This document shows positions 1 to 64,000 of a DNA stretch of 64,000 bases, piece after piece. The notes beneath the pieces were generated by a model. The model was not told where the DNA came from. It saw nothing but the letters and a program-made list of their open reading frames with translations, and made no database searches. This stretch comes from Bacteroidales bacterium. GTDB lineage: Bacteria > Bacteroidota > Bacteroidia > Bacteroidales > UBA3663. Position 1 is the first letter of the stretch, and each line of letters starts with the position of its first letter. Made by a program: the position numbers and the translations under genes. Location: NCBI GenBank assembly GCA_045576355.1, contig JAZNGG010000029.1, forward strand, positions 8,109-72,108, written 5' to 3'.

Positions 1-87
1 CGCATAGTTAAAAATCCGCTGACCACGGTCGCCGGAGAACAATCCTTTAAAAGCTGCTACTTTCTTTTTATTGATGATCTTTGCCAT
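1..87 (-). CDS. porL: T9SS protein PorL/GldL, first 29 codons only (gene continues past the left edge)
   Basis: ATG at complement 85-87. Reads MAKIINKKKVAAFKGLFSGDRGQRIFNYA to the window edge with no stop. Lies 125 nt downstream of porK on the same strand, the slot porL occupies in the conserved porP-porK-porL-porM-porN order. Confidence 0.55.
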   Translation of the reverse strand, partial: MAKIINKKKVAAFKGLFSGDRGQRIFNYA

Positions 88-212
88 AATGGTAATATTT
101 TCTGTGATGATGTCCGAATGGCACGGGGATGTCCCGTTTACACATTCGCTGGTAATAAAAATTATCTATATATATATTAATAATGTATATGCAGAGAGAA
201 ATCAAGTGGAGA

Positions 213-1727
213 TTATCTTCTCACCGAACGGCTGCCTCCACCACCGCCTCCTGAAGCGCGAGAAGAGGAGCCTTTAGAGGAGCGGGACTTTGTCCCTTTG
301 TCTCCACCCAAATAGGTTCTCACACAGCGGAATCCGACAAACGAACGCTGCTCATTCTGGTATTCCCATGTACGCAAGTCGGGGCGGATATAGTGCTGCA
401 CATCCTTCCACGAACCGCCACGGATCACCTTACGCTTCATCTTGTAAGGATCCTCTTTGGCTGCATTATACTGATAATCGGGATTGATGTCAGAGGTCAC
501 TTGCAGGCCCGCTTCAGCCCAAGCAGAAGAGGTCCACTCTGCCACGTTTCCACTCATGTCATACAGCCCAAAGTCGTTGGGAGTGTAGCTTCCCACAGGC
601 GAAGTGATGATATATCCATCACGGGAGTAATCACCCTCTCCCGGCTTGAAGTTGCCGTTATAACACCCCTTCTCAGTGTGCGGAGTGTTGTTTTTCCAGG
701 GATAAACCTGTTCGGAGTTGCCGGCACGGGCTGCATATTCCCACTCAGCCTCTGTCGGCAGGCGGAAAGGCTCTATCTGGATGCCGCGCATCCCATATCC
801 TTGTTTCAAGTATTCCGTACGCCACACGCAGAAGGCATTGGCCTGCTCCCAAGAGACTCCGACCACCGGATGATCATCATAGATTGGATTAGAGAAATAG
901 TAGCGGGCATAAGTCTCGGTGTAAGCATTGGCAAAGTCATTGACCCACACAGTGGTGTCCGGATAGATATTTACGATATATGTATTGAGGAAGTCAAATT
1001 CGCTGGTCAAGGGACGAGTGATGGTCATGCGCTGTACATTGCCCTCATCATCGATAAAGGCTGTATCCTTGCTGATCAAGATCTCCTCCGTATAATCGAC
1101 CTGCACATCTGTGTCCAGATTACGTCTTTCCGGATCGAGACGATAACGACGCTGGGCATAAGACTTATAGTCAAACACCTCATAACGATAATTCATCTGA
1201 CGTGCATCGAGCATCTTCTGTCCGGTGATGGGATCCACACGATAGACGCTGTTGATGGCGCGTTCTTCGTCCTCATTAGGTTTACGCCACGGGATCGGTT
1301 TAGCCCAGTTCAGATGCGGCTTAATCGGCTCGCCATAACGATCCTCCTCGATCTTAAATTCATCGTTGCCCCCATAAGCCGGATCTGCCAGACGCTCACG
1401 GATGATGGAGTCACGCACATAAAAAACAAACTGACGATACTTCGCATTAGAGACCTCTTTTTCGTCCATCCAGAAAGCATCGACCGAGATGCCGCGAGAT
1501 TCGGGCAAGTCGTTCCACAAACTGTCCTGCGTCTGTGCGCCCACCTGCATCGAACCACGTTTCACAAGTACCATGCCATAGGGAGCTGGTTCAGACCAGG
1601 CTCGTCCGCGGACACCGACGACCTCACCTCCGCCACCACCAAGGTTTTTCGAACAAGATGTTACAAGCACTGACACTACGACTGCCATCCATGTATAAAC
1701 CAGCTTTCTCATCATTTCTTTTCTCAT
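213..1727 (-). CDS. porK: T9SS lipoprotein PorK/GldK (FGE/SUMF1-fold)
   Basis: 504-aa ORF with lipoprotein signal ...VLVTSC. FGE-sulfatase-type blocks (DAFWMDEKEVSNAKYRQF, RGGSWKD, GFRCV). Flanked by porP and porL. Gly/Ser/Arg-rich C-terminal tail. Confidence 0.85.
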   Translation of the reverse strand: MRKEMMRKLVYTWMAVVVSVLVTSCSKNLGGGGGEVVGVRGRAWSEPAPYGMVLVKRGSMQVGAQTQDSLWNDLPESRGISVDAFWMDEKEVSNAKYRQFVFYVRDSIIRERLADPAYGGNDEFKIEEDRYGEPIKPHLNWAKPIPWRKPNEDEERAINSVYRVDPITGQKMLDARQMNYRYEVFDYKSYAQRRYRLDPERRNLDTDVQVDYTEEILISKDTAFIDDEGNVQRMTITRPLTSEFDFLNTYIVNIYPDTTVWVNDFANAYTETYARYYFSNPIYDDHPVVGVSWEQANAFCVWRTEYLKQGYGMRGIQIEPFRLPTEAEWEYAARAGNSEQVYPWKNNTPHTEKGCYNGNFKPGEGDYSRDGYIITSPVGSYTPNDFGLYDMSGNVAEWTSSAWAEAGLQVTSDINPDYQYNAAKEDPYKMKRKVIRGGSWKDVQHYIRPDLRTWEYQNEQRSFVGFRCVRTYLGGDKGTKSRSSKGSSSRASGGGGGGSRSVRR

Positions 1728-1767
1728 ATATTATCAGACCGATAGGGTCTCTGTTTATTATCTGACT

Positions 1768-2859
1768 TTACAATATTCTTATACTTTTATGCCGATGTTT
1801 GGTTTTCTTATCCAAATCCATTTTCAGCGTGTAGGTTGCCATGATTTCGTGACTACCACCGGAGGCATTGGCGAGAGGAGAGATTCCTATGTCATAAGCA
1901 TAGCCCACCATAAAACTCTTCAGTTTCATCCCTGCCATCAGCACTACCGCATCTTTCGGCCGAAACGTCAAACCTCCCCAAAACTTTTGATCATACATCG
2001 CTCTGATGGTATAATCGACCTGCGTCATGCCTAATGTCGTCTTTACCAATAAGGAGGGTTGCAATATGTATAACGAGCGACGGATGGGAATATTGCATCC
2101 TGCCTCAAAATAAAATACCCGAGCCTGCTCAGAATAAGCAAATTCGTCTAAATCCAGCACCGGCTGTGTGAGATGGCGGGCAGATAAACCGGCATAAAAG
2201 AGGTCATGAGAGTAACGCAACCCTGCCGAACAGTCAAATGCCATCGCTGAGACATCTCCGGTCGGGAGGGCATCATCCGATGGTTCCCATGCCTCCCCAT
2301 CCGGGATGTATATTTCACCTCCGGAGAAAGACTGATTGATGCCGCCCAATTCGATTCCGACGGAGAGTATTCCTCCCCAAAATTTCTTGGTCCTGAAGAC
2401 ATATTGGAAACCAAACGATGTCGTACCAAACAGACCCGCCTTATCATTGGCCAAGGTCAATCCGGCTCCATGTTGCCGCTTCATGAACTTAAATGGGAGA
2501 TCGGCTCCGAAAAAGAAGGTCGTAGGGGCATTCTCCACACCCATCCACTGCATACGATGAAATGCTGAGATATGCAGTGAACTATCCTGTCCCGCTGCAG
2601 CAGGATTATAGAAAGTTGGGACTGCATGATACATACTTATTTGCGCCTCGTTCTGAGCACGGGCTCCTGCCACACTGAGCACACATAAAACACAGAGCAA
2701 AATCCGGAGAGAGAGTTTCCTCGCTCCGGAGATATTTTGCCCGAGGTCTAATATGTCTCTATATCGGGAACTGTATATCTGTATCCATCTCTTGTGAAGC
2801 ATCTCTTTATTAACGATGTTTCCTCTGAAATATTGCCTCTTGATACTTATTATCCCCAA
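1768..2859 (-). CDS. porP: PorP/SprF-family T9SS outer-membrane protein
   Basis: 363-aa ORF. Signal-like segment followed by QISMYHAVPTFYNPAAAG, typical of PorP/SprF. Directly upstream of porK. True start may be the internal Met at 2802 (MLHKRW...). Confidence 0.8.
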   Translation of the reverse strand: MGIISIKRQYFRGNIVNKEMLHKRWIQIYSSRYRDILDLGQNISGARKLSLRILLCVLCVLSVAGARAQNEAQISMYHAVPTFYNPAAAGQDSSLHISAFHRMQWMGVENAPTTFFFGADLPFKFMKRQHGAGLTLANDKAGLFGTTSFGFQYVFRTKKFWGGILSVGIELGGINQSFSGGEIYIPDGEAWEPSDDALPTGDVSAMAFDCSAGLRYSHDLFYAGLSARHLTQPVLDLDEFAYSEQARVFYFEAGCNIPIRRSLYILQPSLLVKTTLGMTQVDYTIRAMYDQKFWGGLTFRPKDAVVLMAGMKLKSFMVGYAYDIGISPLANASGGSHEIMATYTLKMDLDKKTKHRHKSIRIL

Positions 2860-2932
2860 TCAGCACACGTTTTCTTGTTCAAAGAATAAAGCGTCCAATT
2901 GGGGATGATACATACAATACGATAAAGGAAGG

Positions 2933-4255
2933 TTATTCCTCCACTATTTCACCAATGAGGGTAGCTGACGAAGCCTCATGGACTCTCACCATCACAAAAT
3001 CACCCGGCCGTGCATTTCCTTTGGGGAAGACGATCATCTTATTCTGGCTGCTGCGTCCGCACATCTGTTCGCGGCTCCGCTTACTATAACCTTCCACCAG
3101 AACTTCAAACGTTTTTCCGATGTCTCTCAGATTACTCTCTCTCGAAAGCTCGTTCTGCAAATTTATAATCTCCGTGAGTCGTGCCACTTTCACCTCTTCC
3201 GGGACATCATCTTTGTAATGACGTGCGGCAAAGGTGCCGGGACGTTCGCTATACTTAAACATAAAAGCAGAGTCATATCCCACTTCACGCATCAGCGAGA
3301 GTGTCTCCTGCTGATCCTCCTCTGTCTCGGTGCAGAAGCCGCAGAATACATCTGTAGAGATGCCACAGTCCGGCATGATACGCTTGATGGCTGCGATCCG
3401 ATCCAGATACCATGCCCGGTCATATTTACGATTCATCAACTTCAAGATTCTGCTCGATCCGGATTGCGCCGGCAGATGCAGATGACGACAGATGTTTTTG
3501 TGCGCTGCCATGGTTTCCAAGATGCGGTCACTCATATCCTCCGGATTGGAGGTAGAGAAGCGAACACGCATACCGGGAGCAGCCTCTGCCACGATGGCAA
3601 GCAGTGCTGCAAAGTCAATATCCTCTTTACCTTCCTTTTTGTATAAATAGGAATTAACATTCTGTCCCAGCAAAGTCACCTCCTTAAACCCTTTCTGCTC
3701 GAGGTCTCTCAATTCTGCCAAGATACTTTCCGGTTCGCGACTCCGCTCCCTGCCGCGGGTATAAGGGACGATGCAATAGGAACAGAAGTTATTACATCCA
3801 CGCATGATGCTGATAAAACCGGAGATTCGGCTATGTCCGATTCGGGTCGGGATGATTTCTTTATAAGTCTCGGTCGTAGATAGTTCGACATTGACAGCAT
3901 CCAGTCCCTGTTCGGCAGAGGCAATGAGATTGGGCAAATCCAAATAAGAATCGGGACCTGCCACAATATTTGCACCCAGTTTCAGCAATTCCTCCTTCAC
4001 TCGTTCTGCCATACAACCCAGGACACCTACGATGATGTGTCTCCCTTTGCGACGGAGCGAATCGAAATATTGCAGTCTGCCATAAATCTTTTGCTCTGCA
4101 TTCTCTCTGATCGAGCAAGTATTCATAAAGACTGCATCTGCCTCTTCGAGGGAGTCACACATCTCATAACCTGCCATTTGCATGATGGTTGCCACCACTT
4201 CACTATCGGCAACATTCATCTGACAGCCGTATGTCTCTATAAACAATTTTTTCAT
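2933..4255 (-). CDS. miaB: tRNA-2-methylthio-N6-dimethylallyladenosine synthase
   Basis: 440 aa. N-terminal ETYGCQMN, radical-SAM CNNFCSYC (CxxxCxxC), C-terminal TRAM-like region. Confidence 0.9.
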   Translation of the reverse strand: MKKLFIETYGCQMNVADSEVVATIMQMAGYEMCDSLEEADAVFMNTCSIRENAEQKIYGRLQYFDSLRRKGRHIIVGVLGCMAERVKEELLKLGANIVAGPDSYLDLPNLIASAEQGLDAVNVELSTTETYKEIIPTRIGHSRISGFISIMRGCNNFCSYCIVPYTRGRERSREPESILAELRDLEQKGFKEVTLLGQNVNSYLYKKEGKEDIDFAALLAIVAEAAPGMRVRFSTSNPEDMSDRILETMAAHKNICRHLHLPAQSGSSRILKLMNRKYDRAWYLDRIAAIKRIMPDCGISTDVFCGFCTETEEDQQETLSLMREVGYDSAFMFKYSERPGTFAARHYKDDVPEEVKVARLTEIINLQNELSRESNLRDIGKTFEVLVEGYSKRSREQMCGRSSQNKMIVFPKGNARPGDFVMVRVHEASSATLIGEIVEE

Positions 4256-4379
4256 TTTAGTTCAAACAATTGTTAATACGTATTCATATTTCTGTTAATC
4301 ATAGGGATTAATTGTGAAAAGATGCTAATAAAGCAACGATTTCTACCCCCTTATACTATATAATATAAAACAAAAATTA

Positions 4380-4387
4380 TATCTTTG
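4380..4387 (+). promoter_or_regulatory. Bacteroidetes -7 promoter box TATCTTTG (orphan; no ORF follows)
   Basis: Exact match to TAnnTTTG. Followed ~45 nt later by a strong intrinsic terminator. Confidence 0.35.
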
Positions 4388-4393
4388 CGATGA

Positions 4394-4460
4394 AAAATTT
4401 ATTATCATAGTTAAGGTTTAGGTTATTAGAACAGAGGCTTGTGAAAGTCTCTGTTTTTTT
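4394..4460 (+). ncRNA. Candidate ~65-nt small RNA (promoter box to terminator)
   Basis: Bounded by the TATCTTTG box (4380-4387) and the hairpin plus T7 run at 4431-4460, in a divergent intergenic region with no convergent gene to terminate. Confidence 0.25.
4431..4460 (+). terminator. Intrinsic terminator
   Basis: ACAGAGGCTT / AAGTCTCTGT 10-bp stem (one G-U), GTGA (GNRA) tetraloop, then TTTTTTT. Confidence 0.6.
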
Positions 4461-4732
4461 GCACGCTGTCTCAAAAGAGTGTGCAAGAAATATACAATAA
4501 TTCTCTTTTTTTATATCCTAAACGTCACTTTCTTACTTTTATTCTTTGCCACATTGTTCTAAATTGCATATTTTTGCCCGGCAAAACAAACATGCATCGT
4601 ACATAAAGAACAATTTCTACCTTATTTATCCTCGTCAAGCACTGCGTTGATCACTGGACAGTAACATACAACGCACCGCAATTACGCAGCAAAATTAGCG
4701 AAAATCGAGGTAAAAACAAATAATTTGAGCGG

Positions 4733-4740
4733 TTATCTTT
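4733..4740 (+). promoter_or_regulatory. -7 promoter box TATCTTTG for the CoA-transferase gene
   Basis: Exact TAnnTTTG match 41 nt upstream of the ATG at 4781. Confidence 0.45.
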
Positions 4741-4780
4741 GTTTTGCGGTACTGATAACGTATTAAAAGCAAACAGAACA

Positions 4781-6277
4781 ATGAAATTCGAAATACTGAC
4801 TGCCGAGAGAGCAGCATCACTCATACAAAACGGAGACACTTTAGCATTCAGCGGATTCTCGTCGTGCGGTTCGCCCAGAGTGGTCTCACAGGCATTGGCC
4901 CATCGTGCGGAGGCCGAGCACGCAGCGGGCCGCCCATTCACCATCGATATGCTGACAGGAGCCTCCTCATGCGAGGAGTTGGATGGTGTGTTGGCACAAG
5001 CACAAGCCGTAGGTCGGCGCACACCTTACCAGTCATCGCCGATCATGCGTCGATCCATCAACCAGGGGGAAATCCCCTATTTTGACCTGCACCTCTCCAT
5101 GTTGGGACAAGGGGTCAGATATGGTTTCCTCGGAGAGATCGACTACTGCATCATCGAGGCTGCCGATGTAACCGATGAGGGAGAAATTACTTTAGGTGGA
5201 AGTGTCGGAGCGATTGATACGTTCGCTCATAAAGCCCGACACATCATCATCGAGCACAACAGCTTTCTCCCCAAAGAGATCAAAGGTCTGCACGACATTT
5301 ACACTCCGTACAACCCACCTCATCGTCGCGAGATCCCGATCTACACCCCCTCTGACCACATCGGCAGTCCGACGCTGAAAGTCAATCCCGACAAGATTGT
5401 CGGCATCGTCCCTTGCCATTATCATTACGACATCGAGGACTTTACAGCGATCGATGAGACGACCGAGACCATCGGGCGCAACGTGGTGGACTTCCTTGTC
5501 CAGGAATATCAGGCTGGGAGAATACCTCCGGAATTTCTGCCCTTGCAAAGCGGCGTCGGCAACATCGCTAATGCCGTCATACACGCGATGAACGATGCCA
5601 CGGCTCTCCCCCCTTTCGAGATGTACACTGAGGTGCTTCAGGATTCGGTCGTCAAGCTCATCGACACCGGCAAATGCTCATACGTCTCCAGTTGTTCACT
5701 GACCTTAAGCAACGCGATGTTTGAGCGAGTACTGCAAAACCTCGATTTCTACAAGAAGCACATCGTCCTGCGCCCTTGCGAATTGACCAACAATCCTGAG
5801 ATCATCCGCCGGTTAGGCATCATCTCAATCAATACGGCACTGGAGGCAGACATCTTTGGCAATGTCAATTCGACGCATGTCTTTGGCTCTAAGATGATGA
5901 ACGGCATCGGTGGGTCGGCAGACTTCACGCGCAACGCCTACATCTCCATATTTACTTGTCCCTCCATAGCCAAAGGGGGCAACATCAGCGCCATCGTTCC
6001 CTTTGTGACACACGTCGATAGTTCCGAACACTCGGTGCAGATACTGATCACCGAGCAAGGGGTGGCAGACCTGCGGAGCAAGTCTCCTCGTCAGAGGGCG
6101 GAATGCATCATCGACAACTGTGTGCATCCGGACTATCGTCCGCTGCTTCGTGACTACCTCAGTCTCAGCGATGAGGGGCACACCCCGCAGACCCTCTCCT
6201 GTGCCTTTGCCATGCATGAGGAGTTTATCAAGAGTGGAGACATGCGTAAAACCGATTGGGCGAGCTATCGCAGATAA
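4781..6277 (+). CDS. Acetyl-CoA hydrolase/transferase family protein (succinyl-CoA:acetate/propionate CoA-transferase type)
   Basis: ORF 4739-6277. Start chosen at MKFEILTAERAASLIQNGDTLAFSGF (ATG 4781). Family pattern includes MMNGIGGSADFTRNA. Confidence 0.85.
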   Translation: MKFEILTAERAASLIQNGDTLAFSGFSSCGSPRVVSQALAHRAEAEHAAGRPFTIDMLTGASSCEELDGVLAQAQAVGRRTPYQSSPIMRRSINQGEIPYFDLHLSMLGQGVRYGFLGEIDYCIIEAADVTDEGEITLGGSVGAIDTFAHKARHIIIEHNSFLPKEIKGLHDIYTPYNPPHRREIPIYTPSDHIGSPTLKVNPDKIVGIVPCHYHYDIEDFTAIDETTETIGRNVVDFLVQEYQAGRIPPEFLPLQSGVGNIANAVIHAMNDATALPPFEMYTEVLQDSVVKLIDTGKCSYVSSCSLTLSNAMFERVLQNLDFYKKHIVLRPCELTNNPEIIRRLGIISINTALEADIFGNVNSTHVFGSKMMNGIGGSADFTRNAYISIFTCPSIAKGGNISAIVPFVTHVDSSEHSVQILITEQGVADLRSKSPRQRAECIIDNCVHPDYRPLLRDYLSLSDEGHTPQTLSCAFAMHEEFIKSGDMRKTDWASYRR

Positions 6278-6380
6278 CTCTTAAGTTTCTTCTCCACGAT
6301 GCCACACACTCATTGCTCCGGACAGCAATAATAATATATATAAGGTTCTCGGGAGGGCAATAAAATAACAAAAAGAAAAA

Positions 6381-6426
6381 CTGCATCCTTGTTGCGACCC
6401 ATAGAGTCGTGATTTCAAGGATGCAG
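6381..6426. terminator. Bidirectional hairpin terminator between convergent genes
   Basis: CTGCATCCTTG / CAAGGATGCAG 11-bp stem, A-rich on the left and T-rich on the right. Confidence 0.55.
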
Positions 6427-6503
6427 TTATTTGTATTATACACCCCCAATCAGGGCTGAAACTGCAAAGTCATAATTATAGAGCAACGGATGCCTTGCGG
6501 AGC

Positions 6504-8795
6504 TTAGGGTTTGCTCACCATATAGACCGCTCGGATGCGGAGATTCAATCCTGTGCGGGGCGCTTTACCATAATTGGCTGCTTCATTGGTATAGGTGTCC
6601 CCCCAGTCACTCACAGCTGTCGTACCATTTTCATCGACTTTGGTGGCACGAGCATAACCGGTATCTTCAGGATAATCATACCAAAAAATAACTTGCTGTC
6701 TTCTTTTTCCCGAGGCAGATGACCAATAGAAGTGGTTTTGAAATTCAGGATAGAGAGAGAAATACTCCTTCAACAAGGTCTCCAGTTCTCCAATACCCGG
6801 TAAATACCACTTGGCATTGGCAGCGGTGATCGTCCCATCGGCATTGCGCTTATTACGCATATAGCAATATTCAGCAGCACAACGAGGAGGCAAATCCAAA
6901 GTTCGGGTATTAATCGTGTTCAGATATCCCGATTTGGTCATAATATTATTGGTCGCATCCCAGCCTTTACAATAAACATTAATATAATCATCGCCCATAG
7001 ATACTCCATTACACCCCCACTCCAGACCGGAATAAACCAAAGGAGAGTGTGTCGCATCCTCCAATGGATCCGAATATTCGAGATACTCTTCGTATGCCTC
7101 AATATAAAAAGTGGAAGATCCATCATTGTGCGTCGCCGTAATCGGTCCGATCAGTCCGCTCTGTTCGATCTCCAGGGTCTGCTCATAGGGGACGCCATCC
7201 ACCTCATAAGTCAAGATGAGATCGACCGCGCGGGTAGTATTGGCATTGGCAGGATCTACATTCTCATCCACATAAAGATAGATGCGATCGCGAGGCTGCA
7301 CGTTGGCATAGGCTGTATTGGCAGCGAGTGTCGAGGTAACCAGATCAGTCGTAAAATATTTCCGGACACCATGCCATGGCAGATAACCGGCACCTACTAC
7401 CACCTGGTTATTCGTATTAGCGACCGTCCCGGCAGCCATGTCCGACGCCGGAACACGCTCCATACGGATCCAGCGGTGCGTCGCAGGATCCTGGATTGAA
7501 ATATTAAGATTCCGAACTTTCGGACTGAGGGCATACATATCGAGCGGTACGACACAGAAGTGGGCATCCATTTTGTGCTCACGGAGCAGAGAAATATAGA
7601 CCGCCGGACTCTCCTTGACCACAACCCGTGCATCATAAGAGATCAGTGAATAGTCGCCACTTTTGTCCGTACGGGTAATACCGGTGATGATGATATTGTT
7701 CTTATACTGGTAATTGCGCTTCACCTGATAGTCATTGGTATGATTGGCCCCGAGATAGAGACAATAGTCCACCTCATAGGTCACCTCATCGGCAGTGGTA
7801 TAAGAGGTAGCAATATCTACACATGTGGCATCCTGATGGGCAAGCAGCGGTTTATAGTGCTGTCCTAACTCAGGATCATTGAGGATGACAGAGGGATCCA
7901 CCACATGTTCGTTTAGGAAAGCTTCTAATGTAGAGGTGGGTTGCTGGACATTCTCAAACATATAGAAAGAGAATGCCACCGCGCCATTACGGTTATAGAT
8001 CATCTGCACATTGGGTACTACGACTTCATCGATTTTCCCGACCTGGGCCACTGAGGTACGTGCAAAATCCGGATTGTCCAGGACGACACCTAACGGGAGA
8101 TTCTTCACCGCCCAACTATGGGTTGCCAACATGGGCAAATCGCCCTCAGTCTTGTCGGCATCCAGCGTAATATTGAAATCGACTCGCGCCATCAGAGCCT
8201 TCAGGTCGATCGTCAAGTTGTTGGCCCCACTCCTAAAATCATGCGTAGCACTACCCATCATCGGCATACCGGTGGCAGGAAGGGACAGAGAGAGCGACGC
8301 CGGTTTATAGACGTATGAACGGATCAAACTTAAAGTGTTCCCCCCCTCAAAGTTATCGGGAAGGCCATTGGCATCATCATCCTTGAAGACTACCGTCTCA
8401 GGGTTTTCCAGATTGGCAAAGACATAGACCGTCGCTACATCTTCATGACCTGCTCGCGGAACGATGAGCGAAGATCCGGAAGGGACGAACTGAAAAGCCA
8501 GCCTATTGCCAAACTCATCCACCGACGAGATAAAGTTGCCGGCGGCATCCAGAAAGAAGATTGCCATGTTGTGAACCGTCGTCTCAGCCTCCGTCTTGGA
8601 GTCCACCGCACGAGTCGAAACATTACGCACAGAAAGCACCTGGCTCTGCGCCGTGATGGAGATGTAGTCTCCTCCACCCTGTCCCGGCTCAGACTCAGCC
8701 TCGGGCTGACATGCCGTGAGGGAGAGCATCAGGCAGCAAAGAAGCGCCGATGCCCAACGGGTGAAGGATCTGTATATAGATGTTTGTAGCTTCAT
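6504..8795 (-). CDS. Large type V pilus tip/accessory lipoprotein with C-terminal DUF1566/Lcl-like domain
   Basis: 763 aa, lipobox LSLTAC, last gene of the pilus operon. C-terminus AKWYLPGIGELETLLKEYF...HFYWSSAS resembles the DUF1566 pattern. Confidence 0.6.
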   Translation of the reverse strand: MKLQTSIYRSFTRWASALLCCLMLSLTACQPEAESEPGQGGGDYISITAQSQVLSVRNVSTRAVDSKTEAETTVHNMAIFFLDAAGNFISSVDEFGNRLAFQFVPSGSSLIVPRAGHEDVATVYVFANLENPETVVFKDDDANGLPDNFEGGNTLSLIRSYVYKPASLSLSLPATGMPMMGSATHDFRSGANNLTIDLKALMARVDFNITLDADKTEGDLPMLATHSWAVKNLPLGVVLDNPDFARTSVAQVGKIDEVVVPNVQMIYNRNGAVAFSFYMFENVQQPTSTLEAFLNEHVVDPSVILNDPELGQHYKPLLAHQDATCVDIATSYTTADEVTYEVDYCLYLGANHTNDYQVKRNYQYKNNIIITGITRTDKSGDYSLISYDARVVVKESPAVYISLLREHKMDAHFCVVPLDMYALSPKVRNLNISIQDPATHRWIRMERVPASDMAAGTVANTNNQVVVGAGYLPWHGVRKYFTTDLVTSTLAANTAYANVQPRDRIYLYVDENVDPANANTTRAVDLILTYEVDGVPYEQTLEIEQSGLIGPITATHNDGSSTFYIEAYEEYLEYSDPLEDATHSPLVYSGLEWGCNGVSMGDDYINVYCKGWDATNNIMTKSGYLNTINTRTLDLPPRCAAEYCYMRNKRNADGTITAANAKWYLPGIGELETLLKEYFSLYPEFQNHFYWSSASGKRRQQVIFWYDYPEDTGYARATKVDENGTTAVSDWGDTYTNEAANYGKAPRTGLNLRIRAVYMVSKP

Positions 8796-8834
8796 AGAAT
8801 TTCTCTTTGTAGTCCGGTTAAAATAAGTTGCTCA

Positions 8835-10031
8835 TCAACTGAAGATGATGTCATCGTTGTCCTCACTGCCATCATCGGCTTCACCATCTTCCCATACGTC
8901 TGCCTTGGGAGAAATCATCACAATGTTGTCTCCACCCAACCAGTTAAACTGGAAAACGTAATTCACCCCCGGCTTCGGAGCAAAGGAGTCTGTGTTAATT
9001 TTAAATGTAGCAGTCCGACGACTATTATTAAATGTATAGTCGATGATGACATTGACAGCACGACCGCTCTTCGCCAGCGGCTCGGCTGCAGTACCTGCCG
9101 GCAACATCAGCGGTTCGCCGACGATCTGAGACGTTCCGCTCTGTAAAGTTGTAGCTGTGCCGGAGATCGTGTAAGTGCCCGAATAGTAGGCCGACCCATA
9201 AGTGGAAACGGGTGCTCCGGAGGAGCAATCGACCTCCAAAGTGCGATGGAAGCGATCTCCCTGCACCTTTACACTGTGGATAGTCAGCGTCAACTTGTTG
9301 CCATTATTGTCCTCTCCATAATTGACCATCTTAAACGAGAGCGAGGTGAGCAAATGCTCGAACTGCAACTTGACATGTCCGTCTGTCCTCTGATGATCGA
9401 TGCAGCAAGCCAGCATCGGATCCTCCGTAAGCATGGCACGAGCAGTATTGGTGTTACCATTATTAGTAAACATCGTATAGGTAAACTTCGGTGCTCCTAC
9501 GGCTGTAGCAGAAGTGGGAGAAGTCAGTGCCAGTTTGGCTGAAGCCGAGGGATAATAGGCAAAGAAAGAGTAGAGATAATCATCCGCATCGGCAGCGACA
9601 GAGGCATGGACAGCATTATTGATGTCATAGCCCTTTCCCTCTTCATATCTGTACCAATACTTTATATCATTATAATTGCAAATATTGCTCCCCACAGTGA
9701 TCTCAGTCTTATAGAATATATGAGGGGTGCTTCTCAGATACTTGCTGCTCCAAGGGGCTGTCGAGCTTGCATAGTTCAACTCTGAGCTGCCCACCGTAGT
9801 CGGCACACAATAGCCCAAGACGGCAAACTGATCATTGGTGTTAAAAGCCTCTTTAGGGGCACGGGTCAGCTCCCCAGCCTCCAGTTCGATCGGTCTGGAG
9901 AAAGTGATCTCTCCGGGTCCGGGAAGCGGAGTTGGCTCCATCAGTACAGCATCGTCACCGCAGCCGGTGGCGAGGTGTAGTCCCAAGATGGTCGCAAGCA
10001 GATAGGATGCTACTGAATATCGGGTTCTCAT
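8835..10031 (-). CDS. Fimbrillin-like lipoprotein (type V pilus accessory subunit)
   Basis: 398 aa, lipobox LATGC, operon position, Bacteroidales fimbrillin-like composition. Confidence 0.6.
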   Translation of the reverse strand: MRTRYSVASYLLATILGLHLATGCGDDAVLMEPTPLPGPGEITFSRPIELEAGELTRAPKEAFNTNDQFAVLGYCVPTTVGSSELNYASSTAPWSSKYLRSTPHIFYKTEITVGSNICNYNDIKYWYRYEEGKGYDINNAVHASVAADADDYLYSFFAYYPSASAKLALTSPTSATAVGAPKFTYTMFTNNGNTNTARAMLTEDPMLACCIDHQRTDGHVKLQFEHLLTSLSFKMVNYGEDNNGNKLTLTIHSVKVQGDRFHRTLEVDCSSGAPVSTYGSAYYSGTYTISGTATTLQSGTSQIVGEPLMLPAGTAAEPLAKSGRAVNVIIDYTFNNSRRTATFKINTDSFAPKPGVNYVFQFNWLGGDNIVMISPKADVWEDGEADDGSEDNDDIIFS

Positions 10032-10049
10032 AGAGTCGTCCTTTCTCTG

Positions 10050-11060
10050 TTATTCTACAATAAAAATATCTTCGTTATCCTCTCCCCAGGGTGTCACGGT
10101 GGGGACATCAAAGAGGATACGGTCCTGATCTATCACCGTAAAAGTGTAGCGGTATTTCTTACCTGCCTCCCACGTCGGCACCACTTGCGCCACGGTCGCC
10201 GGGCGCAATATGGTCTCATGATAGGACTTATTACCTCCAAAGTCTATCTCATACTCGATGCGGAAAGCATAATTGATGGTGATATTACCGGGCAACGCTA
10301 AAATACCATTCTCAAACAAGGCGGTGGGCTGAGCTGCAGAGAGCGAAGCCAATGGTGTCTGCCTGTTGTCCACGAGGTAGGGTGCATCCATCGTGGTCAA
10401 AGAGGATGCCGGAGTCCACGTACTCTCGCCCGCGATGGTCTCAGAGTATGTTGCCGAGCCCGCCATGCCATAAAAAGAGACACGGGTCACGGTCACAGAT
10501 CCTCCACCATAAGAGGAGACCTCTTCCCTACCGCAAAGCTCGACATAAGCCAAACGGTGATTGAAGTCGAAAGCGACCGGATCGGGGGTTACACCCTCCT
10601 GCTGGGTGTATGAGATCTGGATCGGAGTCGCTGTCATGAAGTCTTGCTGATGCTCTGCACCTGCCAAGGAGAGCGGGAGGGAGAGCGTGCCCAAATCGGT
10701 GTCGAGGGTGGCAGACTCGCCCGATGCATAGGGATAGAGGGCATAAAAACGATAGGTGCGGGCACTGATCCAGTAGCGCGGATTATCATACTCCCAAACA
10801 GAGGCACTCTTTTTCTCTACCTCCACGTTTTCAAAGTCCCTTTGCAGAGACAAAACATTGTCTCCGATGAGGCTGTATCCCCAGACCGAGAAGCTGTCTC
10901 CGGTCTCAAAAGACTCTTTCAGCGCACGAGTGTCGGCTGAGCGGAAAGCGATCTCCTCTGAGACCGTCTGCCACTCCTCATCTCCATGCTGACAGCCTGT
11001 CAGCATAAGAGAGATGCCACACAGGACCATCACCAGCTCTATCTTTTTGACAATTTTCAT
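10050..11060 (-). CDS. Fimbrillin-like lipoprotein (type V pilus accessory subunit)
   Basis: 336 aa, lipobox LMLTGC, operon position. Confidence 0.6.
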   Translation of the reverse strand: MKIVKKIELVMVLCGISLMLTGCQHGDEEWQTVSEEIAFRSADTRALKESFETGDSFSVWGYSLIGDNVLSLQRDFENVEVEKKSASVWEYDNPRYWISARTYRFYALYPYASGESATLDTDLGTLSLPLSLAGAEHQQDFMTATPIQISYTQQEGVTPDPVAFDFNHRLAYVELCGREEVSSYGGGSVTVTRVSFYGMAGSATYSETIAGESTWTPASSLTTMDAPYLVDNRQTPLASLSAAQPTALFENGILALPGNITINYAFRIEYEIDFGGNKSYHETILRPATVAQVVPTWEAGKKYRYTFTVIDQDRILFDVPTVTPWGEDNEDIFIVE

Positions 11061-11152
11061 CTCTTAATAGTGATTTGTGGGCTTCTGCCCGATTAGGGAT
11101 CATAGGGGGAACATTCAACCCCCTATGACCAATAGGATTTTCCGTGAAGGAA

Positions 11153-12073
11153 TTAGAATGTGATAGCACCACCGCCATCATTACCCCAAGCTGCTACAGA
11201 AGCGCTGAAGGTAATAGTGTTCTTATCAACACTTACAGTAGCTGTATAATTATAAGCATAACCCGGCTTCCAAGTCACATTAGAAACGGTTCCGCTATAA
11301 TTTTTAGTCTTGATAACAGCACCATTGGCATCCAACATCTCAGCTGTGAAAGAGACAGCGATGCTTGCCAATGTCTGAGGAATCACATAAAACTCTTCAG
11401 ACACACCAGCAGCCTGACCGGCAATAGCTGTCAAATCTGTATATTCAACAGCAGCCTTAGAACTGTTAGAAGCCTCCCAAGACGTAGCAGCAGCAGTTAC
11501 AGTAGCGTTACCTGCATTAGGAATCTCAGCGATAGTCAAGTCTTTGATGTTCATCTTATAAGATGCATCCTCACCATTGGTCAAAGTAAATTTAACTTTT
11601 GACAAAAGGTGACCGAAAGCCAAATCCACCGGAGCAGTACGACCTGTACCATTAATATCATCAGCAACAACAGCTGCCACCAAGTCATTGGCTCCAACAG
11701 TATAGTTGTTGACGGTCAAAGTCTTAGTAGCCGGAGCAAATGAAACACCAGCCAAAGGTTCACCGGTTTTACCATTAGCATAAGCCGCAAACTGATAGCT
11801 GTTTTCAGTCCAGTAAGCTGTTACTTCAGGAGTAGTACCATTGGTTACTTTTGTGTTGTTAAACACCGTGGTAGTTCCATAGTTACCAAACACGAAGTAA
11901 GCATTAGACTGCAAATCTGATGACACGACATCATTTACAGCCTTAGTCACATTGTCTGTGTAAGGGTTGTTGAAACGGATAGCCTTGTACTGAGCCATCT
12001 CTTCAACAGAACTTTCAGAGCAGCTTGCAAAAGCAACTAATGCTGCGCCCAACATAAAAATACTTTTCTTCAT
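11153..12073 (-). CDS. Fimbrillin family protein, probable major stalk subunit
   Basis: 306 aa, lipobox AFASC. Preceded by a 170-nt intergenic region that is A/C-rich on the coding strand. Confidence 0.65.
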   Translation of the reverse strand: MKKSIFMLGAALVAFASCSESSVEEMAQYKAIRFNNPYTDNVTKAVNDVVSSDLQSNAYFVFGNYGTTTVFNNTKVTNGTTPEVTAYWTENSYQFAAYANGKTGEPLAGVSFAPATKTLTVNNYTVGANDLVAAVVADDINGTGRTAPVDLAFGHLLSKVKFTLTNGEDASYKMNIKDLTIAEIPNAGNATVTAAATSWEASNSSKAAVEYTDLTAIAGQAAGVSEEFYVIPQTLASIAVSFTAEMLDANGAVIKTKNYSGTVSNVTWKPGYAYNYTATVSVDKNTITFSASVAAWGNDGGGAITF

Positions 12074-12243
12074 AGTTGTAATGAATTAAAGAGTTAGTAA
12101 TTAGTTAATTTGTTTTTTGTTTGTTAGTTATTTGTTTTGTTTAATTGACTTGTTTGAGAAACTTTATTGGGTTGTCTCAAGAGAAAAAAGATGATTGTTT
12201 TGTTTGGTGTTTGAATGTGTTTTTATTGTTAATAATTATGTTT

Positions 12244-13278
12244 TCAGAACTCGATTTCTACATCTTCATACTCCCCCCAGTCAGTCACATCGACCGAGAA
12301 ACCACCGCCGGAGCCCTTACCCGGCTCTTCAACGATGATGTCCCCCACTTCGATCACACCGCCACGCGGCTGTCCCTTCATCTGGTCTGTGATGTCAAAC
12401 TCATAGGTACGGACTTCGCCATTGGTGAGGCAACACTCGAGATTGAGCGCATAGTGCTCCACGCGGGTATCCGGTGCTCTGTTATAATACTTGTCCGGAT
12501 AGCCGGGGATACCGAATGAGACCACCATCGCCTCCGCACCAAAGTCCCTCATCGTGCAGTCATAGAGGAGGGTTACCGCTTCGTCAGCCGTCTGACCATT
12601 CTTAAGATAGACCGACTCTGCCATACCGGCGATGGCTCCACGCGTCTGCTTGACGTGCTCGAGACCCTTAACGATGTTATAGCGTATGATATATGTATAG
12701 GTGAGCGGACGCATCACGATGGGGAGCTCGACATCCTCAAGGGTCATCTCAGCCATATAGCCCTCGACATAGTGCCCGAAAAGGGCGTCGGGAGGAGAAA
12801 CGGTGCGTTCGTTGGCATGCAAACCCTGGAACGTGCTTCGCGTCACGGTGCGTGTGGTGGCAGTGGCTGTCGCGGTCGATGCCAGGTCGGTGAAGACAAC
12901 ATGATAGGTGTCGTTGTTATAGAAAAGGAGGTCATTGAGACCACGCTCGAGTGCGAGACGACCACCTCCGGTCTGCAGATTGTGCTTGATGTGACCTCCG
13001 GAGGGGGTGTAAGACAAGACACGTATGCCGTCAGGCGCAGAGGGATTGAGTTCGTCATAGTCAAAACCAAACCGGGCATCCCAGGCCTCACGCCAGTTAT
13101 AGTCATAGGGACGCTCCCAGACGAGTTCCCAGTCAGCCACCGCCATGACACGCACAGCAAGGACATGATCCTCATGTTCATAGCAGAGGTCTTTACGACA
13201 TCCGGTGAGGGAGAGGGCAACAAAGAGAAGTGCCCAAGTGATGCGGCAGAGTGAGAAGATCTTATTCATCGCTCTCAC
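12244..13278 (-). CDS. FimB/Mfa2-family (DUF5119-like) pilus anchor/terminator lipoprotein
   Basis: 344 aa, lipobox LSLTGC. Sits second in the operon after the DUF3575 protein, the usual Bacteroidales arrangement. Confidence 0.6.
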   Translation of the reverse strand: MRAMNKIFSLCRITWALLFVALSLTGCRKDLCYEHEDHVLAVRVMAVADWELVWERPYDYNWREAWDARFGFDYDELNPSAPDGIRVLSYTPSGGHIKHNLQTGGGRLALERGLNDLLFYNNDTYHVVFTDLASTATATATTRTVTRSTFQGLHANERTVSPPDALFGHYVEGYMAEMTLEDVELPIVMRPLTYTYIIRYNIVKGLEHVKQTRGAIAGMAESVYLKNGQTADEAVTLLYDCTMRDFGAEAMVVSFGIPGYPDKYYNRAPDTRVEHYALNLECCLTNGEVRTYEFDITDQMKGQPRGGVIEVGDIIVEEPGKGSGGGFSVDVTDWGEYEDVEIEF

Positions 13279-14410
13279 CTCCTTTCACTCGCTTGAAAAA
13301 TTCGTAATCGAGACGCCAGGACAATGAGAGACCCAACTTGATGGGACCGAAATAGTGGATCCTGCGGCTCTTCTGGAAGACATAGTGACCGTCCATCGGG
13401 AGATACTCTCGGCTCTTGGAGGTCATATAGCCTAACCCTATTTCTGCATCGAGCGACCAATGCTCACTGATGGGCCACATATAGCCATAAACAAAACCTC
13501 CTAACCAAGCCTCACCCTTAAAGCCACGATTGTGCGGCTCCAGGTCATACCATGCACCGCCTGCCATCAATCCGGCATAGTGTCCATGCCAGCGCTCTGT
13601 GGTGCGGAACCAATAGCGAGCCTCTCCGGTGATAAGTGCCATCTGATAATACTGATGCTTGTGGTCACTGTGCCACCACGGCACGGTGGCATCTACCTGA
13701 GCCGACCAGCGATCGTTAAACAGCGCCTCTACCGAGAGAGACGGGGCAAGGATGGCATCATAGAGGAGGTTGCTCTTGATGGCGATCGGAGGCCACTGCC
13801 AACGTTTGATCCGATCGCGGGGAGCTGTAGTCACTTGATAGACATTGGTTGGGATCTCTGGCATCCCGGAGACCACCCAGGTCGGAGCCGGCTCACCCCA
13901 TGAGTCTCCAAAAGTCGGGGTCGGTGTGAATGAGGCTACGGCACTATCGGCATAGACCAAAGTGAGGACCACCACATCACGGATCTCTCCGCGATAGCGA
14001 CGGTCGATGTAGTTGGTCGTATAAAAATCGCTCTCTTTAAGTCCGAGATTCATCAGAAAGTGACTCTTGACCTGATTACTGCGGTTGCGGACTGCCTTCC
14101 GCTTCAGTGCCCAGGACTCATAGCCTTCGAGATAACCATCGATCGCCACCTTAAGTGTACCGGCATGGATCTCCGATCGATGTCGCTTAATCAAGGCGGT
14201 CGCTTCAGCAAGACTCCGCTCATTGGTGTGGCGGAAGTGCATGAGTCGGTTTTTAGGGAAACGGAAGAGGATAACGCTGTCTGAAGCAGGTACAGAGACA
14301 CCATGCCCGAAAGTGGTCTCTCGGGCGAAGAGGCAATCTGCATTGCTCAAAGCAAATGCTATAAGCACTCCACATATTACAAATCTCATTAAGGAGAACA
14401 ATCCTTTCAC
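13262..14410 (-). CDS. DUF3575-family outer-membrane protein, first gene of the pilus operon
   Basis: 382 aa with signal peptide. C-terminal beta-barrel-like half (IAIKSNLLYDAILAPSLSVEALF...). Confidence 0.6.
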   Translation of the reverse strand: MKGLFSLMRFVICGVLIAFALSNADCLFARETTFGHGVSVPASDSVILFRFPKNRLMHFRHTNERSLAEATALIKRHRSEIHAGTLKVAIDGYLEGYESWALKRKAVRNRSNQVKSHFLMNLGLKESDFYTTNYIDRRYRGEIRDVVVLTLVYADSAVASFTPTPTFGDSWGEPAPTWVVSGMPEIPTNVYQVTTAPRDRIKRWQWPPIAIKSNLLYDAILAPSLSVEALFNDRWSAQVDATVPWWHSDHKHQYYQMALITGEARYWFRTTERWHGHYAGLMAGGAWYDLEPHNRGFKGEAWLGGFVYGYMWPISEHWSLDAEIGLGYMTSKSREYLPMDGHYVFQKSRRIHYFGPIKLGLSLSWRLDYEFFKRVKGGESDE

Positions 14411-14662
14411 TTACTTCAAACAATTATGAGACTGTCTATATTATGAATCTTTCCAACCAACAAGAAAGAAAAACAAATCTTTCGGTAATGTTATGACCAC
14501 ACATACTGCTCATAGCTACTTCCACATTTATATTTCGCAATCAATATCAATTGAGTTCAATTCCGTTAAGACGCCTGTAACAAAATTTATGGTAACAAAG
14601 ATAGAGAAAAATGGAAAAGAGAGTTTACATCTATGTATATTTATTTGTTTTAATAAAAATTC

Positions 14663-14690
14663 CAATTTTACCCCCCCCCGAATTTGCAAT
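14663..14690 (-). promoter_or_regulatory. Promoter-like region whose spacer contains a G9 tract (minus strand) upstream of the pilus operon
   Basis: Minus strand reads TTGCAAATTC-GGGGGGGGG-TAAAATTG. TAAAATTG is one mismatch from TAnnTTTG. Confidence 0.2.
14671..14679. repeat. Homopolymeric C9 tract
   Basis: Nine consecutive C, 261 nt upstream of the pilus operon start codon (14410). Confidence 0.95.
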
Positions 14691-14767
14691 ATAGAGATAG
14701 CAAAACAAATCAAAGAGTTACTCCCTCTGGTCGTGGGCTTCTCGTGCTGAGGGGTCGAGGGGTTTAT

Positions 14768-14890
14768 GGGGCTGCGCCCTGCTATGGCGATGGCGCGGTT
14801 GGTTTAGGGGGCCTTTGGCATTAAGGGCATCATGGCCTTAAAAGTTAAAATCCTTTGCCATCGCCATCAGCCATCGCAAGGCGCAGCCCC
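14768..14890. repeat. Palindromic MITE/REP-like intergenic element (family copy R1)
   Basis: GGGCTGCGCCCTGCTATGGCGATGGCG ... GCCATCGCCATCAGCCATCGCAAGGCGCAGCCCC. The ends are inverted repeats of each other. Confidence 0.8.
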
Positions 14891-15092
14891 ATACCCTCGT
14901 TTTTTAGAAAATTAACACCCAAATGCCATCTTGGCATATCATTTTAGAAGGTTTAGCATACCATCCGGCATGGTGACAAACACAAAGGAGACCTCACAAT
15001 GATTTTGGGGTAAAGGGATCAGAAGACAAAGTATCAATCATAAAAATCATAGTGAAGTCCGAGGGAAAAATCGAGAAAGAGAAAATTTCTCT

Positions 15093-15216
15093 CGCATCGG
15101 CTCTCATCTGTTTTCGCATCGGCTTATATGGGCAACGTGTCGAGGCGAATTTTTCACGAGCGTAGCCTCGTTGCACAACGAGCGTACGCTCATCGATCAA
15201 CGAGGGTACGCTCGTT
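15093..15216 (-). repeat. 22-bp-periodic array (copy A): three GCCGATGCG-type repeats plus three AACGAG-N6-CTCGTT palindromes
   Basis: CGCATCGGC at 15093 and 15115. Palindromes at 15155-15172, 15177-15194 and 15199-15216. Confidence 0.8.
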
Positions 15217-15333
15217 GAATAATGAGGCTACGCACGTGAAGTAAAAAGCCTCGGCCCTTTAAGCAAAAAAACTCGATGAATGGACCCTTTCGGGCCGTTG
15301 AAATGTCGTCCGAATGACTGGGTACAGGGAGAC

Positions 15334-15431
15334 AAAAAGCGATGAAGCATTGAAACATGGAGGGTCTGAACCCAACAACGTATCAACGCTTCATCGTTTA
15401 CTATCCCAAAACTTGGTGTAATCACCAAAAA
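15334..15431 (-). ncRNA. Candidate ~100-nt RNA inside cassette copy A
   Basis: TATCTTTG box at complement 15438-15445. 14-bp stem (15340-15353 / 15383-15396) followed by CTTTTT on the minus strand. Confidence 0.3.
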
Positions 15432-15480
15432 GTGTCACAAAGATACAACAATCGAAAGCCGATGTCAAGAGGGAGAAAGG

Positions 15481-15719
15481 TTTTTTAACAGTTTGGTTTG
15501 TTGGTTGAGGGGTTGAGGGGTTTAAGGGTTGAAAATATAAACTACTAAACCTTTAAACTACTAAACCTTTAAACTTTTAAACCAAACAACGGTTGCGCCC
15601 TGCGATGGCGATGGCACCTCTGTTCTCTGTTCTCTGTTCTCTGTACTCTGTTCTCTGTCCTGCTATGGCTTTTGGCTATGGCTATAGCAGAGGGCTTTGT
15701 TTTCACTTTTCACCTCTCC
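15481..15719. repeat. Composite intergenic repeat region (family copy R2)
   Basis: Contains G-rich decamers (15491-15531), GCGCCCTGCGATGGCGATGGC, a (TGTTCTC)x5 microsatellite (15621-15655) and a GGCTTTGTTTTCACTTTTCAC module. Confidence 0.8.
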
Positions 15720-16559
15720 TCAAAAAACCGGGAGGGCGAGTAGTTTATATTGCACCGTCCGGGCAATGCGGTAATGCCCCAGGGCATTGGGATGGAGCAA
15801 GTCGGTCTCCGGATGATGGTAATAACGGGCATGGCTCTCCACCATCGGGTGAAGGCCACTCTCTGAATGGAGGTCGATGAGCGGTACAGCCCACAGCGTA
15901 GCAGCCTGCTTCAGTGTCTCGACATAGCTCTCAAGATAGAGCCCGAGCTTATTGGCATAATTCTCATCCGGCTGCACATTGGTGGCACGGAAAGTGGCAA
16001 AACCTCGGTGAGGAGGTGTCATGAGCACAATCTGAGCCTCAGGATAGTGCCCTTTGAGATAAGAGAGGAGCTTATTGATGCGCCCGGCAAAGGTGCGATC
16101 GGTCATGACAAACGTGCGGTGAAGGGCAGAGACCATCTTGCCATCGAGAGAGACACTGTCATACTGCTCGGTATAGAACTCCCCGATCGGGGTCGAATTG
16201 CGATAATCATTGGTGCCTGCCCAAATGATGATAGCATCGATGGAGTCACCCAGGGCAGCACGCATCTCCTGCGCTTTCTTCATCACCCCATTCCATTGAT
16301 AACCACTGCGGGCAAAGACATGAGACTCGATGCCGAGCAACTCGGAGAGATACTGCCAGTAGAAAGCGGTCGTAGCATTAGACCCCTTGTCAGACATGGA
16401 GTCACCCAGGAAAGCTACACGCTTGCCCTGCCACTGCGAACCGAGAATCTTGTCCGCCTCGGGCACCTGCACCGGTGCCGTAGCCTCATGACCGGGATGG
16501 GCATGAAGCATGGAGAGGGAAAAACAGAGGGTCAGAAAAAAGAGAAAATGACGTTTCAT
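15720..16559 (-). CDS. SGNH/GDSL-family hydrolase (carbohydrate esterase-like)
   Basis: 279 aa with signal peptide. Blocks FLGDSMSD, WAGTNDY and DLLHP. Confidence 0.8.
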   Translation of the reverse strand: MKRHFLFFLTLCFSLSMLHAHPGHEATAPVQVPEADKILGSQWQGKRVAFLGDSMSDKGSNATTAFYWQYLSELLGIESHVFARSGYQWNGVMKKAQEMRAALGDSIDAIIIWAGTNDYRNSTPIGEFYTEQYDSVSLDGKMVSALHRTFVMTDRTFAGRINKLLSYLKGHYPEAQIVLMTPPHRGFATFRATNVQPDENYANKLGLYLESYVETLKQAATLWAVPLIDLHSESGLHPMVESHARYYHHPETDLLHPNALGHYRIARTVQYKLLALPVF

Positions 16560-16561
16560 AA

Positions 16562-19500
16562 TTATAATGTCGGTACGACAGGACGGATCGTCCCATCAGG
16601 GTTAAACTCTAATTTATCGATACAGATTTCGCGATTATAGCCGGCATCCCATCCCTTTTTGATGGCATCGGGACGAGCGAAACGGTGATAGACGATATAC
16701 CACTCATCGGTGCCCGGCTTTTGCAGGATGGAGTGATGTCCGGTGCCATAGACACCCTTAGAGGGATCTTGTGAGAGGACCACTGTGCGCTCCACGCCCA
16801 CAGGCTTGCCATCGCGGACAAACTCTGTCGGGGAGTCGCTGATCAGGTAGCGCACTCGATAGTTGGCACTGCGTGTGTCGTTTTCTGACCACATGAAGTA
16901 ATACTTGCCATCGCGATAGAAGACATAGGTAGCCTCGTTATAGCCATACTTACGTTTGTCCTTGCGCGGGATTAGGATTTTCGGTTCGCCACGGAGGGAA
17001 ATCATGTCGTCACCCAGCTCAGCCACAGCGAGGTAGCTATTGCCCCAATAGAGATAATACTTGCCGGAGACCGGATCACGGAAGACATCCGGGTCGATCA
17101 CCTGACCGCCGCCCGATCCGGCAGGAGCCTTGTCGAGCAACGGCTTGCCCAAAGCATCGCGATAGGGACCGGCAGGATGTTTGGCAACGGCAACACCGAT
17201 CTTCTTATCTGCTACGAAATAATAATAGTAGCGATAGTTGTTGCGATCATATTTGCGCTCGATGGCACACGGAGCCCATCCGCACTCATCTGCCCACGAG
17301 ATGTCCTTCTTCAAGTCGATCATGACACCCTCATCCTTCCACTCCTTGAGATCGGCAGAGGAATAGAGGTGGAAATCATGGTTCTTCCAGCCGACAATGC
17401 CATCGGTGGTCGGGTAGAGATAATATCTTTTATCCTTCTCCGAATAAAGGATTTCGGGGTCGGCATAGAGACCGGGAATCACGGGATTATTGACATTGGG
17501 CTGGATGTGACGAGCCTCACGCTCATCAGACCATGCCTGAAGCCGCTCATACTCCTCTCGGGTCAGACGCATGAACGATCCGTGCTGCGGACCATTGACG
17601 CCCTCGATGTTTTGAGGATTGGAGAAGTTGCGCATATACTTATCTGCCTTGCAGATGCGATAGTTGCGGGGACGGGAAGAGTATTCGATGTAGGCAATAC
17701 GCCATCCCTCCTCACCGAAGAGCTGGAATGCAGAGACACCCTCACACTTCTTTTTACCCTCAAAATTCACATAGTCATCAGCCACCGGCTCACTCCAGGG
17801 ACCGGTGATCGCCTTGGAAGTGGCAGTGAAGAGACCCGGAGTACCACCCTCCTTCTTGATCATCATGTGATAGAGCCCATCAGACTCCAGATAATTGATA
17901 TCGGCATCGATGGTGGCATACCCCCAGTCAAAGAGGAGTCTCGGCTTGGTGAGGGTAGTGAAACTCTCATCGGCATAAGAGTAATACATACGGTCATAAG
18001 GCTCTTCGGCACGATTCCAGAGAGAGTAGTAGATGAAGTATCCCCCCTCTTTGCCATCGGGCCAGACATAGGCAGGATCCCAGACGATCTGGGGCGCCCA
18101 GACACGATTGATCGTGCTCCAGTTATCATAGGCATCGGGCGAATCGGGATCTGAGAAGATGGAGTCACCCTTACGGAAGTCGAATGTCACGGACGACCAA
18201 TGGATGAGATCGTCTGAGGTATATAGATCGATGCCATAGTTGTCCCACACCTTACTCTTGCGGACACACATGTCGGTGGTCACCATCAGATAACCGCTGC
18301 CGTCATGCTTCCGGCAGATATAGGCATCACGCGTACCCCCCTCGATGCGGGCATGCTCAGCTGGATCAAAAATCGGATCTCCATGGATCAGATCATGAAA
18401 ATGAAGTCCATCACGGCTCAGGGCATAGGCAGTCCACTCTCCACGATCACTCATGTGGCAATAAAGATAGCCATAGTCACCCTTTTGCAGATTTTGCGCC
18501 ACACTCTTCTTTTGCTGCTTGGCACGCATTTTAGCTCGCACCTTGCCAATCCACTCGTCATATTCATCAATTGCCTCCTGCGCATCACCACTGAGCCAGG
18601 AATAACCGGTGCGACGTTCGTGCTCGATCTCTTCCACCCGTGCCCGCTTGATGCCATCGCGACCACAGTAGTAGGGTTGCTGCGTCTCCAAATCATAATA
18701 ACGCGCCCAAAGGGGACGAGCACCCGGTTTGTCCACGAGACGATAGTCACGACGACCCTGCTCATCGGTGAAGCGCTCGATCGCCTTGTCGTGGATGGCA
18801 TGAGCCTTAAGCCACTCGATACCGGCTGTCACTGCCTCAACATACTCCTCAGAGACTTCAGTAAAGCCCATCAAGAGGAGAAGCAGATCGGGAGTCTCAC
18901 CACAACCGGTCAGCGAAGCATGTTCATAAGAGCGGGCATTGGCAGGCTGCAAGGTCTTCTCGTCATACTGCTGACACCAAACCGTCCGCTTGCCATCGAT
19001 GCGTACCTGGGTTTTCAGAATACAATCTATGCCCTTATCAAAGGCCTCCTGTGACCTACGGATCAAATCTTCCGAAAGATTCAGTTTGTGATAGGGTTGT
19101 TTATTGCGGGCAATGTCACGGAGCACCTTCATCACGTTGGCCATCGCGCCATCGTTGAAAGTGATATGGCTCGAATAATCCGGGCGACCCTTGCTATTGA
19201 CCTTGAGCGGATAATACTGCGGCCATCCGCCATTGTCATATTGCATCTCCAAAAGGTAATTGACACCCCGAATAAAAGCCTCCTTACAACGCTCCGCTCC
19301 GGTGGCATTATAGACCTTGGCGAGGTAGAGCATTTCGATGGTAGTAGCCTTGTTGTCAATGGTAGAGCCAATGCCGGTGGTCTGCATGGCTTTACGAAGT
19401 GAGGCGCGATTCTGAACCTTATTCCACTGATTATTTTTCGCCCAGCCTCCGGAGGGGAACTGATAGGCAATCACTGTGTCAGCCAATGCCAGAGCCTCAG

Positions 19501-19669
19501 CCGTACCATACCACTCGGCAGGCATCTTGCGGGCCACATCGCTCCACTTCATCTCGGCTACCGTTTTTGGTTTGCTACGATAGGAAGGGCGTTTTTGATC
19601 AACGTTTTGTGCCCAAACGGCAGAAACAGTCAAAAGAAAACAGAGGAGTGTACAGAAAGGAGTTTTCAT
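16562..19669 (-). CDS. Multidomain pectin-active enzyme: PL10-type pectate lyase domain plus two GH43-like domains
   Basis: 1035 aa with signal peptide. N-terminal third matches the pectic-acid-lyase pattern (FPSGGWAKN..., MQYDNGGWPQYYP). Followed by two five-bladed-propeller GH43-like regions (the second starts NNPVIPGLYADPEILY). Confidence 0.7.
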   Translation of the reverse strand: MKTPFCTLLCFLLTVSAVWAQNVDQKRPSYRSKPKTVAEMKWSDVARKMPAEWYGTAEALALADTVIAYQFPSGGWAKNNQWNKVQNRASLRKAMQTTGIGSTIDNKATTIEMLYLAKVYNATGAERCKEAFIRGVNYLLEMQYDNGGWPQYYPLKVNSKGRPDYSSHITFNDGAMANVMKVLRDIARNKQPYHKLNLSEDLIRRSQEAFDKGIDCILKTQVRIDGKRTVWCQQYDEKTLQPANARSYEHASLTGCGETPDLLLLLMGFTEVSEEYVEAVTAGIEWLKAHAIHDKAIERFTDEQGRRDYRLVDKPGARPLWARYYDLETQQPYYCGRDGIKRARVEEIEHERRTGYSWLSGDAQEAIDEYDEWIGKVRAKMRAKQQKKSVAQNLQKGDYGYLYCHMSDRGEWTAYALSRDGLHFHDLIHGDPIFDPAEHARIEGGTRDAYICRKHDGSGYLMVTTDMCVRKSKVWDNYGIDLYTSDDLIHWSSVTFDFRKGDSIFSDPDSPDAYDNWSTINRVWAPQIVWDPAYVWPDGKEGGYFIYYSLWNRAEEPYDRMYYSYADESFTTLTKPRLLFDWGYATIDADINYLESDGLYHMMIKKEGGTPGLFTATSKAITGPWSEPVADDYVNFEGKKKCEGVSAFQLFGEEGWRIAYIEYSSRPRNYRICKADKYMRNFSNPQNIEGVNGPQHGSFMRLTREEYERLQAWSDEREARHIQPNVNNPVIPGLYADPEILYSEKDKRYYLYPTTDGIVGWKNHDFHLYSSADLKEWKDEGVMIDLKKDISWADECGWAPCAIERKYDRNNYRYYYYFVADKKIGVAVAKHPAGPYRDALGKPLLDKAPAGSGGGQVIDPDVFRDPVSGKYYLYWGNSYLAVAELGDDMISLRGEPKILIPRKDKRKYGYNEATYVFYRDGKYYFMWSENDTRSANYRVRYLISDSPTEFVRDGKPVGVERTVVLSQDPSKGVYGTGHHSILQKPGTDEWYIVYHRFARPDAIKKGWDAGYNREICIDKLEFNPDGTIRPVVPTL

Positions 19670-19770
19670 TTAGATCTAATTTTTTTAAGTTTATATCTGT
19701 ATCCCAAGGAGACTCGGAAAATTCATAGTAAGCTAAATATCAGACAACTTGTCGCGACAAAGGTAATTAC

Positions 19771-20145
19771 TTATTTCAAAAAAGCAAAAAATACGGCAGC
19801 CAAGATGCAGAAAAATGAAACGATGTGATTCCAATGGATCGGCTCCCCTTTGAAAACCGTTGCCACGATGATGGTAAAGACAATCAGAGAGACCGCTTCC
19901 TGAATGATTTTCAACTGCATCAGCGAGAAAGGACCGCCATTGATCTGTGCACCGACACGATTGGCAGGAATCATAAAACTATATTCGAAAAGGGCCATAC
20001 CCCAACTTGCCAGAATGATAAGGTAAAGCGGCCAGTCATTGGAGATATTCATCTCCTTTAATTTTAAGTTGCCATACCAGGCAAAGGTCATGAAGACATT
20101 GGAAATAACCAGAAGACCCACTGTCAAAAGAGCACGAAGTATCAT
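19771..20145 (-). CDS. DUF486/DMT-superfamily small membrane protein
   Basis: 124 aa, four hydrophobic segments, MILRALLTVGLLVISNVFMTFAWYGNLKLK pattern. Confidence 0.7.
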   Translation of the reverse strand: MILRALLTVGLLVISNVFMTFAWYGNLKLKEMNISNDWPLYLIILASWGMALFEYSFMIPANRVGAQINGGPFSLMQLKIIQEAVSLIVFTIIVATVFKGEPIHWNHIVSFFCILAAVFFAFLK

Positions 20146-20186
20146 AATAATATATGTGTGTAGAGCTATTATTTTAAAAAAGGGAA

Positions 20187-21047
20187 TCAGGATCGACTGT
20201 GATAAGCAATCAGACCCTCCATGGGGCTTTGCATCACTCGACCCAACTCAAAATCCAACGAAGCTGCCACGACAGCCAACCGATCTTTCAGATGCCAGGC
20301 TATGCTGCCGACAAAGGCGATGGAGGCACCGGCAGGGAGTGGCAGGCGCATGACATTGCGACGGAAAAAAGCTTCGAAAGCAGAGAAAACCACCCCCTCG
20401 ACATAGGGAGCAGCGATGTGGCGACCGGCAAAGGGGGCGAAAGAAGCCAAGTAACGATTGGGGAAAGGAAGACGATAGGTGTGCTCGATGGCAGACTCCG
20501 GTGTAATCTCTCCAAACTCCTCTCTGAAAGCCTCTCGCAATCGGAGAGGCATCTGTTCCTTCAGGAAGTCTGCAAGCAACTGTCTGCCGATGTATGCCCC
20601 ACTCCCCTCATCGCCCAAAATATAGCCCAATGAGGAGGCTGCATGCATCCGGTCTGTCGCCCCATCATAGAGCGCAGCGATGGCACCGGTCCCTAAGATA
20701 CAGGCACACCCCTTACCCTCCTGGCCATAAAGGGCACGGCAGGCTCCCAGCAAGTCACTGCACACCTCAACCGTCGATGTATGGGTAAAGACGCTGCGCA
20801 AAGATCGTTCGACCTCAGCCAGACGAGGACCGGAACATCCCGATCCATAGAAAAAGAGTGCATCGGGAGTCGGAGTGAGCGCAGAGGCTACTGTGCGCAA
20901 TGTCTCCTGCATCACCTCGGGAGAGGTATAGAGTGGATTGAGACCTATGGTCTGATAGAGTGCCGCGACGACGGGTTCTCCCGGAGAAGTCTCTACCAAT
21001 GCCCACTCGGTGTGGGTCGATCCGCTATCAGCTATTATAATTCTCAT
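20187..21047 (-). CDS. BadF/BadG/BcrA/BcrD-type ATPase (N-acetylglucosamine / MurNAc kinase-like)
   Basis: 286 aa. N-terminal IIADSGSTHTEW phosphate-binding motif and later ILGTGA. Confidence 0.7.
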   Translation of the reverse strand: MRIIIADSGSTHTEWALVETSPGEPVVAALYQTIGLNPLYTSPEVMQETLRTVASALTPTPDALFFYGSGCSGPRLAEVERSLRSVFTHTSTVEVCSDLLGACRALYGQEGKGCACILGTGAIAALYDGATDRMHAASSLGYILGDEGSGAYIGRQLLADFLKEQMPLRLREAFREEFGEITPESAIEHTYRLPFPNRYLASFAPFAGRHIAAPYVEGVVFSAFEAFFRRNVMRLPLPAGASIAFVGSIAWHLKDRLAVVAASLDFELGRVMQSPMEGLIAYHSRS

Positions 21048-21075
21048 ATCGCGGAGTATTGCGTCTTTAGATAAC

Positions 21076-22686
21076 TTACTTGATTTTTACTTTCACCTTC
21101 TTCTTGACCGGCTTACTCTCATTATTGAAAGGATCGACCGTAGTTACAACGTAGGTAAAGCGGCGGCTCTCCTCGATGTCATAGTCATAATATTCGGTGG
21201 CAGTGGTCCGCACCAGCAGATGACTCAAATCAGAAGTATTGACCCGTTCCCCTCGCTTGAACTTATAGATGCAGTAATAACGTTCTTGCTGGCCGACATC
21301 TTCTGCATCTGTACGCAGCCAACTAATCTTCAACCCCTTGCCTGTGAAACCTACCTTTAAATCCTTCACAGGCGCCGGGGCAAAAGGGTCCAACTCCTTG
21401 TAAGCCGGTGGAAGCGCCTTCTCAGCAAAGACTACCTGAGAGAGAACCTCCTTGACATGAAAAGCATTTTCATCGATCTGATAGCCATACCAGAAACAGA
21501 GCCCCTTGACATTCTTGCAGGCACGGGCCTGATTGATCTTATTGGAGAAATGGAGGCTGCTGCGACGGAGATCGGGCCGGGGCTGGGAGTCTTTCGGTTC
21601 GTCCAGCGAACGTTCGATACTTTGTCCGATATAGAGATGACAGCGGCCGGGGACATTGTTGTTCCACCACTTGACCAGCGTGGTGTAGTCGGCCAACTGA
21701 TGTCCGATCTCCCAATAGATTTGTGGCACGAGATAGTCTATCCACCCCTCTTTCGCCCAAAACAAGACATCGGCATAGAGATCGTCATAGCACTGTGTAC
21801 CTCGTGTCTTACTTCCTGACTTCCAACTGGTAGAGTGCCGATAGATACCAAACGGGCTAATGCCAAAACGAACCCAGGGTTTGAGTTGCTTGATGTCCGC
21901 ACTCACACTCTTGATGAAAATATTGACATTGCGTCGGCGCCATTCTCCAAGGTCCTCAGGATTGTTGGGATCGAATCCCATCATCTCCGCATAGGTCATA
22001 AATGCAGCCCGATCATCGAAGGGGACACCCTCCGTCGGGTAGGGATAGAAATAGTCATCCATGTGGATGGCATCGATGTCATAGCGGGAAACAATATCCT
22101 TGACCACATCGCGCAAATAGGTACGGCACTCCGGCATACCGGGATTCAAATAGAGTTTGTCTTGATAGCTGACAAACCACTCGGGATGCTTGTAATAGAG
22201 ATGCCCCTGGTCCATGATCAGACTTTTGGTGGCAGACATGCGGTAGGGGTTGATCCAGGCATGAAACTCCACATGCCGCTCATGACAGAGCGAGATGAGA
22301 AACTCCATCGGATCCCAAACCGGATAAGGCTGTTTGCCCTGACGTCCTGTCAGGAAACGGCTCCAGGGCTCCAGACGCGAACGATAAAAAGCATCGCCCT
22401 CCGGACGCACCTGAAAGATGATGGCATTGAAGCCGGTTTCGACCAGGCCATCGACCAACTGAGTCAGATATTGTTTGCACTCCGCAGGACTCATCTTCTG
22501 ATAACGCTCCTGAAAAGCGGTCTGAAGCCAGACTCCGCGAAACTCCTGTTTCTCTCCGTCTGTAATCTCATCATACTTCTTCTGACGGCGTGCCATCACA
22601 TCTTGCCCCACAGAGGCAAATGCCATAACGAGCAAGATACACATCGTCAGTCGAGACAATACATGGTTGCTGAATAAACTTTTCAT
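21076..22686 (-). CDS. Glycoside-hydrolase-like family 10 (GHL10/DUF187, YngK-like) protein
   Basis: 536 aa with signal peptide. RGVWLQT...GFNAIIFQVRPEGDAFYRS pattern, C-terminal Ig/Fn3-like tail. Confidence 0.7.
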   Translation of the reverse strand: MKSLFSNHVLSRLTMCILLVMAFASVGQDVMARRQKKYDEITDGEKQEFRGVWLQTAFQERYQKMSPAECKQYLTQLVDGLVETGFNAIIFQVRPEGDAFYRSRLEPWSRFLTGRQGKQPYPVWDPMEFLISLCHERHVEFHAWINPYRMSATKSLIMDQGHLYYKHPEWFVSYQDKLYLNPGMPECRTYLRDVVKDIVSRYDIDAIHMDDYFYPYPTEGVPFDDRAAFMTYAEMMGFDPNNPEDLGEWRRRNVNIFIKSVSADIKQLKPWVRFGISPFGIYRHSTSWKSGSKTRGTQCYDDLYADVLFWAKEGWIDYLVPQIYWEIGHQLADYTTLVKWWNNNVPGRCHLYIGQSIERSLDEPKDSQPRPDLRRSSLHFSNKINQARACKNVKGLCFWYGYQIDENAFHVKEVLSQVVFAEKALPPAYKELDPFAPAPVKDLKVGFTGKGLKISWLRTDAEDVGQQERYYCIYKFKRGERVNTSDLSHLLVRTTATEYYDYDIEESRRFTYVVTTVDPFNNESKPVKKKVKVKIK

Positions 22687-22799
22687 TGTTAGTATGTTAT
22701 TTTTCTATTATCATTCAGATTATCATACACTTTCACATAGGGCATAATCTCCATCTGGAGAGGGAGATCGCCTCAATATATTTCCTTTAAGCGTCGGAC

Positions 22800-24671
22800 T
22801 CAACCCTCTTTCTCGGATAGTTCCAGCCAGCGCATCTCTTTTTCTTCCAATTCGTTGATAATCTCCATCATCCTTTGCCCTTTGGCTTGCAACTCTTCGG
22901 ACGAGAGCGTTCCGCTACTCATCTCGGCTTCGAGGACAGCCTTCTCCTCCTCCAGGAGGGGCAAACGCTGCTCAATCGCTTCAAACTCACGCCGTTCGTT
23001 ATAAGTCATCTTCACCGGACGTTCGGTCTTCGGTTTTTTGGATTTGGGAGGTTCAGAAACAGCAATGTTTTTAGAGTTACGATCTTTCTTATCCGACATC
23101 TGATCGGCAGCCTCTGCAGCCTTCAAATCCTGCCACTCACGATAGTCCGAGTAGTTGCCGGGATAATCTTGCAGCTCTGCATCACCCTTGAAAACCAAAA
23201 GATGATCGACCACCTTATCCATGAAATAACGGTCGTGACTCACAACGATGACACATCCACCAAAGTCCTGGAGGTATTCCTCTAAGACATTGAGGGTCAC
23301 GATATCCAAATCATTGGTCGGCTCATCGAGAATCAGGAAGTTAGGTGCCTTCATGAGGATTGTGCAGAGATACAGTCGCCTCCGCTCCCCTCCGGAAAGC
23401 TTATAGACAAAGTCATGTTGCTTTTCGGGTGGGAAAAGAAAATTCTGCAAAAACTGGGAAGCTGTGAGTCGGGAGCCATCGCTCATCTGCACGACATCAG
23501 CTATATCGCGGACAATGTCGATCACCCTTTTGCCCTCATCAAAGCGCAAGCCCTCCTGGCTATAGTAGCCGAAACGGATGGTCTCTCCGATGTCGAAGTG
23601 TCCGCGATCCGGCTTCTCCAGACCCAACAATAACTTCAAGAAAGTGCTTTTGCCGGTCCCATTGTTGCCGACAATACCCATCTTCTCATAGCGGGCAAAC
23701 GTGTAATTATAGTCCTTCAAGATCTCCTTACGAGGCTCTCCCGGGGTGTAGGCTTCAAAACTTTTCCAAACACCTTTGGCATCAAATATCTTGGATCCGA
23801 TGTAGGTACTCTTCATCGAGAGTTTAACCTCTGTCTGTTCGCGGCGACGCTTGGCACGCTCTTCAAGTTCATAGAAGGCATCAATACGACTGCGGCTCTT
23901 ATGGCCTCGCGCTTGAGGCTGACGCCTCATCCAGTCCAACTCCTTACGAAGCAGATTATTGGCGCGATCGATATTGGCATTTTGGACACTGATACGCTCT
24001 TGTCGCTTCTCCAGATAATAGGCATAATTGCCCCGATAAGTGTATAAGGTGCGGTCTGCCATCTCGACAATGCGATTGCAGACACGGTCCAGGAAATATC
24101 GGTCATGCGTCACCATCAATAGGGTAACCCGAGCGTGACTGAGATAATCCTCCAGCCACTCGACCATCTCCAGGTCCAAATGGTTGGTCGGCTCGTCCAG
24201 AATAAGCAATTGCGGATCGTCGATCAAGACATGCGCCAATGCCAGACGCTTACGCTGACCTCCACTGAGTTGCTCCACCGGCTGTTTGAGATCGGTAATC
24301 TTCAGTTTAGAGAGGATTCGGGTCAGATCTGAGGCATTATCCAGAAACAGGCTCTCATCTTTCCCCTCATCAATGATCCAGGCATTGCCCTCCTGCTTAC
24401 AGCGACAGACCTCTCCAACTGTGATATGCTCCGGAAAGGTCGGATCTTGAGAGAGATAGGAAATACGGAGTCCATTGCGCACCGTGATAGTGCCACTATC
24501 TTTTCCCTCAATCCCGGCTAAAATATTGAGCAAGGTAGTCTTACCACTACCATTTTTAGCAATCAGACCGATACGATCCCCTTCGCTGATACTGAGTGAG
24601 ATATTTTCAAATAAAACCAAGTCGCCAAAGCTCTTGGTCATGTTTTCTATCTGTAGGAAATTTTGAGCCAA
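22800..24671 (-). CDS. ABC-F family ATPase (Uup/YbiT-like)
   Basis: 623 aa. Two Walker A motifs (GKNGSGKTT, GNNGTGKST), two signatures (LSGGQRKR, LSGGERRR), no TM domain, C-terminal coiled coil. Confidence 0.9.
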   Translation of the reverse strand: MAQNFLQIENMTKSFGDLVLFENISLSISEGDRIGLIAKNGSGKTTLLNILAGIEGKDSGTITVRNGLRISYLSQDPTFPEHITVGEVCRCKQEGNAWIIDEGKDESLFLDNASDLTRILSKLKITDLKQPVEQLSGGQRKRLALAHVLIDDPQLLILDEPTNHLDLEMVEWLEDYLSHARVTLLMVTHDRYFLDRVCNRIVEMADRTLYTYRGNYAYYLEKRQERISVQNANIDRANNLLRKELDWMRRQPQARGHKSRSRIDAFYELEERAKRRREQTEVKLSMKSTYIGSKIFDAKGVWKSFEAYTPGEPRKEILKDYNYTFARYEKMGIVGNNGTGKSTFLKLLLGLEKPDRGHFDIGETIRFGYYSQEGLRFDEGKRVIDIVRDIADVVQMSDGSRLTASQFLQNFLFPPEKQHDFVYKLSGGERRRLYLCTILMKAPNFLILDEPTNDLDIVTLNVLEEYLQDFGGCVIVVSHDRYFMDKVVDHLLVFKGDAELQDYPGNYSDYREWQDLKAAEAADQMSDKKDRNSKNIAVSEPPKSKKPKTERPVKMTYNERREFEAIEQRLPLLEEEKAVLEAEMSSGTLSSEELQAKGQRMMEIINELEEKEMRWLELSEKEG

Positions 24672-24910
24672 TGTTGTCTATGCTTTTACTTCTTTCACTG
24701 TTTCAATACCGTTTGCCCCAAACCCAATCGGGCACAAACGGAACGCCTTTAGGCGACACATAATTGGCGCGAAGTTACATAAAATTCATGAATATAGTCA
24801 TCTTTTTTACTTGAACAGACTCTGTTTTTAAGATTTATGCCCTCATTTTCTTCTGTTTTCAGATAAAAACAGCTGATTTGACTCATTTTTTCTAATCTCC
24901 ATTCCGTCGC

Positions 24911-24954
24911 TTGCACGAATGTTATGCTGCACAAGTCAGAAAACATTCGTGCAA
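24911..24954. repeat. Perfect 13-bp inverted repeat TTGCACGAATGTT-N18-AACATTCGTGCAA
   Basis: Read directly. Lies in the divergent region between the ABC-F gene and the beta-barrel gene. No flanking T-run. Confidence 0.9.
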
Positions 24955-25112
24955 AATCAAGGGAAAATAAGGACTTCAATAGGAGAGTGGCTTAACATTT
25001 ATTTACATGCAAAAGTATTGTAAGATTAGAAAAGAATTTATATCTTTACATCCTAAGAATTATCAAAAACAAAAAAGCAAATGATTTCATTGGCGCATTG
25101 AAAAGAATTTGC

Positions 25113-25120
25113 TACTTTTG
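25113..25120 (+). promoter_or_regulatory. -7 promoter box TACTTTTG
   Basis: Exact TAnnTTTG match 27 nt upstream of the ATG at 25147. Confidence 0.45.
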
Positions 25121-25146
25121 CAAAAAGTTTATAAAATAGTTGTACT

Positions 25147-25815
25147 ATGAAAAGAAACATTATCCTCATTTTCTTATGCTTATTTACTTCTTTTGCCGGT
25201 CAATCAAAAGAACCCCAAAGTGTCACCTGGGGTATTCGCGCAGGATTCAATGTATCCAACTTTTATTACGATGGAGATTTAGATTTTGATCCCATACCCG
25301 GATTTTCTGCCGGAGTTGTTGCGGACATCCCCATAAAAGATTGGATAGGAATAAACACCGGACTATATTTTTCAACCAAGGGAGGTGAAACCTCCATGTA
25401 TTTAGGAGATTATGACAATGTTTATGACATGGAATGTGATGCAACCGTGCAATCCATGTATTTAGAGATCCCGGTTCTTGCCTCATTCCGTTTTTATCCG
25501 TCTGATAATAATCGCTTAGAATTGAATGTTGGTCCTTATTTTGCTTGTGGAGTGGGAGGAGAAACCGAGGCAACTGTCACCGGAGAATACCAGAGAGAAA
25601 AAGTTACTGTAATTGTCAAAGAAGATACATTCGGCAATAATAAAGCATTGGACAAACGCTTCGACTTGGGTTGGGCTTTAGGAGCCGGATTTACACATAA
25701 GAAAGTTTATTTAGGTCTTCAATACGAAATCGGCTTCCTCAACTTATTAGAGGATGATGAATATGATATATGCACAAATGGGAATTTCAGCATAAGTGTC
25801 GGATATAATTTCTAA
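25147..25815 (+). CDS. Outer-membrane beta-barrel (porin-family, OMP_b-brl_2-like) protein
   Basis: 222 aa with signal peptide, alternating beta-strand pattern, terminal ...SISVGYNF. Confidence 0.7.
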   Translation: MKRNIILIFLCLFTSFAGQSKEPQSVTWGIRAGFNVSNFYYDGDLDFDPIPGFSAGVVADIPIKDWIGINTGLYFSTKGGETSMYLGDYDNVYDMECDATVQSMYLEIPVLASFRFYPSDNNRLELNVGPYFACGVGGETEATVTGEYQREKVTVIVKEDTFGNNKALDKRFDLGWALGAGFTHKKVYLGLQYEIGFLNLLEDDEYDICTNGNFSISVGYNF

Positions 25816-25893
25816 CCTTACACCCATCTCCTATTTTTGATTTCAACGCGAAATCAACATCGACCATCCAATCCTGAAGGATATGTTTTTCCT

Positions 25894-26304
25894 ATGATCC
25901 GACAAGTATCATTCACATTACAACCGCGCCCTCGAGGCTGTCATCTGATCACTCGAGAGGTGCTACAACACTTACCGGAACTCCCGGAATGCGGCCTACT
26001 CCATCTCTTTATCCGTCATACCAGTGCAGCACTCAGTATCAATGAGAATGCCGACCCCGATGTGCGCCACGACCTCAACGCCATCCTCAACCACCTCGTC
26101 CGGGAAAGAGAGCCTTATTATCAGCACACTTTTGAGGGTGATGATGATATGCCTGCACACGCCAAAGCCTCTCTCATCGGGGCTGAAATCAGCATCCCCA
26201 TCACTCATGGCAAACTCAATATGGGTACATGGCAAGGGATATATCTCTGTGAATTTCGAGATTATGGAGGAGCAAGAAACCTTGTTGCGACGATTATCGG
26301 GTAG
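25894..26304 (+). CDS. yjbQ: YjbQ/UPF0047 family protein (secondary thiamine-phosphate synthase)
   Basis: ORF 25837-26304. Start chosen at MIRQVSF (ATG 25894), giving 136 aa. Contains the HTSAALSINENADPDV motif. Confidence 0.8.
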   Translation: MIRQVSFTLQPRPRGCHLITREVLQHLPELPECGLLHLFIRHTSAALSINENADPDVRHDLNAILNHLVREREPYYQHTFEGDDDMPAHAKASLIGAEISIPITHGKLNMGTWQGIYLCEFRDYGGARNLVATIIG

Positions 26305-26354
26305 AGAAGAGTAACAAAAGTGGGTGAAAATTTTGCTATATTCTACGAATATCT

Positions 26355-26362
26355 TACCTTTG
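26355..26362 (+). promoter_or_regulatory. -7 promoter box TACCTTTG upstream of dxs
   Basis: Exact TAnnTTTG match. Confidence 0.4.
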
Positions 26363-26410
26363 CCGTTAACATTCGGGGTCAACAACATCGGTTGAAGCCC
26401 GAATTGCGTC

Positions 26411-28375
26411 ATGATGAATAATGACGTTACAGCAACAACAGCCTGTGGTATGGAAAAACGACTACAAGATATACTCGCAAAAATAGATAACCCTGCAGAT
26501 CTCCGCAAACTCCCCGTGAGTGCATTGCCGGACGTCTGTGAGGCTTTGCGTCAATATATAACATTAGAGGTCTCCGAACATCCCGGACACTTTGCTTCCT
26601 CTCTCGGAGCGATCGAACTCACTGTGGCTCTGCACTATGTCTATGACACCCCGGAGGATCGCATCGTGTGGGATGTAGGACATCAAGCTTATCCGCATAA
26701 AATCTTGACCGGACGCCGCGACAGATTTCACACACTGCGCCAAACAGGTGGTCTATCCGGATTCCCCTCTCCTGCCGAAAGTCCTTATGACACTTTTTGT
26801 GCAGGGCATGCCAGTAACTCGGTCTCTGCTGCTTTAGGAATGGCTGTAGCAACCGGCCTGGACAACAGCAATCGGAAAGTGATCGCCGTCATAGGAGATG
26901 CAGCCATCGCCGGCGGACTGGCTTTCGAGGGACTCAACAATGCCTCATCGCAACCCAACGATCTGCTTATCATCCTCAACGACAATCGGATGGCGATAGA
27001 CAAGAATGTGGGTGCGCTGCATCACTATCTGGTAAAGATCACCACTTCACGCCGATATAACCTTTTGCGCTATAAGGCATATAATACACTCAAGAAGCAT
27101 CATATCATCGGGGATCGATGGAGACGAGCGATTATCCGATTTAATAACAGCATCAAGTCATTTTTCTCCCATCGACAAAATATTTTCGAAGGTCTCGATA
27201 TCCGCTATTTCGGACCGATCGATGGTCATGACGTCATCGGACTGGTCGATACACTCAGACGACTGAAAGAGATGAAAGGGCCTAAGATGCTCCACCTGCT
27301 GACCGTAAAAGGAAAAGGTTTTGAACCGGCAGAACGAGAAGCGACCTTATGGCACGCGCCCGGCAAATTTGACCCGGAGACCGGAGAACTGATCAAGGAG
27401 GATGCGACAGGAAAGCCTAAGAAATTTCAGGATATTTTCGGAAAAACTTTGGTCGAACTGGCAGAGAAAGATGAACGCATCGTCGGCATAACTCCCGCAA
27501 TGGCAACAGGCTGCTCGATGACCTACATGATGGAGCGTTTCCCTCAACGAACCTTTGATGTCGGTATCGCCGAAGAGCACGCTGTGACATTCTCCGGAGG
27601 ACTTGCCAAAGAGGGTAAACTTCCGGTATGTAACATCTATTCGTCCTTCATGCAGCGAGCTGTGGATCAAATCATCCACGATGTAGCATTGATGAATCTG
27701 CATGTGGTCTTCTGTTTAGATCGGGCCGGCATCGTTGGAGCAGACGGACCCACCCATCACGGAGTATTTGACCTCGTCTATCTCCGCATGATCCCCGGCA
27801 TGACCATCTGTTCACCCATTGACGAACATTGGCTGCGTCGCTTGATGACTACAGGTATAGAGTGTGCTACAGGACCTTTTGCCATCAGATATCCTCGTGG
27901 CAGTGGGTCGAAACCGGACTGGAAATGCCCTCTGACAACGGTAGAGATCGGACGAGGGCAGGAATTATCAGACGGGACTGAGGGAGGTCTGAATGCCTCT
28001 CAAGTACACACAGCTGTGCTCTCTTTGGGGCCGATCGGGATGGAGGTACAGCGAGCAATCGCTCTCGCAAAGGAGCAGCAGAAGAGTCCGGAAGGATATG
28101 CCCATTATGACATGGTCTTCTTAAAACCTTTGGATACCGAACTGCTGGATAAGATTCTAAAACAATATGAGAGAATTATCACGGTCGAAGACGGAGTAAT
28201 CTCAGGAGGATTCGGCTCAGCAGTTACAGAATATGCTACGGCCAAAGAGTACAAGGGCAAAATTATCCGTTTAGGTGTGCCGGACCGCTTTATTCCACAC
28301 GGAAGTGTATCAGAGTTATATAGAGAATGTGGGATCGATGCAGAAAGCATAGCCGCAACACTCTTGAAACCATAA
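26411..28375 (+). CDS. dxs: 1-deoxy-D-xylulose-5-phosphate synthase
   Basis: 654 aa. [17 protein letters not shown] and the TPP-binding [17 protein letters not shown]. Alternative start at 26450 (MEKRLQDIL...). Confidence 0.9.
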
Positions 28376-28461
28376 CTCTAAACGCAGCTGATATAGCATA
28401 AACAAATCAAAAAAAACAGGAGCTACCCTCCGATCACTCTCATCACAAATCACTCAGATCT

Positions 28462-29796
28462 ATGAGAACCATTATCGCCGGCGCAGGAGAAGTAGGGAAA
28501 CATCTCGCCAAACTGCTTGCCAAAGAAAATTTAGATGTCATACTGATCGACAACGATCCGGAAAGGCTCGAGGAGATGACTTTCCTCAACCTTATGACCA
28601 TCGAGGGTTCGCCCACTTCTATCAACACTCTGAAAGAAGCGGGTATCCATGGTGTAGATCTGTTTATAGCAGTTACCCCTTTAGAGAGTGTAAATATCCA
28701 TGCCTGCATCTTAGCTGCCAATCTCGGAGCAAAGAAAACCGTGGCAAGAATTGACACATTTGAAAGCCACAAAAAGGAGAATGCCGACTTTTATAAGAAA
28801 ATAGGTATCGACAAATTGATATACCCCGAACTACTTGGAGGTGAAGCCGTAGCACGAGCGCTCAAACTTCCTTGGGCACGTTTCTCCACAGACCTATGTG
28901 ACGGGAAACTCCAATTATTAGGTGTCAAGATCCACACAGGAGCACCTATCATCGGAAAAAAACTGATGGATGTGGGCAAAGACCATCGCAATTTCCACAT
29001 TGCCGCCATCAAGCGAGGCGAAACGCTGATCATTCCCCGAGGCAGCGATACGATCGAGGAGCAAGACATCGCCTTCTTTATCAATTCGCCGGAGCATACT
29101 GATGCCGTGAGACAAATCTGTGGAAAACAACAGAAAAACATAAATCGTGTCGTGATCATGGGAGGGAGCAGACTTGCCATACAGGCTACTTATCTCTTCC
29201 CTCATGACTACCAAGTAACCATTGTCGAAAAAAACAGACAAGTTGCCGAACGACTTACCGAGAAAGTTCCCCATGCCAAAATCATACTCGGAGATGGACG
29301 AGAACCGGAAGTCCTGAAAGAGGCGAACATCGAGAATGCCGATGCATTTATCGCCCTGGATGAGATATCTGCAGTAAATATTTTGGCTTGTCTTGCCGCC
29401 AAGAAGTTGGGAGTAGGAAAGACTGTGGCTGAGGTAGAAAATGTCCCGGACATACCCACTGCAGAGACTCTTAACATCGGTTCGATCATCAATAAAAAAC
29501 TGATTGCAGCCTCCAATATTTATCAACTCCTGCTCGACACAGACACCACAAGTGCGAAGTGTTTGAGCCTGGTGGATGCAGAAGTGGCAGACATCGTGGC
29601 GGCTCCCAACTCTAAAATTACCGAAAAACAGGTGATGCATCTTAACCTTCCCAAAGGATTTACCATCGGAGGGTTGGTGCGAAACGGTGTCGGCATGACA
29701 GTCACCGGCCAGACACAGATCGAAGCCGGAGACCGTGTCGTTGTCATCTGCGCCGGCGAGAAAATCAGTCAGGTGGAAAGCTTGTTTCACACCTAA
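28462..29796 (+). CDS. trkA: Trk potassium uptake protein TrkA
   Basis: 444 aa. Two Rossmann/RCK units (IIAGAGEVGKHL, VIMGGSRLA). Confidence 0.9.
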   Translation: MRTIIAGAGEVGKHLAKLLAKENLDVILIDNDPERLEEMTFLNLMTIEGSPTSINTLKEAGIHGVDLFIAVTPLESVNIHACILAANLGAKKTVARIDTFESHKKENADFYKKIGIDKLIYPELLGGEAVARALKLPWARFSTDLCDGKLQLLGVKIHTGAPIIGKKLMDVGKDHRNFHIAAIKRGETLIIPRGSDTIEEQDIAFFINSPEHTDAVRQICGKQQKNINRVVIMGGSRLAIQATYLFPHDYQVTIVEKNRQVAERLTEKVPHAKIILGDGREPEVLKEANIENADAFIALDEISAVNILACLAAKKLGVGKTVAEVENVPDIPTAETLNIGSIINKKLIAASNIYQLLLDTDTTSAKCLSLVDAEVADIVAAPNSKITEKQVMHLNLPKGFTIGGLVRNGVGMTVTGQTQIEAGDRVVVICAGEKISQVESLFHT

Positions 29797-29867
29797 TTAT
29801 TCGTCCAAGCGACCAACACCTCATTACACACCACGATATAAACAATATTAAAAACAAAAGCGGACAG

Positions 29868-31385
29868 ATGTTACCATCACGATTCAACTATGCGTTTATA
29901 CGCTACATCTTCGGTGTTTTGCTGTTCATGGAGTCACTCTTCATGGCGGCAGCCTCCGGTGTGTCCGCCTATTATTGTTATACTGCCGGTGACAGAGACT
30001 TCATCGCCCTGCTGATTCCGACGATTATAACTATGCTGACCGGATTTGGGCTATGGTATTCCGGTCGCAAACACACCGATCGTTTTACCTTGAAAGAAGG
30101 ATTTCTCATCGTAGCATTGGCATGGGTCCTCTTCTCTCTTTTCGGCATGTGGCCCTATCTCATCTATGGGTCCGTGGACAACGTAACCGATGCTTTCTTT
30201 GAGACCATGTCCGGATTCTCCACGACCGGAGCCACTATACTCGAAAATATCGACCAACAGCCACATGGCATCCTCTTCTGGCGTTGTCTGACCCAATGGA
30301 TCGGAGGTCTCGGTATCGTGGTCTTCACCTTAGCACTGCTTCCATTGATCGGAACAGGGGGGACGCAGATGTTTAATGCTGAAGTTACCGGTCTGGGTGT
30401 GGATAAACTACGACCCAAGATCCAAAACACGTCTCGTCATCTTTGGAGCATCTATTTAGGACTTACCATAATCTGCGCTGCTCTCTACTTCGTGGGGGAT
30501 ATGTCGCTGTTTGACTCTGTCTGTCACGCACTCTCAACTTTAGCAACGGGGGGATTCAGCACACACCAGGCAAGCATCGGTTATTTTAACTCTCCTTACA
30601 TAGAATATGTATGCGTTGCTTTCATGTTTATTTCAAGCTTGAATTATAGTCTCTTCTACACTTTAGGCGTAGGAAAATGGAAACAATTCTGGCGCAATGA
30701 GGAGTTCCGATGGTTCTTCTTCATCGTTGCCGGTACTACCCTCCTGTTTATGGCTCTCCAATGGGGGACTTTATACTGGAGCAATACTACCCCGGAACAA
30801 TTAGCGACACTACCGACCGACTGCGAATCCTCTTTCCGCACCTCTTTGTTTCACACCATATCGATCATCTCTTCCTCCGGTTTTCAGGCAACCCATTTTG
30901 ACTATGTCTCCTGGGGGGCTGTCTTCTGGATGCCTACACTTGTCTTGATGGTCTGTGGTGGATGTGCCGGCTCGACAGCCGGAGGTATCAAGGTGATACG
31001 CTTTATTGTCCTACTGAAGAATACGGTCAATGAGTTTTTACACCAACTTCATCCCCGCTCCATCACAGCGGTGCGTCTCAATGGTCACTCAGTGGCTCCG
31101 ATTGTAGTACAAAAGGTATTGGCATTCATTTTTATCTTCTTGATGCTCATTATCTTTGGCTGCTTTTTCATGCAGTGTTTGGGGCTATCTTTTGAGACTG
31201 CATTGGGATCCACTATCTCTGCTCTCGGCAATACCGGTCCGGCACTCGGTGCCACAGGTCCGGCATTTACATGGGCGAGTGTCCCGGACATTGGCAAGTG
31301 GTTTGCTTCATTCCTCATGCTTGTAGGTCGTCTTGAGATTTTCACCGTTATCCTACTCTTTACCAAAATGTTTTGGCAAAGATAA
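29868..31385 (+). CDS. trkH: TrkH-family potassium transporter
   Basis: 505 aa polytopic protein. Repeated selectivity-filter-like segments (SGFSTTGAT, LATGGFS, SSSGF). Confidence 0.9.
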   Translation: MLPSRFNYAFIRYIFGVLLFMESLFMAAASGVSAYYCYTAGDRDFIALLIPTIITMLTGFGLWYSGRKHTDRFTLKEGFLIVALAWVLFSLFGMWPYLIYGSVDNVTDAFFETMSGFSTTGATILENIDQQPHGILFWRCLTQWIGGLGIVVFTLALLPLIGTGGTQMFNAEVTGLGVDKLRPKIQNTSRHLWSIYLGLTIICAALYFVGDMSLFDSVCHALSTLATGGFSTHQASIGYFNSPYIEYVCVAFMFISSLNYSLFYTLGVGKWKQFWRNEEFRWFFFIVAGTTLLFMALQWGTLYWSNTTPEQLATLPTDCESSFRTSLFHTISIISSSGFQATHFDYVSWGAVFWMPTLVLMVCGGCAGSTAGGIKVIRFIVLLKNTVNEFLHQLHPRSITAVRLNGHSVAPIVVQKVLAFIFIFLMLIIFGCFFMQCLGLSFETALGSTISALGNTGPALGATGPAFTWASVPDIGKWFASFLMLVGRLEIFTVILLFTKMFWQR

Positions 31386-31450
31386 TCATCAATAATCATC
31401 CTCCTCCCGGACTTAGCGGGAATCTTATAAAACATATCACACACTCAGTC

Positions 31451-34135
31451 ATGGCAAAAGAAAAAATCAAAAACACGAAAGACAACAAAAAGCCAGCCGG
31501 AGACGGCAAAATATCTCGCTTCCTAAAAGACGAGCGCACAGCCTTTATCTCGGGTATCATCATACTGCTGATTGCCGGATTTTTAGGGATTGCCTTCATC
31601 TCATTTATCTTCTCTGTATGCGGAGGAGACCAGGCTGCCATCGAACATAAAAAACTCAACGAACTCGTACAACCCAATAATGGCATCCAAAACTGGATGG
31701 GATATTATGGGGCATACTTTTCCGAACTCTTTATCAACAGATGGCTCGGCATTTCGACATTCCTATTCATATATCTTTTACTCAACTTAGGATACAAACT
31801 TGTCAATCGCGAGTCCATCAGTCACATCCCGACTCTTTTTACTAAATGTGCCCTTTGGAGCATCTGGTTCTCCATTTTCTTTGGATTCTTCTTTATCGAC
31901 TTCTATGGAGATAGTTTCATCTATTTAGGAGGAAGACATGGTTATGACCTAACCCGCCTATTAGAAGCCAACATCGGATGGGGCGGCACACTACTCTTTA
32001 TCATCGCCAGCTTTATCATATTGAGTATCTTTGTTTTCCAAAGCACTATAAAACGGACAAGACAAATCATCAATCTCTGGCCACGGCTGAAAGCTTACCG
32101 CAAGATTCGCCGTGCTGCGGCAGCAGCCAAAGCAGCAGAATTGGCAGCAGCCCAAGTAGCTAAAGCGGCTAAAGCGGCAGAACTAGCGGCTCAGGAGGAA
32201 AGTAATCCTCAAGAAACGATCGTCCCGGAACTTACTCCTGTCAATGAGGAAAATATCGTAATAAATGATACTCCCATCGAAGACGATCCATTCGATAACA
32301 ACGAACAACAAGACATTTTCATCGAAGACAAACCTCAGGAGGAGGAGGACAACCACGAGAATGAGGATGATATACTCCCTTGGAACAACCATGAGAGAGA
32401 TATGAATATGGATGAAATTGAAGAGATCAGCCCCTCCCCTACCCCATCTTACCGAAATGACGAAAAGTTGGAAGAAGAGATTAAGGTGGAGGTTGAAGAA
32501 GATTCAATTCCCTCGGATGATACATTCAAGGTGGAGACCAAATCTGTAGAGACCGTCGATGCCCCTATCATCCTGGAGGACTACGATCCGACAGCCGATC
32601 TCTCTCACTATCGGTTCCCGACGTTTGACCTGCTGAAGCAGTACAACACCGAGATCCCGATCGACATGAACGAACAAAACGAAAACAAGGAGAAGATCAA
32701 AAACACTCTTGCGGACTATGGCATTGAGATACAAAGCATCAGTGCTACGGTAGGTCCCACCATCACTCTTTTTGAGATCGTGCTTCAAGCCGGTACAAAG
32801 ATAGCCCGTGTCCGCAACCTTCAGGATGAAATTGCCATGAGTATCGCCGCCTCCCACGGAGTGCGCATCATCGCCCCAATCCCCGGCAAGTCTGCCATCG
32901 GTATCGAGGTGCCTAACCACGACCCGCAGACAGTCTCCATGCATTCGGTCATCACAAGTCGCACCTTCCAGGAAAGCGAATACGAACTGCCCGTAGCATT
33001 GGGTAAAACCATTACCAACGAGGTCTTTACCTTTGACCTTGCCAAGATGCCGCACCTCCTTGTAGCCGGAGCCACCGGACAAGGTAAGTCTGTAGGTCTC
33101 AATGCTATACTAACGTCTCTGCTCTATAAGAAGCATCCTTCTCAACTCAAATTGGTATTAGTCGATCCGAAACAGGTGGAGTTTAGCATCTATTCGCGCA
33201 TCGAAAAACACTTCCTGGCCAAACTTCCGGATGAGGAAGAACCAATTATTACAGATGTGACCAAAGTTGTCTCCACTCTCAATGCCATCTGCATAGAAAT
33301 GGAAGACCGATATGCCCTCTTGAAAGATGCCGGACTACGCAATATCAAAGAGTATAATGCCAAGTTTATCCATCGTGAGCTTAATCCGCGCAAGTCTATT
33401 GTCGCTCCCGGCGGCAGCAATGAGGCTGTACACCATCACTATCTCCCATATATGGTTGTAATCGTCGATGAGTATGGAGATCTGATCATGACTGCCGGCA
33501 AGGAGATCGAACTTCCCATTGCCCGCATCGCACAAAAGGCCCGTGCGGTCGGCATACACATGATCATCGCCACACAGCGACCTTCAGCCAAGATTATTAC
33601 CGGTATCATCAAGGCCAACTTCCCTGCTCGTATGGCATTCCGTGTCGGTCAAAGCATTGACTCTACGATCATCCTTGACCAACCCGGTGCCAACCGACTC
33701 ATCGGACGAGGAGACTTACTCTTCTCCACCGGCAACAATCTGACCCGTGTGCAATGTGCATTTGTCGATACTCCGGAAGTGGATCGCATCAATAGGTACA
33801 TTGCCGAACAGCAGGGATACCCGACCGCATGCATTCTCCCCGAACCGCCCCTCAGTGAGGGTAGCGGAGAAAGCTCTTCGGCAGCCAGTGTAGATATGAA
33901 TCACCTCGACCCATTGTTTAATGAAGCTGCAGAGATGGTGGTAAGCACAGGACAAGGTTCGACTTCGATGATACAGCGAAAATTCCGCATCGGATATAAC
34001 CGTGCAGGAAGTCTCATGGATCAATTGGAAGCCGCCGGCATCGTCGGACCCTATGAGGGCAGTAAAGCCAGATCCGTCCTCGTCGGTGATGAAATCGAAC
34101 TGCGACAAGTCCTCGACAATTTGAACAGAAAATAA
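31451..34135 (+). CDS. ftsK: DNA translocase FtsK/SpoIIIE
   Basis: ORF 31373-34135. Start chosen at MAKEKIKN (ATG 31451) to avoid overlapping trkH. N-terminal TM segments, acidic linker, Walker A GATGQGKSV, Walker B VIVDEYGDL, gamma-domain QRKFRIGYNRAGSLMDQLE. Confidence 0.9.
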   Translation: MAKEKIKNTKDNKKPAGDGKISRFLKDERTAFISGIIILLIAGFLGIAFISFIFSVCGGDQAAIEHKKLNELVQPNNGIQNWMGYYGAYFSELFINRWLGISTFLFIYLLLNLGYKLVNRESISHIPTLFTKCALWSIWFSIFFGFFFIDFYGDSFIYLGGRHGYDLTRLLEANIGWGGTLLFIIASFIILSIFVFQSTIKRTRQIINLWPRLKAYRKIRRAAAAAKAAELAAAQVAKAAKAAELAAQEESNPQETIVPELTPVNEENIVINDTPIEDDPFDNNEQQDIFIEDKPQEEEDNHENEDDILPWNNHERDMNMDEIEEISPSPTPSYRNDEKLEEEIKVEVEEDSIPSDDTFKVETKSVETVDAPIILEDYDPTADLSHYRFPTFDLLKQYNTEIPIDMNEQNENKEKIKNTLADYGIEIQSISATVGPTITLFEIVLQAGTKIARVRNLQDEIAMSIAASHGVRIIAPIPGKSAIGIEVPNHDPQTVSMHSVITSRTFQESEYELPVALGKTITNEVFTFDLAKMPHLLVAGATGQGKSVGLNAILTSLLYKKHPSQLKLVLVDPKQVEFSIYSRIEKHFLAKLPDEEEPIITDVTKVVSTLNAICIEMEDRYALLKDAGLRNIKEYNAKFIHRELNPRKSIVAPGGSNEAVHHHYLPYMVVIVDEYGDLIMTAGKEIELPIARIAQKARAVGIHMIIATQRPSAKIITGIIKANFPARMAFRVGQSIDSTIILDQPGANRLIGRGDLLFSTGNNLTRVQCAFVDTPEVDRINRYIAEQQGYPTACILPEPPLSEGSGESSSAASVDMNHLDPLFNEAAEMVVSTGQGSTSMIQRKFRIGYNRAGSLMDQLEAAGIVGPYEGSKARSVLVGDEIELRQVLDNLNRK

Positions 34136-34312
34136 GGTTAAGGAGTTGAAAGATTAAATAGGTGAAAAGCTATCGCCATAGCCATTAGCCATAGCGGACG
34201 AAATCCCAGCCATCGCCATAGCGGGGCCTCGCCCCTAAACTCCTCAACCAATCAACCTCTAAACTCCTCAACCAATCAACCTCTAAACCCATCAACCAAT
34301 CAACCTCTAAAC
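34136..34312. repeat. Composite intergenic repeat (family copy R3) including a 24-bp x3.25 tandem repeat at 34235-34312
   Basis: GCTATCGCCATAGCCATTAGCCATAGCGG, CCATCGCCATAGCGGGGC, then CTAAACTCCTCAACCAATCAACCT repeated in tandem up to 10 nt before the trxB ATG. Confidence 0.85.
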
Positions 34313-34322
34313 TAAAAAAAAT

Positions 34323-35261
34323 ATGACACAATGTTTGATTATCGGATCAGGTCCTGCCGGCTACACGGCTGCCATCTATGCCTGCCGAAGTGGACTCGCA
34401 CCAATCCTCTATGAAGGACTGCAACCGGGTGGACAATTGACAACAACCACAGAAATAGATAACTTTCCCGGATATCCCGAGGGAACAACAGGCCCTGAAC
34501 TTATGGAGGACCTCCGCAAACAGGCAGAACGGCTCGGCACAGACATCCGAGTAGGCATCGTAAGCCACGTGGATTTCTCTATGGACGGATCTGCACCCCA
34601 TGTCGTGACCATCGATGACGGGACACAAATAGAGGCTCGCTCCATCATCATTGCCACAGGAGCTTCAGCCAAATATCTTGGACTTGACGATGAGAAGAAG
34701 TATGCCGGTATGGGTGTCTCTGCCTGTGCCACCTGTGATGGTTTCTTCTATCGCAAGAAAACAGTTGCCGTAGTAGGCGGAGGAGATACGGCTTGTGAGG
34801 AAGCCTGCTATCTCTCCCATCTTGCTAAGAAAGTGTATCTTATTGTGCGCCGCAATGTGCTCCGTGCCACAGAGGCGATGCAAGAGAAAGTTAAGGCAGA
34901 AGAGAACATTGAAATTCTTTGGGAGACACAGACCGAAGGACTTTTCGGAGAAAATGGGGTAGAAGGTGCCCACTTGGTGAAAGGAAAAGGGACCGACCAC
35001 GAAGAGAGATTTGACATCGCCATCGATGGGTTCTTCCTTGCCATAGGCCACCACCCCAACACAGAAGTCTTCCGACCGGCGATAGAAGTGGACGAACAGG
35101 GTTACATCGTAGTCAAACATCCGACTACAGCAACCAACATTCCCGGAGTATTTGCCGCAGGAGACGTTGCTGACCCCATCTATCGACAAGCCATCTCTGC
35201 TGCCGGCAGTGGCTGTCACGCAGCAATGGATGCCGAACGCTATCTCTCACAGCTCTCATAA
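34323..35261 (+). CDS. trxB: Thioredoxin-disulfide reductase
   Basis: 312 aa. GSGPAGYTAA FAD motif, redox CATCDG, GGGDTA NADPH motif. Confidence 0.9.
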   Translation: MTQCLIIGSGPAGYTAAIYACRSGLAPILYEGLQPGGQLTTTTEIDNFPGYPEGTTGPELMEDLRKQAERLGTDIRVGIVSHVDFSMDGSAPHVVTIDDGTQIEARSIIIATGASAKYLGLDDEKKYAGMGVSACATCDGFFYRKKTVAVVGGGDTACEEACYLSHLAKKVYLIVRRNVLRATEAMQEKVKAEENIEILWETQTEGLFGENGVEGAHLVKGKGTDHEERFDIAIDGFFLAIGHHPNTEVFRPAIEVDEQGYIVVKHPTTATNIPGVFAAGDVADPIYRQAISAAGSGCHAAMDAERYLSQLS

Positions 35262-35291
35262 AAAAGTCTATAAAACTTCGTATATATGACC

Positions 35292-35325
35292 ATGGCGGTG
35301 CGTCCCTATCAAGATGCACCGCCAT
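35292..35325. terminator. Hairpin terminator between convergent trxB and the 179-aa gene
   Basis: ATGGCGGTGC / GCACCGCCAT 10-bp stem with a 14-nt loop, AT-rich flanks. Confidence 0.5.
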
Positions 35326-35339
35326 AGTTATTTAAATAA

Positions 35340-35879
35340 TTAGTCGAAACTCCAATCTCCAACAAACGAGATTCCTACTACCCACCATCCATTTTCAAAC
35401 ATATTTTTAGTTTCAAATTCGGGTGCGTCTATTCTGTAACCTCCAGTTAAGAATACCCGTCCACCATCCTTTCTGGAGAAGACCTTTAATCCGATTTGCG
35501 CATCTGCACGAACTCCATAAGTAAATTCTGAATCTTCCTCAATCCCATCATCCATTGTTAAGGAGCCTAAGTACGGCAACAAACGGCCTTGTATCAAAAA
35601 CCAATTATTGAAGACTCTTCGTTTGCTCCAACCTATATTACAATTAAATGAACTCGAACTATATCCTCCGGGATAATTTGCCCAATCGCCACCTATGGAA
35701 AAATGCCAATGTTTCATAATATCGAATCCAATATCGTACCCGAACATTCCCTCTTGAAAAAATGTATTTATACCTCCTCCACGGTGATATATTTTCTTTT
35801 CCTGAGCAGTTTGTGCCCAAAGAGATGAACTCATAAAAAAACCTAAAAGCATGGTGATAATAAAAAAATTCTTTTTCAT
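35340..35879 (-). CDS. Hypothetical secreted/outer-membrane protein
   Basis: 179 aa with signal peptide (…SSLWAQT). Gly/aromatic-rich, beta-barrel-like, AT-rich gene. No family recognised. Confidence 0.55.
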   Translation of the reverse strand: MKKNFFIITMLLGFFMSSSLWAQTAQEKKIYHRGGGINTFFQEGMFGYDIGFDIMKHWHFSIGGDWANYPGGYSSSSFNCNIGWSKRRVFNNWFLIQGRLLPYLGSLTMDDGIEEDSEFTYGVRADAQIGLKVFSRKDGGRVFLTGGYRIDAPEFETKNMFENGWWVVGISFVGDWSFD

Positions 35880-35997
35880 TTTCGTATTGTTAAATATTTC
35901 CCTTACTCACTTCACGGCTTTTCGGGTTACTCCGTTGTCCTCTGAAAGAAGAAATGATACGCACAAAAAAAGCGCGGACAATACTCTGATTATATTC

Positions 35998-36116
35998 GCC
36001 TTTGAGGTCTTCGACTACCTTTTCCATCAAATATACGAGTAAAGTCCACGCCTAACGGCGCGAACATTTTTCGCTTTATTCTTGATGGAAATTGAAAGTG
36101 TCGAAGTTTCAAAGGC
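35998..36116. other. Nested inverted-repeat structure (three concentric helices plus two small hairpins)
   Basis: 35998-36015/36100-36116; 36020-36030/36082-36091; 36037-36044/36074-36081; hairpins 36049-36060 and 36061-36073. Confidence 0.6.
36028..36035 (-). promoter_or_regulatory. -7 promoter box TATATTTG (minus strand), candidate promoter of the 179-aa gene
   Basis: Plus strand reads CAAATATA, an exact TAnnTTTG on the minus strand, ~150 nt upstream of the ATG at 35879. Confidence 0.3.
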
Positions 36117-36359
36117 AAGAATCTAAGCTAAAACGCTTTTCCAATATGTCTAAATGTACGTATTCTGTTATACGCTATGCTCCATTGGCTGTATATGTTT
36201 AGAACGTTAATAATGATGTTATCCCTGCAAATATACAGAAATTTATCAAAAACAATGCCATTACAAGATAAAAAAAGGCATCTCCTTTCCCTCTTGACTC
36301 CGATAATAATTAAAAACTATTGGTGTTCGGTAAATGTTTTCCTTCGCATAGTTTGCATC

Positions 36360-36484
36360 ACGCCGCCGTGTAACGTGCACGACGCTGCCGCGTAATGTGA
36401 ATGACGGCGCCGTGTAACCTCACACGGCGGCCTGAATAAAATAACACGGCGCCGTCGTGCACGTTACACGGCGGCGTCATTCAT
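36360..36484. repeat. GC-rich nested palindrome built from five copies of a CGCCGTGT/ACACGGCG motif
   Basis: Perfect 25-bp inverted repeat 36360-36384 / 36453-36477. Inner 8-bp hairpin 36408-36415 / 36422-36429. Alternative pairing 36397-36415 with 36466-36484 (17 of 19). Confidence 0.9.
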
Positions 36485-36592
36485 TTCCACTTAAGAAGGA
36501 TTATGGGTATCAGATAAAGAAGTATTACTCCTCATTGAGGTTTAAATACATTGCAAGAAACTCTTGTTGCTATTCAGAGGAGACCATTCGAG

Positions 36593-38218
36593 TTATTCGA
36601 AGGGTAGTATGATAGCATACTCTCCATACTCCATAATATTATTCTCTTTGCCCGCAACAGCCTCTCCCAACTGAACATCTCTGACAATATACTTTTTCTT
36701 TACAAAGAGTATGGTATTTTCTAAAGAGTCAAGTTCCTCTGCCTTAATATGTTTTAACTTTTGTCCGAGATACACATCCAGATTGTCACCGGTCTTAAAA
36801 CGATAGTAAGCATATTGATCGATACCCATCTCCGCTGCTACTTCCATAGCTCTTTGGCAACCCTCCTTCAAGCCAATGGAAGGATTGATTTTCGGGATAG
36901 AAAAAGAAACAGAGAAAACAAGAAGCAACATAGATAATGCGATGGAAAGGATGGCTCCTCCGATAGACTCTTTCTTATAAATATAGTATAGCGCACAAAA
37001 TCCTCCTATGCCCAAGACAGCAACAAAACATTCGATCGGCAACCATAATGCGAAAACGAAATCGGGGAGGTCAACGACATTTAAAAATCTGACCACTATG
37101 GGCGTTGCCAGGCATGAGACAATAAAGATTATGGCTGGAATCGTGAGAGAAACTTTGATCCACAGACTCCTCTGCAGCGAAGGCAAAAGTATGGCAGCAC
37201 CATATATTATAAAAGGGAAACAGGGCAACAGATAAATTTCAAGCTTTGAACTTATCAGAGAAAGCATTATAAAAGTAGTTACCACGATCACAGCAAAGAA
37301 CTTCAAAAGTGTTGTTTTAAAGAGTTTTTTGGCAACACCAAGGAGAATGACAACAAAAGCCAGCAAAGACCAAGGAGCAAGCGAAAACCAATAGGAGACT
37401 CCATAAAAGTAAAACGGCTTTTTATGATGGAATGCATCGACAGCTCGGTTAACGGTTTGATTAAAAAGCAAATTGTTAAGGTATTCTGTACCTCCGTCGA
37501 GATAAGCACAAGTAAACCAACAGGCACACGACACACCTAAAAGAGTCCAAAATCGCCAGCCCAAATATTTGCCGACACTTTTTATCTCACGATTGATGGC
37601 AAGAAAAACAATGATCGACAACAGAGGCATCAACACGCCAATAGGACCTTTGGTAAATAAAGCCATAAATACATAGAATGGTAAAAGCCACCTCCATCGG
37701 CCATAACTCCTATGATCAACCTTCCGCTCCCCAAATACATCTCCTTCTCCATCTTCTCTATGGTGATAGATATACATTCTGTAAAAGGTATATAATGACA
37801 ATATAATAAACATTGTCATGAGCATATCCATGCGCAAAATTATTATAGATCCTATAAAATAAATGGAGGTAATGAGCATCAATTCCGCTTGAACAACACC
37901 TTTACCGGACAAATATTTCTGACACCATCGTCCCATGACCCCCATCGTAACAAAAGCCGGGATAACAGAGAGGAGGGAGATAAAAAACATCAAGTGCTCT
38001 CCGAAAATGAGTTTTCCGAGCATGACTGTCCAAATATACAATGGAGGTTTATCTGCATAAGGAACACCATGATTATAAAAAGCAAAAAGATTGCCATTAG
38101 CAATGGCTTCATCTGCAATACTCAGATATTTCAACTCATTGTCCGGGGTAAAATCCCTTAAAATAAGAATGGGAAGCAATGCTATAAACAGCAATAGGTA
38201 TCTCATCCAGGGTCTCAT
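36593..38218 (-). CDS. ArnT/PMT_2-like GT-C (GT83-type) membrane glycosyltransferase
   Basis: 541 aa, ~12 TM segments. N-terminal DELKYLSIADEA...YADKPPLYIW pattern, typical of polyprenyl-phosphate-sugar-dependent transferases. Confidence 0.7.
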   Translation of the reverse strand: MRPWMRYLLLFIALLPILILRDFTPDNELKYLSIADEAIANGNLFAFYNHGVPYADKPPLYIWTVMLGKLIFGEHLMFFISLLSVIPAFVTMGVMGRWCQKYLSGKGVVQAELMLITSIYFIGSIIILRMDMLMTMFIILSLYTFYRMYIYHHREDGEGDVFGERKVDHRSYGRWRWLLPFYVFMALFTKGPIGVLMPLLSIIVFLAINREIKSVGKYLGWRFWTLLGVSCACWFTCAYLDGGTEYLNNLLFNQTVNRAVDAFHHKKPFYFYGVSYWFSLAPWSLLAFVVILLGVAKKLFKTTLLKFFAVIVVTTFIMLSLISSKLEIYLLPCFPFIIYGAAILLPSLQRSLWIKVSLTIPAIIFIVSCLATPIVVRFLNVVDLPDFVFALWLPIECFVAVLGIGGFCALYYIYKKESIGGAILSIALSMLLLVFSVSFSIPKINPSIGLKEGCQRAMEVAAEMGIDQYAYYRFKTGDNLDVYLGQKLKHIKAEELDSLENTILFVKKKYIVRDVQLGEAVAGKENNIMEYGEYAIILPFE

Positions 38219-38266
38219 GCTCGTTATCTTTTTTAGGAATAATATATTATTGGAATATACATCAAA

Positions 38267-38887
38267 TCATAATGAGTACTTCTGCTTATGCAATAGTGTA
38301 AGATTTCTGATATATGCAGCCAAACCAAATGATTGCCCTAAAATAAGGACAGGATCAAGTCTTAGGATTCCATACGAAATGATAATGGTCGATCCGATGA
38401 GGCTGATAGTCCAAAAACCAGCCGGTAGGATAGACTGCTCATGTTTTTTTGAGTAGAGAAATTGGTAAACAAAACGTAAGGTAAAAATAACTTGCCCCAA
38501 TGAGCCATAAATGACAAGGAATGTAGATATTTGGGGAGTATTCAAACATTGTTGTACAAACAGATCCCAATCACTTAGGATATATGAGAGACCAATGATA
38601 GGTGTTAAAATAATAATCAACCTAAGCAGGAGATTGCTTCTGCGCCAAACACCCTTTTCGTTGAGATTCCAAATATAGATATAATAAGAAATCACTTGAC
38701 CCAACATTACGGCAAAATCATTTCTCAGCCAACCATAAATGAAAAGCAAATAAGATGCAATGATACTCAATACCCAAAAAATCGTTGGGGAAACTACCCG
38801 TTTTGCCTTTTCTGACAAAACCCATTGTACAAGAATCCTTGCCGAGAAGAGAGCTTGTGCCAAGAATCCTATTATATAAATATACAT
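38267..38887 (-). CDS. Tandem LAB_N (lipid-A-disaccharide synthase N-terminal) domain membrane protein
   Basis: 206 aa. Two repeats of the LAB_N signature (FSARILVQWVLSEK and FTLRFVYQFLYSKK). Confidence 0.65.
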   Translation of the reverse strand: MYIYIIGFLAQALFSARILVQWVLSEKAKRVVSPTIFWVLSIIASYLLFIYGWLRNDFAVMLGQVISYYIYIWNLNEKGVWRRSNLLLRLIIILTPIIGLSYILSDWDLFVQQCLNTPQISTFLVIYGSLGQVIFTLRFVYQFLYSKKHEQSILPAGFWTISLIGSTIIISYGILRLDPVLILGQSFGLAAYIRNLTLLHKQKYSL

Positions 38888-38951
38888 CTCTAATTAAAAA
38901 TAAAAAAGTGTTGAGGCAAAAGCTACATTGCGATCTAAAGACCGATTTGGA

Positions 38952-39709
38952 TTAAAGATAAATACTGTCCACTTCATAGTTAATATACCTCTTCTTCATC
39001 CATCTATAAGCCAAACAATCCTTTAATGGGGATATCAACCTATTCCAAAGATTATATTTTGACACACCGGCTGTACGAGGGAAATGGCGCACGGGAACTT
39101 GTTTCATTTTCCCTCCCTCTTGCAACTCTATCAAAGCCGGGAAAAAGCGATGCATCCCGGTAAACATCGGTATCCGTTTAGCATATTCTGTCTGAAAGAC
39201 CTTCAGCGGACATCCTGTATCTTTTGCCTTATCTCCGGTCATCATTCTTCTGAAACCATTGGCAATTTTTGATTGTACGTTCTTGAAAGCGGTATCCTTC
39301 CTGTTAGCTCTGATTCCCATCACCAAAGGATACTCCTCCACATAGGGCAACAATAGATTAAAATCCATAGGCGATGTCTGCAAATCCGCATCCATATAAC
39401 CCACATATTTTGACCTACAATGATCAAACCCGGCCTTAATAGCGCCACTCAAACCTATGTTTCTTCTCAACGAGATATAATAAAAGGTTCATTACGTTTG
39501 CACACTTCCTCCACTAACTCCATTCCCTTATCCTTCGAACCATCATTTACAAAAAGGATTGCAACAGAGGGAATCACAGACACATTCATAAAGGCTTTCA
39601 GTTCTTTCTCTATATTTAGGATATTATCCTCTTCATTATAAAAAGGAACAAGAATAGTCAACTGATAATCTTCCTTTTCTTTCATCTTATTATATATGCT
39701 TTTGTCCAT
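38952..39709 (-). pseudogene. GT2 polyprenol-phosphate glycosyltransferase (ArnC/GtrB-like) split by a -1 frameshift
   Basis: 80-aa N-part (ILVPFYNEE ... KRNEPF) and 172-aa C-part (FYYISLRRNIGLSGAIKAGFD ... DADLQ) lie in frames offset by one base. They overlap at 39467-39491. Adding one T to the T4 run (39482-39485) restores NEPFYYISL. Confidence 0.75.
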
Positions 39710-39843
39710 CTATAAACAAACATCAATAAATGCTCATTTGAAATAATAAAGCTATTACAATAATTGTGATTTGAAATAGGATTTAAAGTTTAAACTTTTT
39801 TATTGTTGATTAAATTATTTTTTCTAAAAATAATAGTTAACTT

Positions 39844-41241
39844 TTACCCCAAAATACCTAATCCACTTAGGAAGATTATAAATATACAAACCGGTGCAAA
39901 AATTCGGAGAATGAAGATCAGCGGACGGATATACCACCCTCCATCGCGCCCATGATTAGTGATCGCTTGTCGGACAATGACACGATCTAAACGCCACCCC
40001 ACAAAGAGCGAAATCAGCATCGCACCGATTGGCATCATATAGTTGGCTGTCACGATATCACATATATCAAAAATATTGTGACCAAACAGAGTGACATCAC
40101 TCCAGTCTCCCAACGAGAGAGAACATGCGACAGCAAGGCACCAGGAGAAAGCACAAGAAAAGATGATTGCCTTCCGGCGAGATATGTGAAATTCCTCCTG
40201 CAAATATGCCACAGGCACCTCATACATCGATATCGTGCTGGTCAATGCCGCTAATGCTATCAAGATGAAGAAAAGCAAACTCCATACATAACCTCCGGGC
40301 ATCTGAAGGAAAACATTAGGCAAAGTGATAAAGACCAAACCGGGTCCAGCTTCGGGCTGAATGCCATAAGAGAAGCAGGCCGGAAAAATAACTATCCCCG
40401 CCAAAATCGCTACTGAAGAGTCTAACAATCCAACGCTAAGCGCAGTCTTGCCCAATTTGGTATCATCACTGAGATAAGAACCATAAGTAATGAGACAGCC
40501 TAATCCGATGCTGAGAGAGAAAAATGCCTGTCCCATCGCCATCAGCCAAGTTCTTCCCGTCACTTTACTGAAATCCGGATGAAACATAAAATCCAATCCG
40601 TCTGCAGCTCCGGGGAGCAAGAGCGAATTGATACAGAGGATTAACATCAGAATGAAGAGCAAAGGCATCATCACACGACTTGCCCGCTCTATACCACTCT
40701 TAACACCGCCCAAGAGAATTCCTACATTGAGCAATATAAAAAGAGTCATCCACATCAAAGGTTCTAACGGAGAAGTGCTGAATGCCTGAAAATCCTCCGT
40801 CAAAATTTGTGCTCCCGTCTTCTCTGGATGTAACAGCTGTTGATCTGCAACTAAGGAGGAAAATCCGTTAGTTATAGCCATCCAAACATATTCCAAAGTC
40901 CATCCGGCTATCACAAGATAATATCCTAAAATGATAACTGCCACGGCCGTACCCATGGCTCCGAGCAAATACCAACGTGTGCCCGGGGCAAGTAGTTTAA
41001 ACGAACCGGCAATATTACGATGAGCAGTGCGACCGATGAGAAACTCTGCAATCACCAAGGGAATCCCTAAAAGGAGAACAGAAGCCAAATAAATCAATAT
41101 GAAGGCTGCACCTCCGTTTTCTCCTGTCAGAAAGGGAAAACGCCAGATGTTGCCCAAACCGACAGCCGAGCCGACAGCCGCTGCTATCGCACCGAGTTTG
41201 GTGCCAAACGTAGCACGAGAAGATAAATCTTGTGGAGTCAT
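39844..41241 (-). CDS. Sodium-dependent transporter, NSS/SNF family
   Basis: 465 aa. GLGNIWRFPFL motif, ~12 TM segments. Confidence 0.85.
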   Translation of the reverse strand: MTPQDLSSRATFGTKLGAIAAAVGSAVGLGNIWRFPFLTGENGGAAFILIYLASVLLLGIPLVIAEFLIGRTAHRNIAGSFKLLAPGTRWYLLGAMGTAVAVIILGYYLVIAGWTLEYVWMAITNGFSSLVADQQLLHPEKTGAQILTEDFQAFSTSPLEPLMWMTLFILLNVGILLGGVKSGIERASRVMMPLLFILMLILCINSLLLPGAADGLDFMFHPDFSKVTGRTWLMAMGQAFFSLSIGLGCLITYGSYLSDDTKLGKTALSVGLLDSSVAILAGIVIFPACFSYGIQPEAGPGLVFITLPNVFLQMPGGYVWSLLFFILIALAALTSTISMYEVPVAYLQEEFHISRRKAIIFSCAFSWCLAVACSLSLGDWSDVTLFGHNIFDICDIVTANYMMPIGAMLISLFVGWRLDRVIVRQAITNHGRDGGWYIRPLIFILRIFAPVCIFIIFLSGLGILG

Positions 41242-41372
41242 AACGTTTAAAGAGTAGATAGATTACAGAAAAACGCGGTGTAAAGATAAGCTTTTTTCTT
41301 ATCTTTATTACCATTATGATGGTGAAAAAGTTTTTTTCGATGCAAAATCTTTCCTTTTACGCTGTTTTCCAA

Positions 41373-41380
41373 TATATTTG
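41373..41380 (+). promoter_or_regulatory. -7 promoter box TATATTTG
   Basis: Exact TAnnTTTG match 28 nt upstream of the ATG at 41408. Confidence 0.45.
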
Positions 41381-41407
41381 CACGTAATACAATAAAAATT
41401 ACAATCC

Positions 41408-42298
41408 ATGTCTAATGCACCTTTACGCTTCTCCCCTGCAGCTCGCAGGACGATTATCCTCCTGGCTGCGATCTCTTTGTTTGTATTGGGTTACAGAGAA
41501 ATAGCCGATATGAAAAGGGAAATAGCACAGATTGATACCCTACGCGAAAGGATCGCCTATCTCGAAGGTCAATTGGGAGAAAAACGATTTATAGATGATG
41601 CAGTTGAAGTAACAAACCCTCAAAAAGAGCCCTTAACTCGGCAGGGAGAGCGGGGAGAATACACGAACGATAGAGATCGTCTCTCTTCTCGGAAAACACA
41701 TCCAAAACGAACAGCAAAAACAACTATGGATGACAGATCCCCCTCCTCTGATAGTCATACACTCTCCGACAATAAGGCTATCACAAAAGCTTCCGGGGCA
41801 ACATCATCCATCGCATCGACGCAATTAAAGGAATCAGCAGACACCCCTACCCAACCAAAGTGGCAAAACAGAAAATTTGATTCCCCTCGAATCATCGATC
41901 TTAACACAGCCGACACCACCACACTGATGCGTATCCCGGGGATCGGGAGGGCTACGGCACAAGCCTTAGTTCGCTATCGGGAGAGACTCGGAGGATTTCA
42001 TCACACCGGGCAAATCTCAGAGTGTATCCGTTGGGCCGACCCCTCACAGGTTGCCACATGGCAAAAACTTTGGCTGACAGCAGACTCCTCAAGGATCATC
42101 CCGTTAGCAGTCAATCAAGCAGAATTTAAGGCCTTGCTCCGACACCCCTATCTGGAGTATGAACAAGTCTGTGCCTTAATGAATCTCAAGAGAAAACGCG
42201 GAGCCATCACTTCGCTATCTGAAATCAAAAAATTATCAGAGTTTAAGGAGACAGACATAAGCCGGCTGCGGCCCTATCTGGATTTTTCCCGACCTTAA
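41408..42298 (+). CDS. ComEA-like helix-hairpin-helix DNA-binding membrane protein
   Basis: 296 aa with an N-terminal TM segment. DLNTADTTTLMRIPGIGRATAQALVRYRERLGGF HhH unit plus a second degenerate unit. Confidence 0.7.
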   Translation: MSNAPLRFSPAARRTIILLAAISLFVLGYREIADMKREIAQIDTLRERIAYLEGQLGEKRFIDDAVEVTNPQKEPLTRQGERGEYTNDRDRLSSRKTHPKRTAKTTMDDRSPSSDSHTLSDNKAITKASGATSSIASTQLKESADTPTQPKWQNRKFDSPRIIDLNTADTTTLMRIPGIGRATAQALVRYRERLGGFHHTGQISECIRWADPSQVATWQKLWLTADSSRIIPLAVNQAEFKALLRHPYLEYEQVCALMNLKRKRGAITSLSEIKKLSEFKETDISRLRPYLDFSRP

Positions 42299-43044
42299 CG
42301 CCTCAACCAACCCTGTCGTTCCGACTCGGGAAGGCGTTCGATGGCATAACGCAGTGTCGTCCGAGACATCTCTCGATGATGCTCCTCCAGGAACTCCTCC
42401 AAACGAGTACGATCCACTTTCCCCACTTCTCTCAGCATCCACCCGACCGCCTTATGGATCAGGTCGTGGCTATGTCCGAGCAGACGCTTCGCTATCCGAC
42501 AAGCCTCATCCAGCCGTCCGACACGGATCAATGTCAGTGTCGAGACCATTGATATACGTTGCTCCCACATGTTTTCACTCTCAGATAGTCGCTCCAACAA
42601 CTGTTCTCCTGACACAGTCTCTTCGTCAGAGAGATGCAGAAGCCACTGCCCGATAATCCCCGGACAAGAGAGATCGACCAAATCCCAATTATTGACATGA
42701 GCCGCGTGTAAAAGATAAAAATCTACCAGTGCCTGCCGCCCTGAGGGGTCTCCCTCCGGACGACGCCGTGTGGGGAGACATCCTTTCATGCTGCGTACCA
42801 TAATCAAGAGGGCACAGAGACGGATCTCATGGATCGGATGGTGAAGCAATAGAGCAATCTCCTCCAAGGGCATATCAGCAGCCTGAAGTGCGACCTGTCG
42901 AGTGGCAGGAACTTTAATCCCTAAAAACTCATCACCGGCACCATACTCCCCAGGAGCCGTTTTGAAAAAAGAGAGTAACACACGTCGCTGTGCCTCATCG
43001 CGCATGGACATCATAGTCTCTATCACATCTGCTGCTTTCGTCAT
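42295..43044 (-). CDS. DNA alkylation repair protein (AlkD/AlkC-like HEAT-repeat glycosylase family)
   Basis: 249 aa, helical repeats, NNWDLVDLS motif. Confidence 0.7.
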   Translation of the reverse strand: MTKAADVIETMMSMRDEAQRRVLLSFFKTAPGEYGAGDEFLGIKVPATRQVALQAADMPLEEIALLLHHPIHEIRLCALLIMVRSMKGCLPTRRRPEGDPSGRQALVDFYLLHAAHVNNWDLVDLSCPGIIGQWLLHLSDEETVSGEQLLERLSESENMWEQRISMVSTLTLIRVGRLDEACRIAKRLLGHSHDLIHKAVGWMLREVGKVDRTRLEEFLEEHHREMSRTTLRYAIERLPESERQGWLRR

Positions 43045-43079
43045 ACTATTTTACCGGTACGATTAGACTCCGGCATCGG

Positions 43080-43087
43080 CAAAGATA
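43080..43087 (-). promoter_or_regulatory. -7 promoter box TATCTTTG (minus strand) for the AlkD-like gene
   Basis: Plus strand reads CAAAGATA, 36 nt upstream of the ATG at 43044. Confidence 0.45.
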
Positions 43088-43134
43088 CAAAAATATACTC
43101 TACGACGGATCCTTCTCCGCCACAAATGAGATTT

Positions 43135-44637
43135 TCATGCATAACCATGCATACCTCCCAAAAGATAATTCACCCCAAAATAGGTCATTAGGACTGTGAG
43201 GAAAGAGAACACCATGTAAAGATGAAAGAAACGGGGACGGCTGAAACACTTAATACTTCCGGCATGAAAAGCTGCTCCATAGATCATAAATGTGATGAGA
43301 GCCCAGACCTCTTTAGGATCCCATGCCCAATATCGTCCCCATGAGACATTAGCCCAAACCGCTCCGACAAAGATCCCTATCCCTAAAAAGAAAACCGCCG
43401 GATAAAGCAACACCCTGCTAAGCACCATCAGCCGATCTGCCTCTCGACGAAGCAACAACCCTAACACCCCATTCATCAGAATGAAGGCAAAGAGAGCATA
43501 AGAAATCATTATCAGAGATACATGAAAACTCAACCAAGGCGAGAGCAACACCGGCATCAAGGGGGTAATCTGAGGATTCATCTCCCCCAGATAAGCAACA
43601 AGCAGTGTAAATCCTGACAATAAAAAGCCGAAGACAACAAGAGGCGAAAACCGATATCCTCCCCAACACGCACCGCTTAATAGACATAATGCAAGAAACA
43701 GCATGGTCTCGTAGCCATTGCTCAGCGGAATCCGTCCGCCAATGTACCAACGTAAAAGGAAACCAAACAAGTGGAACAACCAGGCTAATACTAACAAAAA
43801 GTAAAAAGTCCTGTTTGCCACACGATAAAACCCTTTGAAAGAGAGGCGACCCACTCCAAGACTACGACACAAATAGCACCCAAATGAAAGAAAACCTAAA
43901 GTGAGACAAAACATGAAAAGCAACTTGCAAAATGGGATTTTGTTATAAAGTAACTCTGCCCGAATTCGCACATCTGACAATGGCACTACCATATCCTCCG
44001 TTTCTATATAACGAATCAATGTCCCTTGGTGCAACATCAGTATGAGAGAGACCTTTTCGTCTGTCTCCAATATGGCTTTTGCCATAGCAGAGGGTTTATT
44101 ACTGATTTTTTTTGGATTCAACGAATGTTTGTGCTCACCCTCCTGCATGTTCAGCTCATGGCGTTGCTCTTCCAGCCACCACTCTCGTAATAGATATTTA
44201 TCCCCTTCAAACAGATCGATCAACCTCGCATGAGAGGTCTGAAGATTCAACCTCTCGCGCAACCGTTCACTCTTTATTTTAATGATAGGGACATAACTCC
44301 ATTCCTCCGGATATCGACGCCAACTCTCTACAATCTGTTCGGCTGATAGCCCTCCAAAAGAATCCTGTCCGGAGAGTTTCCTGACAAAATCCCGTGCTAA
44401 AGTATTATAAGGAGAAACCCGATCATGATAGATGACTTGACGTGCCGATAAACTATCTGCTACAGTCCGTGAGACATAAGGGAGCGGCTTTTCAGACTGA
44501 GCAGAGAGAGATTCTCCTGCCACAGAGAACAACAGTAAAAGCGTCAGCGCACCGCTCCGCAACAACGGATGCCGCAACAATCGGCAGAACTCACCTCGTC
44601 GATGAAGCAGCACTGCTATCATGGAGACCAACAGCAA
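43135..44637 (-). CDS. ccsA: Cytochrome c biogenesis protein CcsA/ResC-like
   Basis: 500 aa. C-terminal polytopic half with the WWD heme-handling motif WGRYWAWDPKEVWAL. Confidence 0.75.
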   Translation of the reverse strand: MLLVSMIAVLLHRRGEFCRLLRHPLLRSGALTLLLLFSVAGESLSAQSEKPLPYVSRTVADSLSARQVIYHDRVSPYNTLARDFVRKLSGQDSFGGLSAEQIVESWRRYPEEWSYVPIIKIKSERLRERLNLQTSHARLIDLFEGDKYLLREWWLEEQRHELNMQEGEHKHSLNPKKISNKPSAMAKAILETDEKVSLILMLHQGTLIRYIETEDMVVPLSDVRIRAELLYNKIPFCKLLFMFCLTLGFLSFGCYLCRSLGVGRLSFKGFYRVANRTFYFLLVLAWLFHLFGFLLRWYIGGRIPLSNGYETMLFLALCLLSGACWGGYRFSPLVVFGFLLSGFTLLVAYLGEMNPQITPLMPVLLSPWLSFHVSLIMISYALFAFILMNGVLGLLLRREADRLMVLSRVLLYPAVFFLGIGIFVGAVWANVSWGRYWAWDPKEVWALITFMIYGAAFHAGSIKCFSRPRFFHLYMVFSFLTVLMTYFGVNYLLGGMHGYA

Positions 44638-44645
44638 CAGATAAC

Positions 44646-45053
44646 CTATATATCTCCATAAAATCGGCCATTAGATGCCGATAATGAGGGAACATCACAA
44701 TTCATTGTCAAGGTTCCCGTACAATTCATGAAAGCATTTTCTCCTATACTTGTAACTCCATTGGGGATGGAAATCGAAGTAATACTCGGACATCCGCTAA
44801 ACGCACGTTCTCCGATACCCGTCACCGTAAAGTTATAATCACTATAAGAGACTTTCTCCGGGATGATTACATCTCCTTTATATTCATCAGCATAAGAGTC
44901 ATAGGCATCTCCCTTAAAGGTTACTGACACCGAAGTTGATGATGTGACAGCATAATAGATACCGTTTATCTCCAAGTCATGTGCGCTCACTGACTGAAAT
45001 GCTGACCACGACAGCAGTGCCATCGCGGTCAGAAAAAATTTGGATTGTTTCAT
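44646..45053 (-). CDS. Short BspA-type leucine-rich-repeat protein (possibly a truncated paralog)
   Basis: 135 aa with signal peptide. ...GERAFSGCPSITSISIPNGVTSIGENAFMNC... LRR units. AT-rich gene. Confidence 0.6.
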   Translation of the reverse strand: MKQSKFFLTAMALLSWSAFQSVSAHDLEINGIYYAVTSSTSVSVTFKGDAYDSYADEYKGDVIIPEKVSYSDYNFTVTGIGERAFSGCPSITSISIPNGVTSIGENAFMNCTGTLTMNCDVPSLSASNGRFYGDI

Positions 45054-45079
45054 GCTTGAATTAATAAGTCATCCTCTAA

Positions 45080-46120
45080 TTATTTGGTAACAGGACGGAT
45101 GAGATTTCCATACTCTCGACCCCAATAATTTGTTAATTTATAATTATCATCATCAATGTCTAGTGCATATGAAGAAACACTATCGTATTCAAGCAACGAA
45201 GCTGTCCAATAAGAAGCACTCCACCCACGAGAATGATAATTATCTTTTGTCCAAACCGTAGGCAAAAAAATACTTTTCCCATTGCGCCCGGTCACTTTGT
45301 AGCCGGTATAACCATTTCTCATGGTCCAGGTCCAGGTACACTTCGTTATTAATTCTTCCATTTCTGCTTGGGTGGGCATGCGCCAACTTGACCCCCACTT
45401 GACATAAGCTGCATCGTCTGCCGGGAGGAGAGTAGTCAAGCCATCGGTAAACCCTTCACATTGATAATGATAATAATGATCATAAAAATTTCGTTGACAT
45501 TTACCATAATTTTCGTCAGTACAATATTTGGTTACGACAATTCTGTCGCCACAGCAATAATCGTAAGTACCCCATTTATAATTATCCCAATTGTACTCAC
45601 TCTTAGTAGCAGTCTCACCCCAAGCAAAGAAATCGCCCTCCTTTTCTGGTGCAGTGGCGCCTACATTGCATGTTGCCCATTTCACAGAGAGACCAAGATC
45701 GACATAATCATGTCCCTGCACTGTCCCGGAGACATCCTGCACATTATTTACACCTTCACTTTTGGTAAATGTGTATGTATCGGCCGACTTCGTCATGATC
45801 ACAAAATAATTCTGCTCCATAGAAACAATGGTCCACAAAGAGGTGCCGCCTCCGGATTCGGACAAAGTCAACTGAGGATAGTTGAAAGAATAATAACCTT
45901 TTCCACCATCATACACACCGACATCCCAAGTGTAAGTGCCATCCGATTTGAAAAAGTAAGATCTTGTTCCGACACCCCAATTCCAATCTGTCGTCCAGAT
46001 TCCCACTAATGGATTGGATGGTTCGGAAGATCCGCCATCCCCATCATCACTACAAGCAGCAAAGTTCACACTCATCAAGATGGCAAATACTGCCATCGCA
46101 ATTGTTTTTAAAGTTTTCAT
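45080..46120 (-). CDS. Lipoprotein with lipocalin-like N-domain and DUF1566/FISUMP-like C-domain
   Basis: 346 aa, lipobox NFAAC. YVDLGLSVKWATCNVGA...FFAWGE and WRMPTQAEMEELI...YWTAS patterns. Confidence 0.6.
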   Translation of the reverse strand: MKTLKTIAMAVFAILMSVNFAACSDDGDGGSSEPSNPLVGIWTTDWNWGVGTRSYFFKSDGTYTWDVGVYDGGKGYYSFNYPQLTLSESGGGTSLWTIVSMEQNYFVIMTKSADTYTFTKSEGVNNVQDVSGTVQGHDYVDLGLSVKWATCNVGATAPEKEGDFFAWGETATKSEYNWDNYKWGTYDYCCGDRIVVTKYCTDENYGKCQRNFYDHYYHYQCEGFTDGLTTLLPADDAAYVKWGSSWRMPTQAEMEELITKCTWTWTMRNGYTGYKVTGRNGKSIFLPTVWTKDNYHSRGWSASYWTASLLEYDSVSSYALDIDDDNYKLTNYWGREYGNLIRPVTK

Positions 46121-46127
46121 TAGATAT

Positions 46128-46166
46128 AAAAAAAAAAGAAGGCGTAAACTATTCGTTACTCGCCTT
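46128..46166 (-). terminator. Intrinsic terminator 7 nt upstream of the lipoprotein start codon
   Basis: Minus strand reads AAGGCG-AGTAACGAATAGTTTA-CGCCTT followed by C and T10, then ATATCTA-ATG. Confidence 0.5.
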
Positions 46167-46340
46167 ACTCTAGGTCACCGCCAAGTTACCTTAACACATA
46201 ACAAGCACGAACAGCTCACACCTAAGTGTGAACTTACTTCACTGCTTGTTCTCATGTGTTGAATGATTGGCGGTATTCAGAGTAAGAGAACAAGAGCTAA
46301 AAGCTCAAAATCCAATATTTAAACAAGTCCGAATGAGAAC
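46128..46340 (-). ncRNA. Candidate ~210-nt structured leader RNA or sRNA (long rod-like hairpin plus terminator)
   Basis: TAACTTTG box at complement 46347-46354. Concentric perfect helices: 46165-46172/46279-46286, 46178-46185/46267-46274, 46196-46200/46254-46258, 46202-46208/46243-46249, 46217-46222/46227-46232. Ends at the terminator. Confidence 0.4.
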
Positions 46341-46346
46341 GCTCTT

Positions 46347-46354
46347 CAAAGTTA
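46347..46354 (-). promoter_or_regulatory. -7 promoter box TAACTTTG (minus strand)
   Basis: Plus strand reads CAAAGTTA. Exact TAnnTTTG match. Confidence 0.4.
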
Positions 46355-46642
46355 ATAATATGTATATTATAAGAGTTCTCACGGTGAAGCGCTGCCCCAT
46401 CGGGATAGCAAACTTCATTACGGTCTTCGGGGTACTGTCTGTTTCTTAACGCAATATGTTTACGGGGTTAATAATCAATTTGTCATGGCAAATATACAAC
46501 AAGTTAGAAGAACAACAAAATAATCAATCAATTTTTTGGGGCAGAGCCAAACTCAGACTCCATTAAGAGAGAAATAGAGCACGAAAGGGGAGCCGAATGA
46601 AAAATCTTTCCCCGATGTGTCCTCCGCTAAAAATATTTTCCT

Positions 46643-46650
46643 TAACTTTG
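46643..46650 (+). promoter_or_regulatory. -7 promoter box TAACTTTG for the beta-helix gene
   Basis: Exact TAnnTTTG match 43 nt upstream of the ATG at 46693. Confidence 0.45.
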
Positions 46651-46692
46651 TGGACGAGAATCATGGTCTAATATTTAAAACACATAACCCTC

Positions 46693-48558
46693 ATGAAAAA
46701 TCGTATCTGCTTATCAGTCCTGCTTGCCCTCTTCGGGCTCTCATCATGCTCTGACGCACAGGGGCAAAGCATCGACCTTTATGTCTCTCCTCAAGGTCAT
46801 GACTATCTGGACGGACGATCACCCGATCACCCGATGAAGTGCATCCACCGGGCACTGAGAGAGGCACGCGAGATCCGCCGCATCGGTAAGGAGGACGTGA
46901 GCCAAGGGATCCGTATCCACCTCGCAGACGGCACATACTGCCAAGAGGGACCCCTCTTCTTCCGTCCCGAAGATAGTGGCACGGAAGGGGGTCCGACAAC
47001 AATCATCGCCGACCATCCGGGCAAGGCGATCATCAGCGGCGGACGTGAGGTGTCCGGATGGCAACCCCTGACAGAGTCGGTGGAGGGCCTGCCGGAAGCC
47101 GCCCGCGGCAAAGTGTGGGTGGCAGATGCTCCGAGAGTGGGCAATCGGATTCTGGAGAGCAGGCAACTCTGGGTCAATGGCAAAAAGGCTGAGAGAGCAG
47201 CGCTTGTGCCACACGGCGAGATGATCCGAATGACAGACTTCCGCAAAGAGAAACGTGAGATATGGATCCCCACGCCCGAGGTGAGCGGACTGGGAAAGGC
47301 ACAACAAGCAGAGATGGTGGTGCACCAACGCTGGGCCATCGCCATCCTGCGCATCAAGGAGATGGAGACCGTGGGCAAAGTGACGCGGGTCTCTTTTCAT
47401 GAACCGGAGAGTCGGCTCGAGTTTGAACATCCCTGGCCACAGCCGGTGATCGGGGAAGAAAAAGGCAACTCCTCGTTCAACATCGTGGGGGACATCCGTC
47501 TGCTGGACCGACCGGGTGAATGGTGGCAGGAGTATCCCTCCGGTAAGATCTATTATTACCCTCGCCCCGATGAGCAGATGGAGGAAGCTGTGGCAGTGAT
47601 GCCCTACCTCCCGACCCTGATCCGAATCGCCGGCAGTGACGAAAGAGAGGTGGCTCACATCCGGATGGAGGGTGTCAGCCTGCAACATGCCGCATGGTTA
47701 CAGCCCTCATTGAGCGGTCATGTGACGCTACAGGGAGGTATGCCGCTACTGGATGCCTATAAGTTGGCTATCCCGGGATTGCCCGAAAAGGCCGAACTGG
47801 AAAATCAGGCATGGATCGGACGTCCGGTCAGCGCGGTACAAGTAGAGGGAGCACATCACATCACGTTTGAAGGGTGCGAATTTATGCACTTAGGGGCGAC
47901 AGCATTGGATCTGGAGCAGGCAGTGCGTGACAGCCGTGTCAGCGGTTCACTCTTTACAGACATCGGAGGGACAGCCATCGCCATCGGGACATTCCCCGAC
48001 CAAGGCTTTGAGACACATGTCCCCTACATCCCGAAAGCCCCGAAAGAGCTATGCAGCAATATCCTCATCTCCGACAATCTGATCACCGAGGTTGCCAACG
48101 AGGACTGGGGATGTGTGGGCATCGGTGCAGGCTATGTCCGCGATGTGGTGATCGAGCACAATGAGGTGTCACACCTCAACTACTCCGGCATCTGTGTCGG
48201 TTGGGGATGGACGGCACTGGAGAGTGGTATGCGCAATAACCACATCCGTAATAATTATGTCCATCACTTTGCCGGTCAGCTCTATGACGCCGGGGGCATA
48301 TACACGTTGTCTAATCAGCCGGGATCAAGCATCACGGGCAATCGGATAGAACACTTGATCGACGCACCTTATGCAACTAATGACCGGGCATTTTATATCT
48401 ACCTGGACGAAGCAACCGATGGCTTTACGATCTCGGGCAACTGGTGTCCTGAGATTCGATTTGGGGATAACAAACCGGGTCCGGCTCTCATCTGGGGGAC
48501 CAATGGTCCGACAGTTACTCCCGAGATAAAGAACGCTGCCGGACGGAGAAGCAAGTGA
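46693..48558 (+). CDS. Right-handed parallel beta-helix repeat lipoprotein (pectin-lyase-fold glycan hydrolase/lyase-like)
   Basis: 621 aa, lipobox LSSC. Repeated ...GxxIxxNxI... coils (SNILISDNLITEV, VVIEHNEVSHLNYSGI, NNHIRNNYVHH, ITGNRIEH). Confidence 0.65.
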   Translation: MKNRICLSVLLALFGLSSCSDAQGQSIDLYVSPQGHDYLDGRSPDHPMKCIHRALREAREIRRIGKEDVSQGIRIHLADGTYCQEGPLFFRPEDSGTEGGPTTIIADHPGKAIISGGREVSGWQPLTESVEGLPEAARGKVWVADAPRVGNRILESRQLWVNGKKAERAALVPHGEMIRMTDFRKEKREIWIPTPEVSGLGKAQQAEMVVHQRWAIAILRIKEMETVGKVTRVSFHEPESRLEFEHPWPQPVIGEEKGNSSFNIVGDIRLLDRPGEWWQEYPSGKIYYYPRPDEQMEEAVAVMPYLPTLIRIAGSDEREVAHIRMEGVSLQHAAWLQPSLSGHVTLQGGMPLLDAYKLAIPGLPEKAELENQAWIGRPVSAVQVEGAHHITFEGCEFMHLGATALDLEQAVRDSRVSGSLFTDIGGTAIAIGTFPDQGFETHVPYIPKAPKELCSNILISDNLITEVANEDWGCVGIGAGYVRDVVIEHNEVSHLNYSGICVGWGWTALESGMRNNHIRNNYVHHFAGQLYDAGGIYTLSNQPGSSITGNRIEHLIDAPYATNDRAFYIYLDEATDGFTISGNWCPEIRFGDNKPGPALIWGTNGPTVTPEIKNAAGRRSK

Positions 48559-48565
48559 TATATTT

Positions 48566-48880
48566 AGTTGAGGGGTTGAGAGGTTGAAGGGTTGAGGGGT
48601 TTAAAGGGCTGCGCCCGCAGGGCTTATGGAGCTTTGCTCTGCTATGGCTAATGGCGATGGCTACAAGGGTTCATGGCAGATGGCTTTGTTTTCACCTTAT
48701 AATGGGGCTGCGCCCCTAAACCCTTCAACTGAGATAACAGAGTACAGATAACAGAGCAAAGCCATCGCCATCAGCTATAGCGGACGAAGTCCATCAGCCA
48801 TCGCCATCGCCAAAAGCCATCGCCATCAGCCATAGTAGGGCGCAGCCCTTTAAACCTCTAAACCAACAAACCAAACTGTT
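48566..48880. repeat. Composite palindromic intergenic repeat (family copy R4)
   Basis: G-rich decamers (48567-48603). GGGCTGCGCCC...GCTATGGCTAATGGCGATGGC...AGATGGCTTTGTTTTCAC, then the complementary modules back to GGGCGCAGCCC. Confidence 0.85.
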
Positions 48881-48921
48881 AAAAAACCTTTTCCCCTCTT
48901 GACATCGGCTTTCGATTGTTG

Positions 48922-48929
48922 TATCTTTG
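48922..48929 (+). promoter_or_regulatory. -7 promoter box TATCTTTG at the 5' end of cassette copy B
   Basis: Exact TAnnTTTG match, conserved in copy A (complement 15438-15445). Confidence 0.4.
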
Positions 48930-48935
48930 TGACAC

Positions 48936-49033
48936 ATTTTGGTGATTACCCCTGTTTTGGGATAGTAAACGATGAAGCGTTGAGACGTTGTTGGGTTCAG
49001 ACCCTCCATGTTTCGATGCTTCATCGTTTTTTT
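48936..49033 (+). ncRNA. Candidate ~100-nt RNA inside cassette copy B
   Basis: 14-bp stem 48970-48983 / 49013-49026 followed by T7 (49027-49033). One stem position is U-A in copy A and U-G in copy B, which is tolerated only on this strand. Confidence 0.35.
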
Positions 49034-49150
49034 GTGTTCCTGCACTCGGCCGTTCGGATGAAAATTCGACGGCTCAAAAGGGTCCATTCATCGTGTTTTT
49101 TTGCTTAAAAGGCCGAGGCTTTTTACTTCACGCGCGTAGCCTCATTATTC

Positions 49151-49275
49151 AACGAGCGTACCCGCGTTGGTCGATGAGCGTACGCTCGTTGTGCAACGAG
49201 GCTACGCTCGTTAAAAATTCGCCCCGATGCGTTCCCCCATACAAGCCGATGCGAGAACAGATGAGAGCCGATGCG
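49151..49275 (+). repeat. 22-bp-periodic array (copy B): three AACGAG-N6-CTCGTT palindromes, then three GCC(C)GATGCG direct repeats
   Basis: Palindromes at 49151-49168, 49173-49190 and 49195-49212. Direct repeats at 49221, 49243 and 49265. Confidence 0.8.
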
Positions 49276-49460
49276 TGAAAATTATCTCACTTATCAATTT
49301 CTCCCTCGGTCTTTACTGTGATTTTTATGATTGAAACTTTGTCTTCTGATCCATTTTCCCCCTATCTTTAAAAGGTCTCCGATGAGTTTGGCTCAAAGCC
49401 GGAGTATATACCCCATAAAATGATATGCCGAAATAGCATTTAGGTGTTAATGTTTTATAA

Positions 49461-49800
49461 ATGGCAGGGTTGGTTTATGGGCTGCGCCTGCGATGGCTCA
49501 TGGCGATGGCAATGGCTTTGTTTTCACTTTTCACCTTTCAGTTTTCTCTTTGCTCTTTCCTCTTGTCAAGGCGAAGCTCACGTCCAAAGGGAATAATTCG
49601 CAGAATAACGCTCGCTATCGCTTGCGTTTCCCATCCGGATGGCAAAGCACTGCGGAGCATGTGCGCTCTGTGAAATTCTGTGCTTTTCTGTGTGCGAAAA
49701 ACTATGGCAGATGGCGATGGCTGATAGCTGTGCCTCTATAAGAGCAAAACTGAAAACAAAGCCATCTGCCATCGCCATCTGCCATCGCAGGACGAAGTCC
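49461..49800. repeat. Composite palindromic intergenic repeat (family copy R5)
   Basis: GGGCTGCGCCTGCGATGGCTCATGGCGATGGCAATGGCTTTGTTTTCAC ... GAAAACAAAGCCATCTGCCATCGCCATCTGCCATCGCAGG, with a ~150-bp unique centre. Confidence 0.85.
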
Positions 49801-49894
49801 CTAAAATTTTCCTCTTTATATTTTTCTAATTAGTAGAAAATTTGTTTCTTTGCAAAACAATCTGAAAAATCACAAATCTTATAAAATCACAAAC

Positions 49895-51670
49895 ATGAAA
49901 ACCTATCCTAAAATCGGTATCCGACCCGTCATTGATGCACGCCAAGGCGGTATCCGCGAAGGTCTCGAAGAGAAAACCATGTGTCTGGCTAAAGCCGTAG
50001 CAACATTGATTTCCGAAAACGTAAAAAACAGTGATGGAACACCCGTAGAGTGTGTCATTGCCGATGGCACTATCGGTCGTGTTGCCGAGACAGCAGCTTG
50101 TGCCGCTAAGTTTGAACGTGAGGGAGTCGGTGCTACCATCACCGTGACTTCTTGCTGGTGCTATGGTTCAGAAACCATGGACATGCACCCACATTGGCCA
50201 AAGGCTGTTTGGGGATTTAACGGTACAGAGCGCCCCGGTGCAGTCTATCTGGCAGCGGTCCTTGCAGCCCATGCACAAAAGGGTCTGCCGGCATTCGGCA
50301 TCTACGGACATGACGTACAAGACATGGGAGACAACTCTATCCCCGCCGATGTGGCAGAAAAAATACTCCGTTGGGCACGCGCAGCTCAAGCCGTAGCCAC
50401 CATGCGCGGACAGAGCTACCTCTCTATCGGCAGCCAATGTATGGGTATCGCAGGCAGTATCGTGGATCAGAACTTCTTCCAGGAATATCTCGGCATGCGC
50501 AATGAGAGCGTAGATGAAACAGAGATCCTGCGCCGCATGGAGGAAGGAATCTATGATCATGAGGAGTTTGCCAAAGCCATGGCATGGACAGAGAAATACT
50601 GCAAACCGAAAGAGGGATGGGATAAAAACCGCCCGGAGAAACAGAAAGATCGCGCCGGCAAGGACGCTGACTGGGAATTTGTCGTTAAGATGACCATCAT
50701 CATCCGCGACTTGATGTTGGGCAATCCCAAACTGCGCGAGATGGGCTTCAAAGAGGAGGCCATCGGACACAATGCCATCGCAGCCGGATTTCAGGGACAA
50801 CGTCAATGGACTGACTGGAAACCTAACGGAGACTTCTCTGAGGCACTCTTATGCAGCACCTTCGACTGGAATGGTATCCGTGAGGCTTATGTCCTCGCCA
50901 CCGAAAACGATGCTTGCAACGGCGTATCGATGCTCTTTGGCAAACTGCTGACCGGATGCGGACAGATGTTCTCTGACGTGCGCACATATTGGAGCCCGGA
51001 AGCCGTGAAACGTGTGACCGGTAAAGAACTCACCGGAATGGCTGCCGGAGGCATGATCCACCTCATCAACTCAGGAGCCACCACACTCGATGCCACCGGT
51101 GCGAGCACCAATGCTCAAGGTGAGCCTTGTATGAAGCCGGCATGGGAAATGACAGAGGCTGATGCTGAAGCCTGTCTGAAAGCGACCAACTGGCTGCCGG
51201 CTGACCGCGACTACTTCCGTGGAGGAGGATTCTCAAGCAACTTCCTCAGCAAGGGAGGAATGCCGGTGACGATGTGCCGTCTTAATCTGATCAAGGGGCT
51301 TGGTCCTGTTCTGCAGATCGCAGAGGGCTGGACAGCAGACGTCGAACCGGAAATCTTCGATGTCCTCAATATGCGCACAGACCCAACTTGGCCGACTACA
51401 TGGTTCGTGCCTCGTCTGGACGAAACCAAAGCCGCCTTTAAGGATGTCTATTCGGTGATGAATAATTGGGGAGCCAACCACGGCGCCATCAGCTACGGAC
51501 ACATCGGTGCAGACTTAATCACTTTGGCCTCTATGCTCCGCATCCCGGTATGTATGCACAATGTCCCGGAAGATCAGATTTTCCGCCCGGCAGCATGGAA
51601 TGCCTTTGGCATGGATAAGGAGGGTGCAGACTATCGTGCTTGCGCCACTTACGGCCCGGTGTATAAATAG
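49895..51670 (+). CDS. fucI: L-fucose isomerase
   Basis: ORF 49850-51670. Start chosen at [22 protein letters not shown] (ATG 49895), giving 591 aa, the canonical FucI length and N-terminus. Confidence 0.9.
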
Positions 51671-51875
51671 GGTGGTAGCCCCCCTGCGAGGGCATGGGGG
51701 CTACCGCCCTGCTATGGCTCATGGCAATGGCATGGTTGGTTGAGGGGTTGAAGGGTTGAGGGGTTGAAAAAATAAACTTCTAAACCAAATAAAGGGCTGC
51801 GCCCCTGCTATGGCTGATGGCAATGGCAGATGGCTTTGTTTTCAGTTTTCCTCTGTTCTCTATACTCTGTACTCA
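51671..51875. repeat. Composite intergenic repeat (family copy R6)
   Basis: 10-bp hairpin GGTAGCCCCC/GGGGGCTACC (51674-51705), GCCCTGCTATGGCTCATGGCAATGGC, G-rich decamers (51734-51766), and a second GGGCTGCGCCCCTGCTATGGCTGATGGCAATGGCAGATGGCTTTGTTTTCAG. Confidence 0.85.
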
Positions 51876-51891
51876 ACTAACGTATAAAAAA

Positions 51892-52281
51892 ATGAATCCA
51901 ACACCCCAACAAGGATATCCTGCCAGACAATATCCACACCCGGTAAAACGTTACTGCCAGACCCTCGATCTCCGAGACAATCCGGAACTGATTGCGGCCT
52001 ATCGTCGAGCACATAGTCCACAAGAGTTCTGGCCGGAAATCCTCTCCGGCATCCGTGAAGTCGGTATTTTAGAGATGGAGATCTACCTGCTCGGCACCCG
52101 TCTTTTCATGATCGTCGAGACCGCAGAAGATTTCGACTGGGAGACAGCCATGGCTCGTCTGGCAACACTGCCCCGACAAGCCGAATGGGAAGACTTTGTC
52201 GGACAGTTTCAGCAAGTACTCCAAGGAGCCAAGTCATCTGAGAAATGGAGACTGATGGAGCGCATTTTCAAACTTTACTGA
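51892..52281 (+). CDS. RhaM/YiiL-family sugar mutarotase (L-rhamnose/L-fucose mutarotase-like)
   Basis: ORF 51817-52281, whose first 25 codons read through the repeat. Start chosen at MNPTPQQ (ATG 51892). EFWPEILSGIREVGILEMEIYLLGTRLFMIVE pattern. Confidence 0.7.
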   Translation: MNPTPQQGYPARQYPHPVKRYCQTLDLRDNPELIAAYRRAHSPQEFWPEILSGIREVGILEMEIYLLGTRLFMIVETAEDFDWETAMARLATLPRQAEWEDFVGQFQQVLQGAKSSEKWRLMERIFKLY

Positions 52282-52344
52282 CCCTCTCATCGAGGAGTCT
52301 CATAACCAAAACAACAGCCGAGTAACACCTAAAACATAATCAAC

Positions 52345-53649
52345 ATGAACAACCAGAAACCAAAACTTGTAGAGAAAAAATATCTCATCCCCTTTATCCT
52401 CATCACATCATTATTTGCCTTATGGGGATTTGCCAATGACATCACCAATCCGATGGTGGCAGCATTCCAGACAGTAATGGAATTGTCAGCAGCTAAGGCT
52501 TCGTTGATCCAATTTGCATTCTACGGCGGATATGCCACCATGGCGATCCCTGCCGCCCTCTTCATTCGCAAATACAGCTACAAGAGCGGTATATTATTGG
52601 GACTCGGTCTGTATGCCTTCGGTGCATTCCTCTTTATCCCGGCAGCACATTTCCAGGAGTTCACTTTCTTCTGTTTTTCGCTCTATATCCTCACCTTTGG
52701 TCTGGCATTCCTCGAAACGACAGCCAATCCGTTTATCCTTTCATTAGGAGACAAGGCGACCTCAACACGACGCCTCAACATGGCACAAGCATTCAATCCT
52801 GTCGGCTCTCTGAGCGGTATGGCAGTGGCATCCTTTATCGTGCTGCCGCAACTATGGTCTGACAGACGCGATGCCAGCGGTCAAACTTTCTTCCACACCC
52901 TTTCAGATCTGGAAAAGGCAGAGATCAGACTTCATGACCTGGCAGTGATCCGCAATCCATATGTAGCACTCGGACTGATCGTAGTCATCACATTTATTAT
53001 TATCGCCATCACCAAGATGCCGAAGGTGAAAGAAGAAGAGAACACAGAAGAAGCCGAACACACAGTGTGGCAGACACTGCTGAATCTCTGGCGCAACCGC
53101 ATCTATCGCTACGGTGTGATGTCACAGGTATTCTATGTTGGTGCTCAAATCATGGTGTGGACATTCATCATCCAGTATGCCGACCGACTGGGCATCGACA
53201 AAGCTACTGCACAAGCCTATAACATCGTGGCAATGTCTCTCAACCTCGGAGGACGATTTATCGGAACTTACATCATGAAATTTGTTAACACCAGACGTCT
53301 CCTGATGTTATTCGGTATCGGGGCATCATTATGCACCTTGGGAGCCATCACACTGAATAGCATGGCAGGTCTCATCAGCCTTGTGCTCATCAGTCTGTTT
53401 ATGTCCATCATGTTCCCATCGATCTATGGCATAGCCCTCGAAAACGTCGATACACAAGACACCAAACTCGGAGCTGCATTCCTCGTAATGGCGATCGTGG
53501 GAGGAGCTCTCATGCCTCCGCTTCAAGGTATGATCATAGACTTGAAGACCATTGGCTCATTCCCTGCAGTCAATCTCTCTTTCTGTCTGCCGCTGATCTG
53601 CTTCCTGGTGATCGTCTGGTACGGACGTTATAGTCTGAAGAGAAGCTAA
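52345..53649 (+). CDS. fucP: L-fucose:H+ symporter permease (MFS)
   Basis: 434 aa, 12 TM segments, N-terminal FALWGFANDITNPMV FucP pattern. Confidence 0.85.
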   Translation: MNNQKPKLVEKKYLIPFILITSLFALWGFANDITNPMVAAFQTVMELSAAKASLIQFAFYGGYATMAIPAALFIRKYSYKSGILLGLGLYAFGAFLFIPAAHFQEFTFFCFSLYILTFGLAFLETTANPFILSLGDKATSTRRLNMAQAFNPVGSLSGMAVASFIVLPQLWSDRRDASGQTFFHTLSDLEKAEIRLHDLAVIRNPYVALGLIVVITFIIIAITKMPKVKEEENTEEAEHTVWQTLLNLWRNRIYRYGVMSQVFYVGAQIMVWTFIIQYADRLGIDKATAQAYNIVAMSLNLGGRFIGTYIMKFVNTRRLLMLFGIGASLCTLGAITLNSMAGLISLVLISLFMSIMFPSIYGIALENVDTQDTKLGAAFLVMAIVGGALMPPLQGMIIDLKTIGSFPAVNLSFCLPLICFLVIVWYGRYSLKRS

Positions 53650-53651
53650 AT

Positions 53652-53697
53652 AATCGTTTCGGGCAAAGTCTGTCATCCGTTTATATACGAAACGATT
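53652..53697 (+). other. 10-bp hairpin after fucP (weak terminator or processing site)
   Basis: AATCGTTTCG / CGAAACGATT with a 26-nt loop. No strong T-run. Confidence 0.35.
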
Positions 53698-53735
53698 GAG
53701 ATCTATATTTATCAAATAAACATTTAACTAAAACA

Positions 53736-55988
53736 ATGAAACAGACCAATTATCATCTGTTTGACTTTATGGATTTTGATCCGGAGCTCTCCCTCAACGA
53801 ATCTCTCTGGAAAGCGTGCCGACCAACACAAATCAGAGAACAAGATGGAGACATCTGGCTGGACATACCTTTTCAGAAACAGCAGTTGGCCAACGATATG
53901 GCTGCTGACGAAACAGCACCTCGGGTCACACACACACTGAGACTCCGTGCCTATAATCATCACATAGTCCGCCTATCGACCTCTTTTTCGGAGAAACACG
54001 ATGCCCATCCGGATGAAGATGATATGCTCTCATGGCACAAAGAGATCCATCAGATGCCCCTGTCTCTCCATGAAGAAAACGGTCTTTGGACCGTGACAGA
54101 TGATAAAGGCATAAAAAGGGCTGAAATCAATCTGAGGGAGGCTGTAATAGACTACTGGAGCGACCTCCAGCCTGCACCCCAGGAGACGATAGACATGACG
54201 CTCTTCCCCGATGGGAAAAAGAGTGTCCGTCTGAGTGCCTATGACCACTTTTCGCCCCCTCGTTACGATGCTCTCCCATTGGCTTACTGCCTCAAAGATG
54301 GGGAAAGCGAACGTGCCACACTCTCTTTCGAATGTCAGCCCGACGAATGTTTTGTCGGTACGGGTGAACGATTTACCAAAATGGACCTGAGCGGAAGGAC
54401 ATTCCAGCTTAAAAACCAGGATGGACAAGGGGTTAACAACCGTCGATGCTATAAGAACATCCCATTCTACCTGAGTAGCCGGATGTATGGTGTCTTCTAT
54501 CACACTTGTGCCCATTGTAAACTCTCTCTGGCAGATCACTCCACACGCTCAGTACAGTTTCTTAACGACCAGCCCACGATCGATGCATTTATCATCGGCG
54601 GTGAGACTCCCGAAGAGATCCTGCACGGCTATCGCTCCCTGACCGGTTTTCCTCCGATGCTCCCCCTCTGGAGTTTCGGCATCTGGATGAGCCGCATGAC
54701 CTACTTCAGCGCTGATGAAGTCAATGAGATCTGTCAGCGACTACGTGCAGAGAACTATCCCTGCGACGTGATCCATCTGGATACAGGATGGTTTAAGACC
54801 GACTGGTTATGTGAATGGAAATTTAACGAGGAACGATTCCCTAATCCCGTTAAGTTTATCCGTGATCTGAAAGAAAACGGATATCGTGTTTCCCTTTGGC
54901 AATTGCCCTATGTGGCAGAAGATGCCGAACAGATCACCGAGGCACGAGACAACAACTATATTGCCCCCCTTACCAAAAAACAAGAACGAGAAGGCTCCAA
55001 CTTCTCGGCATTAGATTACGCCGGAACTATCGACTTTACCTATCCTAAAGCGACAGAGTGGTACAAGCAATTGCTCCGCCGCCTGCTGGAAATGGGTGTC
55101 ACCTGCATCAAAACAGACTTTGGAGAAAACATTCACATGGATGCACTCTATCATGGCATGCCGGCAGCATTGCTCAACAATCTATATGCCCTGCTCTATC
55201 AGAAAGCCGCCTATGAGATTACCGAAGAGGTGTGCGGAGATGGCATTGTCTGGGCAAGAGCCGCGTGGGCAGGATGCCAACGCTACCCATTGCATTGGGG
55301 CGGCGACTCAGCCAGCACATGGGACGGAATGGCAGGTTCGCTGAAAGGAGGTTTGCACTTCGGTCTCTCCGGATTTGCTTTCTGGAGCCATGATGTGCCG
55401 GGATTCCACAGCCTGCCCAACTTTATGAACTCCCCCTTGCAGGAGGATGTCTATGTCCGCTGGACACAGTTTGGAGTCTTCACGTCTCATATGCGCTATC
55501 ATGGCAGCCACAAACGCGAACCATGGGCATATCCTGCCATAGCCCCGATCGTCAAGAAGTGGTGGCATCTGCGTTATCGACTTTTGCCTTACATCATCGA
55601 GCAAAGCCAAAAAGCCACCACCACCGGCTATCCTCTCGTTCGTGCCCTCATCTTCCATCATCATGATGACCGGATCTGCTGGCACATCGATGACCAGTAT
55701 TATTTCGGTGATGACCTCATGGTAGCTCCGGTAATGAACAGCGATAACTGCCGTGATGTCTATCTGCCGGAAGGCGAATGGGTGGACTTCTTCTCCGGCG
55801 AGACATTGCAGGGGGGCAGATGGTTGCGCCATCTGGAAGTTCCTTTGGACAAAATGCCTGTCTATGCTAAAAAAGGCAGTAACATTCCTATGTATAACGA
55901 ACCGGTGCAGTGCACCGATCAGATGGATCTCAGCAAAGCCGAACTCCTTTGCATCGATGAAACATTCGGAGGAATCTCCTTAGACTGA
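53736..55988 (+). CDS. GH31 glycoside hydrolase, YicI-like alpha-xylosidase type
   Basis: 750 aa with no signal peptide seen. Nucleophile block CIKTDFGENI (D at 55116-55118) and acid/base block LHWGGDS, as in YicI-type alpha-xylosidases. Confidence 0.8.
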   Translation: MKQTNYHLFDFMDFDPELSLNESLWKACRPTQIREQDGDIWLDIPFQKQQLANDMAADETAPRVTHTLRLRAYNHHIVRLSTSFSEKHDAHPDEDDMLSWHKEIHQMPLSLHEENGLWTVTDDKGIKRAEINLREAVIDYWSDLQPAPQETIDMTLFPDGKKSVRLSAYDHFSPPRYDALPLAYCLKDGESERATLSFECQPDECFVGTGERFTKMDLSGRTFQLKNQDGQGVNNRRCYKNIPFYLSSRMYGVFYHTCAHCKLSLADHSTRSVQFLNDQPTIDAFIIGGETPEEILHGYRSLTGFPPMLPLWSFGIWMSRMTYFSADEVNEICQRLRAENYPCDVIHLDTGWFKTDWLCEWKFNEERFPNPVKFIRDLKENGYRVSLWQLPYVAEDAEQITEARDNNYIAPLTKKQEREGSNFSALDYAGTIDFTYPKATEWYKQLLRRLLEMGVTCIKTDFGENIHMDALYHGMPAALLNNLYALLYQKAAYEITEEVCGDGIVWARAAWAGCQRYPLHWGGDSASTWDGMAGSLKGGLHFGLSGFAFWSHDVPGFHSLPNFMNSPLQEDVYVRWTQFGVFTSHMRYHGSHKREPWAYPAIAPIVKKWWHLRYRLLPYIIEQSQKATTTGYPLVRALIFHHHDDRICWHIDDQYYFGDDLMVAPVMNSDNCRDVYLPEGEWVDFFSGETLQGGRWLRHLEVPLDKMPVYAKKGSNIPMYNEPVQCTDQMDLSKAELLCIDETFGGISLD

Positions 55989-56000
55989 TAATATACATTT

Positions 56001-59000
56001 ATGAGTATGAAAACCTGGAAAGACAATCTTGAAGAGACCAAACAGAGATATACAGACTGGTGGAATCATAAAGGGATCGTTCTCAACATGTGGGAACACT
56101 TTCAAACCGGAGTTATCCCGCATGCCGACATCCCGGCACCGACCCCACCGAGGGATCTTAATCAGCGATGGTTTGACCCGAACTGGAGGGCTGAATATCT
56201 GGATTGGTATGTGGCACACAGCTCACTGAAAGCAGATATGCTGCCGGTGGCAAATACACAACTCGGTCCGGGCTCGCTGGCTGCGATCTTAGGAGGAAGA
56301 CTGGAGGGAGGTGAAGACACCATTTGGATTCATCCGGATCCGAATTATAATGACGATTTCAGTTTCGATCCGAATCACCCGAACTTCCTACTCCACAAGC
56401 AGCTCCTTAAAGCCTGCAAGCAAAAGGCTCAAGGGCACTATTATGTCGGTATGCCTGACTTAATGGAGGGATTGGACGTATTGGCTGCCATCAAGGGGAC
56501 CGACAAAGTGCTCTTGGACACGGTGATGCAGCCGGAAGTATTGGAGCAACAATTGCAACGCATCAACGATATCTATTTCCAGGTCTTTGACGAACTCTAT
56601 GAGATAATCCGAGAAGGAGATGAAATGGCATTCTGCTATTTCTCTTCATGGGCACCGGGCAAGATGAGCAAAATACAGTGCGATATCTCAACCATGCTCT
56701 CAGAGGATGATTATAGGCGTTTCGCACAACCATTCCTCCGGGAACAATGTCAGAAAATCGACTATACACTCTATCATCTGGATGGCGTCGGAGCCATGCG
56801 ACACCTGCCGGCATTGCTGGAAATCAAAGAACTGAATGCCATCCAGTGGACACCCGGCGTCGGCGAGCCACAAGGTGGTTCTCCCAAATGGTATCAACTC
56901 TACAGACAGATTCTCGATGCCGGAAAGAGCATTATGGCTTGCTGGGTAACTCTGGACGAGTTGAGACCTCTGTTGGACAACATCGGCGGAGATGGTGTCC
57001 ACTTAGAAATGGACTTCCATAACGAAGCAGAGGTGGAACAAGCCATGAAGATTGTCGAGGAATATCGCTCCTCGTCCAGTCGTCCTGCCACCGCTCTATC
57101 TCAACAGTCCTCCCCCATTGTCCTTTCCTCCGAACCTCGCACCACATCATCACACGCTATAGAGCATCCCACCAGCGCTTCCGAACCTCTCTACCCGATA
57201 GAGGAGATTGCTCGGAAACGAATATTGGTTTTGGATGGGGCCATGGGGACCATGATTCAGACATACAATCTCTCTGAAGAGGATTTCCGAGGAGAAAGAT
57301 TTGCCCGACATACGCACCCGCTTAAAGGGAACAATGACCTCCTTTCGCTGACCCGTCCGAAGATCATCGAAGAAATACACCGCAGATATCTCTCTGCCGG
57401 TGCAGACATCATTGAGACCAACACTTTCAGCGCACAAAGGATCTCAATGGCAGATTACGGACTCTCCGAATCTTGTCGAGAAATCAATCTTGCAGCATGT
57501 CAGATCGCAAGAAAAGTGGCCGATGAGTTTACTCAAATGACTCCGGACAAGCCTCGTTTTGTAGCAGGATCGGTCGGTCCGACCACCAAATGTTGCTCTC
57601 TCTGTTCGGACATACATCATGTCGAAAGACGTCCTCTCGATTTTGACACCATCGCCGCTGCCTATCGTGAGCAAATAGAGGCACTCATCGAGGGAGGAGT
57701 AGATACACTCTTGATAGAGACCATCTTTGACACGCTCAATGCCAAAGCAGCCATCTATGCAGCACAAGAAGCAATGCAGCACTGCAAACGGAAACTCCCC
57801 ATCATGCTCAGTCTCACATTGGCTGATTCGACCGGACATAATCTCGCAGGGCAAGATATCGATGCTTTCTTGGCTTCGGTGGCGCATGCTCCGATCTTCT
57901 CTATCGGTCTCAACTGCTCTTTCGGGGCAGAACAGATGAAACCATTCCTCCGCCAGATCGCACAAAAAGCCCCCTACTACATCAGCGCATACCCCAATGC
58001 CGGTCTGCCCGATGAGCACGGAAATTATGATCAGACTCCGGAAGAGATGCAGCAACAGGTGTGGCCGCTCATCGAAGAGCATCTGATCAACATCATAGGG
58101 GGTTGTTGCGGGACAACAGATCGGCACATCGCTCTCTACGAGTCTCTCGTGCATCCGGCTCCACAGATCTATGTTTCCCCACATCGTCCTGTATCTAAAG
58201 CGGCTTATGTCACACTCTCTGCCGGTAAAGCGCTCGACTGGAAACCCTCAGAGACTCTTATCGTCGGTGGTAGCATCGATGCTTCTCAACACTCCACTCT
58301 GATCGAACAGATCAAAAAACGTCAGTGGGGAGAGATTACCGAAACCGCTACGACACAAATCGAAAACGGAGCATCACTGATCCTTATCCAACCGGATACA
58401 GAGACTGCGCCTTGCGATGCTCAGTCAGCCGAAGAGGTGGTCAGAGCGCTCACAGCCGATGCCACCATAGCTGCGACTCCGCTCTTCCTCTCATCCTCTT
58501 CGGAAGAAGCACGAACCATATTTGCCAAAAATCTGCAAGGGCGCAGTATCATCGGACCATTAACCTTTAAGAGGGGTGAGGATCATTTTCTCGCAGAGGC
58601 ACATCGACTGCACCGACTTGGCGCTCTGGTGGTCTTCCGTCCGGAAACAGACGAAGACCCAAATCCGAAAACCGAACGGCGCATCGACCTATGTCTCCGA
58701 GCATATCTGCTTCTGACATTGGAAGTGGGCTATCAGCCTTCAGAAATCATCATAGATCCGATCACACCTCAATTCTCACGGAGACACTCCATCGCTCCAT
58801 TCATAGAGACCGTAGAATGGTTGCGACACAACTGGCCAAGCATACATCTGCTTTGTAATCTCGATGCACTGATAGAGCATCTCAATGTCCATGCTGCCAT
58901 CGCAACAAGTCTGCAAAGCGAATTTTGCCAAATGGCTAAAAATGCAGGATGTGATCTGATTATCACCGCTCACCCCGAGATGTTAGGTCTGCAAGAGACA

Positions 59001-59750
59001 CTCCGGCAAGGGGCAGAAGGAGATCATCATGCCCTGGATCGGCTCGAGAAAATCAGTAAAAACGCTTCACTTGCCAACAGCTCGTCCAGTCATCAGACAC
59101 AAACTGAAAAAACAGAATCGTCTGACGAAGTCTTCTCTGCTATCTTGGAGGGTAAAGCCGAAAAAGCCGTGGAGGCAACACGCCAAGCCATCGAACAAGG
59201 AGAGACTCCGCAGCAGATTATCAACCGCCAGATGATACGTGCCATGGGAGAAGTAGGAAGCCGATTTGAAAGCGGAAAAGCTTTTGTGCCCCAACTGCTG
59301 ATGGCAGGAAGAGCTATGAAAGCTGCATTAGACCTGCTTAAGCCCCTCATGAGCGGCGAAGCCTCAGCATCGGCGGGCAAGGTGGTCATAGGTACCGTCA
59401 AGGGAGACCTGCACGACATCGGCAAGAATCTCGTTGCATCGATGTTAGAGGGTTGTGGATTTGAAGTGATCAACATCGGTATAGATGTCTCCGCAGAGAC
59501 CTTTGTCGAGGCTGTACGCGAACACAAACCCGACATCCTCTGTCTCAGCGCCCTGCTGACCACAACGATGACCTATATGCCAACAGTGATCCAGGCTCTC
59601 AGCGATGCAGGACTCCGTGACTCAATAAAAATCATGGTAGGTGGAGCTCCTGTCAGTCAAGAATTTGCGGACCAGATCGGAGCCGACGGCTATAGTGACA
59701 ATGCCAATGCAGCCGCTCATCTCGCTCAGAAACTAATGAAAGAACAATAG
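56001..59750 (+). CDS. Fusion protein: URO-D-like methyltransferase domain + MetH-type homocysteine S-methyltransferase domain + degenerate pterin-binding-like barrel + B12-cap/B12-binding domain
   Basis: 1249-aa uninterrupted ORF. Zn-ligand Cys in LNCSFG (57915-57917) and GGCCGT (58104-58109). DxHxxG in GDLHDIGKN (59406-59423). See findings for the domain parsing. Confidence 0.75.
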   Translation: MSMKTWKDNLEETKQRYTDWWNHKGIVLNMWEHFQTGVIPHADIPAPTPPRDLNQRWFDPNWRAEYLDWYVAHSSLKADMLPVANTQLGPGSLAAILGGRLEGGEDTIWIHPDPNYNDDFSFDPNHPNFLLHKQLLKACKQKAQGHYYVGMPDLMEGLDVLAAIKGTDKVLLDTVMQPEVLEQQLQRINDIYFQVFDELYEIIREGDEMAFCYFSSWAPGKMSKIQCDISTMLSEDDYRRFAQPFLREQCQKIDYTLYHLDGVGAMRHLPALLEIKELNAIQWTPGVGEPQGGSPKWYQLYRQILDAGKSIMACWVTLDELRPLLDNIGGDGVHLEMDFHNEAEVEQAMKIVEEYRSSSSRPATALSQQSSPIVLSSEPRTTSSHAIEHPTSASEPLYPIEEIARKRILVLDGAMGTMIQTYNLSEEDFRGERFARHTHPLKGNNDLLSLTRPKIIEEIHRRYLSAGADIIETNTFSAQRISMADYGLSESCREINLAACQIARKVADEFTQMTPDKPRFVAGSVGPTTKCCSLCSDIHHVERRPLDFDTIAAAYREQIEALIEGGVDTLLIETIFDTLNAKAAIYAAQEAMQHCKRKLPIMLSLTLADSTGHNLAGQDIDAFLASVAHAPIFSIGLNCSFGAEQMKPFLRQIAQKAPYYISAYPNAGLPDEHGNYDQTPEEMQQQVWPLIEEHLINIIGGCCGTTDRHIALYESLVHPAPQIYVSPHRPVSKAAYVTLSAGKALDWKPSETLIVGGSIDASQHSTLIEQIKKRQWGEITETATTQIENGASLILIQPDTETAPCDAQSAEEVVRALTADATIAATPLFLSSSSEEARTIFAKNLQGRSIIGPLTFKRGEDHFLAEAHRLHRLGALVVFRPETDEDPNPKTERRIDLCLRAYLLLTLEVGYQPSEIIIDPITPQFSRRHSIAPFIETVEWLRHNWPSIHLLCNLDALIEHLNVHAAIATSLQSEFCQMAKNAGCDLIITAHPEMLGLQETLRQGAEGDHHALDRLEKISKNASLANSSSSHQTQTEKTESSDEVFSAILEGKAEKAVEATRQAIEQGETPQQIINRQMIRAMGEVGSRFESGKAFVPQLLMAGRAMKAALDLLKPLMSGEASASAGKVVIGTVKGDLHDIGKNLVASMLEGCGFEVINIGIDVSAETFVEAVREHKPDILCLSALLTTTMTYMPTVIQALSDAGLRDSIKIMVGGAPVSQEFADQIGADGYSDNANAAAHLAQKLMKEQ

Positions 59751-59812
59751 AAACTGAGAACCGAGAGAGGTGTATATCTCCTCTCTCGGTCTCTCCCTTA
59801 ATAAAAACCATT

Positions 59813-61408
59813 ATGATCAACACACATTTCTTTAAAGTAGAGGATTGGGTTATTTTATCCACTTACTTTATCCTTCTTCTTTTAATCGGTATTTATGCCA
59901 GCCGCAAGGCAAGCCAAGGTAGTGCCAGTTTTATGGCAGGCAACTCTCTGCGATGGTACCATATCGGCTTCTCTATGTGGGGCACCAATGTCGGTCCGTC
60001 CATGCTTATAGCCTCAGCGAGTGCAGGCTTCACCACTGGCATAGTTTCGGGCAACTATGCCTGGTATGCTTTCATCTTCATCGCGCTGCTTGCCTTCGTC
60101 TTTGCTCCTCGCTATTTAGGTGAAAAAGTGATGACACTCCCGGAGTTTATGGGTAAACGTTTTAGCAGTTCCACTCGAGGTGTTTTGGCATGGTACACCA
60201 TCGTCACTGTACTCATCTCATGGCTGGCACTTACACTCTTTGCCGGAGGTGTTCTCATTCGTCAGATCTTTGACATTCCGATGTGGCTCTCTGCCACCAT
60301 CCTACTCCTCATCTCCGCCTTTTTCACCATTCTCGGAGGACTGAAAGCCATCGCCTATACCAATGTATATCAGATGTTGCTCCTCATCATTGTCTCCCTC
60401 GCCCTTACTGTCTTTGGCATCTTTAAGTTGGGAGATGGTTCTTTCTTCGGAGGTATTCAAGTGCTGGGTGATCCTCAAATCATCCCGGACAACTACTGGC
60501 GTCTCTTCCAGCCCAATGAAGACCCGGCATTCCCATGGCTCCCGATCCTTTTGGGATATCCGATCTCCGGCATCTGGTTCTGGTGTACAGATCAATCCAT
60601 GGTGCAGCCTGTCCTTGCGGCTCGCAGTCTCAAAGAGGGACAACGGGGTGCCAACTTCACCGGATGGCTCAAAATCCTCGATGTACCGCTTTACATTCTT
60701 CCCGGCATACTCTGTTTTGCACTCTGTAAAACCGGCATCTTTACTTCGACTCCTGCTCCGGACAATGCCTATATGACGATGGTCTCCAATCTTTTCCCCT
60801 CCGGCATGGTGGGTCTTGTCATGGCGATTCTTACCGCAGCTTTGGTGAGCACTATTGGGTCTGCTCTCAATGCGCTCAACACGGTTTTCACCATGGACAT
60901 ATATGTTAAAAATATCCGTCCGCAAGCTACCTCACGCGAAATTACCAATATGGGACGTCTGGTCACCGTTACCGGCTCCATCCTCAGCATCCTTATTTGT
61001 GTCTGCATTGATAACATCCGAGGGCTGGATCTCTTCAATATCTTCCAGTCCGTCCTCAGCTTCATTGCTCCTCCGATGGCTGCAGTCTTTGTGATGGGTG
61101 TTTTCTGGCGTAAGTGTACTACGATGGCTGCCAATCTTACCCTTACTGTGGGGACACTTATCTCCATCGGTATCGGAGTGCTCTATCTTTGGGCATGGCC
61201 CATCGCTTCGTGGAAACCCCACTTCATGATGCTCTCTTTCTATATCTTTGTCTTATTGGTTGTCGGGATGGTTATCATCAGTCTTTGTGGGAAAAAAGAG
61301 ACGCACGAACCCATCAAGATACTCCGCAGCCCTATCTCTTTAGAGACCAAAATAGGTTGGGGATTGCTGTTTGCTGTCATGATAGGTTTATATGTGTGGT
61401 TTAATTAA
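59813..61408 (+). CDS. Sodium:solute symporter (SSS/SGLT family)
   Basis: 531 aa, ~13-14 TM segments, SSS-type N-terminus (...FMAGNSLRWYHIGFSMWGTNVGPSMLI...). Confidence 0.8.
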   Translation: MINTHFFKVEDWVILSTYFILLLLIGIYASRKASQGSASFMAGNSLRWYHIGFSMWGTNVGPSMLIASASAGFTTGIVSGNYAWYAFIFIALLAFVFAPRYLGEKVMTLPEFMGKRFSSSTRGVLAWYTIVTVLISWLALTLFAGGVLIRQIFDIPMWLSATILLLISAFFTILGGLKAIAYTNVYQMLLLIIVSLALTVFGIFKLGDGSFFGGIQVLGDPQIIPDNYWRLFQPNEDPAFPWLPILLGYPISGIWFWCTDQSMVQPVLAARSLKEGQRGANFTGWLKILDVPLYILPGILCFALCKTGIFTSTPAPDNAYMTMVSNLFPSGMVGLVMAILTAALVSTIGSALNALNTVFTMDIYVKNIRPQATSREITNMGRLVTVTGSILSILICVCIDNIRGLDLFNIFQSVLSFIAPPMAAVFVMGVFWRKCTTMAANLTLTVGTLISIGIGVLYLWAWPIASWKPHFMMLSFYIFVLLVVGMVIISLCGKKETHEPIKILRSPISLETKIGWGLLFAVMIGLYVWFN

Positions 61409-61612
61409 GACTGAACACAAAACATACTAAAGACATCACTGCCTGCTTTTAACCACAATCGGTCATTAAAACGCAAGACAAACATACATAATAATCTAAT
61501 GACCACTTAGGGTTTATCGGACAGTCCCCATTGCCCAAAGGCAAACAAAAATGTGATATAACAAACACTTAAAAAAGGGGTTGATATATAGAAGTAATAA
61601 AAGACAATATCC

Positions 61613-61662
61613 ATAATGCGAGGGTGTGACACTATTTTCATTTTGTCACACCCTCGCATTAT
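61613..61662. terminator. Bidirectional hairpin terminator between convergent genes
   Basis: Perfect 18-bp stem ATAATGCGAGGGTGTGAC / GTCACACCCTCGCATTAT with a 14-nt loop. Confidence 0.6.
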
Positions 61663-61745
61663 TATTAGTGGGTTCAATTATAAACTCCAATCGATCATTA
61701 GACAGCCAAGTCGCTTTTATTCATGTCCGATTGGCGTTAAGAACC

Positions 61746-64000
61746 TTAGAAATCGAGTTTCAGGCCGGCGAAGAAAGAGCGGGGCATATCGGGCCCATAC
61801 ATATAACCGGCATCGCGTAACTCCCCTTTATCGAAGTCTTCTTGATAAGCATTAAAGATATTCTGCACTCCGGCATTGAGTTGGAGCACTGTACCTCCTC
61901 TTAAGTCGAAATCATAACTGAGTTTGAAGTTCAGGTCAAAAAATTCGGGAGTCTCCACAGCAATGTCCTCAGGTACATATCCGGCTACGTGTTGCATCAG
62001 CATGCTTCCCGTATAAGTTCCTGACAAGGCAGCTGTCAAAGGCTTGACAGGATTATAACTCAATGTGAAATAACCATAAGCCTCCGGTGTACGGGCAATG
62101 CGTTTTTCTGCTTTGGCTGTCTCACTCCATTGTTCCGCTTTCTTGTATTCGCTCTTTTGGAGTGTGGCTCCTGCCTGCAATTGCAGCATATTACGATAAG
62201 CCAATTTACCCTCCAAAGTCACACCATAAACATCAGCTCCCGAAGCATTGTGACGCTCCAGTGTGAGGATTCCATCCTCATGACTTTTCTCTCTCAAAGC
62301 AAACACATCATTGAGAGTCGTATAGAATCCCTCAATCAAGAAATTGCCCTGAAAGTCTCCCCAACGATGATATAAGTCGGCAGAGAGGCTGAAACTGTGC
62401 GACTTCTCCTCCTGCAGATCATCAGCCAATTCGATCATCGATACACCTCCACCGACAGCCTCGATGTGAAGATCCTCGTCAAAGGCCTGTGGCGCACGGA
62501 ATCCGGCAGAATAGCTGACACGGAAGTTGATGTTTTCCGAAGGGTTGAAACGAAGGTTGGCTCGCGGACTGAAGATAAGGCCATCGATCAGATTATGTTT
62601 GTCAAAGCGACCACCGATGAGGAAACTCCAACGATCATTCTTCCACTCATTTTGCAAAAAGAGACTTCCGATATGCACAGTCTGCTTCAACTCTCGACCA
62701 TAACCCCACATATTATCCTCAAGGGCATCGCGATTATACTCCATACCTCCTGTGAAAGCCGCCGGCATAAAGAGACATCGTTCGAAGTTATAGACATACT
62801 GACCGCCCACTACTGTGGTGAGATCTGTGGTGGCACCATAAGCATACGGATCACGTCCGGCTCCGTAATAACTCTTACGGTCGATGTGCTGCGCTGAGGC
62901 ATAAAGACTCACCCGATGCTTCTCGTTGGGACTAAAATAATCAAACTTCAGGCCTCCTCCATTGATACTATGCTCGGTCTGTTCACAGATATTCGCCTGA
63001 TGAGGGGGCAGATCCAGAGAGTCTCCTCCACGACGAAACTCCTCGATGTGGTGATATTCAAAAGAGAGTTTGCTATAAAGACCGGTCTTGATATAAGAGC
63101 GAAATCCAATGGTCTGCTGATGCAACTTACACAACTCACTATATCCATCTCCATTGGCATCATATTCTTCGCGCTGACGATTTTGACCGAAAATGAAAAG
63201 TCCCGCCTTCCGATTATCTGTCACTAAGGAAGCATTGAGTGTAGAACTATGATCTATGGCTCCATCGATCGACATCGTTGTGTGAGCCAATTGTCCACTA
63301 TTACGCAATGGCTCCTTTGTAATAATATTGATCGTTCCGGCAATGGCAGACGAACCAAACAATGCCGAACCCCCTCCACGCATTACCTCTACTCGATCCA
63401 CCATATTGGCAGGGATTTGCTCCAGTCCATACACTCCGGAGAGAGCACTGAAGATCGGTCGGGAGTCAATAAGAATCTGTGTATAGGGACCATCGAGTCC
63501 ATTGATGCGTACCTGCTGGAAACCACAGTTCTGGCAATTATTTTCGACACGCACACCGGGCTGATAGTTCAATCCCTCTGCCAAAGTAGGTGATGTAGTT
63601 GTCTCAAACAGACGGGAATCAACAACATTGATAAGAGTAGGAGCCAAACGACGGGAAGTCTCATTACGATTGGCAGAAACTACGACAGCATCCAGGGCTA
63701 TCAAGTCTTCAGAGATAGTAAAGTTCTCTTCCAGTGTCTTACCCTTTTTGGTTACCACTTCACGTTCGATGGTCTCATATCCCAATGTGGAAACCACCAT
63801 CGTGTATGTACCCTCCGGCAGATTCTTCAAGAAATAGTGTCCACTCTCATCCGTAGTAGTTCCGATAGTAGTCCCTTTCAGGACAACATTGACAAAAGGG
63901 ACATGCTCACCATTATCGGCATCAATCACATGTCCGACAATATTCGCATCACTGCGATTCACTTTCACATGGCTGTGTCCATGATGATCTGAATGACTCT
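61746..64000 (-). CDS. TonB-dependent receptor with CarboxypepD_reg-like N-domain; 5' end lies beyond the window
   Basis: Frame stays open to position 64000 (…SHSDHHGHSH-VKVNRSD…). The listed start at 63968 is only a GTG. Plug and 22-strand-barrel-like body with terminal ...FAGLKLDF. Confidence 0.8.
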   Translation of the reverse strand, partial: SHSDHHGHSHVKVNRSDANIVGHVIDADNGEHVPFVNVVLKGTTIGTTTDESGHYFLKNLPEGTYTMVVSTLGYETIEREVVTKKGKTLEENFTISEDLIALDAVVVSANRNETSRRLAPTLINVVDSRLFETTTSPTLAEGLNYQPGVRVENNCQNCGFQQVRINGLDGPYTQILIDSRPIFSALSGVYGLEQIPANMVDRVEVMRGGGSALFGSSAIAGTINIITKEPLRNSGQLAHTTMSIDGAIDHSSTLNASLVTDNRKAGLFIFGQNRQREEYDANGDGYSELCKLHQQTIGFRSYIKTGLYSKLSFEYHHIEEFRRGGDSLDLPPHQANICEQTEHSINGGGLKFDYFSPNEKHRVSLYASAQHIDRKSYYGAGRDPYAYGATTDLTTVVGGQYVYNFERCLFMPAAFTGGMEYNRDALEDNMWGYGRELKQTVHIGSLFLQNEWKNDRWSFLIGGRFDKHNLIDGLIFSPRANLRFNPSENINFRVSYSAGFRAPQAFDEDLHIEAVGGGVSMIELADDLQEEKSHSFSLSADLYHRWGDFQGNFLIEGFYTTLNDVFALREKSHEDGILTLERHNASGADVYGVTLEGKLAYRNMLQLQAGATLQKSEYKKAEQWSETAKAEKRIARTPEAYGYFTLSYNPVKPLTAALSGTYTGSMLMQHVAGYVPEDIAVETPEFFDLNFKLSYDFDLRGGTVLQLNAGVQNIFNAYQEDFDKGELRDAGYMYGPDMPRSFFAGLKLDF

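Follow-up and report, generated by a model that had tools for sequence, protein, structure and literature searches.

A candidate cobalamin-dependent sugar O-demethylase fused to a MetH-type homocysteine domain in a conserved gene cluster of Bacteroidales

A corrinoid fusion protein of 1249 aa, encoded beside fucose and glycoside hydrolase genes (Table 1), could on a narrow balance of probability, judging from its sequence and neighbourhood, be a cytoplasmic cobalamin-dependent O-demethylase for the methyl-ether sugars of rhamnogalacturonan-II (RG-II), with homocysteine as the methyl acceptor. The locus would serve the salvage of 2-O-methyl-D-xylose, 2-O-methyl-L-fucose, or both. The gene cluster is conserved across gut and rumen Bacteroidales; it was compared in 51 well-flanked loci (7 kb or more on either side) and in a larger set of 81 loci.

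In the window (the whole stretch of 64,000 nucleotides analysed), fucI, a RhaM-type mutarotase gene, fucP, a cytoplasmic GH31, the corrinoid fusion and an SSS transporter form a co-directional run with intergenic gaps of 146, 63, 86, 12 and 62 nt in this order. All six genes were re-found in the order and at the positions given by an earlier sequence-only reading, and the last three gaps agree with the 12–86 nt that it had reported from fucP onward. Its statement that fuculokinase and aldolase genes are absent is borne out by a Pfam scan of the window ORFs (most of at least 150 aa, and one of 135 aa), which detected neither Aldolase_II nor an FGGY kinase; the window also contains neither an MtaA-like gene nor a stand-alone MetH activation-domain gene. 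FucI carries all three Pfam fucose-isomerase domains. The spacer preceding it (seven direct-repeat families, 27 inverted pairs, no ORF with a family match) presumably holds the promoter/regulatory region of the fucI-to-SSS run. The gene upstream of this spacer, formerly labelled a beta-helix protein, is a GH141 lipoprotein and belongs to the conserved core of the cluster. The PL10+GH43 fusion and the SGNH esterase had been adduced as nearby pectin genes, but about 25 kb with housekeeping genes (dxs, trkAH, ftsK, trxB) lies between them and the cluster, and they do not count as evidence for it.

Table 1. Features of the window discussed in the text (coordinates are positions of the window)
Feature	Coordinates	Strand	Basis or remark
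SGNH esterase	15720-16559		Pectin-type gene elsewhere in the window
PL10+GH43 fusion	16562-19669		Pectin-type gene elsewhere in the window
GH141 lipoprotein, BT_0338/BT1002-type predicted alpha-L-fucosidase	46693..48558	+	Pfam GH141_M 5e-63 and Beta_helix
Non-coding spacer, 1.3 kb	48559..49849	.	Dense GCCATCGCCATC-type direct and inverted repeats
fucI, L-fucose isomerase	ORF 49850-51670, ATG at 49895	+	TIGR01089 1116 bits (cut-off 850)
RhaM-family mutarotase (fucose/rhamnose mutarotase type)	51817..52281	+	PF05336 4e-29
fucP, L-fucose:H+ symporter (MFS)	52345..53649	+	TIGR00885 546 bits (cut-off 280)
GH31, cytoplasmic, YicI-like predicted alpha-xylosidase	53736..55988	+	All three GH31 Pfam domains
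Corrinoid fusion, 1249 aa	56001..59750	+	One uninterrupted ORF
N-domain of fusion, aa 1-360, URO-D/MtaA-like TIM barrel	56001..57080	+	AlphaFold2 model and Foldseek
Ser/Pro/Thr-rich interdomain linker, aa 361-404	57081..57212	+	Read from sequence
MetH-type homocysteine S-methyltransferase domain, aa 405-715	57213..58145	+	PF02574 6e-96
Degenerate folate (pterin)-binding-like domain, ~aa 731-1030	58191..59090	+	Pterin_bind 19 bits (cut-off 25.5)
B12 cap and Rossmann-type cobalamin-binding domain, aa 1043-1238	59127..59714	+	PF02607 3e-21, PF02310 2e-29
SSS (sodium:solute symporter)	59813..61408	+	PF00474 2.8e-52; TIGR00813 259 bits (cut-off 184)

The fusion has no signal peptide. The AlphaFold2 model of its N-domain (pLDDT 95.5, falling at the C-terminal end) has as top Foldseek matches M. 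mazei MtaA (4ay7/4ay8, E 1e-8), then UROD and MetE, and PF01208 is weakly matched by 22 of 56 N-domain relatives. The earlier description of this part as a URO-D-like MT-I holds for the fold, with MtaA as the closest structure, but not for the sequence, which has no Pfam match and no PDB sequence match. The N-domain belongs to a new family, its model having a URO-D/MtaA-like barrel. Residues W21, W109, D228, F241, H259, D261 and G262 are invariant, and the MtaA Zn motif is missing (HxD in place of HxC). Comparisons revealed neither significant profile similarity to the MtaA-like protein of the cluster (E 0.1) nor a sequence relationship to any methyltransferase that has been characterised. The proposed role of this domain is that of MT-I, the substrate:corrinoid methyltransferase to which the methylated sugar would bind.

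The MetH-type homocysteine (Hcy) domain aligns lengthwise with that of human MTR and keeps the Zn cysteines C639 (GLNCSFG) and C702/C703 (GGCCGT). It is 66–69% identical to canonical Bacteroidales MetH and 50–61% identical to the Hcy domains of related 950-aa fusions, and in an NJ tree it groups with canonical MetH. Two independent recruitments of Hcy modules are indicated; the Hcy and folate-like part of the 1249-aa protein, a form so far unique, may have been taken separately from a canonical MetH, its folate half having since decayed. In the folate-like domain the MetH motifs GERCN, DVNMD, IDSS, VNSIS and GLSNLSFSFRG are replaced by GGSID, LIQPD, LSSS, IGPLT and CNLDALIEHLN, respectively. 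A comparison of this domain with 5.8 billion proteins gave no homologue at E ≤ 1e-3; it is absent from all 80 related loci and is probably a non-catalytic relic. Since the Zn site is intact and the folate site is dead, the homocysteine domain is proposed as the acceptor module (MT-II), which would convert homocysteine to methionine with the methyl group of methyl-cob(III)alamin. The sequence-only reading of the pathway had not seen a homocysteine-domain acceptor with a dead folate domain.

The corrinoid domain carries the DxHxxG motif as DLHDIG at residue 1136 and is 67–77% identical to that of all related fusions. Its best NCBIfam matches, all under the equivalog cut-offs, are MtgC/MtbC-type cognate corrinoid proteins, to which it stands nearer than to MetH. 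The fusion is like MetH in its Zn-cysteine homocysteine domain and in the order Hcy, folate-like, cap, B12, and the end product is probably methionine, as with MetH; it differs in the degenerate folate site, the extra N-terminal domain and the absence of an activation domain. Residues 405–1248 reach 711 bits with the metH model, under its cut-off of 1011, and by its sequence the fusion is no ordinary MetH. It is hardly credible that it is a variant housekeeping MetH acting on methyl-tetrahydrofolate, with the N-domain replacing the activation domain and coincidental neighbours: the length of the metH match and the identity of the Hcy domain to canonical MetH would suit this, but the score and the folate site speak against it, most relatives lack the folate domain and 16 of 81 also the Hcy domain, and B. 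thetaiotaomicron has a separate MetH (BT_0180; PMC8941943). Besides, the neighbours are glycoside hydrolase genes and in none of the 81 loci methionine or folate genes, which the sequence-only reading had named as the context that would speak against its own proposal.

At least 350 species have the N-domain, which is joined to corrinoid domains in ~600-aa, ~950-aa and 1249-aa forms. GH31 and SSS genes are each present in 43 of the 51 well-flanked loci, GH141 in 41, and an MtaA-like gene and Met_synt_B12, the MetH activation domain as a separate protein, in 38 each. In the larger set, fucI lies at most 10 kb from the fusion in 13/81 loci, and fucI, fucP, mutarotase or oxidative fucose-type genes accompany it in 22/81; Duncaniella-type clusters are likewise flanked by a fucP-rhaM-fucI trio. 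The co-occurrence across genomes that had been suggested as a check is therefore found for GH31, SSS, GH141 and, often, fucose genes. The MtaA-like neighbour of the relatives (336 aa, 141 bits, under the TIGR01463-family cut-off of 235) could add to the system a second methyltransferase, one with a Zn site, and the stand-alone activation domain could provide SAM-dependent re-activation.

In one protein (P0176), an independent fusion from an unrelated lineage, a bona fide folate methyltransferase (MeTr; 345 bits, cut-off 259) is joined to a corrinoid domain and to a homologue of the N-domain, with AraC and GH31 genes nearby. The linkage of the cluster persists without a corrinoid fusion at 58% identity (L089, order GH31-Ndom-SSS-GH141/GH78) and at 36% (L088, order URO-D-Ndom-SSF), whereas no corrinoid gene lies near the stand-alone relatives L083 and L085. 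Stand-alone relatives in sugar-metabolism contexts (L085, L089), together with the missing Zn motif and the lack of similarity to characterised methyltransferases, could indicate a URO-D-fold sugar-modifying or sugar-binding enzyme, the corrinoid domain being a B12 sensor, a regulatory module or a carrier for the MtaA-like neighbour only. We consider this improbable in view of three independent corrinoid fusion architectures with acceptor modules (Hcy twice, MeTr once), the frequent re-activation domain and MtaA as the closest structure. Methyl transfer by the N-domain is thus suggested by its fold, its fusion partners and the independent fusion with a folate methyltransferase.

The GH31 of the window contains the KTDFGE and HWGGD motifs and starts with MKQTNYHLFDF... 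without a signal peptide, as read earlier. Its best NCBIfam match is the YicI alpha-xylosidase model NF007940 (480 bits, under the cut-off of 606). It scores 1323 bits against PDB 5f7c and 352 bits against YicI, and 5f7c gives 1680 bits with the GH31 from the Bacteroides sp. GM023 cluster; by these alignments the window GH31 is orthologous to the Bacteroides cluster gene of that structure. In at least six loci the GH31 reading frame ends at, or runs into, the start of the N-domain. In 43/51 well-flanked loci the SSS gene lies immediately 3' of either the fusion or GH31, and in L088 and L089 it follows N-domain genes that stand alone; its product is proposed to import the methylated sugar or disaccharide.

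The GH141 lipoprotein (signal in the N-terminus MKNRICLSVLLALFGLSSC) aligns over its full length with the BT1002 structure 5MQP (527 bits). Both catalytic Asp are kept, within YDAGG and YLDEA, and correspond to residues 528 and 569 of the 5MQP chain, 41 apart, as are D523 and D564 named for BT1002, which frees 2-O-Me-Xyl-alpha1,3-Fuc from RG-II (PMC10154630). The protein is 57–62% identical to Bacteroides-type cluster copies and, judged from the 5MQP alignment, seems closer to the uncharacterised BT_0338 type than to BT1002. Further links to RG-II come from Prevotella, where the fusion lies directly 3' of a GH139-GH78 fusion in 9–12 loci; the GH139 has 748 bits to the 2-O-methyl-fucosidase structure 9HYQ, and nine of these loci have a 5MQM-matching protein and an SASA esterase further upstream. 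GH141-GH78 fusions are also present among the loci, and an RG-II PUL of Flavobacterium ends in a GH31_3 adjoining GH141. GH139-linked and GH31-linked copies are not separated in the N-domain tree, so that the domain could take either methyl sugar.

The cluster is also present in B. thetaiotaomicron (BT_0338-0343: BT_0338 GH141, BT_0339 GH31, BT_0340/0342/0343 'Mta'), in a version without the Hcy domain. Its corrinoid genes, already known by annotation without an assigned function, were listed as uncharacterised 'Mta' proteins, which did not bind a B12 probe in a published screen (PMC8941943). One RG-II linkage is left uncut by this bacterium (PMC12282258). Because it nevertheless has the cluster, the specific substrate is not secure. 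The uncut linkage is reportedly exactly MeXyl-Fuc. Moreover, alkyl methyl ether cleavage is chemically harder than the aryl ether cleavage of known O-demethylases. The genes missing from the window (fucA/fucK, the MtaA-like gene, the activation domain), the missing Zn motif of the N-domain and the relatives L083 and L085 also weigh against the RG-II reading.

The same machinery (N-domain MT-I, corrinoid, homocysteine or thiol acceptor) could serve another methylated carbohydrate, for example 4-O-methyl-glucuronic acid (xylan/arabinogalactan), 3-O-methyl sugars or methyl-inositols such as pinitol, with GH141 and GH31 trimming the matching oligosaccharide. This is possible but rather unlikely. 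It would suit a cluster owner that reportedly does not clear MeXyl-Fuc, the BT_0338-like GH141, the sub-cut-off YicI score and a GH141 family whose second characterised member is a xylanase (PMC10154630). It would not explain the GH139 adjoining in 11–12 loci, the 5MQM-like enzymes in nine, the GH78 fusions, the recurring fucose genes or the Flavobacterium gene pair, and xylanase, GH67 and GH115 genes were seen in none of the loci. Even more doubtful is the capture of methanol from methyl-esterified pectin for methionine synthesis, with the N-domain as an MtaB analogue, an MtaC-like corrinoid domain and an MtaA-like neighbour. The corrinoid domain and the neighbouring gene do match MtaC and MtaA models in a pectin substrate setting, but the tightest-linked genes (SSS, GH31, GH141) are not needed for methanol, GH31 is translationally coupled to the N-domain, and the latter, without Zn ligands of the MtaB/MtaA type, is rich in invariant Trp of the sort that sugar-binding sites contain; no CE8 is linked.

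In the preferred RG-II pathway, the extracytoplasmic GH141 would cut the fucosyl bond of chain A, as suggested by homology to BT1002, to yield 2-O-Me-Xyl-alpha1,3-Fuc, and the SSS transporter could carry the methylated fragment into the cytoplasm. The N-domain would bind the methyl ether and pass the methyl group to cob(I)alamin on the C-terminal corrinoid domain. Cytoplasmic GH31 could split the alpha-xyloside before or after demethylation; demethylation first is attractive, since a xyloside still methylated at O-2 would plausibly be a poor substrate for a retaining alpha-xylosidase. Fucose would be taken by FucI, and FucP could import free fucose. The earlier proposal of import, demethylation, GH31 cleavage and FucI is supported in part, by synteny, by the fold, by GH141/GH139 and by P0176; the B. 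thetaiotaomicron cluster beside an uncut RG-II linkage counts against it.

Homologous enzymes of the B. thetaiotaomicron RG-II degradome (BT1002 GH141, BT0984 GH139) free both methyl-ether-bearing RG-II units (PMC10154630, PMC12282258). The published model ends at the released methylated products, with one linkage uncut, and BT_0338-0343 stands outside it. The three-component corrinoid-dependent O-demethylases of anaerobes (Acetobacterium, Desulfitobacterium, Moorella Odm/Mtv; PMC3727330) share the logic of a substrate-specific TIM-barrel MT-I, a cap+Rossmann corrinoid protein and an MT-II that removes the methyl group from it, and are likewise anaerobic and cytoplasmic. They act on aryl methyl ethers, with tetrahydrofolate as the methyl acceptor and an activase that depends on ATP, whereas the present system would act on a presumed aliphatic sugar ether with a MetH homocysteine-domain acceptor, its MT-I candidate comes from a family without a Pfam model, its modules are in one chain, and its relatives would be re-activated by a MetH-type SAM domain. 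In chloromethane methyltransferase CmuA, as here, a URO-D-fold methyltransferase is joined to a corrinoid-binding domain. MtaA, which the N-domain resembles most closely in structure, is also the best sequence match to the 336-aa neighbour of the relatives; to CmuA/MtaA/MtbA (TIGR01463), however, the N-domain has no detectable sequence similarity, and it lacks their H-x-C...C zinc site. In MtgBCD of Ruegeria pomeroyi (PMC12478193), a similarly modular cobalamin system, the nutrient glycine betaine is demethylated and methionine is made via one corrinoid module, but with a quaternary amine substrate, an MttB-superfamily MT-I fold and separate proteins. The hosts of MtgBCD are aerobic marine Proteobacteria. 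Sugar methyl ethers are demethylated inside a polysaccharide utilisation pathway by the cytochrome P450 6-O-methyl-D-galactose demethylase of marine Bacteroidetes, an oxygen-dependent monooxygenase releasing formaldehyde. In contrast, the present system would carry out oxygen-independent methyl transfer, with the methyl group conserved.

Plain MetH identity of the 1249-aa fusion protein was rejected and is effectively excluded. The whole protein scores 711 bits against the metH equivalog TIGR02082 (cut-off 1010.85) and 664 bits against NF007024 (cut-off 1497), reaching neither threshold. Its homocysteine (Hcy) domain (residues 409-711) is of the MetH type (PF02574, 6e-96). In an alignment with human methionine synthase (MTR) this half is well conserved and the zinc site is intact, with C639 kept in GLNC and C702/C703 in GGCCG. 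The pterin-binding model PF00809 matches residues 770-941 with 19.3 bits, under the cut-off of 25.5. All folate-site motifs are replaced in comparison with the human enzyme (GERCN by GGSID, DVNMD by LIQPD, IDSS by LSSS, VNSIS by IGPLT, GLSNLSFSFRG by CNLDALIEHLN); the folate site is degenerate, and the fusion is predicted to lack a functional pterin (methyl-tetrahydrofolate) domain. A search of 5.8 billion proteins with the folate-like region (residues 731-1030) gave no homologue at E<=1e-3, and the region is present in none of the 80 related loci. The neighbouring Hcy domain, in contrast, has kept 66-69% identity to canonical MetH, so that constraint differs sharply between two adjoining parts of one protein.

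The C-terminal part consists of a B12 cap (PF02607, residues 1043-1114) and a B12-binding domain (PF02310, residues 1126-1238) with DLHDIG, the DxHxxG motif, at residue 1136. The best NCBIfam matches of this corrinoid domain are MtgC/MtbC-type cognate corrinoid proteins. According to Pfam and NCBIfam, the AdoMet re-activation domain (PF02965) is absent and the fusion terminates with the B12 domain. The window holds no Met_synt_B12 gene, no MtaA-like gene and no reductive activator, and no ATP-dependent activase of the RamA type was seen. No recorded sequence is identical to the 1249-aa protein, and a second example of its architecture was not found. As an evolutionary curiosity, the fusion could be a MetH chassis in which a donor module at the N-terminus has taken over and the folate barrel is now decaying. 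If this is true, a methionine-synthase chassis has been re-used, and its folate module is caught mid-decay in this genome.

The putative donor is the N-domain (residues 1-360), which gave no Pfam match up to E 10 and nothing useful in the PDB by sequence; a 56-member profile of the family searched against both databases gave nothing useful either. A search of 1.84 billion representatives returned 1976 relatives, mostly stand-alone proteins of ~360 aa with 28-42% identity to the query. Weak matches to URO-D (PF01208) were obtained for 22 of 56 sampled relatives (best 5e-6), and by sequence the N-domain belongs to no recognised family of MT-I (substrate:corrinoid methyltransferases). Since the sequence searches found nothing useful, the N-domain was placed by structure comparison only. 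The AlphaFold2 model built on the alignment of relatives (pLDDT 95.5, pTM 0.93) has the predicted URO-D/MtaA/CmuA fold, while the sequence models PF01208/TIGR01463 gave no match. The best Foldseek hits are Methanosarcina MtaA structures (4ay7/4ay8; E 1e-8, TM ~0.6-0.66), followed by uroporphyrinogen decarboxylases and MetE.

Invariant residues of the family are W21, W109, D228, F241, H259, D261 and G262, and additional Trp, Asp and Lys residues are near-invariant. There is no invariant Cys, and hence the zinc site of MtaA (H-x-C...C) is absent. The N-domain has Y-H259-L-D261-G in place of H-x-C-G of MtaA, and W-T-P-G-V-G in place of P-G-C-G, both pairs being matched by motif rather than by a verified structural alignment. 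Alignment of the family with the MtaA-like proteins of related clusters by hhalign was not significant (E 0.1), so that the HxD/HxC correspondence rests on motif context only. The wealth of conserved Trp would fit a sugar-binding pocket. By analogy with MtaB and MeTr, D228, H259 or D261 may, speculatively, act as the general acid.

Three architectures were distinguished among 81 loci. Type A, an N-domain joined to a corrinoid domain (~600 aa), occurs in 16 loci of Bacteroides and Phocaeicola. Type B, with an Hcy domain between these two (~930-1050 aa), occurs in 64 loci of Prevotella and Duncaniella. Type C is unique: only the 1249-aa protein of the window has the folate-like relic in addition. 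Two fusions of 714-715 aa (L053 and L078) carry ~110 extra residues between the N-domain and the B12 domain and stand between the 600-aa and 950-aa forms. The window Hcy domain shares 66-69% identity with canonical Bacteroidales MetH fragments versus 50-61% with the type B domains, and neighbour-joining places it with canonical MetH, the type B domains forming a separate clade; the Hcy module has thus been recruited at least twice. In an unrelated lineage, an independent fusion of 975 aa (P0176) begins with a MeTr module (345 bits, cut-off 259), followed by a cap and B12 domain and then by an N-domain homologue. Its gene occupies 886-3813 of locus L087, with a DUF2284 gene upstream and AraC and GH31 genes downstream.

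The MT-II (methyl-unloading) module of corrinoid methyltransferase systems is represented in the window fusion by the Hcy domain, in P0176 by the MeTr module and in relatives by an MtaA-like zinc enzyme. The strongest argument for the N-domain as the donor, and thus as a candidate MT-I module, is that three separate fusions join it to a corrinoid carrier and a methyl-acceptor module. A non-methyltransferase role was considered as an alternative; two loci with stand-alone relatives (L083 and L085) have no corrinoid gene nearby.

The MT-I candidate is encoded in a run of six co-directional genes from fucI to the SSS transporter, and ORF prediction with Pfam and NCBIfam reproduced the positions and order given in the sequence-only reading. 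The gaps from fucP onward are 86, 12 and 62 nt, and in at least six related loci the GH31 stop codon abuts or overlaps the N-domain start, which suggests co-transcription of the run. The KTDFGE and HWGGD motifs of GH31 and its lack of a signal peptide were likewise found as described. The isomerase and permease of the canonical L-fucose operon (fucR-I-A-K-P) are present as the fucI and fucP equivalogs. Its fuculokinase, fuculose-phosphate aldolase and regulator were not found at the locus: a Pfam scan that covered most window ORFs of at least 150 aa plus one of 135 aa gave no FGGY or Aldolase_II match, in agreement with the earlier statement that fucA and fucK are missing. Two other points had to be corrected. 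The "beta-helix protein" named as one of several nearby pectin-type genes is a GH141 lipoprotein and belongs to the core of the system. The PL10+GH43 and SGNH genes, named in the same context, lie ~25-27 kb off behind dxs, trkAH, ftsK and trxB, and were rejected as support for the cluster because of these intervening housekeeping genes.

Features of the window, with coordinates, strand and the matches that define them
Feature	Position	Strand	Matches and remarks
Minor-fimbria locus	8835-14410	-	Mfa-like fimbrillin genes with DUF5119 and DUF3575 proteins
SGNH esterase	15720-16559	-	
PL10 pectate lyase fused to GH43	16562-19669	-	
GHL10 protein	21076-22686	-	
ORF, 541 aa	36593-38218	-	no Pfam match
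ORF, 346 aa	45080-46120	-	lipoprotein-like N-terminus; no Pfam match
GH141 lipoprotein	46693-48558	+	GH141 insertion domain, beta-helix
Non-coding spacer, 1.3 kb	48559-49849		direct and inverted repeats
fucI	49895 (ATG)-51670	+	TIGR01089, 1116 bits, above equivalog cut-off
RhaM-family mutarotase	51817-52281	+	
fucP	52345-53649	+	TIGR00885, 546 bits, above equivalog cut-off
GH31	53736-55988	+	PF13802, PF01055, PF21365
Fusion	56001-59750	+	single uninterrupted 1249-aa ORF
Folate-like region of the fusion	58191-59090	+	residues 731-1030
SSS transporter	59813-61408	+	
TonB-dependent receptor	61746-63968	-	start at window edge

Genomes of at least 350 species code for the N-domain. Its sequence is 82-88% identical across the Prevotellaceae, Bacteroidaceae and Muribaculaceae in the 80 best loci, and no other part of the cluster is as constrained; identity to the window is 40-65% for GH141, 58-77% for GH31, 64-72% for SSS and 41-61% for Hcy. 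With neighbours so much less conserved than the N-domain, a recent transfer of the cluster as a whole does not account for this pattern. GH31 and SSS genes are each neighbours in 43 of the 51 loci that extend at least 7 kb to either side, GH141 in 41, and both the gene for an MtaA-like 336-aa protein and that for a stand-alone MetH activation domain (Met_synt_B12, ~230 aa) in 38. The MtaA-like protein retains the H-x-C...C zinc triad. Most loci encode two proteins of the URO-D fold, this enzyme and the N-domain. Methanol as the substrate of the system was considered beside a sugar methyl ether.

Carbohydrate genes accompany the N-domain in its other settings as well. Fucose-type genes were found in 22 of 81 loci (among the kinds fucI, aldo-keto reductase, amidohydrolase_2, Zn-dehydrogenase and DHDPS-type genes), and in Duncaniella-type loci the cluster is flanked by fucP-mutarotase-fucI. 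A stand-alone N-domain of 58% identity (L089) lies in the order GH31, N-domain, SSS and a GH141+GH78 fusion, and another of 36% identity (L088) in the order URO-D, N-domain and SSF. The module is real, deeply conserved, B12-dependent and tied to glycosidases of the RG-II (rhamnogalacturonan-II) type and to fucose catabolism. A variant at two loci (L025 and L081) has, in this order, a GH139-like gene, the fusion, the activation domain, the MtaA-like gene, a DHDPS-family aldolase, a second SSF transporter and fucI, and is without GH141, GH31 and SSS; it looks tailored to free 2-O-methyl-fucose. In the N-domain tree, GH139-linked, GH31-linked and fucI-linked copies were not separated, giving no hint of distinct substrate specificities. 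One genome (MAG RGIG8873) has two fusion loci (L012 and L057), and paralogous copies thus exist.

The link to RG-II comes from the glycosidases. The window GH141 matches the structure of BT1002 (5MQP) over its full length with 527 bits, and both catalytic Asp are conserved; they align to its chain residues 528 and 569, which are 41 apart, as are the D523 and D564 named in PMC10154630. BT1002 frees 2-O-methyl-D-xylose-alpha1,3-L-fucose from RG-II chain A (PMC10154630). The BT_0338-type paralogue, itself uncharacterised, is a closer relative of the window protein than BT1002 is, and release of MeXyl-Fuc by the window protein is a prediction. GH31 scores 480 bits against the YicI model NF007940, under the equivalog cut-off of 606; its domain set and catalytic motifs are those of a YicI-type enzyme, and it is a predicted alpha-xylosidase. 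Its closest structure is 5f7c (1323 bits), deposited as "alpha-glucosidase", for which we know of no activity.

Immediately upstream of the fusion gene, 9-12 Prevotella loci encode a GH139-GH78 fusion protein, the first 700 residues of which match the GH139 structures 9HYQ/9HMB (748 bits), described as 2-O-methyl-L-fucosidases (PMC12282258). This natural GH139+GH78 fusion of 1450 aa is located at 5640-9992 of L056 and occurs also in L015, L016, L018, L023, L024, L036, L037 and L054; a GH141+GH78-like natural fusion of at least 2050 aa is found in another lineage (L089, 3323-9472). Nine of the Prevotella loci have upstream a sialate-esterase-type CE and a protein matching 5MQM, the RG-II rhamnosidase BT0986, with 1244 bits. 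The GH139/GH141-bearing Prevotella loci thus encode both enzymes that free the two methyl-ether units of RG-II, flanking the corrinoid gene on either side. One RG-II PUL listed in PULDB, from Flavobacterium, has "GH78, unk, unk, unk, GH31_3" at its end, beside "GH141, GH28, PL10_1".

Bacteroides thetaiotaomicron is reported to degrade all but one of the RG-II linkages (PMC12282258). The cluster is present in this species too (BT_0338-0343) and also in P. vulgatus (L039), for which a preprint (10.64898/2026.03.13.711244) names RG-II-induced loci. 5f7c is nearly the same protein as the GH31 from the cluster of a close Bacteroides relative (1680 bits). The uncut linkage is probably the MeXyl-Fuc bond, in keeping with the "all but one" of PMC12282258 and with the product of BT1002 (PMC10154630). 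It might remain uncut owing to a lack of induction or to the type A fusion being without an Hcy module; equally, the substrate of the cluster could be different. BT_0338 belongs to GH141 (PMC8264420), BT_0339 carries the annotation alpha-xylosidase (PMC10434189), and BT_0340, BT_0342 and BT_0343 were named "Mta" corrinoid methyltransferase proteins with no role given (PMC8941943). That paper counts Mta as one of five B12-binding proteins or complexes known in the species; in its screen four bound the B12 probe, Mta not included (PMC8941943). Text searches of the literature found no proposal of a corrinoid-dependent sugar O-demethylase.

In the proposed pathway GH141 would free a methyl-xylosyl-fucose fragment outside the cytoplasm and SSS would import it. 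The N-domain would pass the methyl group to cob(I)alamin, and the Hcy domain would make methionine from it. GH31 would cut the alpha-xyloside, and FucI would take the fucose. Free 2-O-methyl-fucose produced by GH139 may be a second or even the main substrate, and another methylated carbohydrate as the methyl donor was considered as well. The RG-II methyl-sugar pathway put forward in the sequence-only reading has gained substantial comparative support and is the best available explanation, though still a prediction. The full claim is more demanding: that the N-domain is the founder of a new family of methyltransferases that depend on cobalamin and cleave aliphatic sugar methyl ethers without oxygen, closes the RG-II gap together with GH141, GH31 and SSS, directs dietary methyl groups into methionine and gives BT_0340-0343 a function. 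We put it forward tentatively, its chances being a little short of even.

If true, this would be an enzyme activity undescribed so far, in which a sugar methyl ether is O-demethylated anaerobically with the help of B12. It would provide candidate genes for the sole RG-II linkage and the products left unexplained by the B. thetaiotaomicron model, and a role for one of five systems given as B12-dependent for that species (PMC8941943). Diet-derived methyl groups would enter methionine in dominant gut and rumen Bacteroidales, linking fibre intake to bacterial methionine supply, and these bacteria would have a further reason to compete for B12.

Outside the run, a SusC/SusD pair of a PUL was not found. 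NCBIfam gave no SusD in the window, and the TonB-dependent receptor, the sole outer-membrane receptor, scores 74 bits against the SusC model (cut-off 368). Its gene is convergent with that of SSS and is not conserved among the related loci; the protein is not of the SusC type and has a weak likeness to haem, siderophore and B12 receptors. An Rfam scan of the window gave no match, and hence no cobalamin riboswitch is present there; scanning for sigma-70 promoters and terminators, a method ill-suited to Bacteroidetes, gave counts at shuffle level. The PL10-GH43, SGNH and GHL10 genes make up a small glycan-related group positionally apart from the fuc/GH31 cluster. The spacer between GH141 and fucI is dense in direct and inverted repeats of the GCCATCGCCATC(A/T)GCCAT type and also holds a tandem run of the 8-nt GTTGAGGG. 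This spacer may have a regulatory role or represent a repeat element.

Follow-up and report, generated by a model that had tools for sequence, protein, structure and literature searches.

A protein with the homocysteine domain of methionine synthase, encoded among genes for glycan utilization, raises the question of which methyl donor it serves. The gene occupies positions 56001..59750 of the window (the whole 64,000-nucleotide stretch of Bacteroidales DNA that was analyzed), on the plus strand like all features given below, and forms an unbroken ORF of 1249 aa starting at ATG. Translation and Pfam searches reproduce both the single ORF and the domain order proposed in the initial annotation. 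A divergent URO-D/MtaA-fold TIM barrel, proposed as substrate:corrinoid methyltransferase (MT-I; 56001..57080, aa 1-360), is followed by a Ser/Thr/Pro-rich linker recognized in the translation (57081..57200, aa 361-400) and by a MetH-type homocysteine S-methyltransferase (Hcy) domain (57201..58160, aa 401-720; PF02574, 322 bits over aa 409-711). Next come a degenerate pterin-binding barrel (ψFol; 58233..59030, aa 745-1010), which retains the fold and has lost the folate-contact motifs, a corrinoid cap (B12-binding_2; 59127..59342, aa 1043-1114; PF02607, 75.9 bits) and a Rossmann B12-binding domain (59376..59714, aa 1126-1238; PF02310, 102.7 bits) carrying D1136-x-H1138-x-x-G1141. The Hcy domain is intact, as had been claimed: the zinc-binding cysteines C639 (LNCSFG) and C702/C703 (GGCCGT) are present, and none of the three varies among 14 canonical MetH and 63 fusion sequences. 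The expected Pfam families were thus found, including a weak PF00809 match, with the exception of PF01208, which was not detected in the fusion itself. The activation domain PF02965 is indeed absent from the ORF in the Pfam search; its lack is however not diagnostic, as canonical Bacteroidales MetH is itself a short form (~917 aa, Hcy-Fol-cap-B12) without PF02965.

One chain therefore carries URO-D-fold, corrinoid and homocysteine modules (Pfam, Foldseek), with predicted roles. In its gut or rumen Bacteroidales host, where it belongs to a pectin/fucose operon, the fusion probably demethylates rare sugars of the plant wall and makes methionine by transferring the methyl groups to homocysteine. 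With a probability of about 0.55, it would be a cytoplasmic, folate-independent, cobamide-dependent methyltransferase that, together with GH141, GH31 and transporters, uses a methyl-etherified sugar of rhamnogalacturonan-II (RG-II). Gene context points to 2-O-methyl-D-xylose within 2-O-Me-Xyl-α1,3-L-Fuc as the most likely substrate, with 2-O-methyl-L-fucose as the alternative. What counts against a sugar demethylase is the chemistry: known O-demethylases cleave aryl ethers, whereas the leaving group of an aliphatic sugar methyl ether is more difficult to displace. The disaccharide would be released by the GH141 lipoprotein outside the cytoplasm and imported through a sodium:solute symporter (SSF) or FucP. 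The N-terminal barrel would then bind the methyl sugar, and methyl transfer to Co(I) of the B12 domain would produce CH3-Co(III) and leave the sugar with a free 2-OH. The B12 domain could subsequently swing to the MetH-derived Hcy domain, where methylation of the Zn-thiolate would produce methionine and restore Co(I). Cytoplasmic GH31 would cut Xyl-α1,3-Fuc, and fucose would enter catabolism via FucI and the mutarotase, while ψFol, having lost methyl-THF binding, may be kept to support the homocysteine barrel structurally. BT1002 frees 2-O-Me-Xyl-α1,3-Fuc from chain A of RG-II (PMC10154630). Bacteroides thetaiotaomicron secretes this disaccharide and 2-O-Me-Fuc, and a pathway for them is known in no gut microbe (bioRxiv 10.64898/2026.03.13.711244); if the proposed function is true, the fusion could fill the missing breakdown route for RG-II methyl sugars.

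The genes proposed for these steps lie on either side of the fusion. A GH141 lipoprotein (46693..48558; N-terminus MKNRICLSVLLALFGLSSC, with signal and lipobox read from the sequence) is a full-length homolog of BT1002, with Pfam GH141_M and Beta_helix domains and a 527-bit match to PDB 5MQP (BT_1002) over aa 28-618. It is followed by L-fucose isomerase FucI (49850..51670, true start likely ATG 49895; Pfam Fucose_iso_N1, N2 and C), a RhaM/FucU-type sugar mutarotase (51817..52281; PF05336, 101 bits; 129 aa in the independent assembly L095), the L-fucose:H+ symporter FucP (52345..53649; TIGR00885, 546 bits against a cut-off of 280) and a cytoplasmic, α-xylosidase-like GH31 glycosidase (53736..55988; Pfam GH31 domains, no signal peptide), whose stop lies 12 nt from the fusion start. 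Among PDB entries the GH31 matches 5F7C best (1323 bits), then the α-xylosidase YicI (352 bits); its top NCBIfam model is the α-xylosidase PRK10658 (480 bits, under the 606-bit cut-off). The closest solved GH31, 5F7C, may come from B. thetaiotaomicron, a species that does not consume 2-O-Me-Xyl-α1,3-Fuc, which would count against the proposed pathway. Downstream, a GC-rich hairpin evident in the intergenic region (59756..59793) separates the fusion stop from the SSF gene (59813..61408; PF00474, 178 bits). Related loci from 80 Bacteroidales species were surveyed, 16 of type (a) and 64 of type (b). The SSF gene is a conserved partner directly downstream of the family gene in 16/16 type (a) and 23/64 type (b) loci, and GH141-GH31-fusion-SSF synteny occurs in 16/16 and 41/64, respectively, many type (b) loci being on short contigs. 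It is this conserved synteny that strengthens the earlier guess of RG-II methyl sugars.

A corrinoid methyltransferase that feeds homocysteine from some other donor, such as methanol from pectin methyl esters, 4-O-methyl-glucuronate or another methylated metabolite, is an unlikely reading, albeit one to be taken seriously. The substrate assignment comes from synteny alone, methanol also arises in a pectin context, and the surroundings of distant N-domain homologs are diverse, some related to sugars and others not. Against this, the fusion is tightly coupled to the α-xylosidase-like GH31 and BT1002-type GH141 across Prevotellaceae, Bacteroidaceae and Muribaculaceae, the genes of the conserved cluster being separated by 12 nt or overlapping, and a glycosidase and symporter would be superfluous for methanol. 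Methanol methyltransferases (MtaB) moreover belong to a different fold family, which counts against methanol as donor.

The RG-II sugar reading assigns demethylation to the N-terminal barrel, which departs from known enzymes of its fold. Neither Pfam nor NCBIfam models, including TIGR01463 and PF01208, match aa 1-360, although weak PF01208 matches occur in 22/56 family members (best E 5e-6). The AlphaFold (AF2) model of the domain (pLDDT 96) finds M. mazei MtaA as its top Foldseek matches (4ay7/4ay8, E 3e-9, TM 0.63), followed by URO-D structures, so that in the model the fold is MtaA/URO-D-like. The URO-D-like assignment hence stands for the fold, not for Pfam membership or the zinc motif: H-x-C...C of MtaA/CmuA was not found in the domain, in which H259-L-D261 may take its place and no Cys is conserved. 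Family-invariant residues are W21, W109, D228, F241, H259, D261 and G262. Stand-alone N-domain homologs (35-42% identity) lie in loci without a corrinoid gene nearby; the N-domain family is therefore not necessarily one of methyltransferases throughout.

In 57-58/80 relative loci, the cluster is accompanied by URO2, a zinc methyltransferase of the MtaA/CmuA family in which H-x-C...C is invariant (54/54), and in 55-58/80 it is adjoined by a stand-alone MetH activation-domain protein (PF02965). By their domain content, both represent corrinoid methyl-transfer machinery near the cluster; neither gene is present in the 64-kb window. Profile comparison by hhalign detects no significant similarity between the N-domain and URO2, and a collinear but non-significant alignment sets the invariant H259-L-D261-G262 opposite H229-N-C231-G of URO2. 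A URO2 encoded elsewhere in the genome might thus demethylate the sugar, leaving the N-domain as a second acceptor-side, sugar-binding or regulatory module, or another kind of enzyme. This alternative, favored by the zinc motif that URO2 has and the N-domain lacks, by the frequency of URO2 and by the missing corrinoid neighbors of the stand-alone homologs, is nonetheless doubtful: the N-domain is covalently joined to the cap and B12 module in 80/80 loci, in a CmuA-like arrangement, and the fusion gene is under purifying selection with no URO2 within 64 kb.

That the protein is the organism's ordinary methionine synthase, still using methyl-THF and bearing an accessory or regulatory N-terminal extension, is very improbable. 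The metH model TIGR02082 does align with aa 405-1248, the Hcy domain and canonical MetH share 67% identity, and an activation domain is missing from canonical Bacteroidales MetH too. The 711 bits scored with TIGR02082 nevertheless fall below its cut-off of 1011, as do 664 bits with NF007024 (1497), and PF00809 scores only 19-21 bits, under its cut-off of 25.5. ψFol is predicted to be a β/α barrel and aligns with B. thetaiotaomicron MetH (3K13, E 2.6e-21). HMMER and MAFFT alignments with 3K13 and 27 canonical Bacteroidales MetH sequences bear out each of the four motif replacements noticed at first: VIDVNMD to LILIQPD, IDSS to LSSS, VNSIS to IGPLT and GGVSNLSFSF to LCNLDALIEH. Among the DSS, NS, SN, FR and DP residues, which belong to the conserved Asp/Asn/Asp/Asn/Arg motifs that contact pterin in MetH, MeTr and DHPS structures, DP alone is retained, while DSS became SSS, NS became GP, SN became DA and FSFRG became IEHLN. 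Columns invariant in canonical MetH are kept at 143/160 (89%) in the Hcy domain and at 43/148 (29%) in the Fol domain. In these alignments the folate pocket is not intact and the folate site is degenerate; every available test agrees with the original view that this is not a housekeeping MetH, as does the location of the gene within a glycosidase/transporter operon.

Further evidence against an ordinary synthase comes from the relatives. The fusion is a member of a 'corrinoid protein' family that is widespread in Bacteroidales (at least 350 GTDB species) and combines an N-domain with a B12 domain. The common forms, N+B12 (~600 aa) and N+Hcy+B12 (~950-1000 aa), wholly lack the pterin barrel, and the 1249-aa version is rare. 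Since N+Hcy+B12 without any Fol barrel occurs in 64/80 loci, folate would be dispensable, with homocysteine as the recurrent partner. With the N+B12 family, the fusion shares 82-86% identity in the N-domain and 70-80% in the B12 domain, whereas identity to canonical Bacteroidales MetH is 27-29% for Fol and ~40% for the B12 domain. The NCBIfam models MtgC and pyl_corrinoid score highest for the latter, which suggests that it stems from their lineage rather than from that of MetH. Judged by these identities, the fusion is a chimera in which only Hcy and Fol derive from MetH, and the idea of a rewired MetH that gained an N-domain has to be abandoned, as N and B12 come from a pre-existing family. 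Possibly, an N+B12 (MT-I plus corrinoid) protein took up a MetH Hcy+Fol module between its domains, and the Fol barrel was later deleted in most lineages and retained in that of the window.

The ORF is intact in L095 (Logan DRR768612) at 99.7% nucleotide identity, which shows that it is no assembly chimera. The two copies differ by 14 synonymous and 5 nonsynonymous changes over the whole gene and by 5 and 1 in ψFol (P=0.004), so the remnant appears to be under purifying selection. It is seen only in the window and this one independent sample, and neither a word search of 5.8 billion proteins nor a JGI metagenome scan yielded a ψFol relative. An assembly artifact or a decaying, functionless gene is hardly credible, even with an architecture unique among 81 fusions and a ψFol lacking relatives, given the second copy, the excess of synonymous changes, similar GC (0.49-0.52) and GC3 (0.47-0.56) across the domains, and the intact rather than degenerate barrel that a join with canonical metH would bring.

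Compared with known systems, the fusion shares with Bacteroidales MetH the Cys3 zinc site, the order Hcy-Fol-cap-B12, the His-on DxHxxG motif and the absence of a fused activation domain. It differs in the additional MtaA-fold barrel, a B12 module probably of another corrinoid-protein lineage, the loss of conserved pterin-contact motifs, the glycan-utilization operon and a score under the metH model cut-off. The chloromethane:corrinoid methyltransferase CmuA (~617 aa) consists of an MtaA-like domain fused to a corrinoid domain. The N+B12 core of the family (~600 aa) has the same order, a URO-D/MtaA-fold barrel and then a corrinoid domain, and in its case, too, the methyl group would be handed onward by a separate partner. 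Unlike CmuA, the fusion N-domain lacks H-x-C...C and escapes TIGR01463 and PF01208; it would take the methyl group from a sugar methyl ether, and a MetH Hcy domain would serve as acceptor module in place of the pterin-family CmuB.

The O-demethylases of acetogens and Desulfitobacterium comprise MT-I, a corrinoid protein, MT-II and an activating enzyme, and MtaABC is the corresponding methanol system. The proposed transfer from substrate methyl to Co(I) to acceptor follows the logic of these three-component systems, and the cap and Rossmann corrinoid module resembles 1Y80, 4JGI and MtaC. In the fusion, however, the modules share one chain, and the proposed acceptor is homocysteine instead of THF or CoM. 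The presumed substrate is an aliphatic sugar, not an aryl ether, and the gene is carried by a saccharolytic Bacteroidales instead of an acetogen or methanogen; in the relatives, reactivation apparently relies on a MetH-type activation domain, not on a RamA/RACE ATPase.

Precedent for a corrinoid hub joining substrate demethylation to methionine synthesis is provided by MtgBCDE from Ruegeria pomeroyi; there and in the split MetH from Phaeobacter, a non-MetH corrinoid protein links nutrient demethylation to homocysteine methylation (PMC12478193). In contrast to the fusion, MtgBCDE consists of separate subunits, its donor methyltransferase belongs to the MttB family and uses glycine betaine, and its MtgD is a functional, bidirectional, pterin-binding enzyme that directs flux through THF (PMC12478193). 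The P450 6-O-methyl-galactose demethylase of marine Bacteroidetes, also encoded in a glycan-utilization locus, frees a sugar from a methyl ether that obstructs its catabolism (PMC6292453); the fusion would do likewise. The P450 route is oxidative, O2-requiring and formaldehyde-releasing (PMC6292453), whereas the proposed route would proceed anaerobically by nucleophilic methyl transfer and retain the methyl group in methionine.

The fusion gene occupies positions 56001-59750 of the forward strand and encodes 1249 aa without interruption; translation, Pfam searches and a motif check confirmed the coordinates and motifs that the initial annotation had assigned to it. Pfam places a homocysteine S-methyltransferase (Hcy) domain at aa 409-711 (322 bits), a B12 cap at aa 1043-1114 and a B12 Rossmann domain at aa 1126-1238, while no activation domain was found in the ORF by the same scan. 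All zinc cysteines (C639 and C702/C703) are in place, as is the B12 motif D1136-x-H1138-x-x-G1141. The pterin-binding Pfam model reaches 19-21 bits, under its 25.5-bit cut-off, and the metH equivalog model spans aa 405-1248 with 711 bits where 1011 are required. By both measures, folate site and model cut-off, the protein falls outside MetH.

It had been proposed that the protein is a rewired MetH. The identities of the individual domains point instead to a fusion of an MT-I-like and a corrinoid protein that took in a MetH module. The N-terminal (N) domain is 82-86% identical to its counterparts in relatives of N+B12 or N+Hcy+B12 architecture (a comparison not applicable to canonical MetH), and the B12 domain 70-80% identical to those relatives vs ~40% to canonical Bacteroidales MetH. 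The Hcy domain shows 48-55% identity to the relatives and 67% to canonical MetH; for the folate (Fol) domain only the canonical comparison applies (27-29%). It follows that the MT-I-like and corrinoid fusion received the Hcy+Fol module of MetH as an insert, rather than MetH having gained an N-domain.

A scan found a close relative of the N-domain in 350 GTDB species genomes; the architecture counts rest on the best 80 of these species loci, which include Prevotella, Bacteroides, Phocaeicola vulgatus, P. sartorii and Duncaniella. The N+B12 form (~600-700 aa; 16 of 80 loci) predominates in Bacteroides and Phocaeicola and is named in NCBI only as "cobalamin-binding protein" or "corrinoid protein". 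Most common is N+Hcy+B12 (~950-1050 aa; 64 of 80), an architecture without a folate barrel. None of the 80 loci carries a Fol remnant, nor do the extended linkers of the other fusions contain one. Together, the N+B12, N+Hcy+ψFol+B12 and N+Hcy+B12 forms show a MetH module captured and then trimmed, and the window's form, with its degenerate pterin barrel (ψFol), is a rare and informative intermediate. Many database entries of the fused form stop within the Hcy domain, after 470-630 aa, and one contig (L096) ends ~130 nt into the fusion gene; these may be assembly breaks at metH-paralogous sequence.

Across the 63 fusion Hcy domains analysed, each of the three zinc cysteines is conserved without exception. 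In a neighbour-joining tree the window's Hcy domain falls between the canonical and the fusion clades, adjoining the former, a position that raised the idea of an independent second capture from MetH. This is not the preferred explanation, because the domain has four of the eight derived states specific to N+Hcy+B12 proteins (N614, I620, D671, and P689). These residues would fit better with a single capture, of which the window's domain would be a basal and slowly evolving descendant, than with a separate one, although this falls short of proof. In two of the top-scoring canonical MetH entries (P0269 and P0270), internal stretches of 40-60 residues are duplicated in tandem, probably through assembly or gene-call errors.

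HMMER aligns aa 744-986 of the fusion to the folate domain of Bacteroides thetaiotaomicron MetH (3K13) with an E-value of 2.6e-21, and homology is therefore clear across the ψFol barrel. In this alignment and in comparison with canonical MetH, the folate-contact motifs are replaced, as had been claimed: VIDVNMD by LILIQPD, IDSS by LSSS, VNSIS by IGPLT, and GGVSNLSFSFRG by LCNLDALIEHLN, with DP the only conserved pterin-barrel motif left. In the structures of MetH, MeTr and DHPS, the replaced motifs bear the Asp/Asn/Asp/Asn/Arg contacts to the pterin. Of the columns invariant among 27 canonical Bacteroidales MetH sequences, 143 of 160 are retained by the window in Hcy but only 43 of 148 in Fol. 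The AlphaFold model of ψFol is an eight-stranded β/α barrel (pLDDT mostly 75-96), a prediction biased towards the barrel since its input alignment was of canonical MetH. As a query on its own, ψFol recovered no relative in the protein search, and its peptides none in JGI metagenomes; Hcy+ψFol as a protein query returned no ortholog, only canonical MetH at 44-50% identity.

The full fusion protein had no exact match in the collection searched, and an exact look-up of the neighbouring GH31 protein gave none. The exact SSF look-up, in turn, retrieved a Logan contig of 9.7 kb (run DRR768612) with the gene order rhaM-FucP-GH31-fusion-SSF, 99.7% identical to the window and with an intact fusion ORF. 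The two fusion genes differ at 19 positions (14 synonymous and 5 nonsynonymous). Within ψFol, the split is 5:1 synonymous to nonsynonymous (pN/pS ~0.07; P=0.004 vs neutrality, from two sequences only), and the barrel is thus maintained by selection, most simply as a structural partner of the Hcy barrel.

The N-domain alone matches nothing among Pfam, NCBIfam and PDB sequences, and was placed only via structure prediction and Foldseek. Its confident AlphaFold model (pLDDT 96) has as top neighbours the methylcobalamin:CoM methyltransferase MtaA of M. mazei (4ay7/4ay8; E 3e-9, TM 0.63), followed by uroporphyrinogen decarboxylases and then MetE. Its description as URO-D-like consequently holds at the level of the fold but not as membership of a sequence model: PF01208 weakly matches 22 of 56 family members, and the fusion itself fails sequence-model membership of URO-D/MtaA. 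The family is large: a word-indexed search gave 2871 proteins, and at 50% identity there are 1975 cluster representatives, most of them stand-alone proteins ~360 aa long. The 56-sequence alignment contains the invariant residues W21, W109, D228, F241, H259, D261, and G262, as well as several near-invariant Trp. The H-L-D-G segment sits roughly at the H-x-C-G site of MtaA-type enzymes, a positional equivalence that is tentative.

Corrinoid linkage may not be uniform across the wider N-domain family. At L086:5183-7033 and L087:6083-7990, stand-alone homologs of 35-42% identity are encoded 10-970 nt after the gene of an uncharacterised ~620-aa protein without a Pfam match, with no corrinoid gene close by; the L087 setting is one of pentose/transketolase and GH43-like genes. 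A distant relative (P0176, 975 aa) has the reversed order, in which an N-domain-like barrel (aa 581-956) comes after a B12-like region (aa 125-483).

The gene order in the window is GH141 (with a lipoprotein signal), a 1.3-kb intergenic region, FucI, mutarotase, FucP, GH31, fusion, a hairpin, and SSF. GH141 aligns with BT1002 along its entire length (527 bits). The GH31 gene (53736-55988) ends 12 nt before the fusion, and its product has no signal peptide. Its nearest PDB entry is 5F7C (1323 bits over 746 aa), which may be B. thetaiotaomicron BT_0339 (RefSeq name alpha-xylosidase), followed by the α-xylosidase YicI; α-xylosidase is also its best NCBIfam model, scoring under the cut-off. Among the 80 species loci no GH31 is as close to the window's protein as 5F7C is, the highest identity there being 77%. 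The entry 5F7C was deposited as 'alpha-glucosidase', and no paper on it was found.

The GH141-GH31-fusion-SSF unit recurs in all 16 N+B12 loci and in 41 of the 64 N+Hcy+B12 loci, a set in which short contigs are frequent, and fucose genes adjoin the cluster in Duncaniella-type loci. This operon association across the family outweighs the window's own form in importance. Unexpectedly, 58 of the 80 loci have a convergent gene pair by the cluster, encoding URO2, an MtaA/CmuA-family methyltransferase with an invariant H-x-C...C (PF01208 at 187 bits; TIGR01463), and ACT, a stand-alone MetH activation-domain protein (PF02965). Examples are found in Prevotella (L017:12833-14493, reverse strand; URO2 of 336 aa with invariant H229-x-C231 and C311, ACT of 217 aa) and in P. 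vulgatus (L043, 13724-15386). Both are absent from the 64-kb window, where the sole match (49529-49693; 55 aa, 29%, E 0.5) was rejected as a remnant on its unconvincing translation. Directly upstream of the Prevotella fusion, L017:4207-9992 encodes a SASA-type carbohydrate esterase and a DUF5703-GH78 rhamnosidase (1450 aa), a setting consistent with a pectin/rhamnogalacturonan-II (RG-II) context.

BT1002 frees 2-O-methyl-D-xylose-α1,3-L-fucose from RG-II chain A (PMC10154630). B. thetaiotaomicron secretes this disaccharide and 2-O-methyl-fucose, and as of March 2026 no gut-microbe pathway for either was known, leaving one of 21 RG-II linkages (2-O-Me-Xyl-α1,3-Fuc) and the two methylated sugars of RG-II without a known catabolic route (bioRxiv 10.64898/2026.03.13.711244). 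No literature pairing methyl-fucose/methyl-xylose or GH141/GH31 with cobalamin or corrinoid was found in the searchable library.

By analogy, the fusion would work like a three-component corrinoid methyltransferase system in one chain, with the MetH homocysteine module as its sink. The methylated disaccharide would be liberated by GH141 and imported via SSF or FucP, the N-domain would offer the methyl ether to Co(I), and the methylated B12 domain would swing to the Hcy domain to yield methionine. The cytoplasmic GH31 could next cut Xyl-α1,3-Fuc, with fucose entering the FucI route; demethylation may precede hydrolysis, since retaining glycosidases usually depend on the 2-OH. CmuA is the nearest known layout to the N+B12 core, and MtgBCDE the nearest precedent for demethylation coupled to methionine synthesis (PMC12478193).

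With a probability of about 0.4, the family represents the first anaerobic cobamide-dependent O-demethylase of sugar methyl ethers and the missing route for 2-O-methyl-xylosyl-fucose and/or 2-O-methyl-fucose; pectin use by gut and rumen Bacteroidales would then be partly B12-dependent, plant methyl groups would pass directly to methionine without folate, and the gene in the window would represent an intermediate of the domain capture that has survived with its MetH folate barrel present but disabled. RG-II is the most complex dietary glycan, and the conserved GH141-GH31-corrinoid-symporter cluster of at least 350 Bacteroidales species constitutes a directly testable candidate for the missing route. 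If true, Co(I) ether cleavage would extend beyond aryl ethers and methanol to carbohydrates, fibre degradation would be tied to cobamide availability and cross-feeding, and an additional folate-independent route to methionine would exist.

The source DNA is Bacteroidales-like (GC 47.6%), and neither a cobalamin riboswitch nor any other Rfam family was detected in the window. The non-coding stretch between GH141 and fucI (48559-49849, 1.3 kb), likewise without an Rfam match, contains the repeated GC-rich motifs GCCATCGCCATC, GGGCTGCGCCC, and ATGGCnGATGGCTTTGTTTTCAC in both orientations, and a copy of ATGGCnGATGGCTTTGTTTTCAC makes up the beginning of the mutarotase ORF as annotated (51817). The mechanical ORF starts at 49850 (49850-49894) and 51817 (51817-51891) probably lie too far 5': the likely FucI start codon is the ATG at 49895 (MKTYPKIG...), and the mutarotase is called as 129 aa on the Logan contig, implying a start near 51892. 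Convergent with the SSF gene, a SusC-like TonB-dependent receptor carrying a CarboxypepD_reg domain (61746-63968, reverse strand) is followed by no SusD-like gene and probably runs past the window end.
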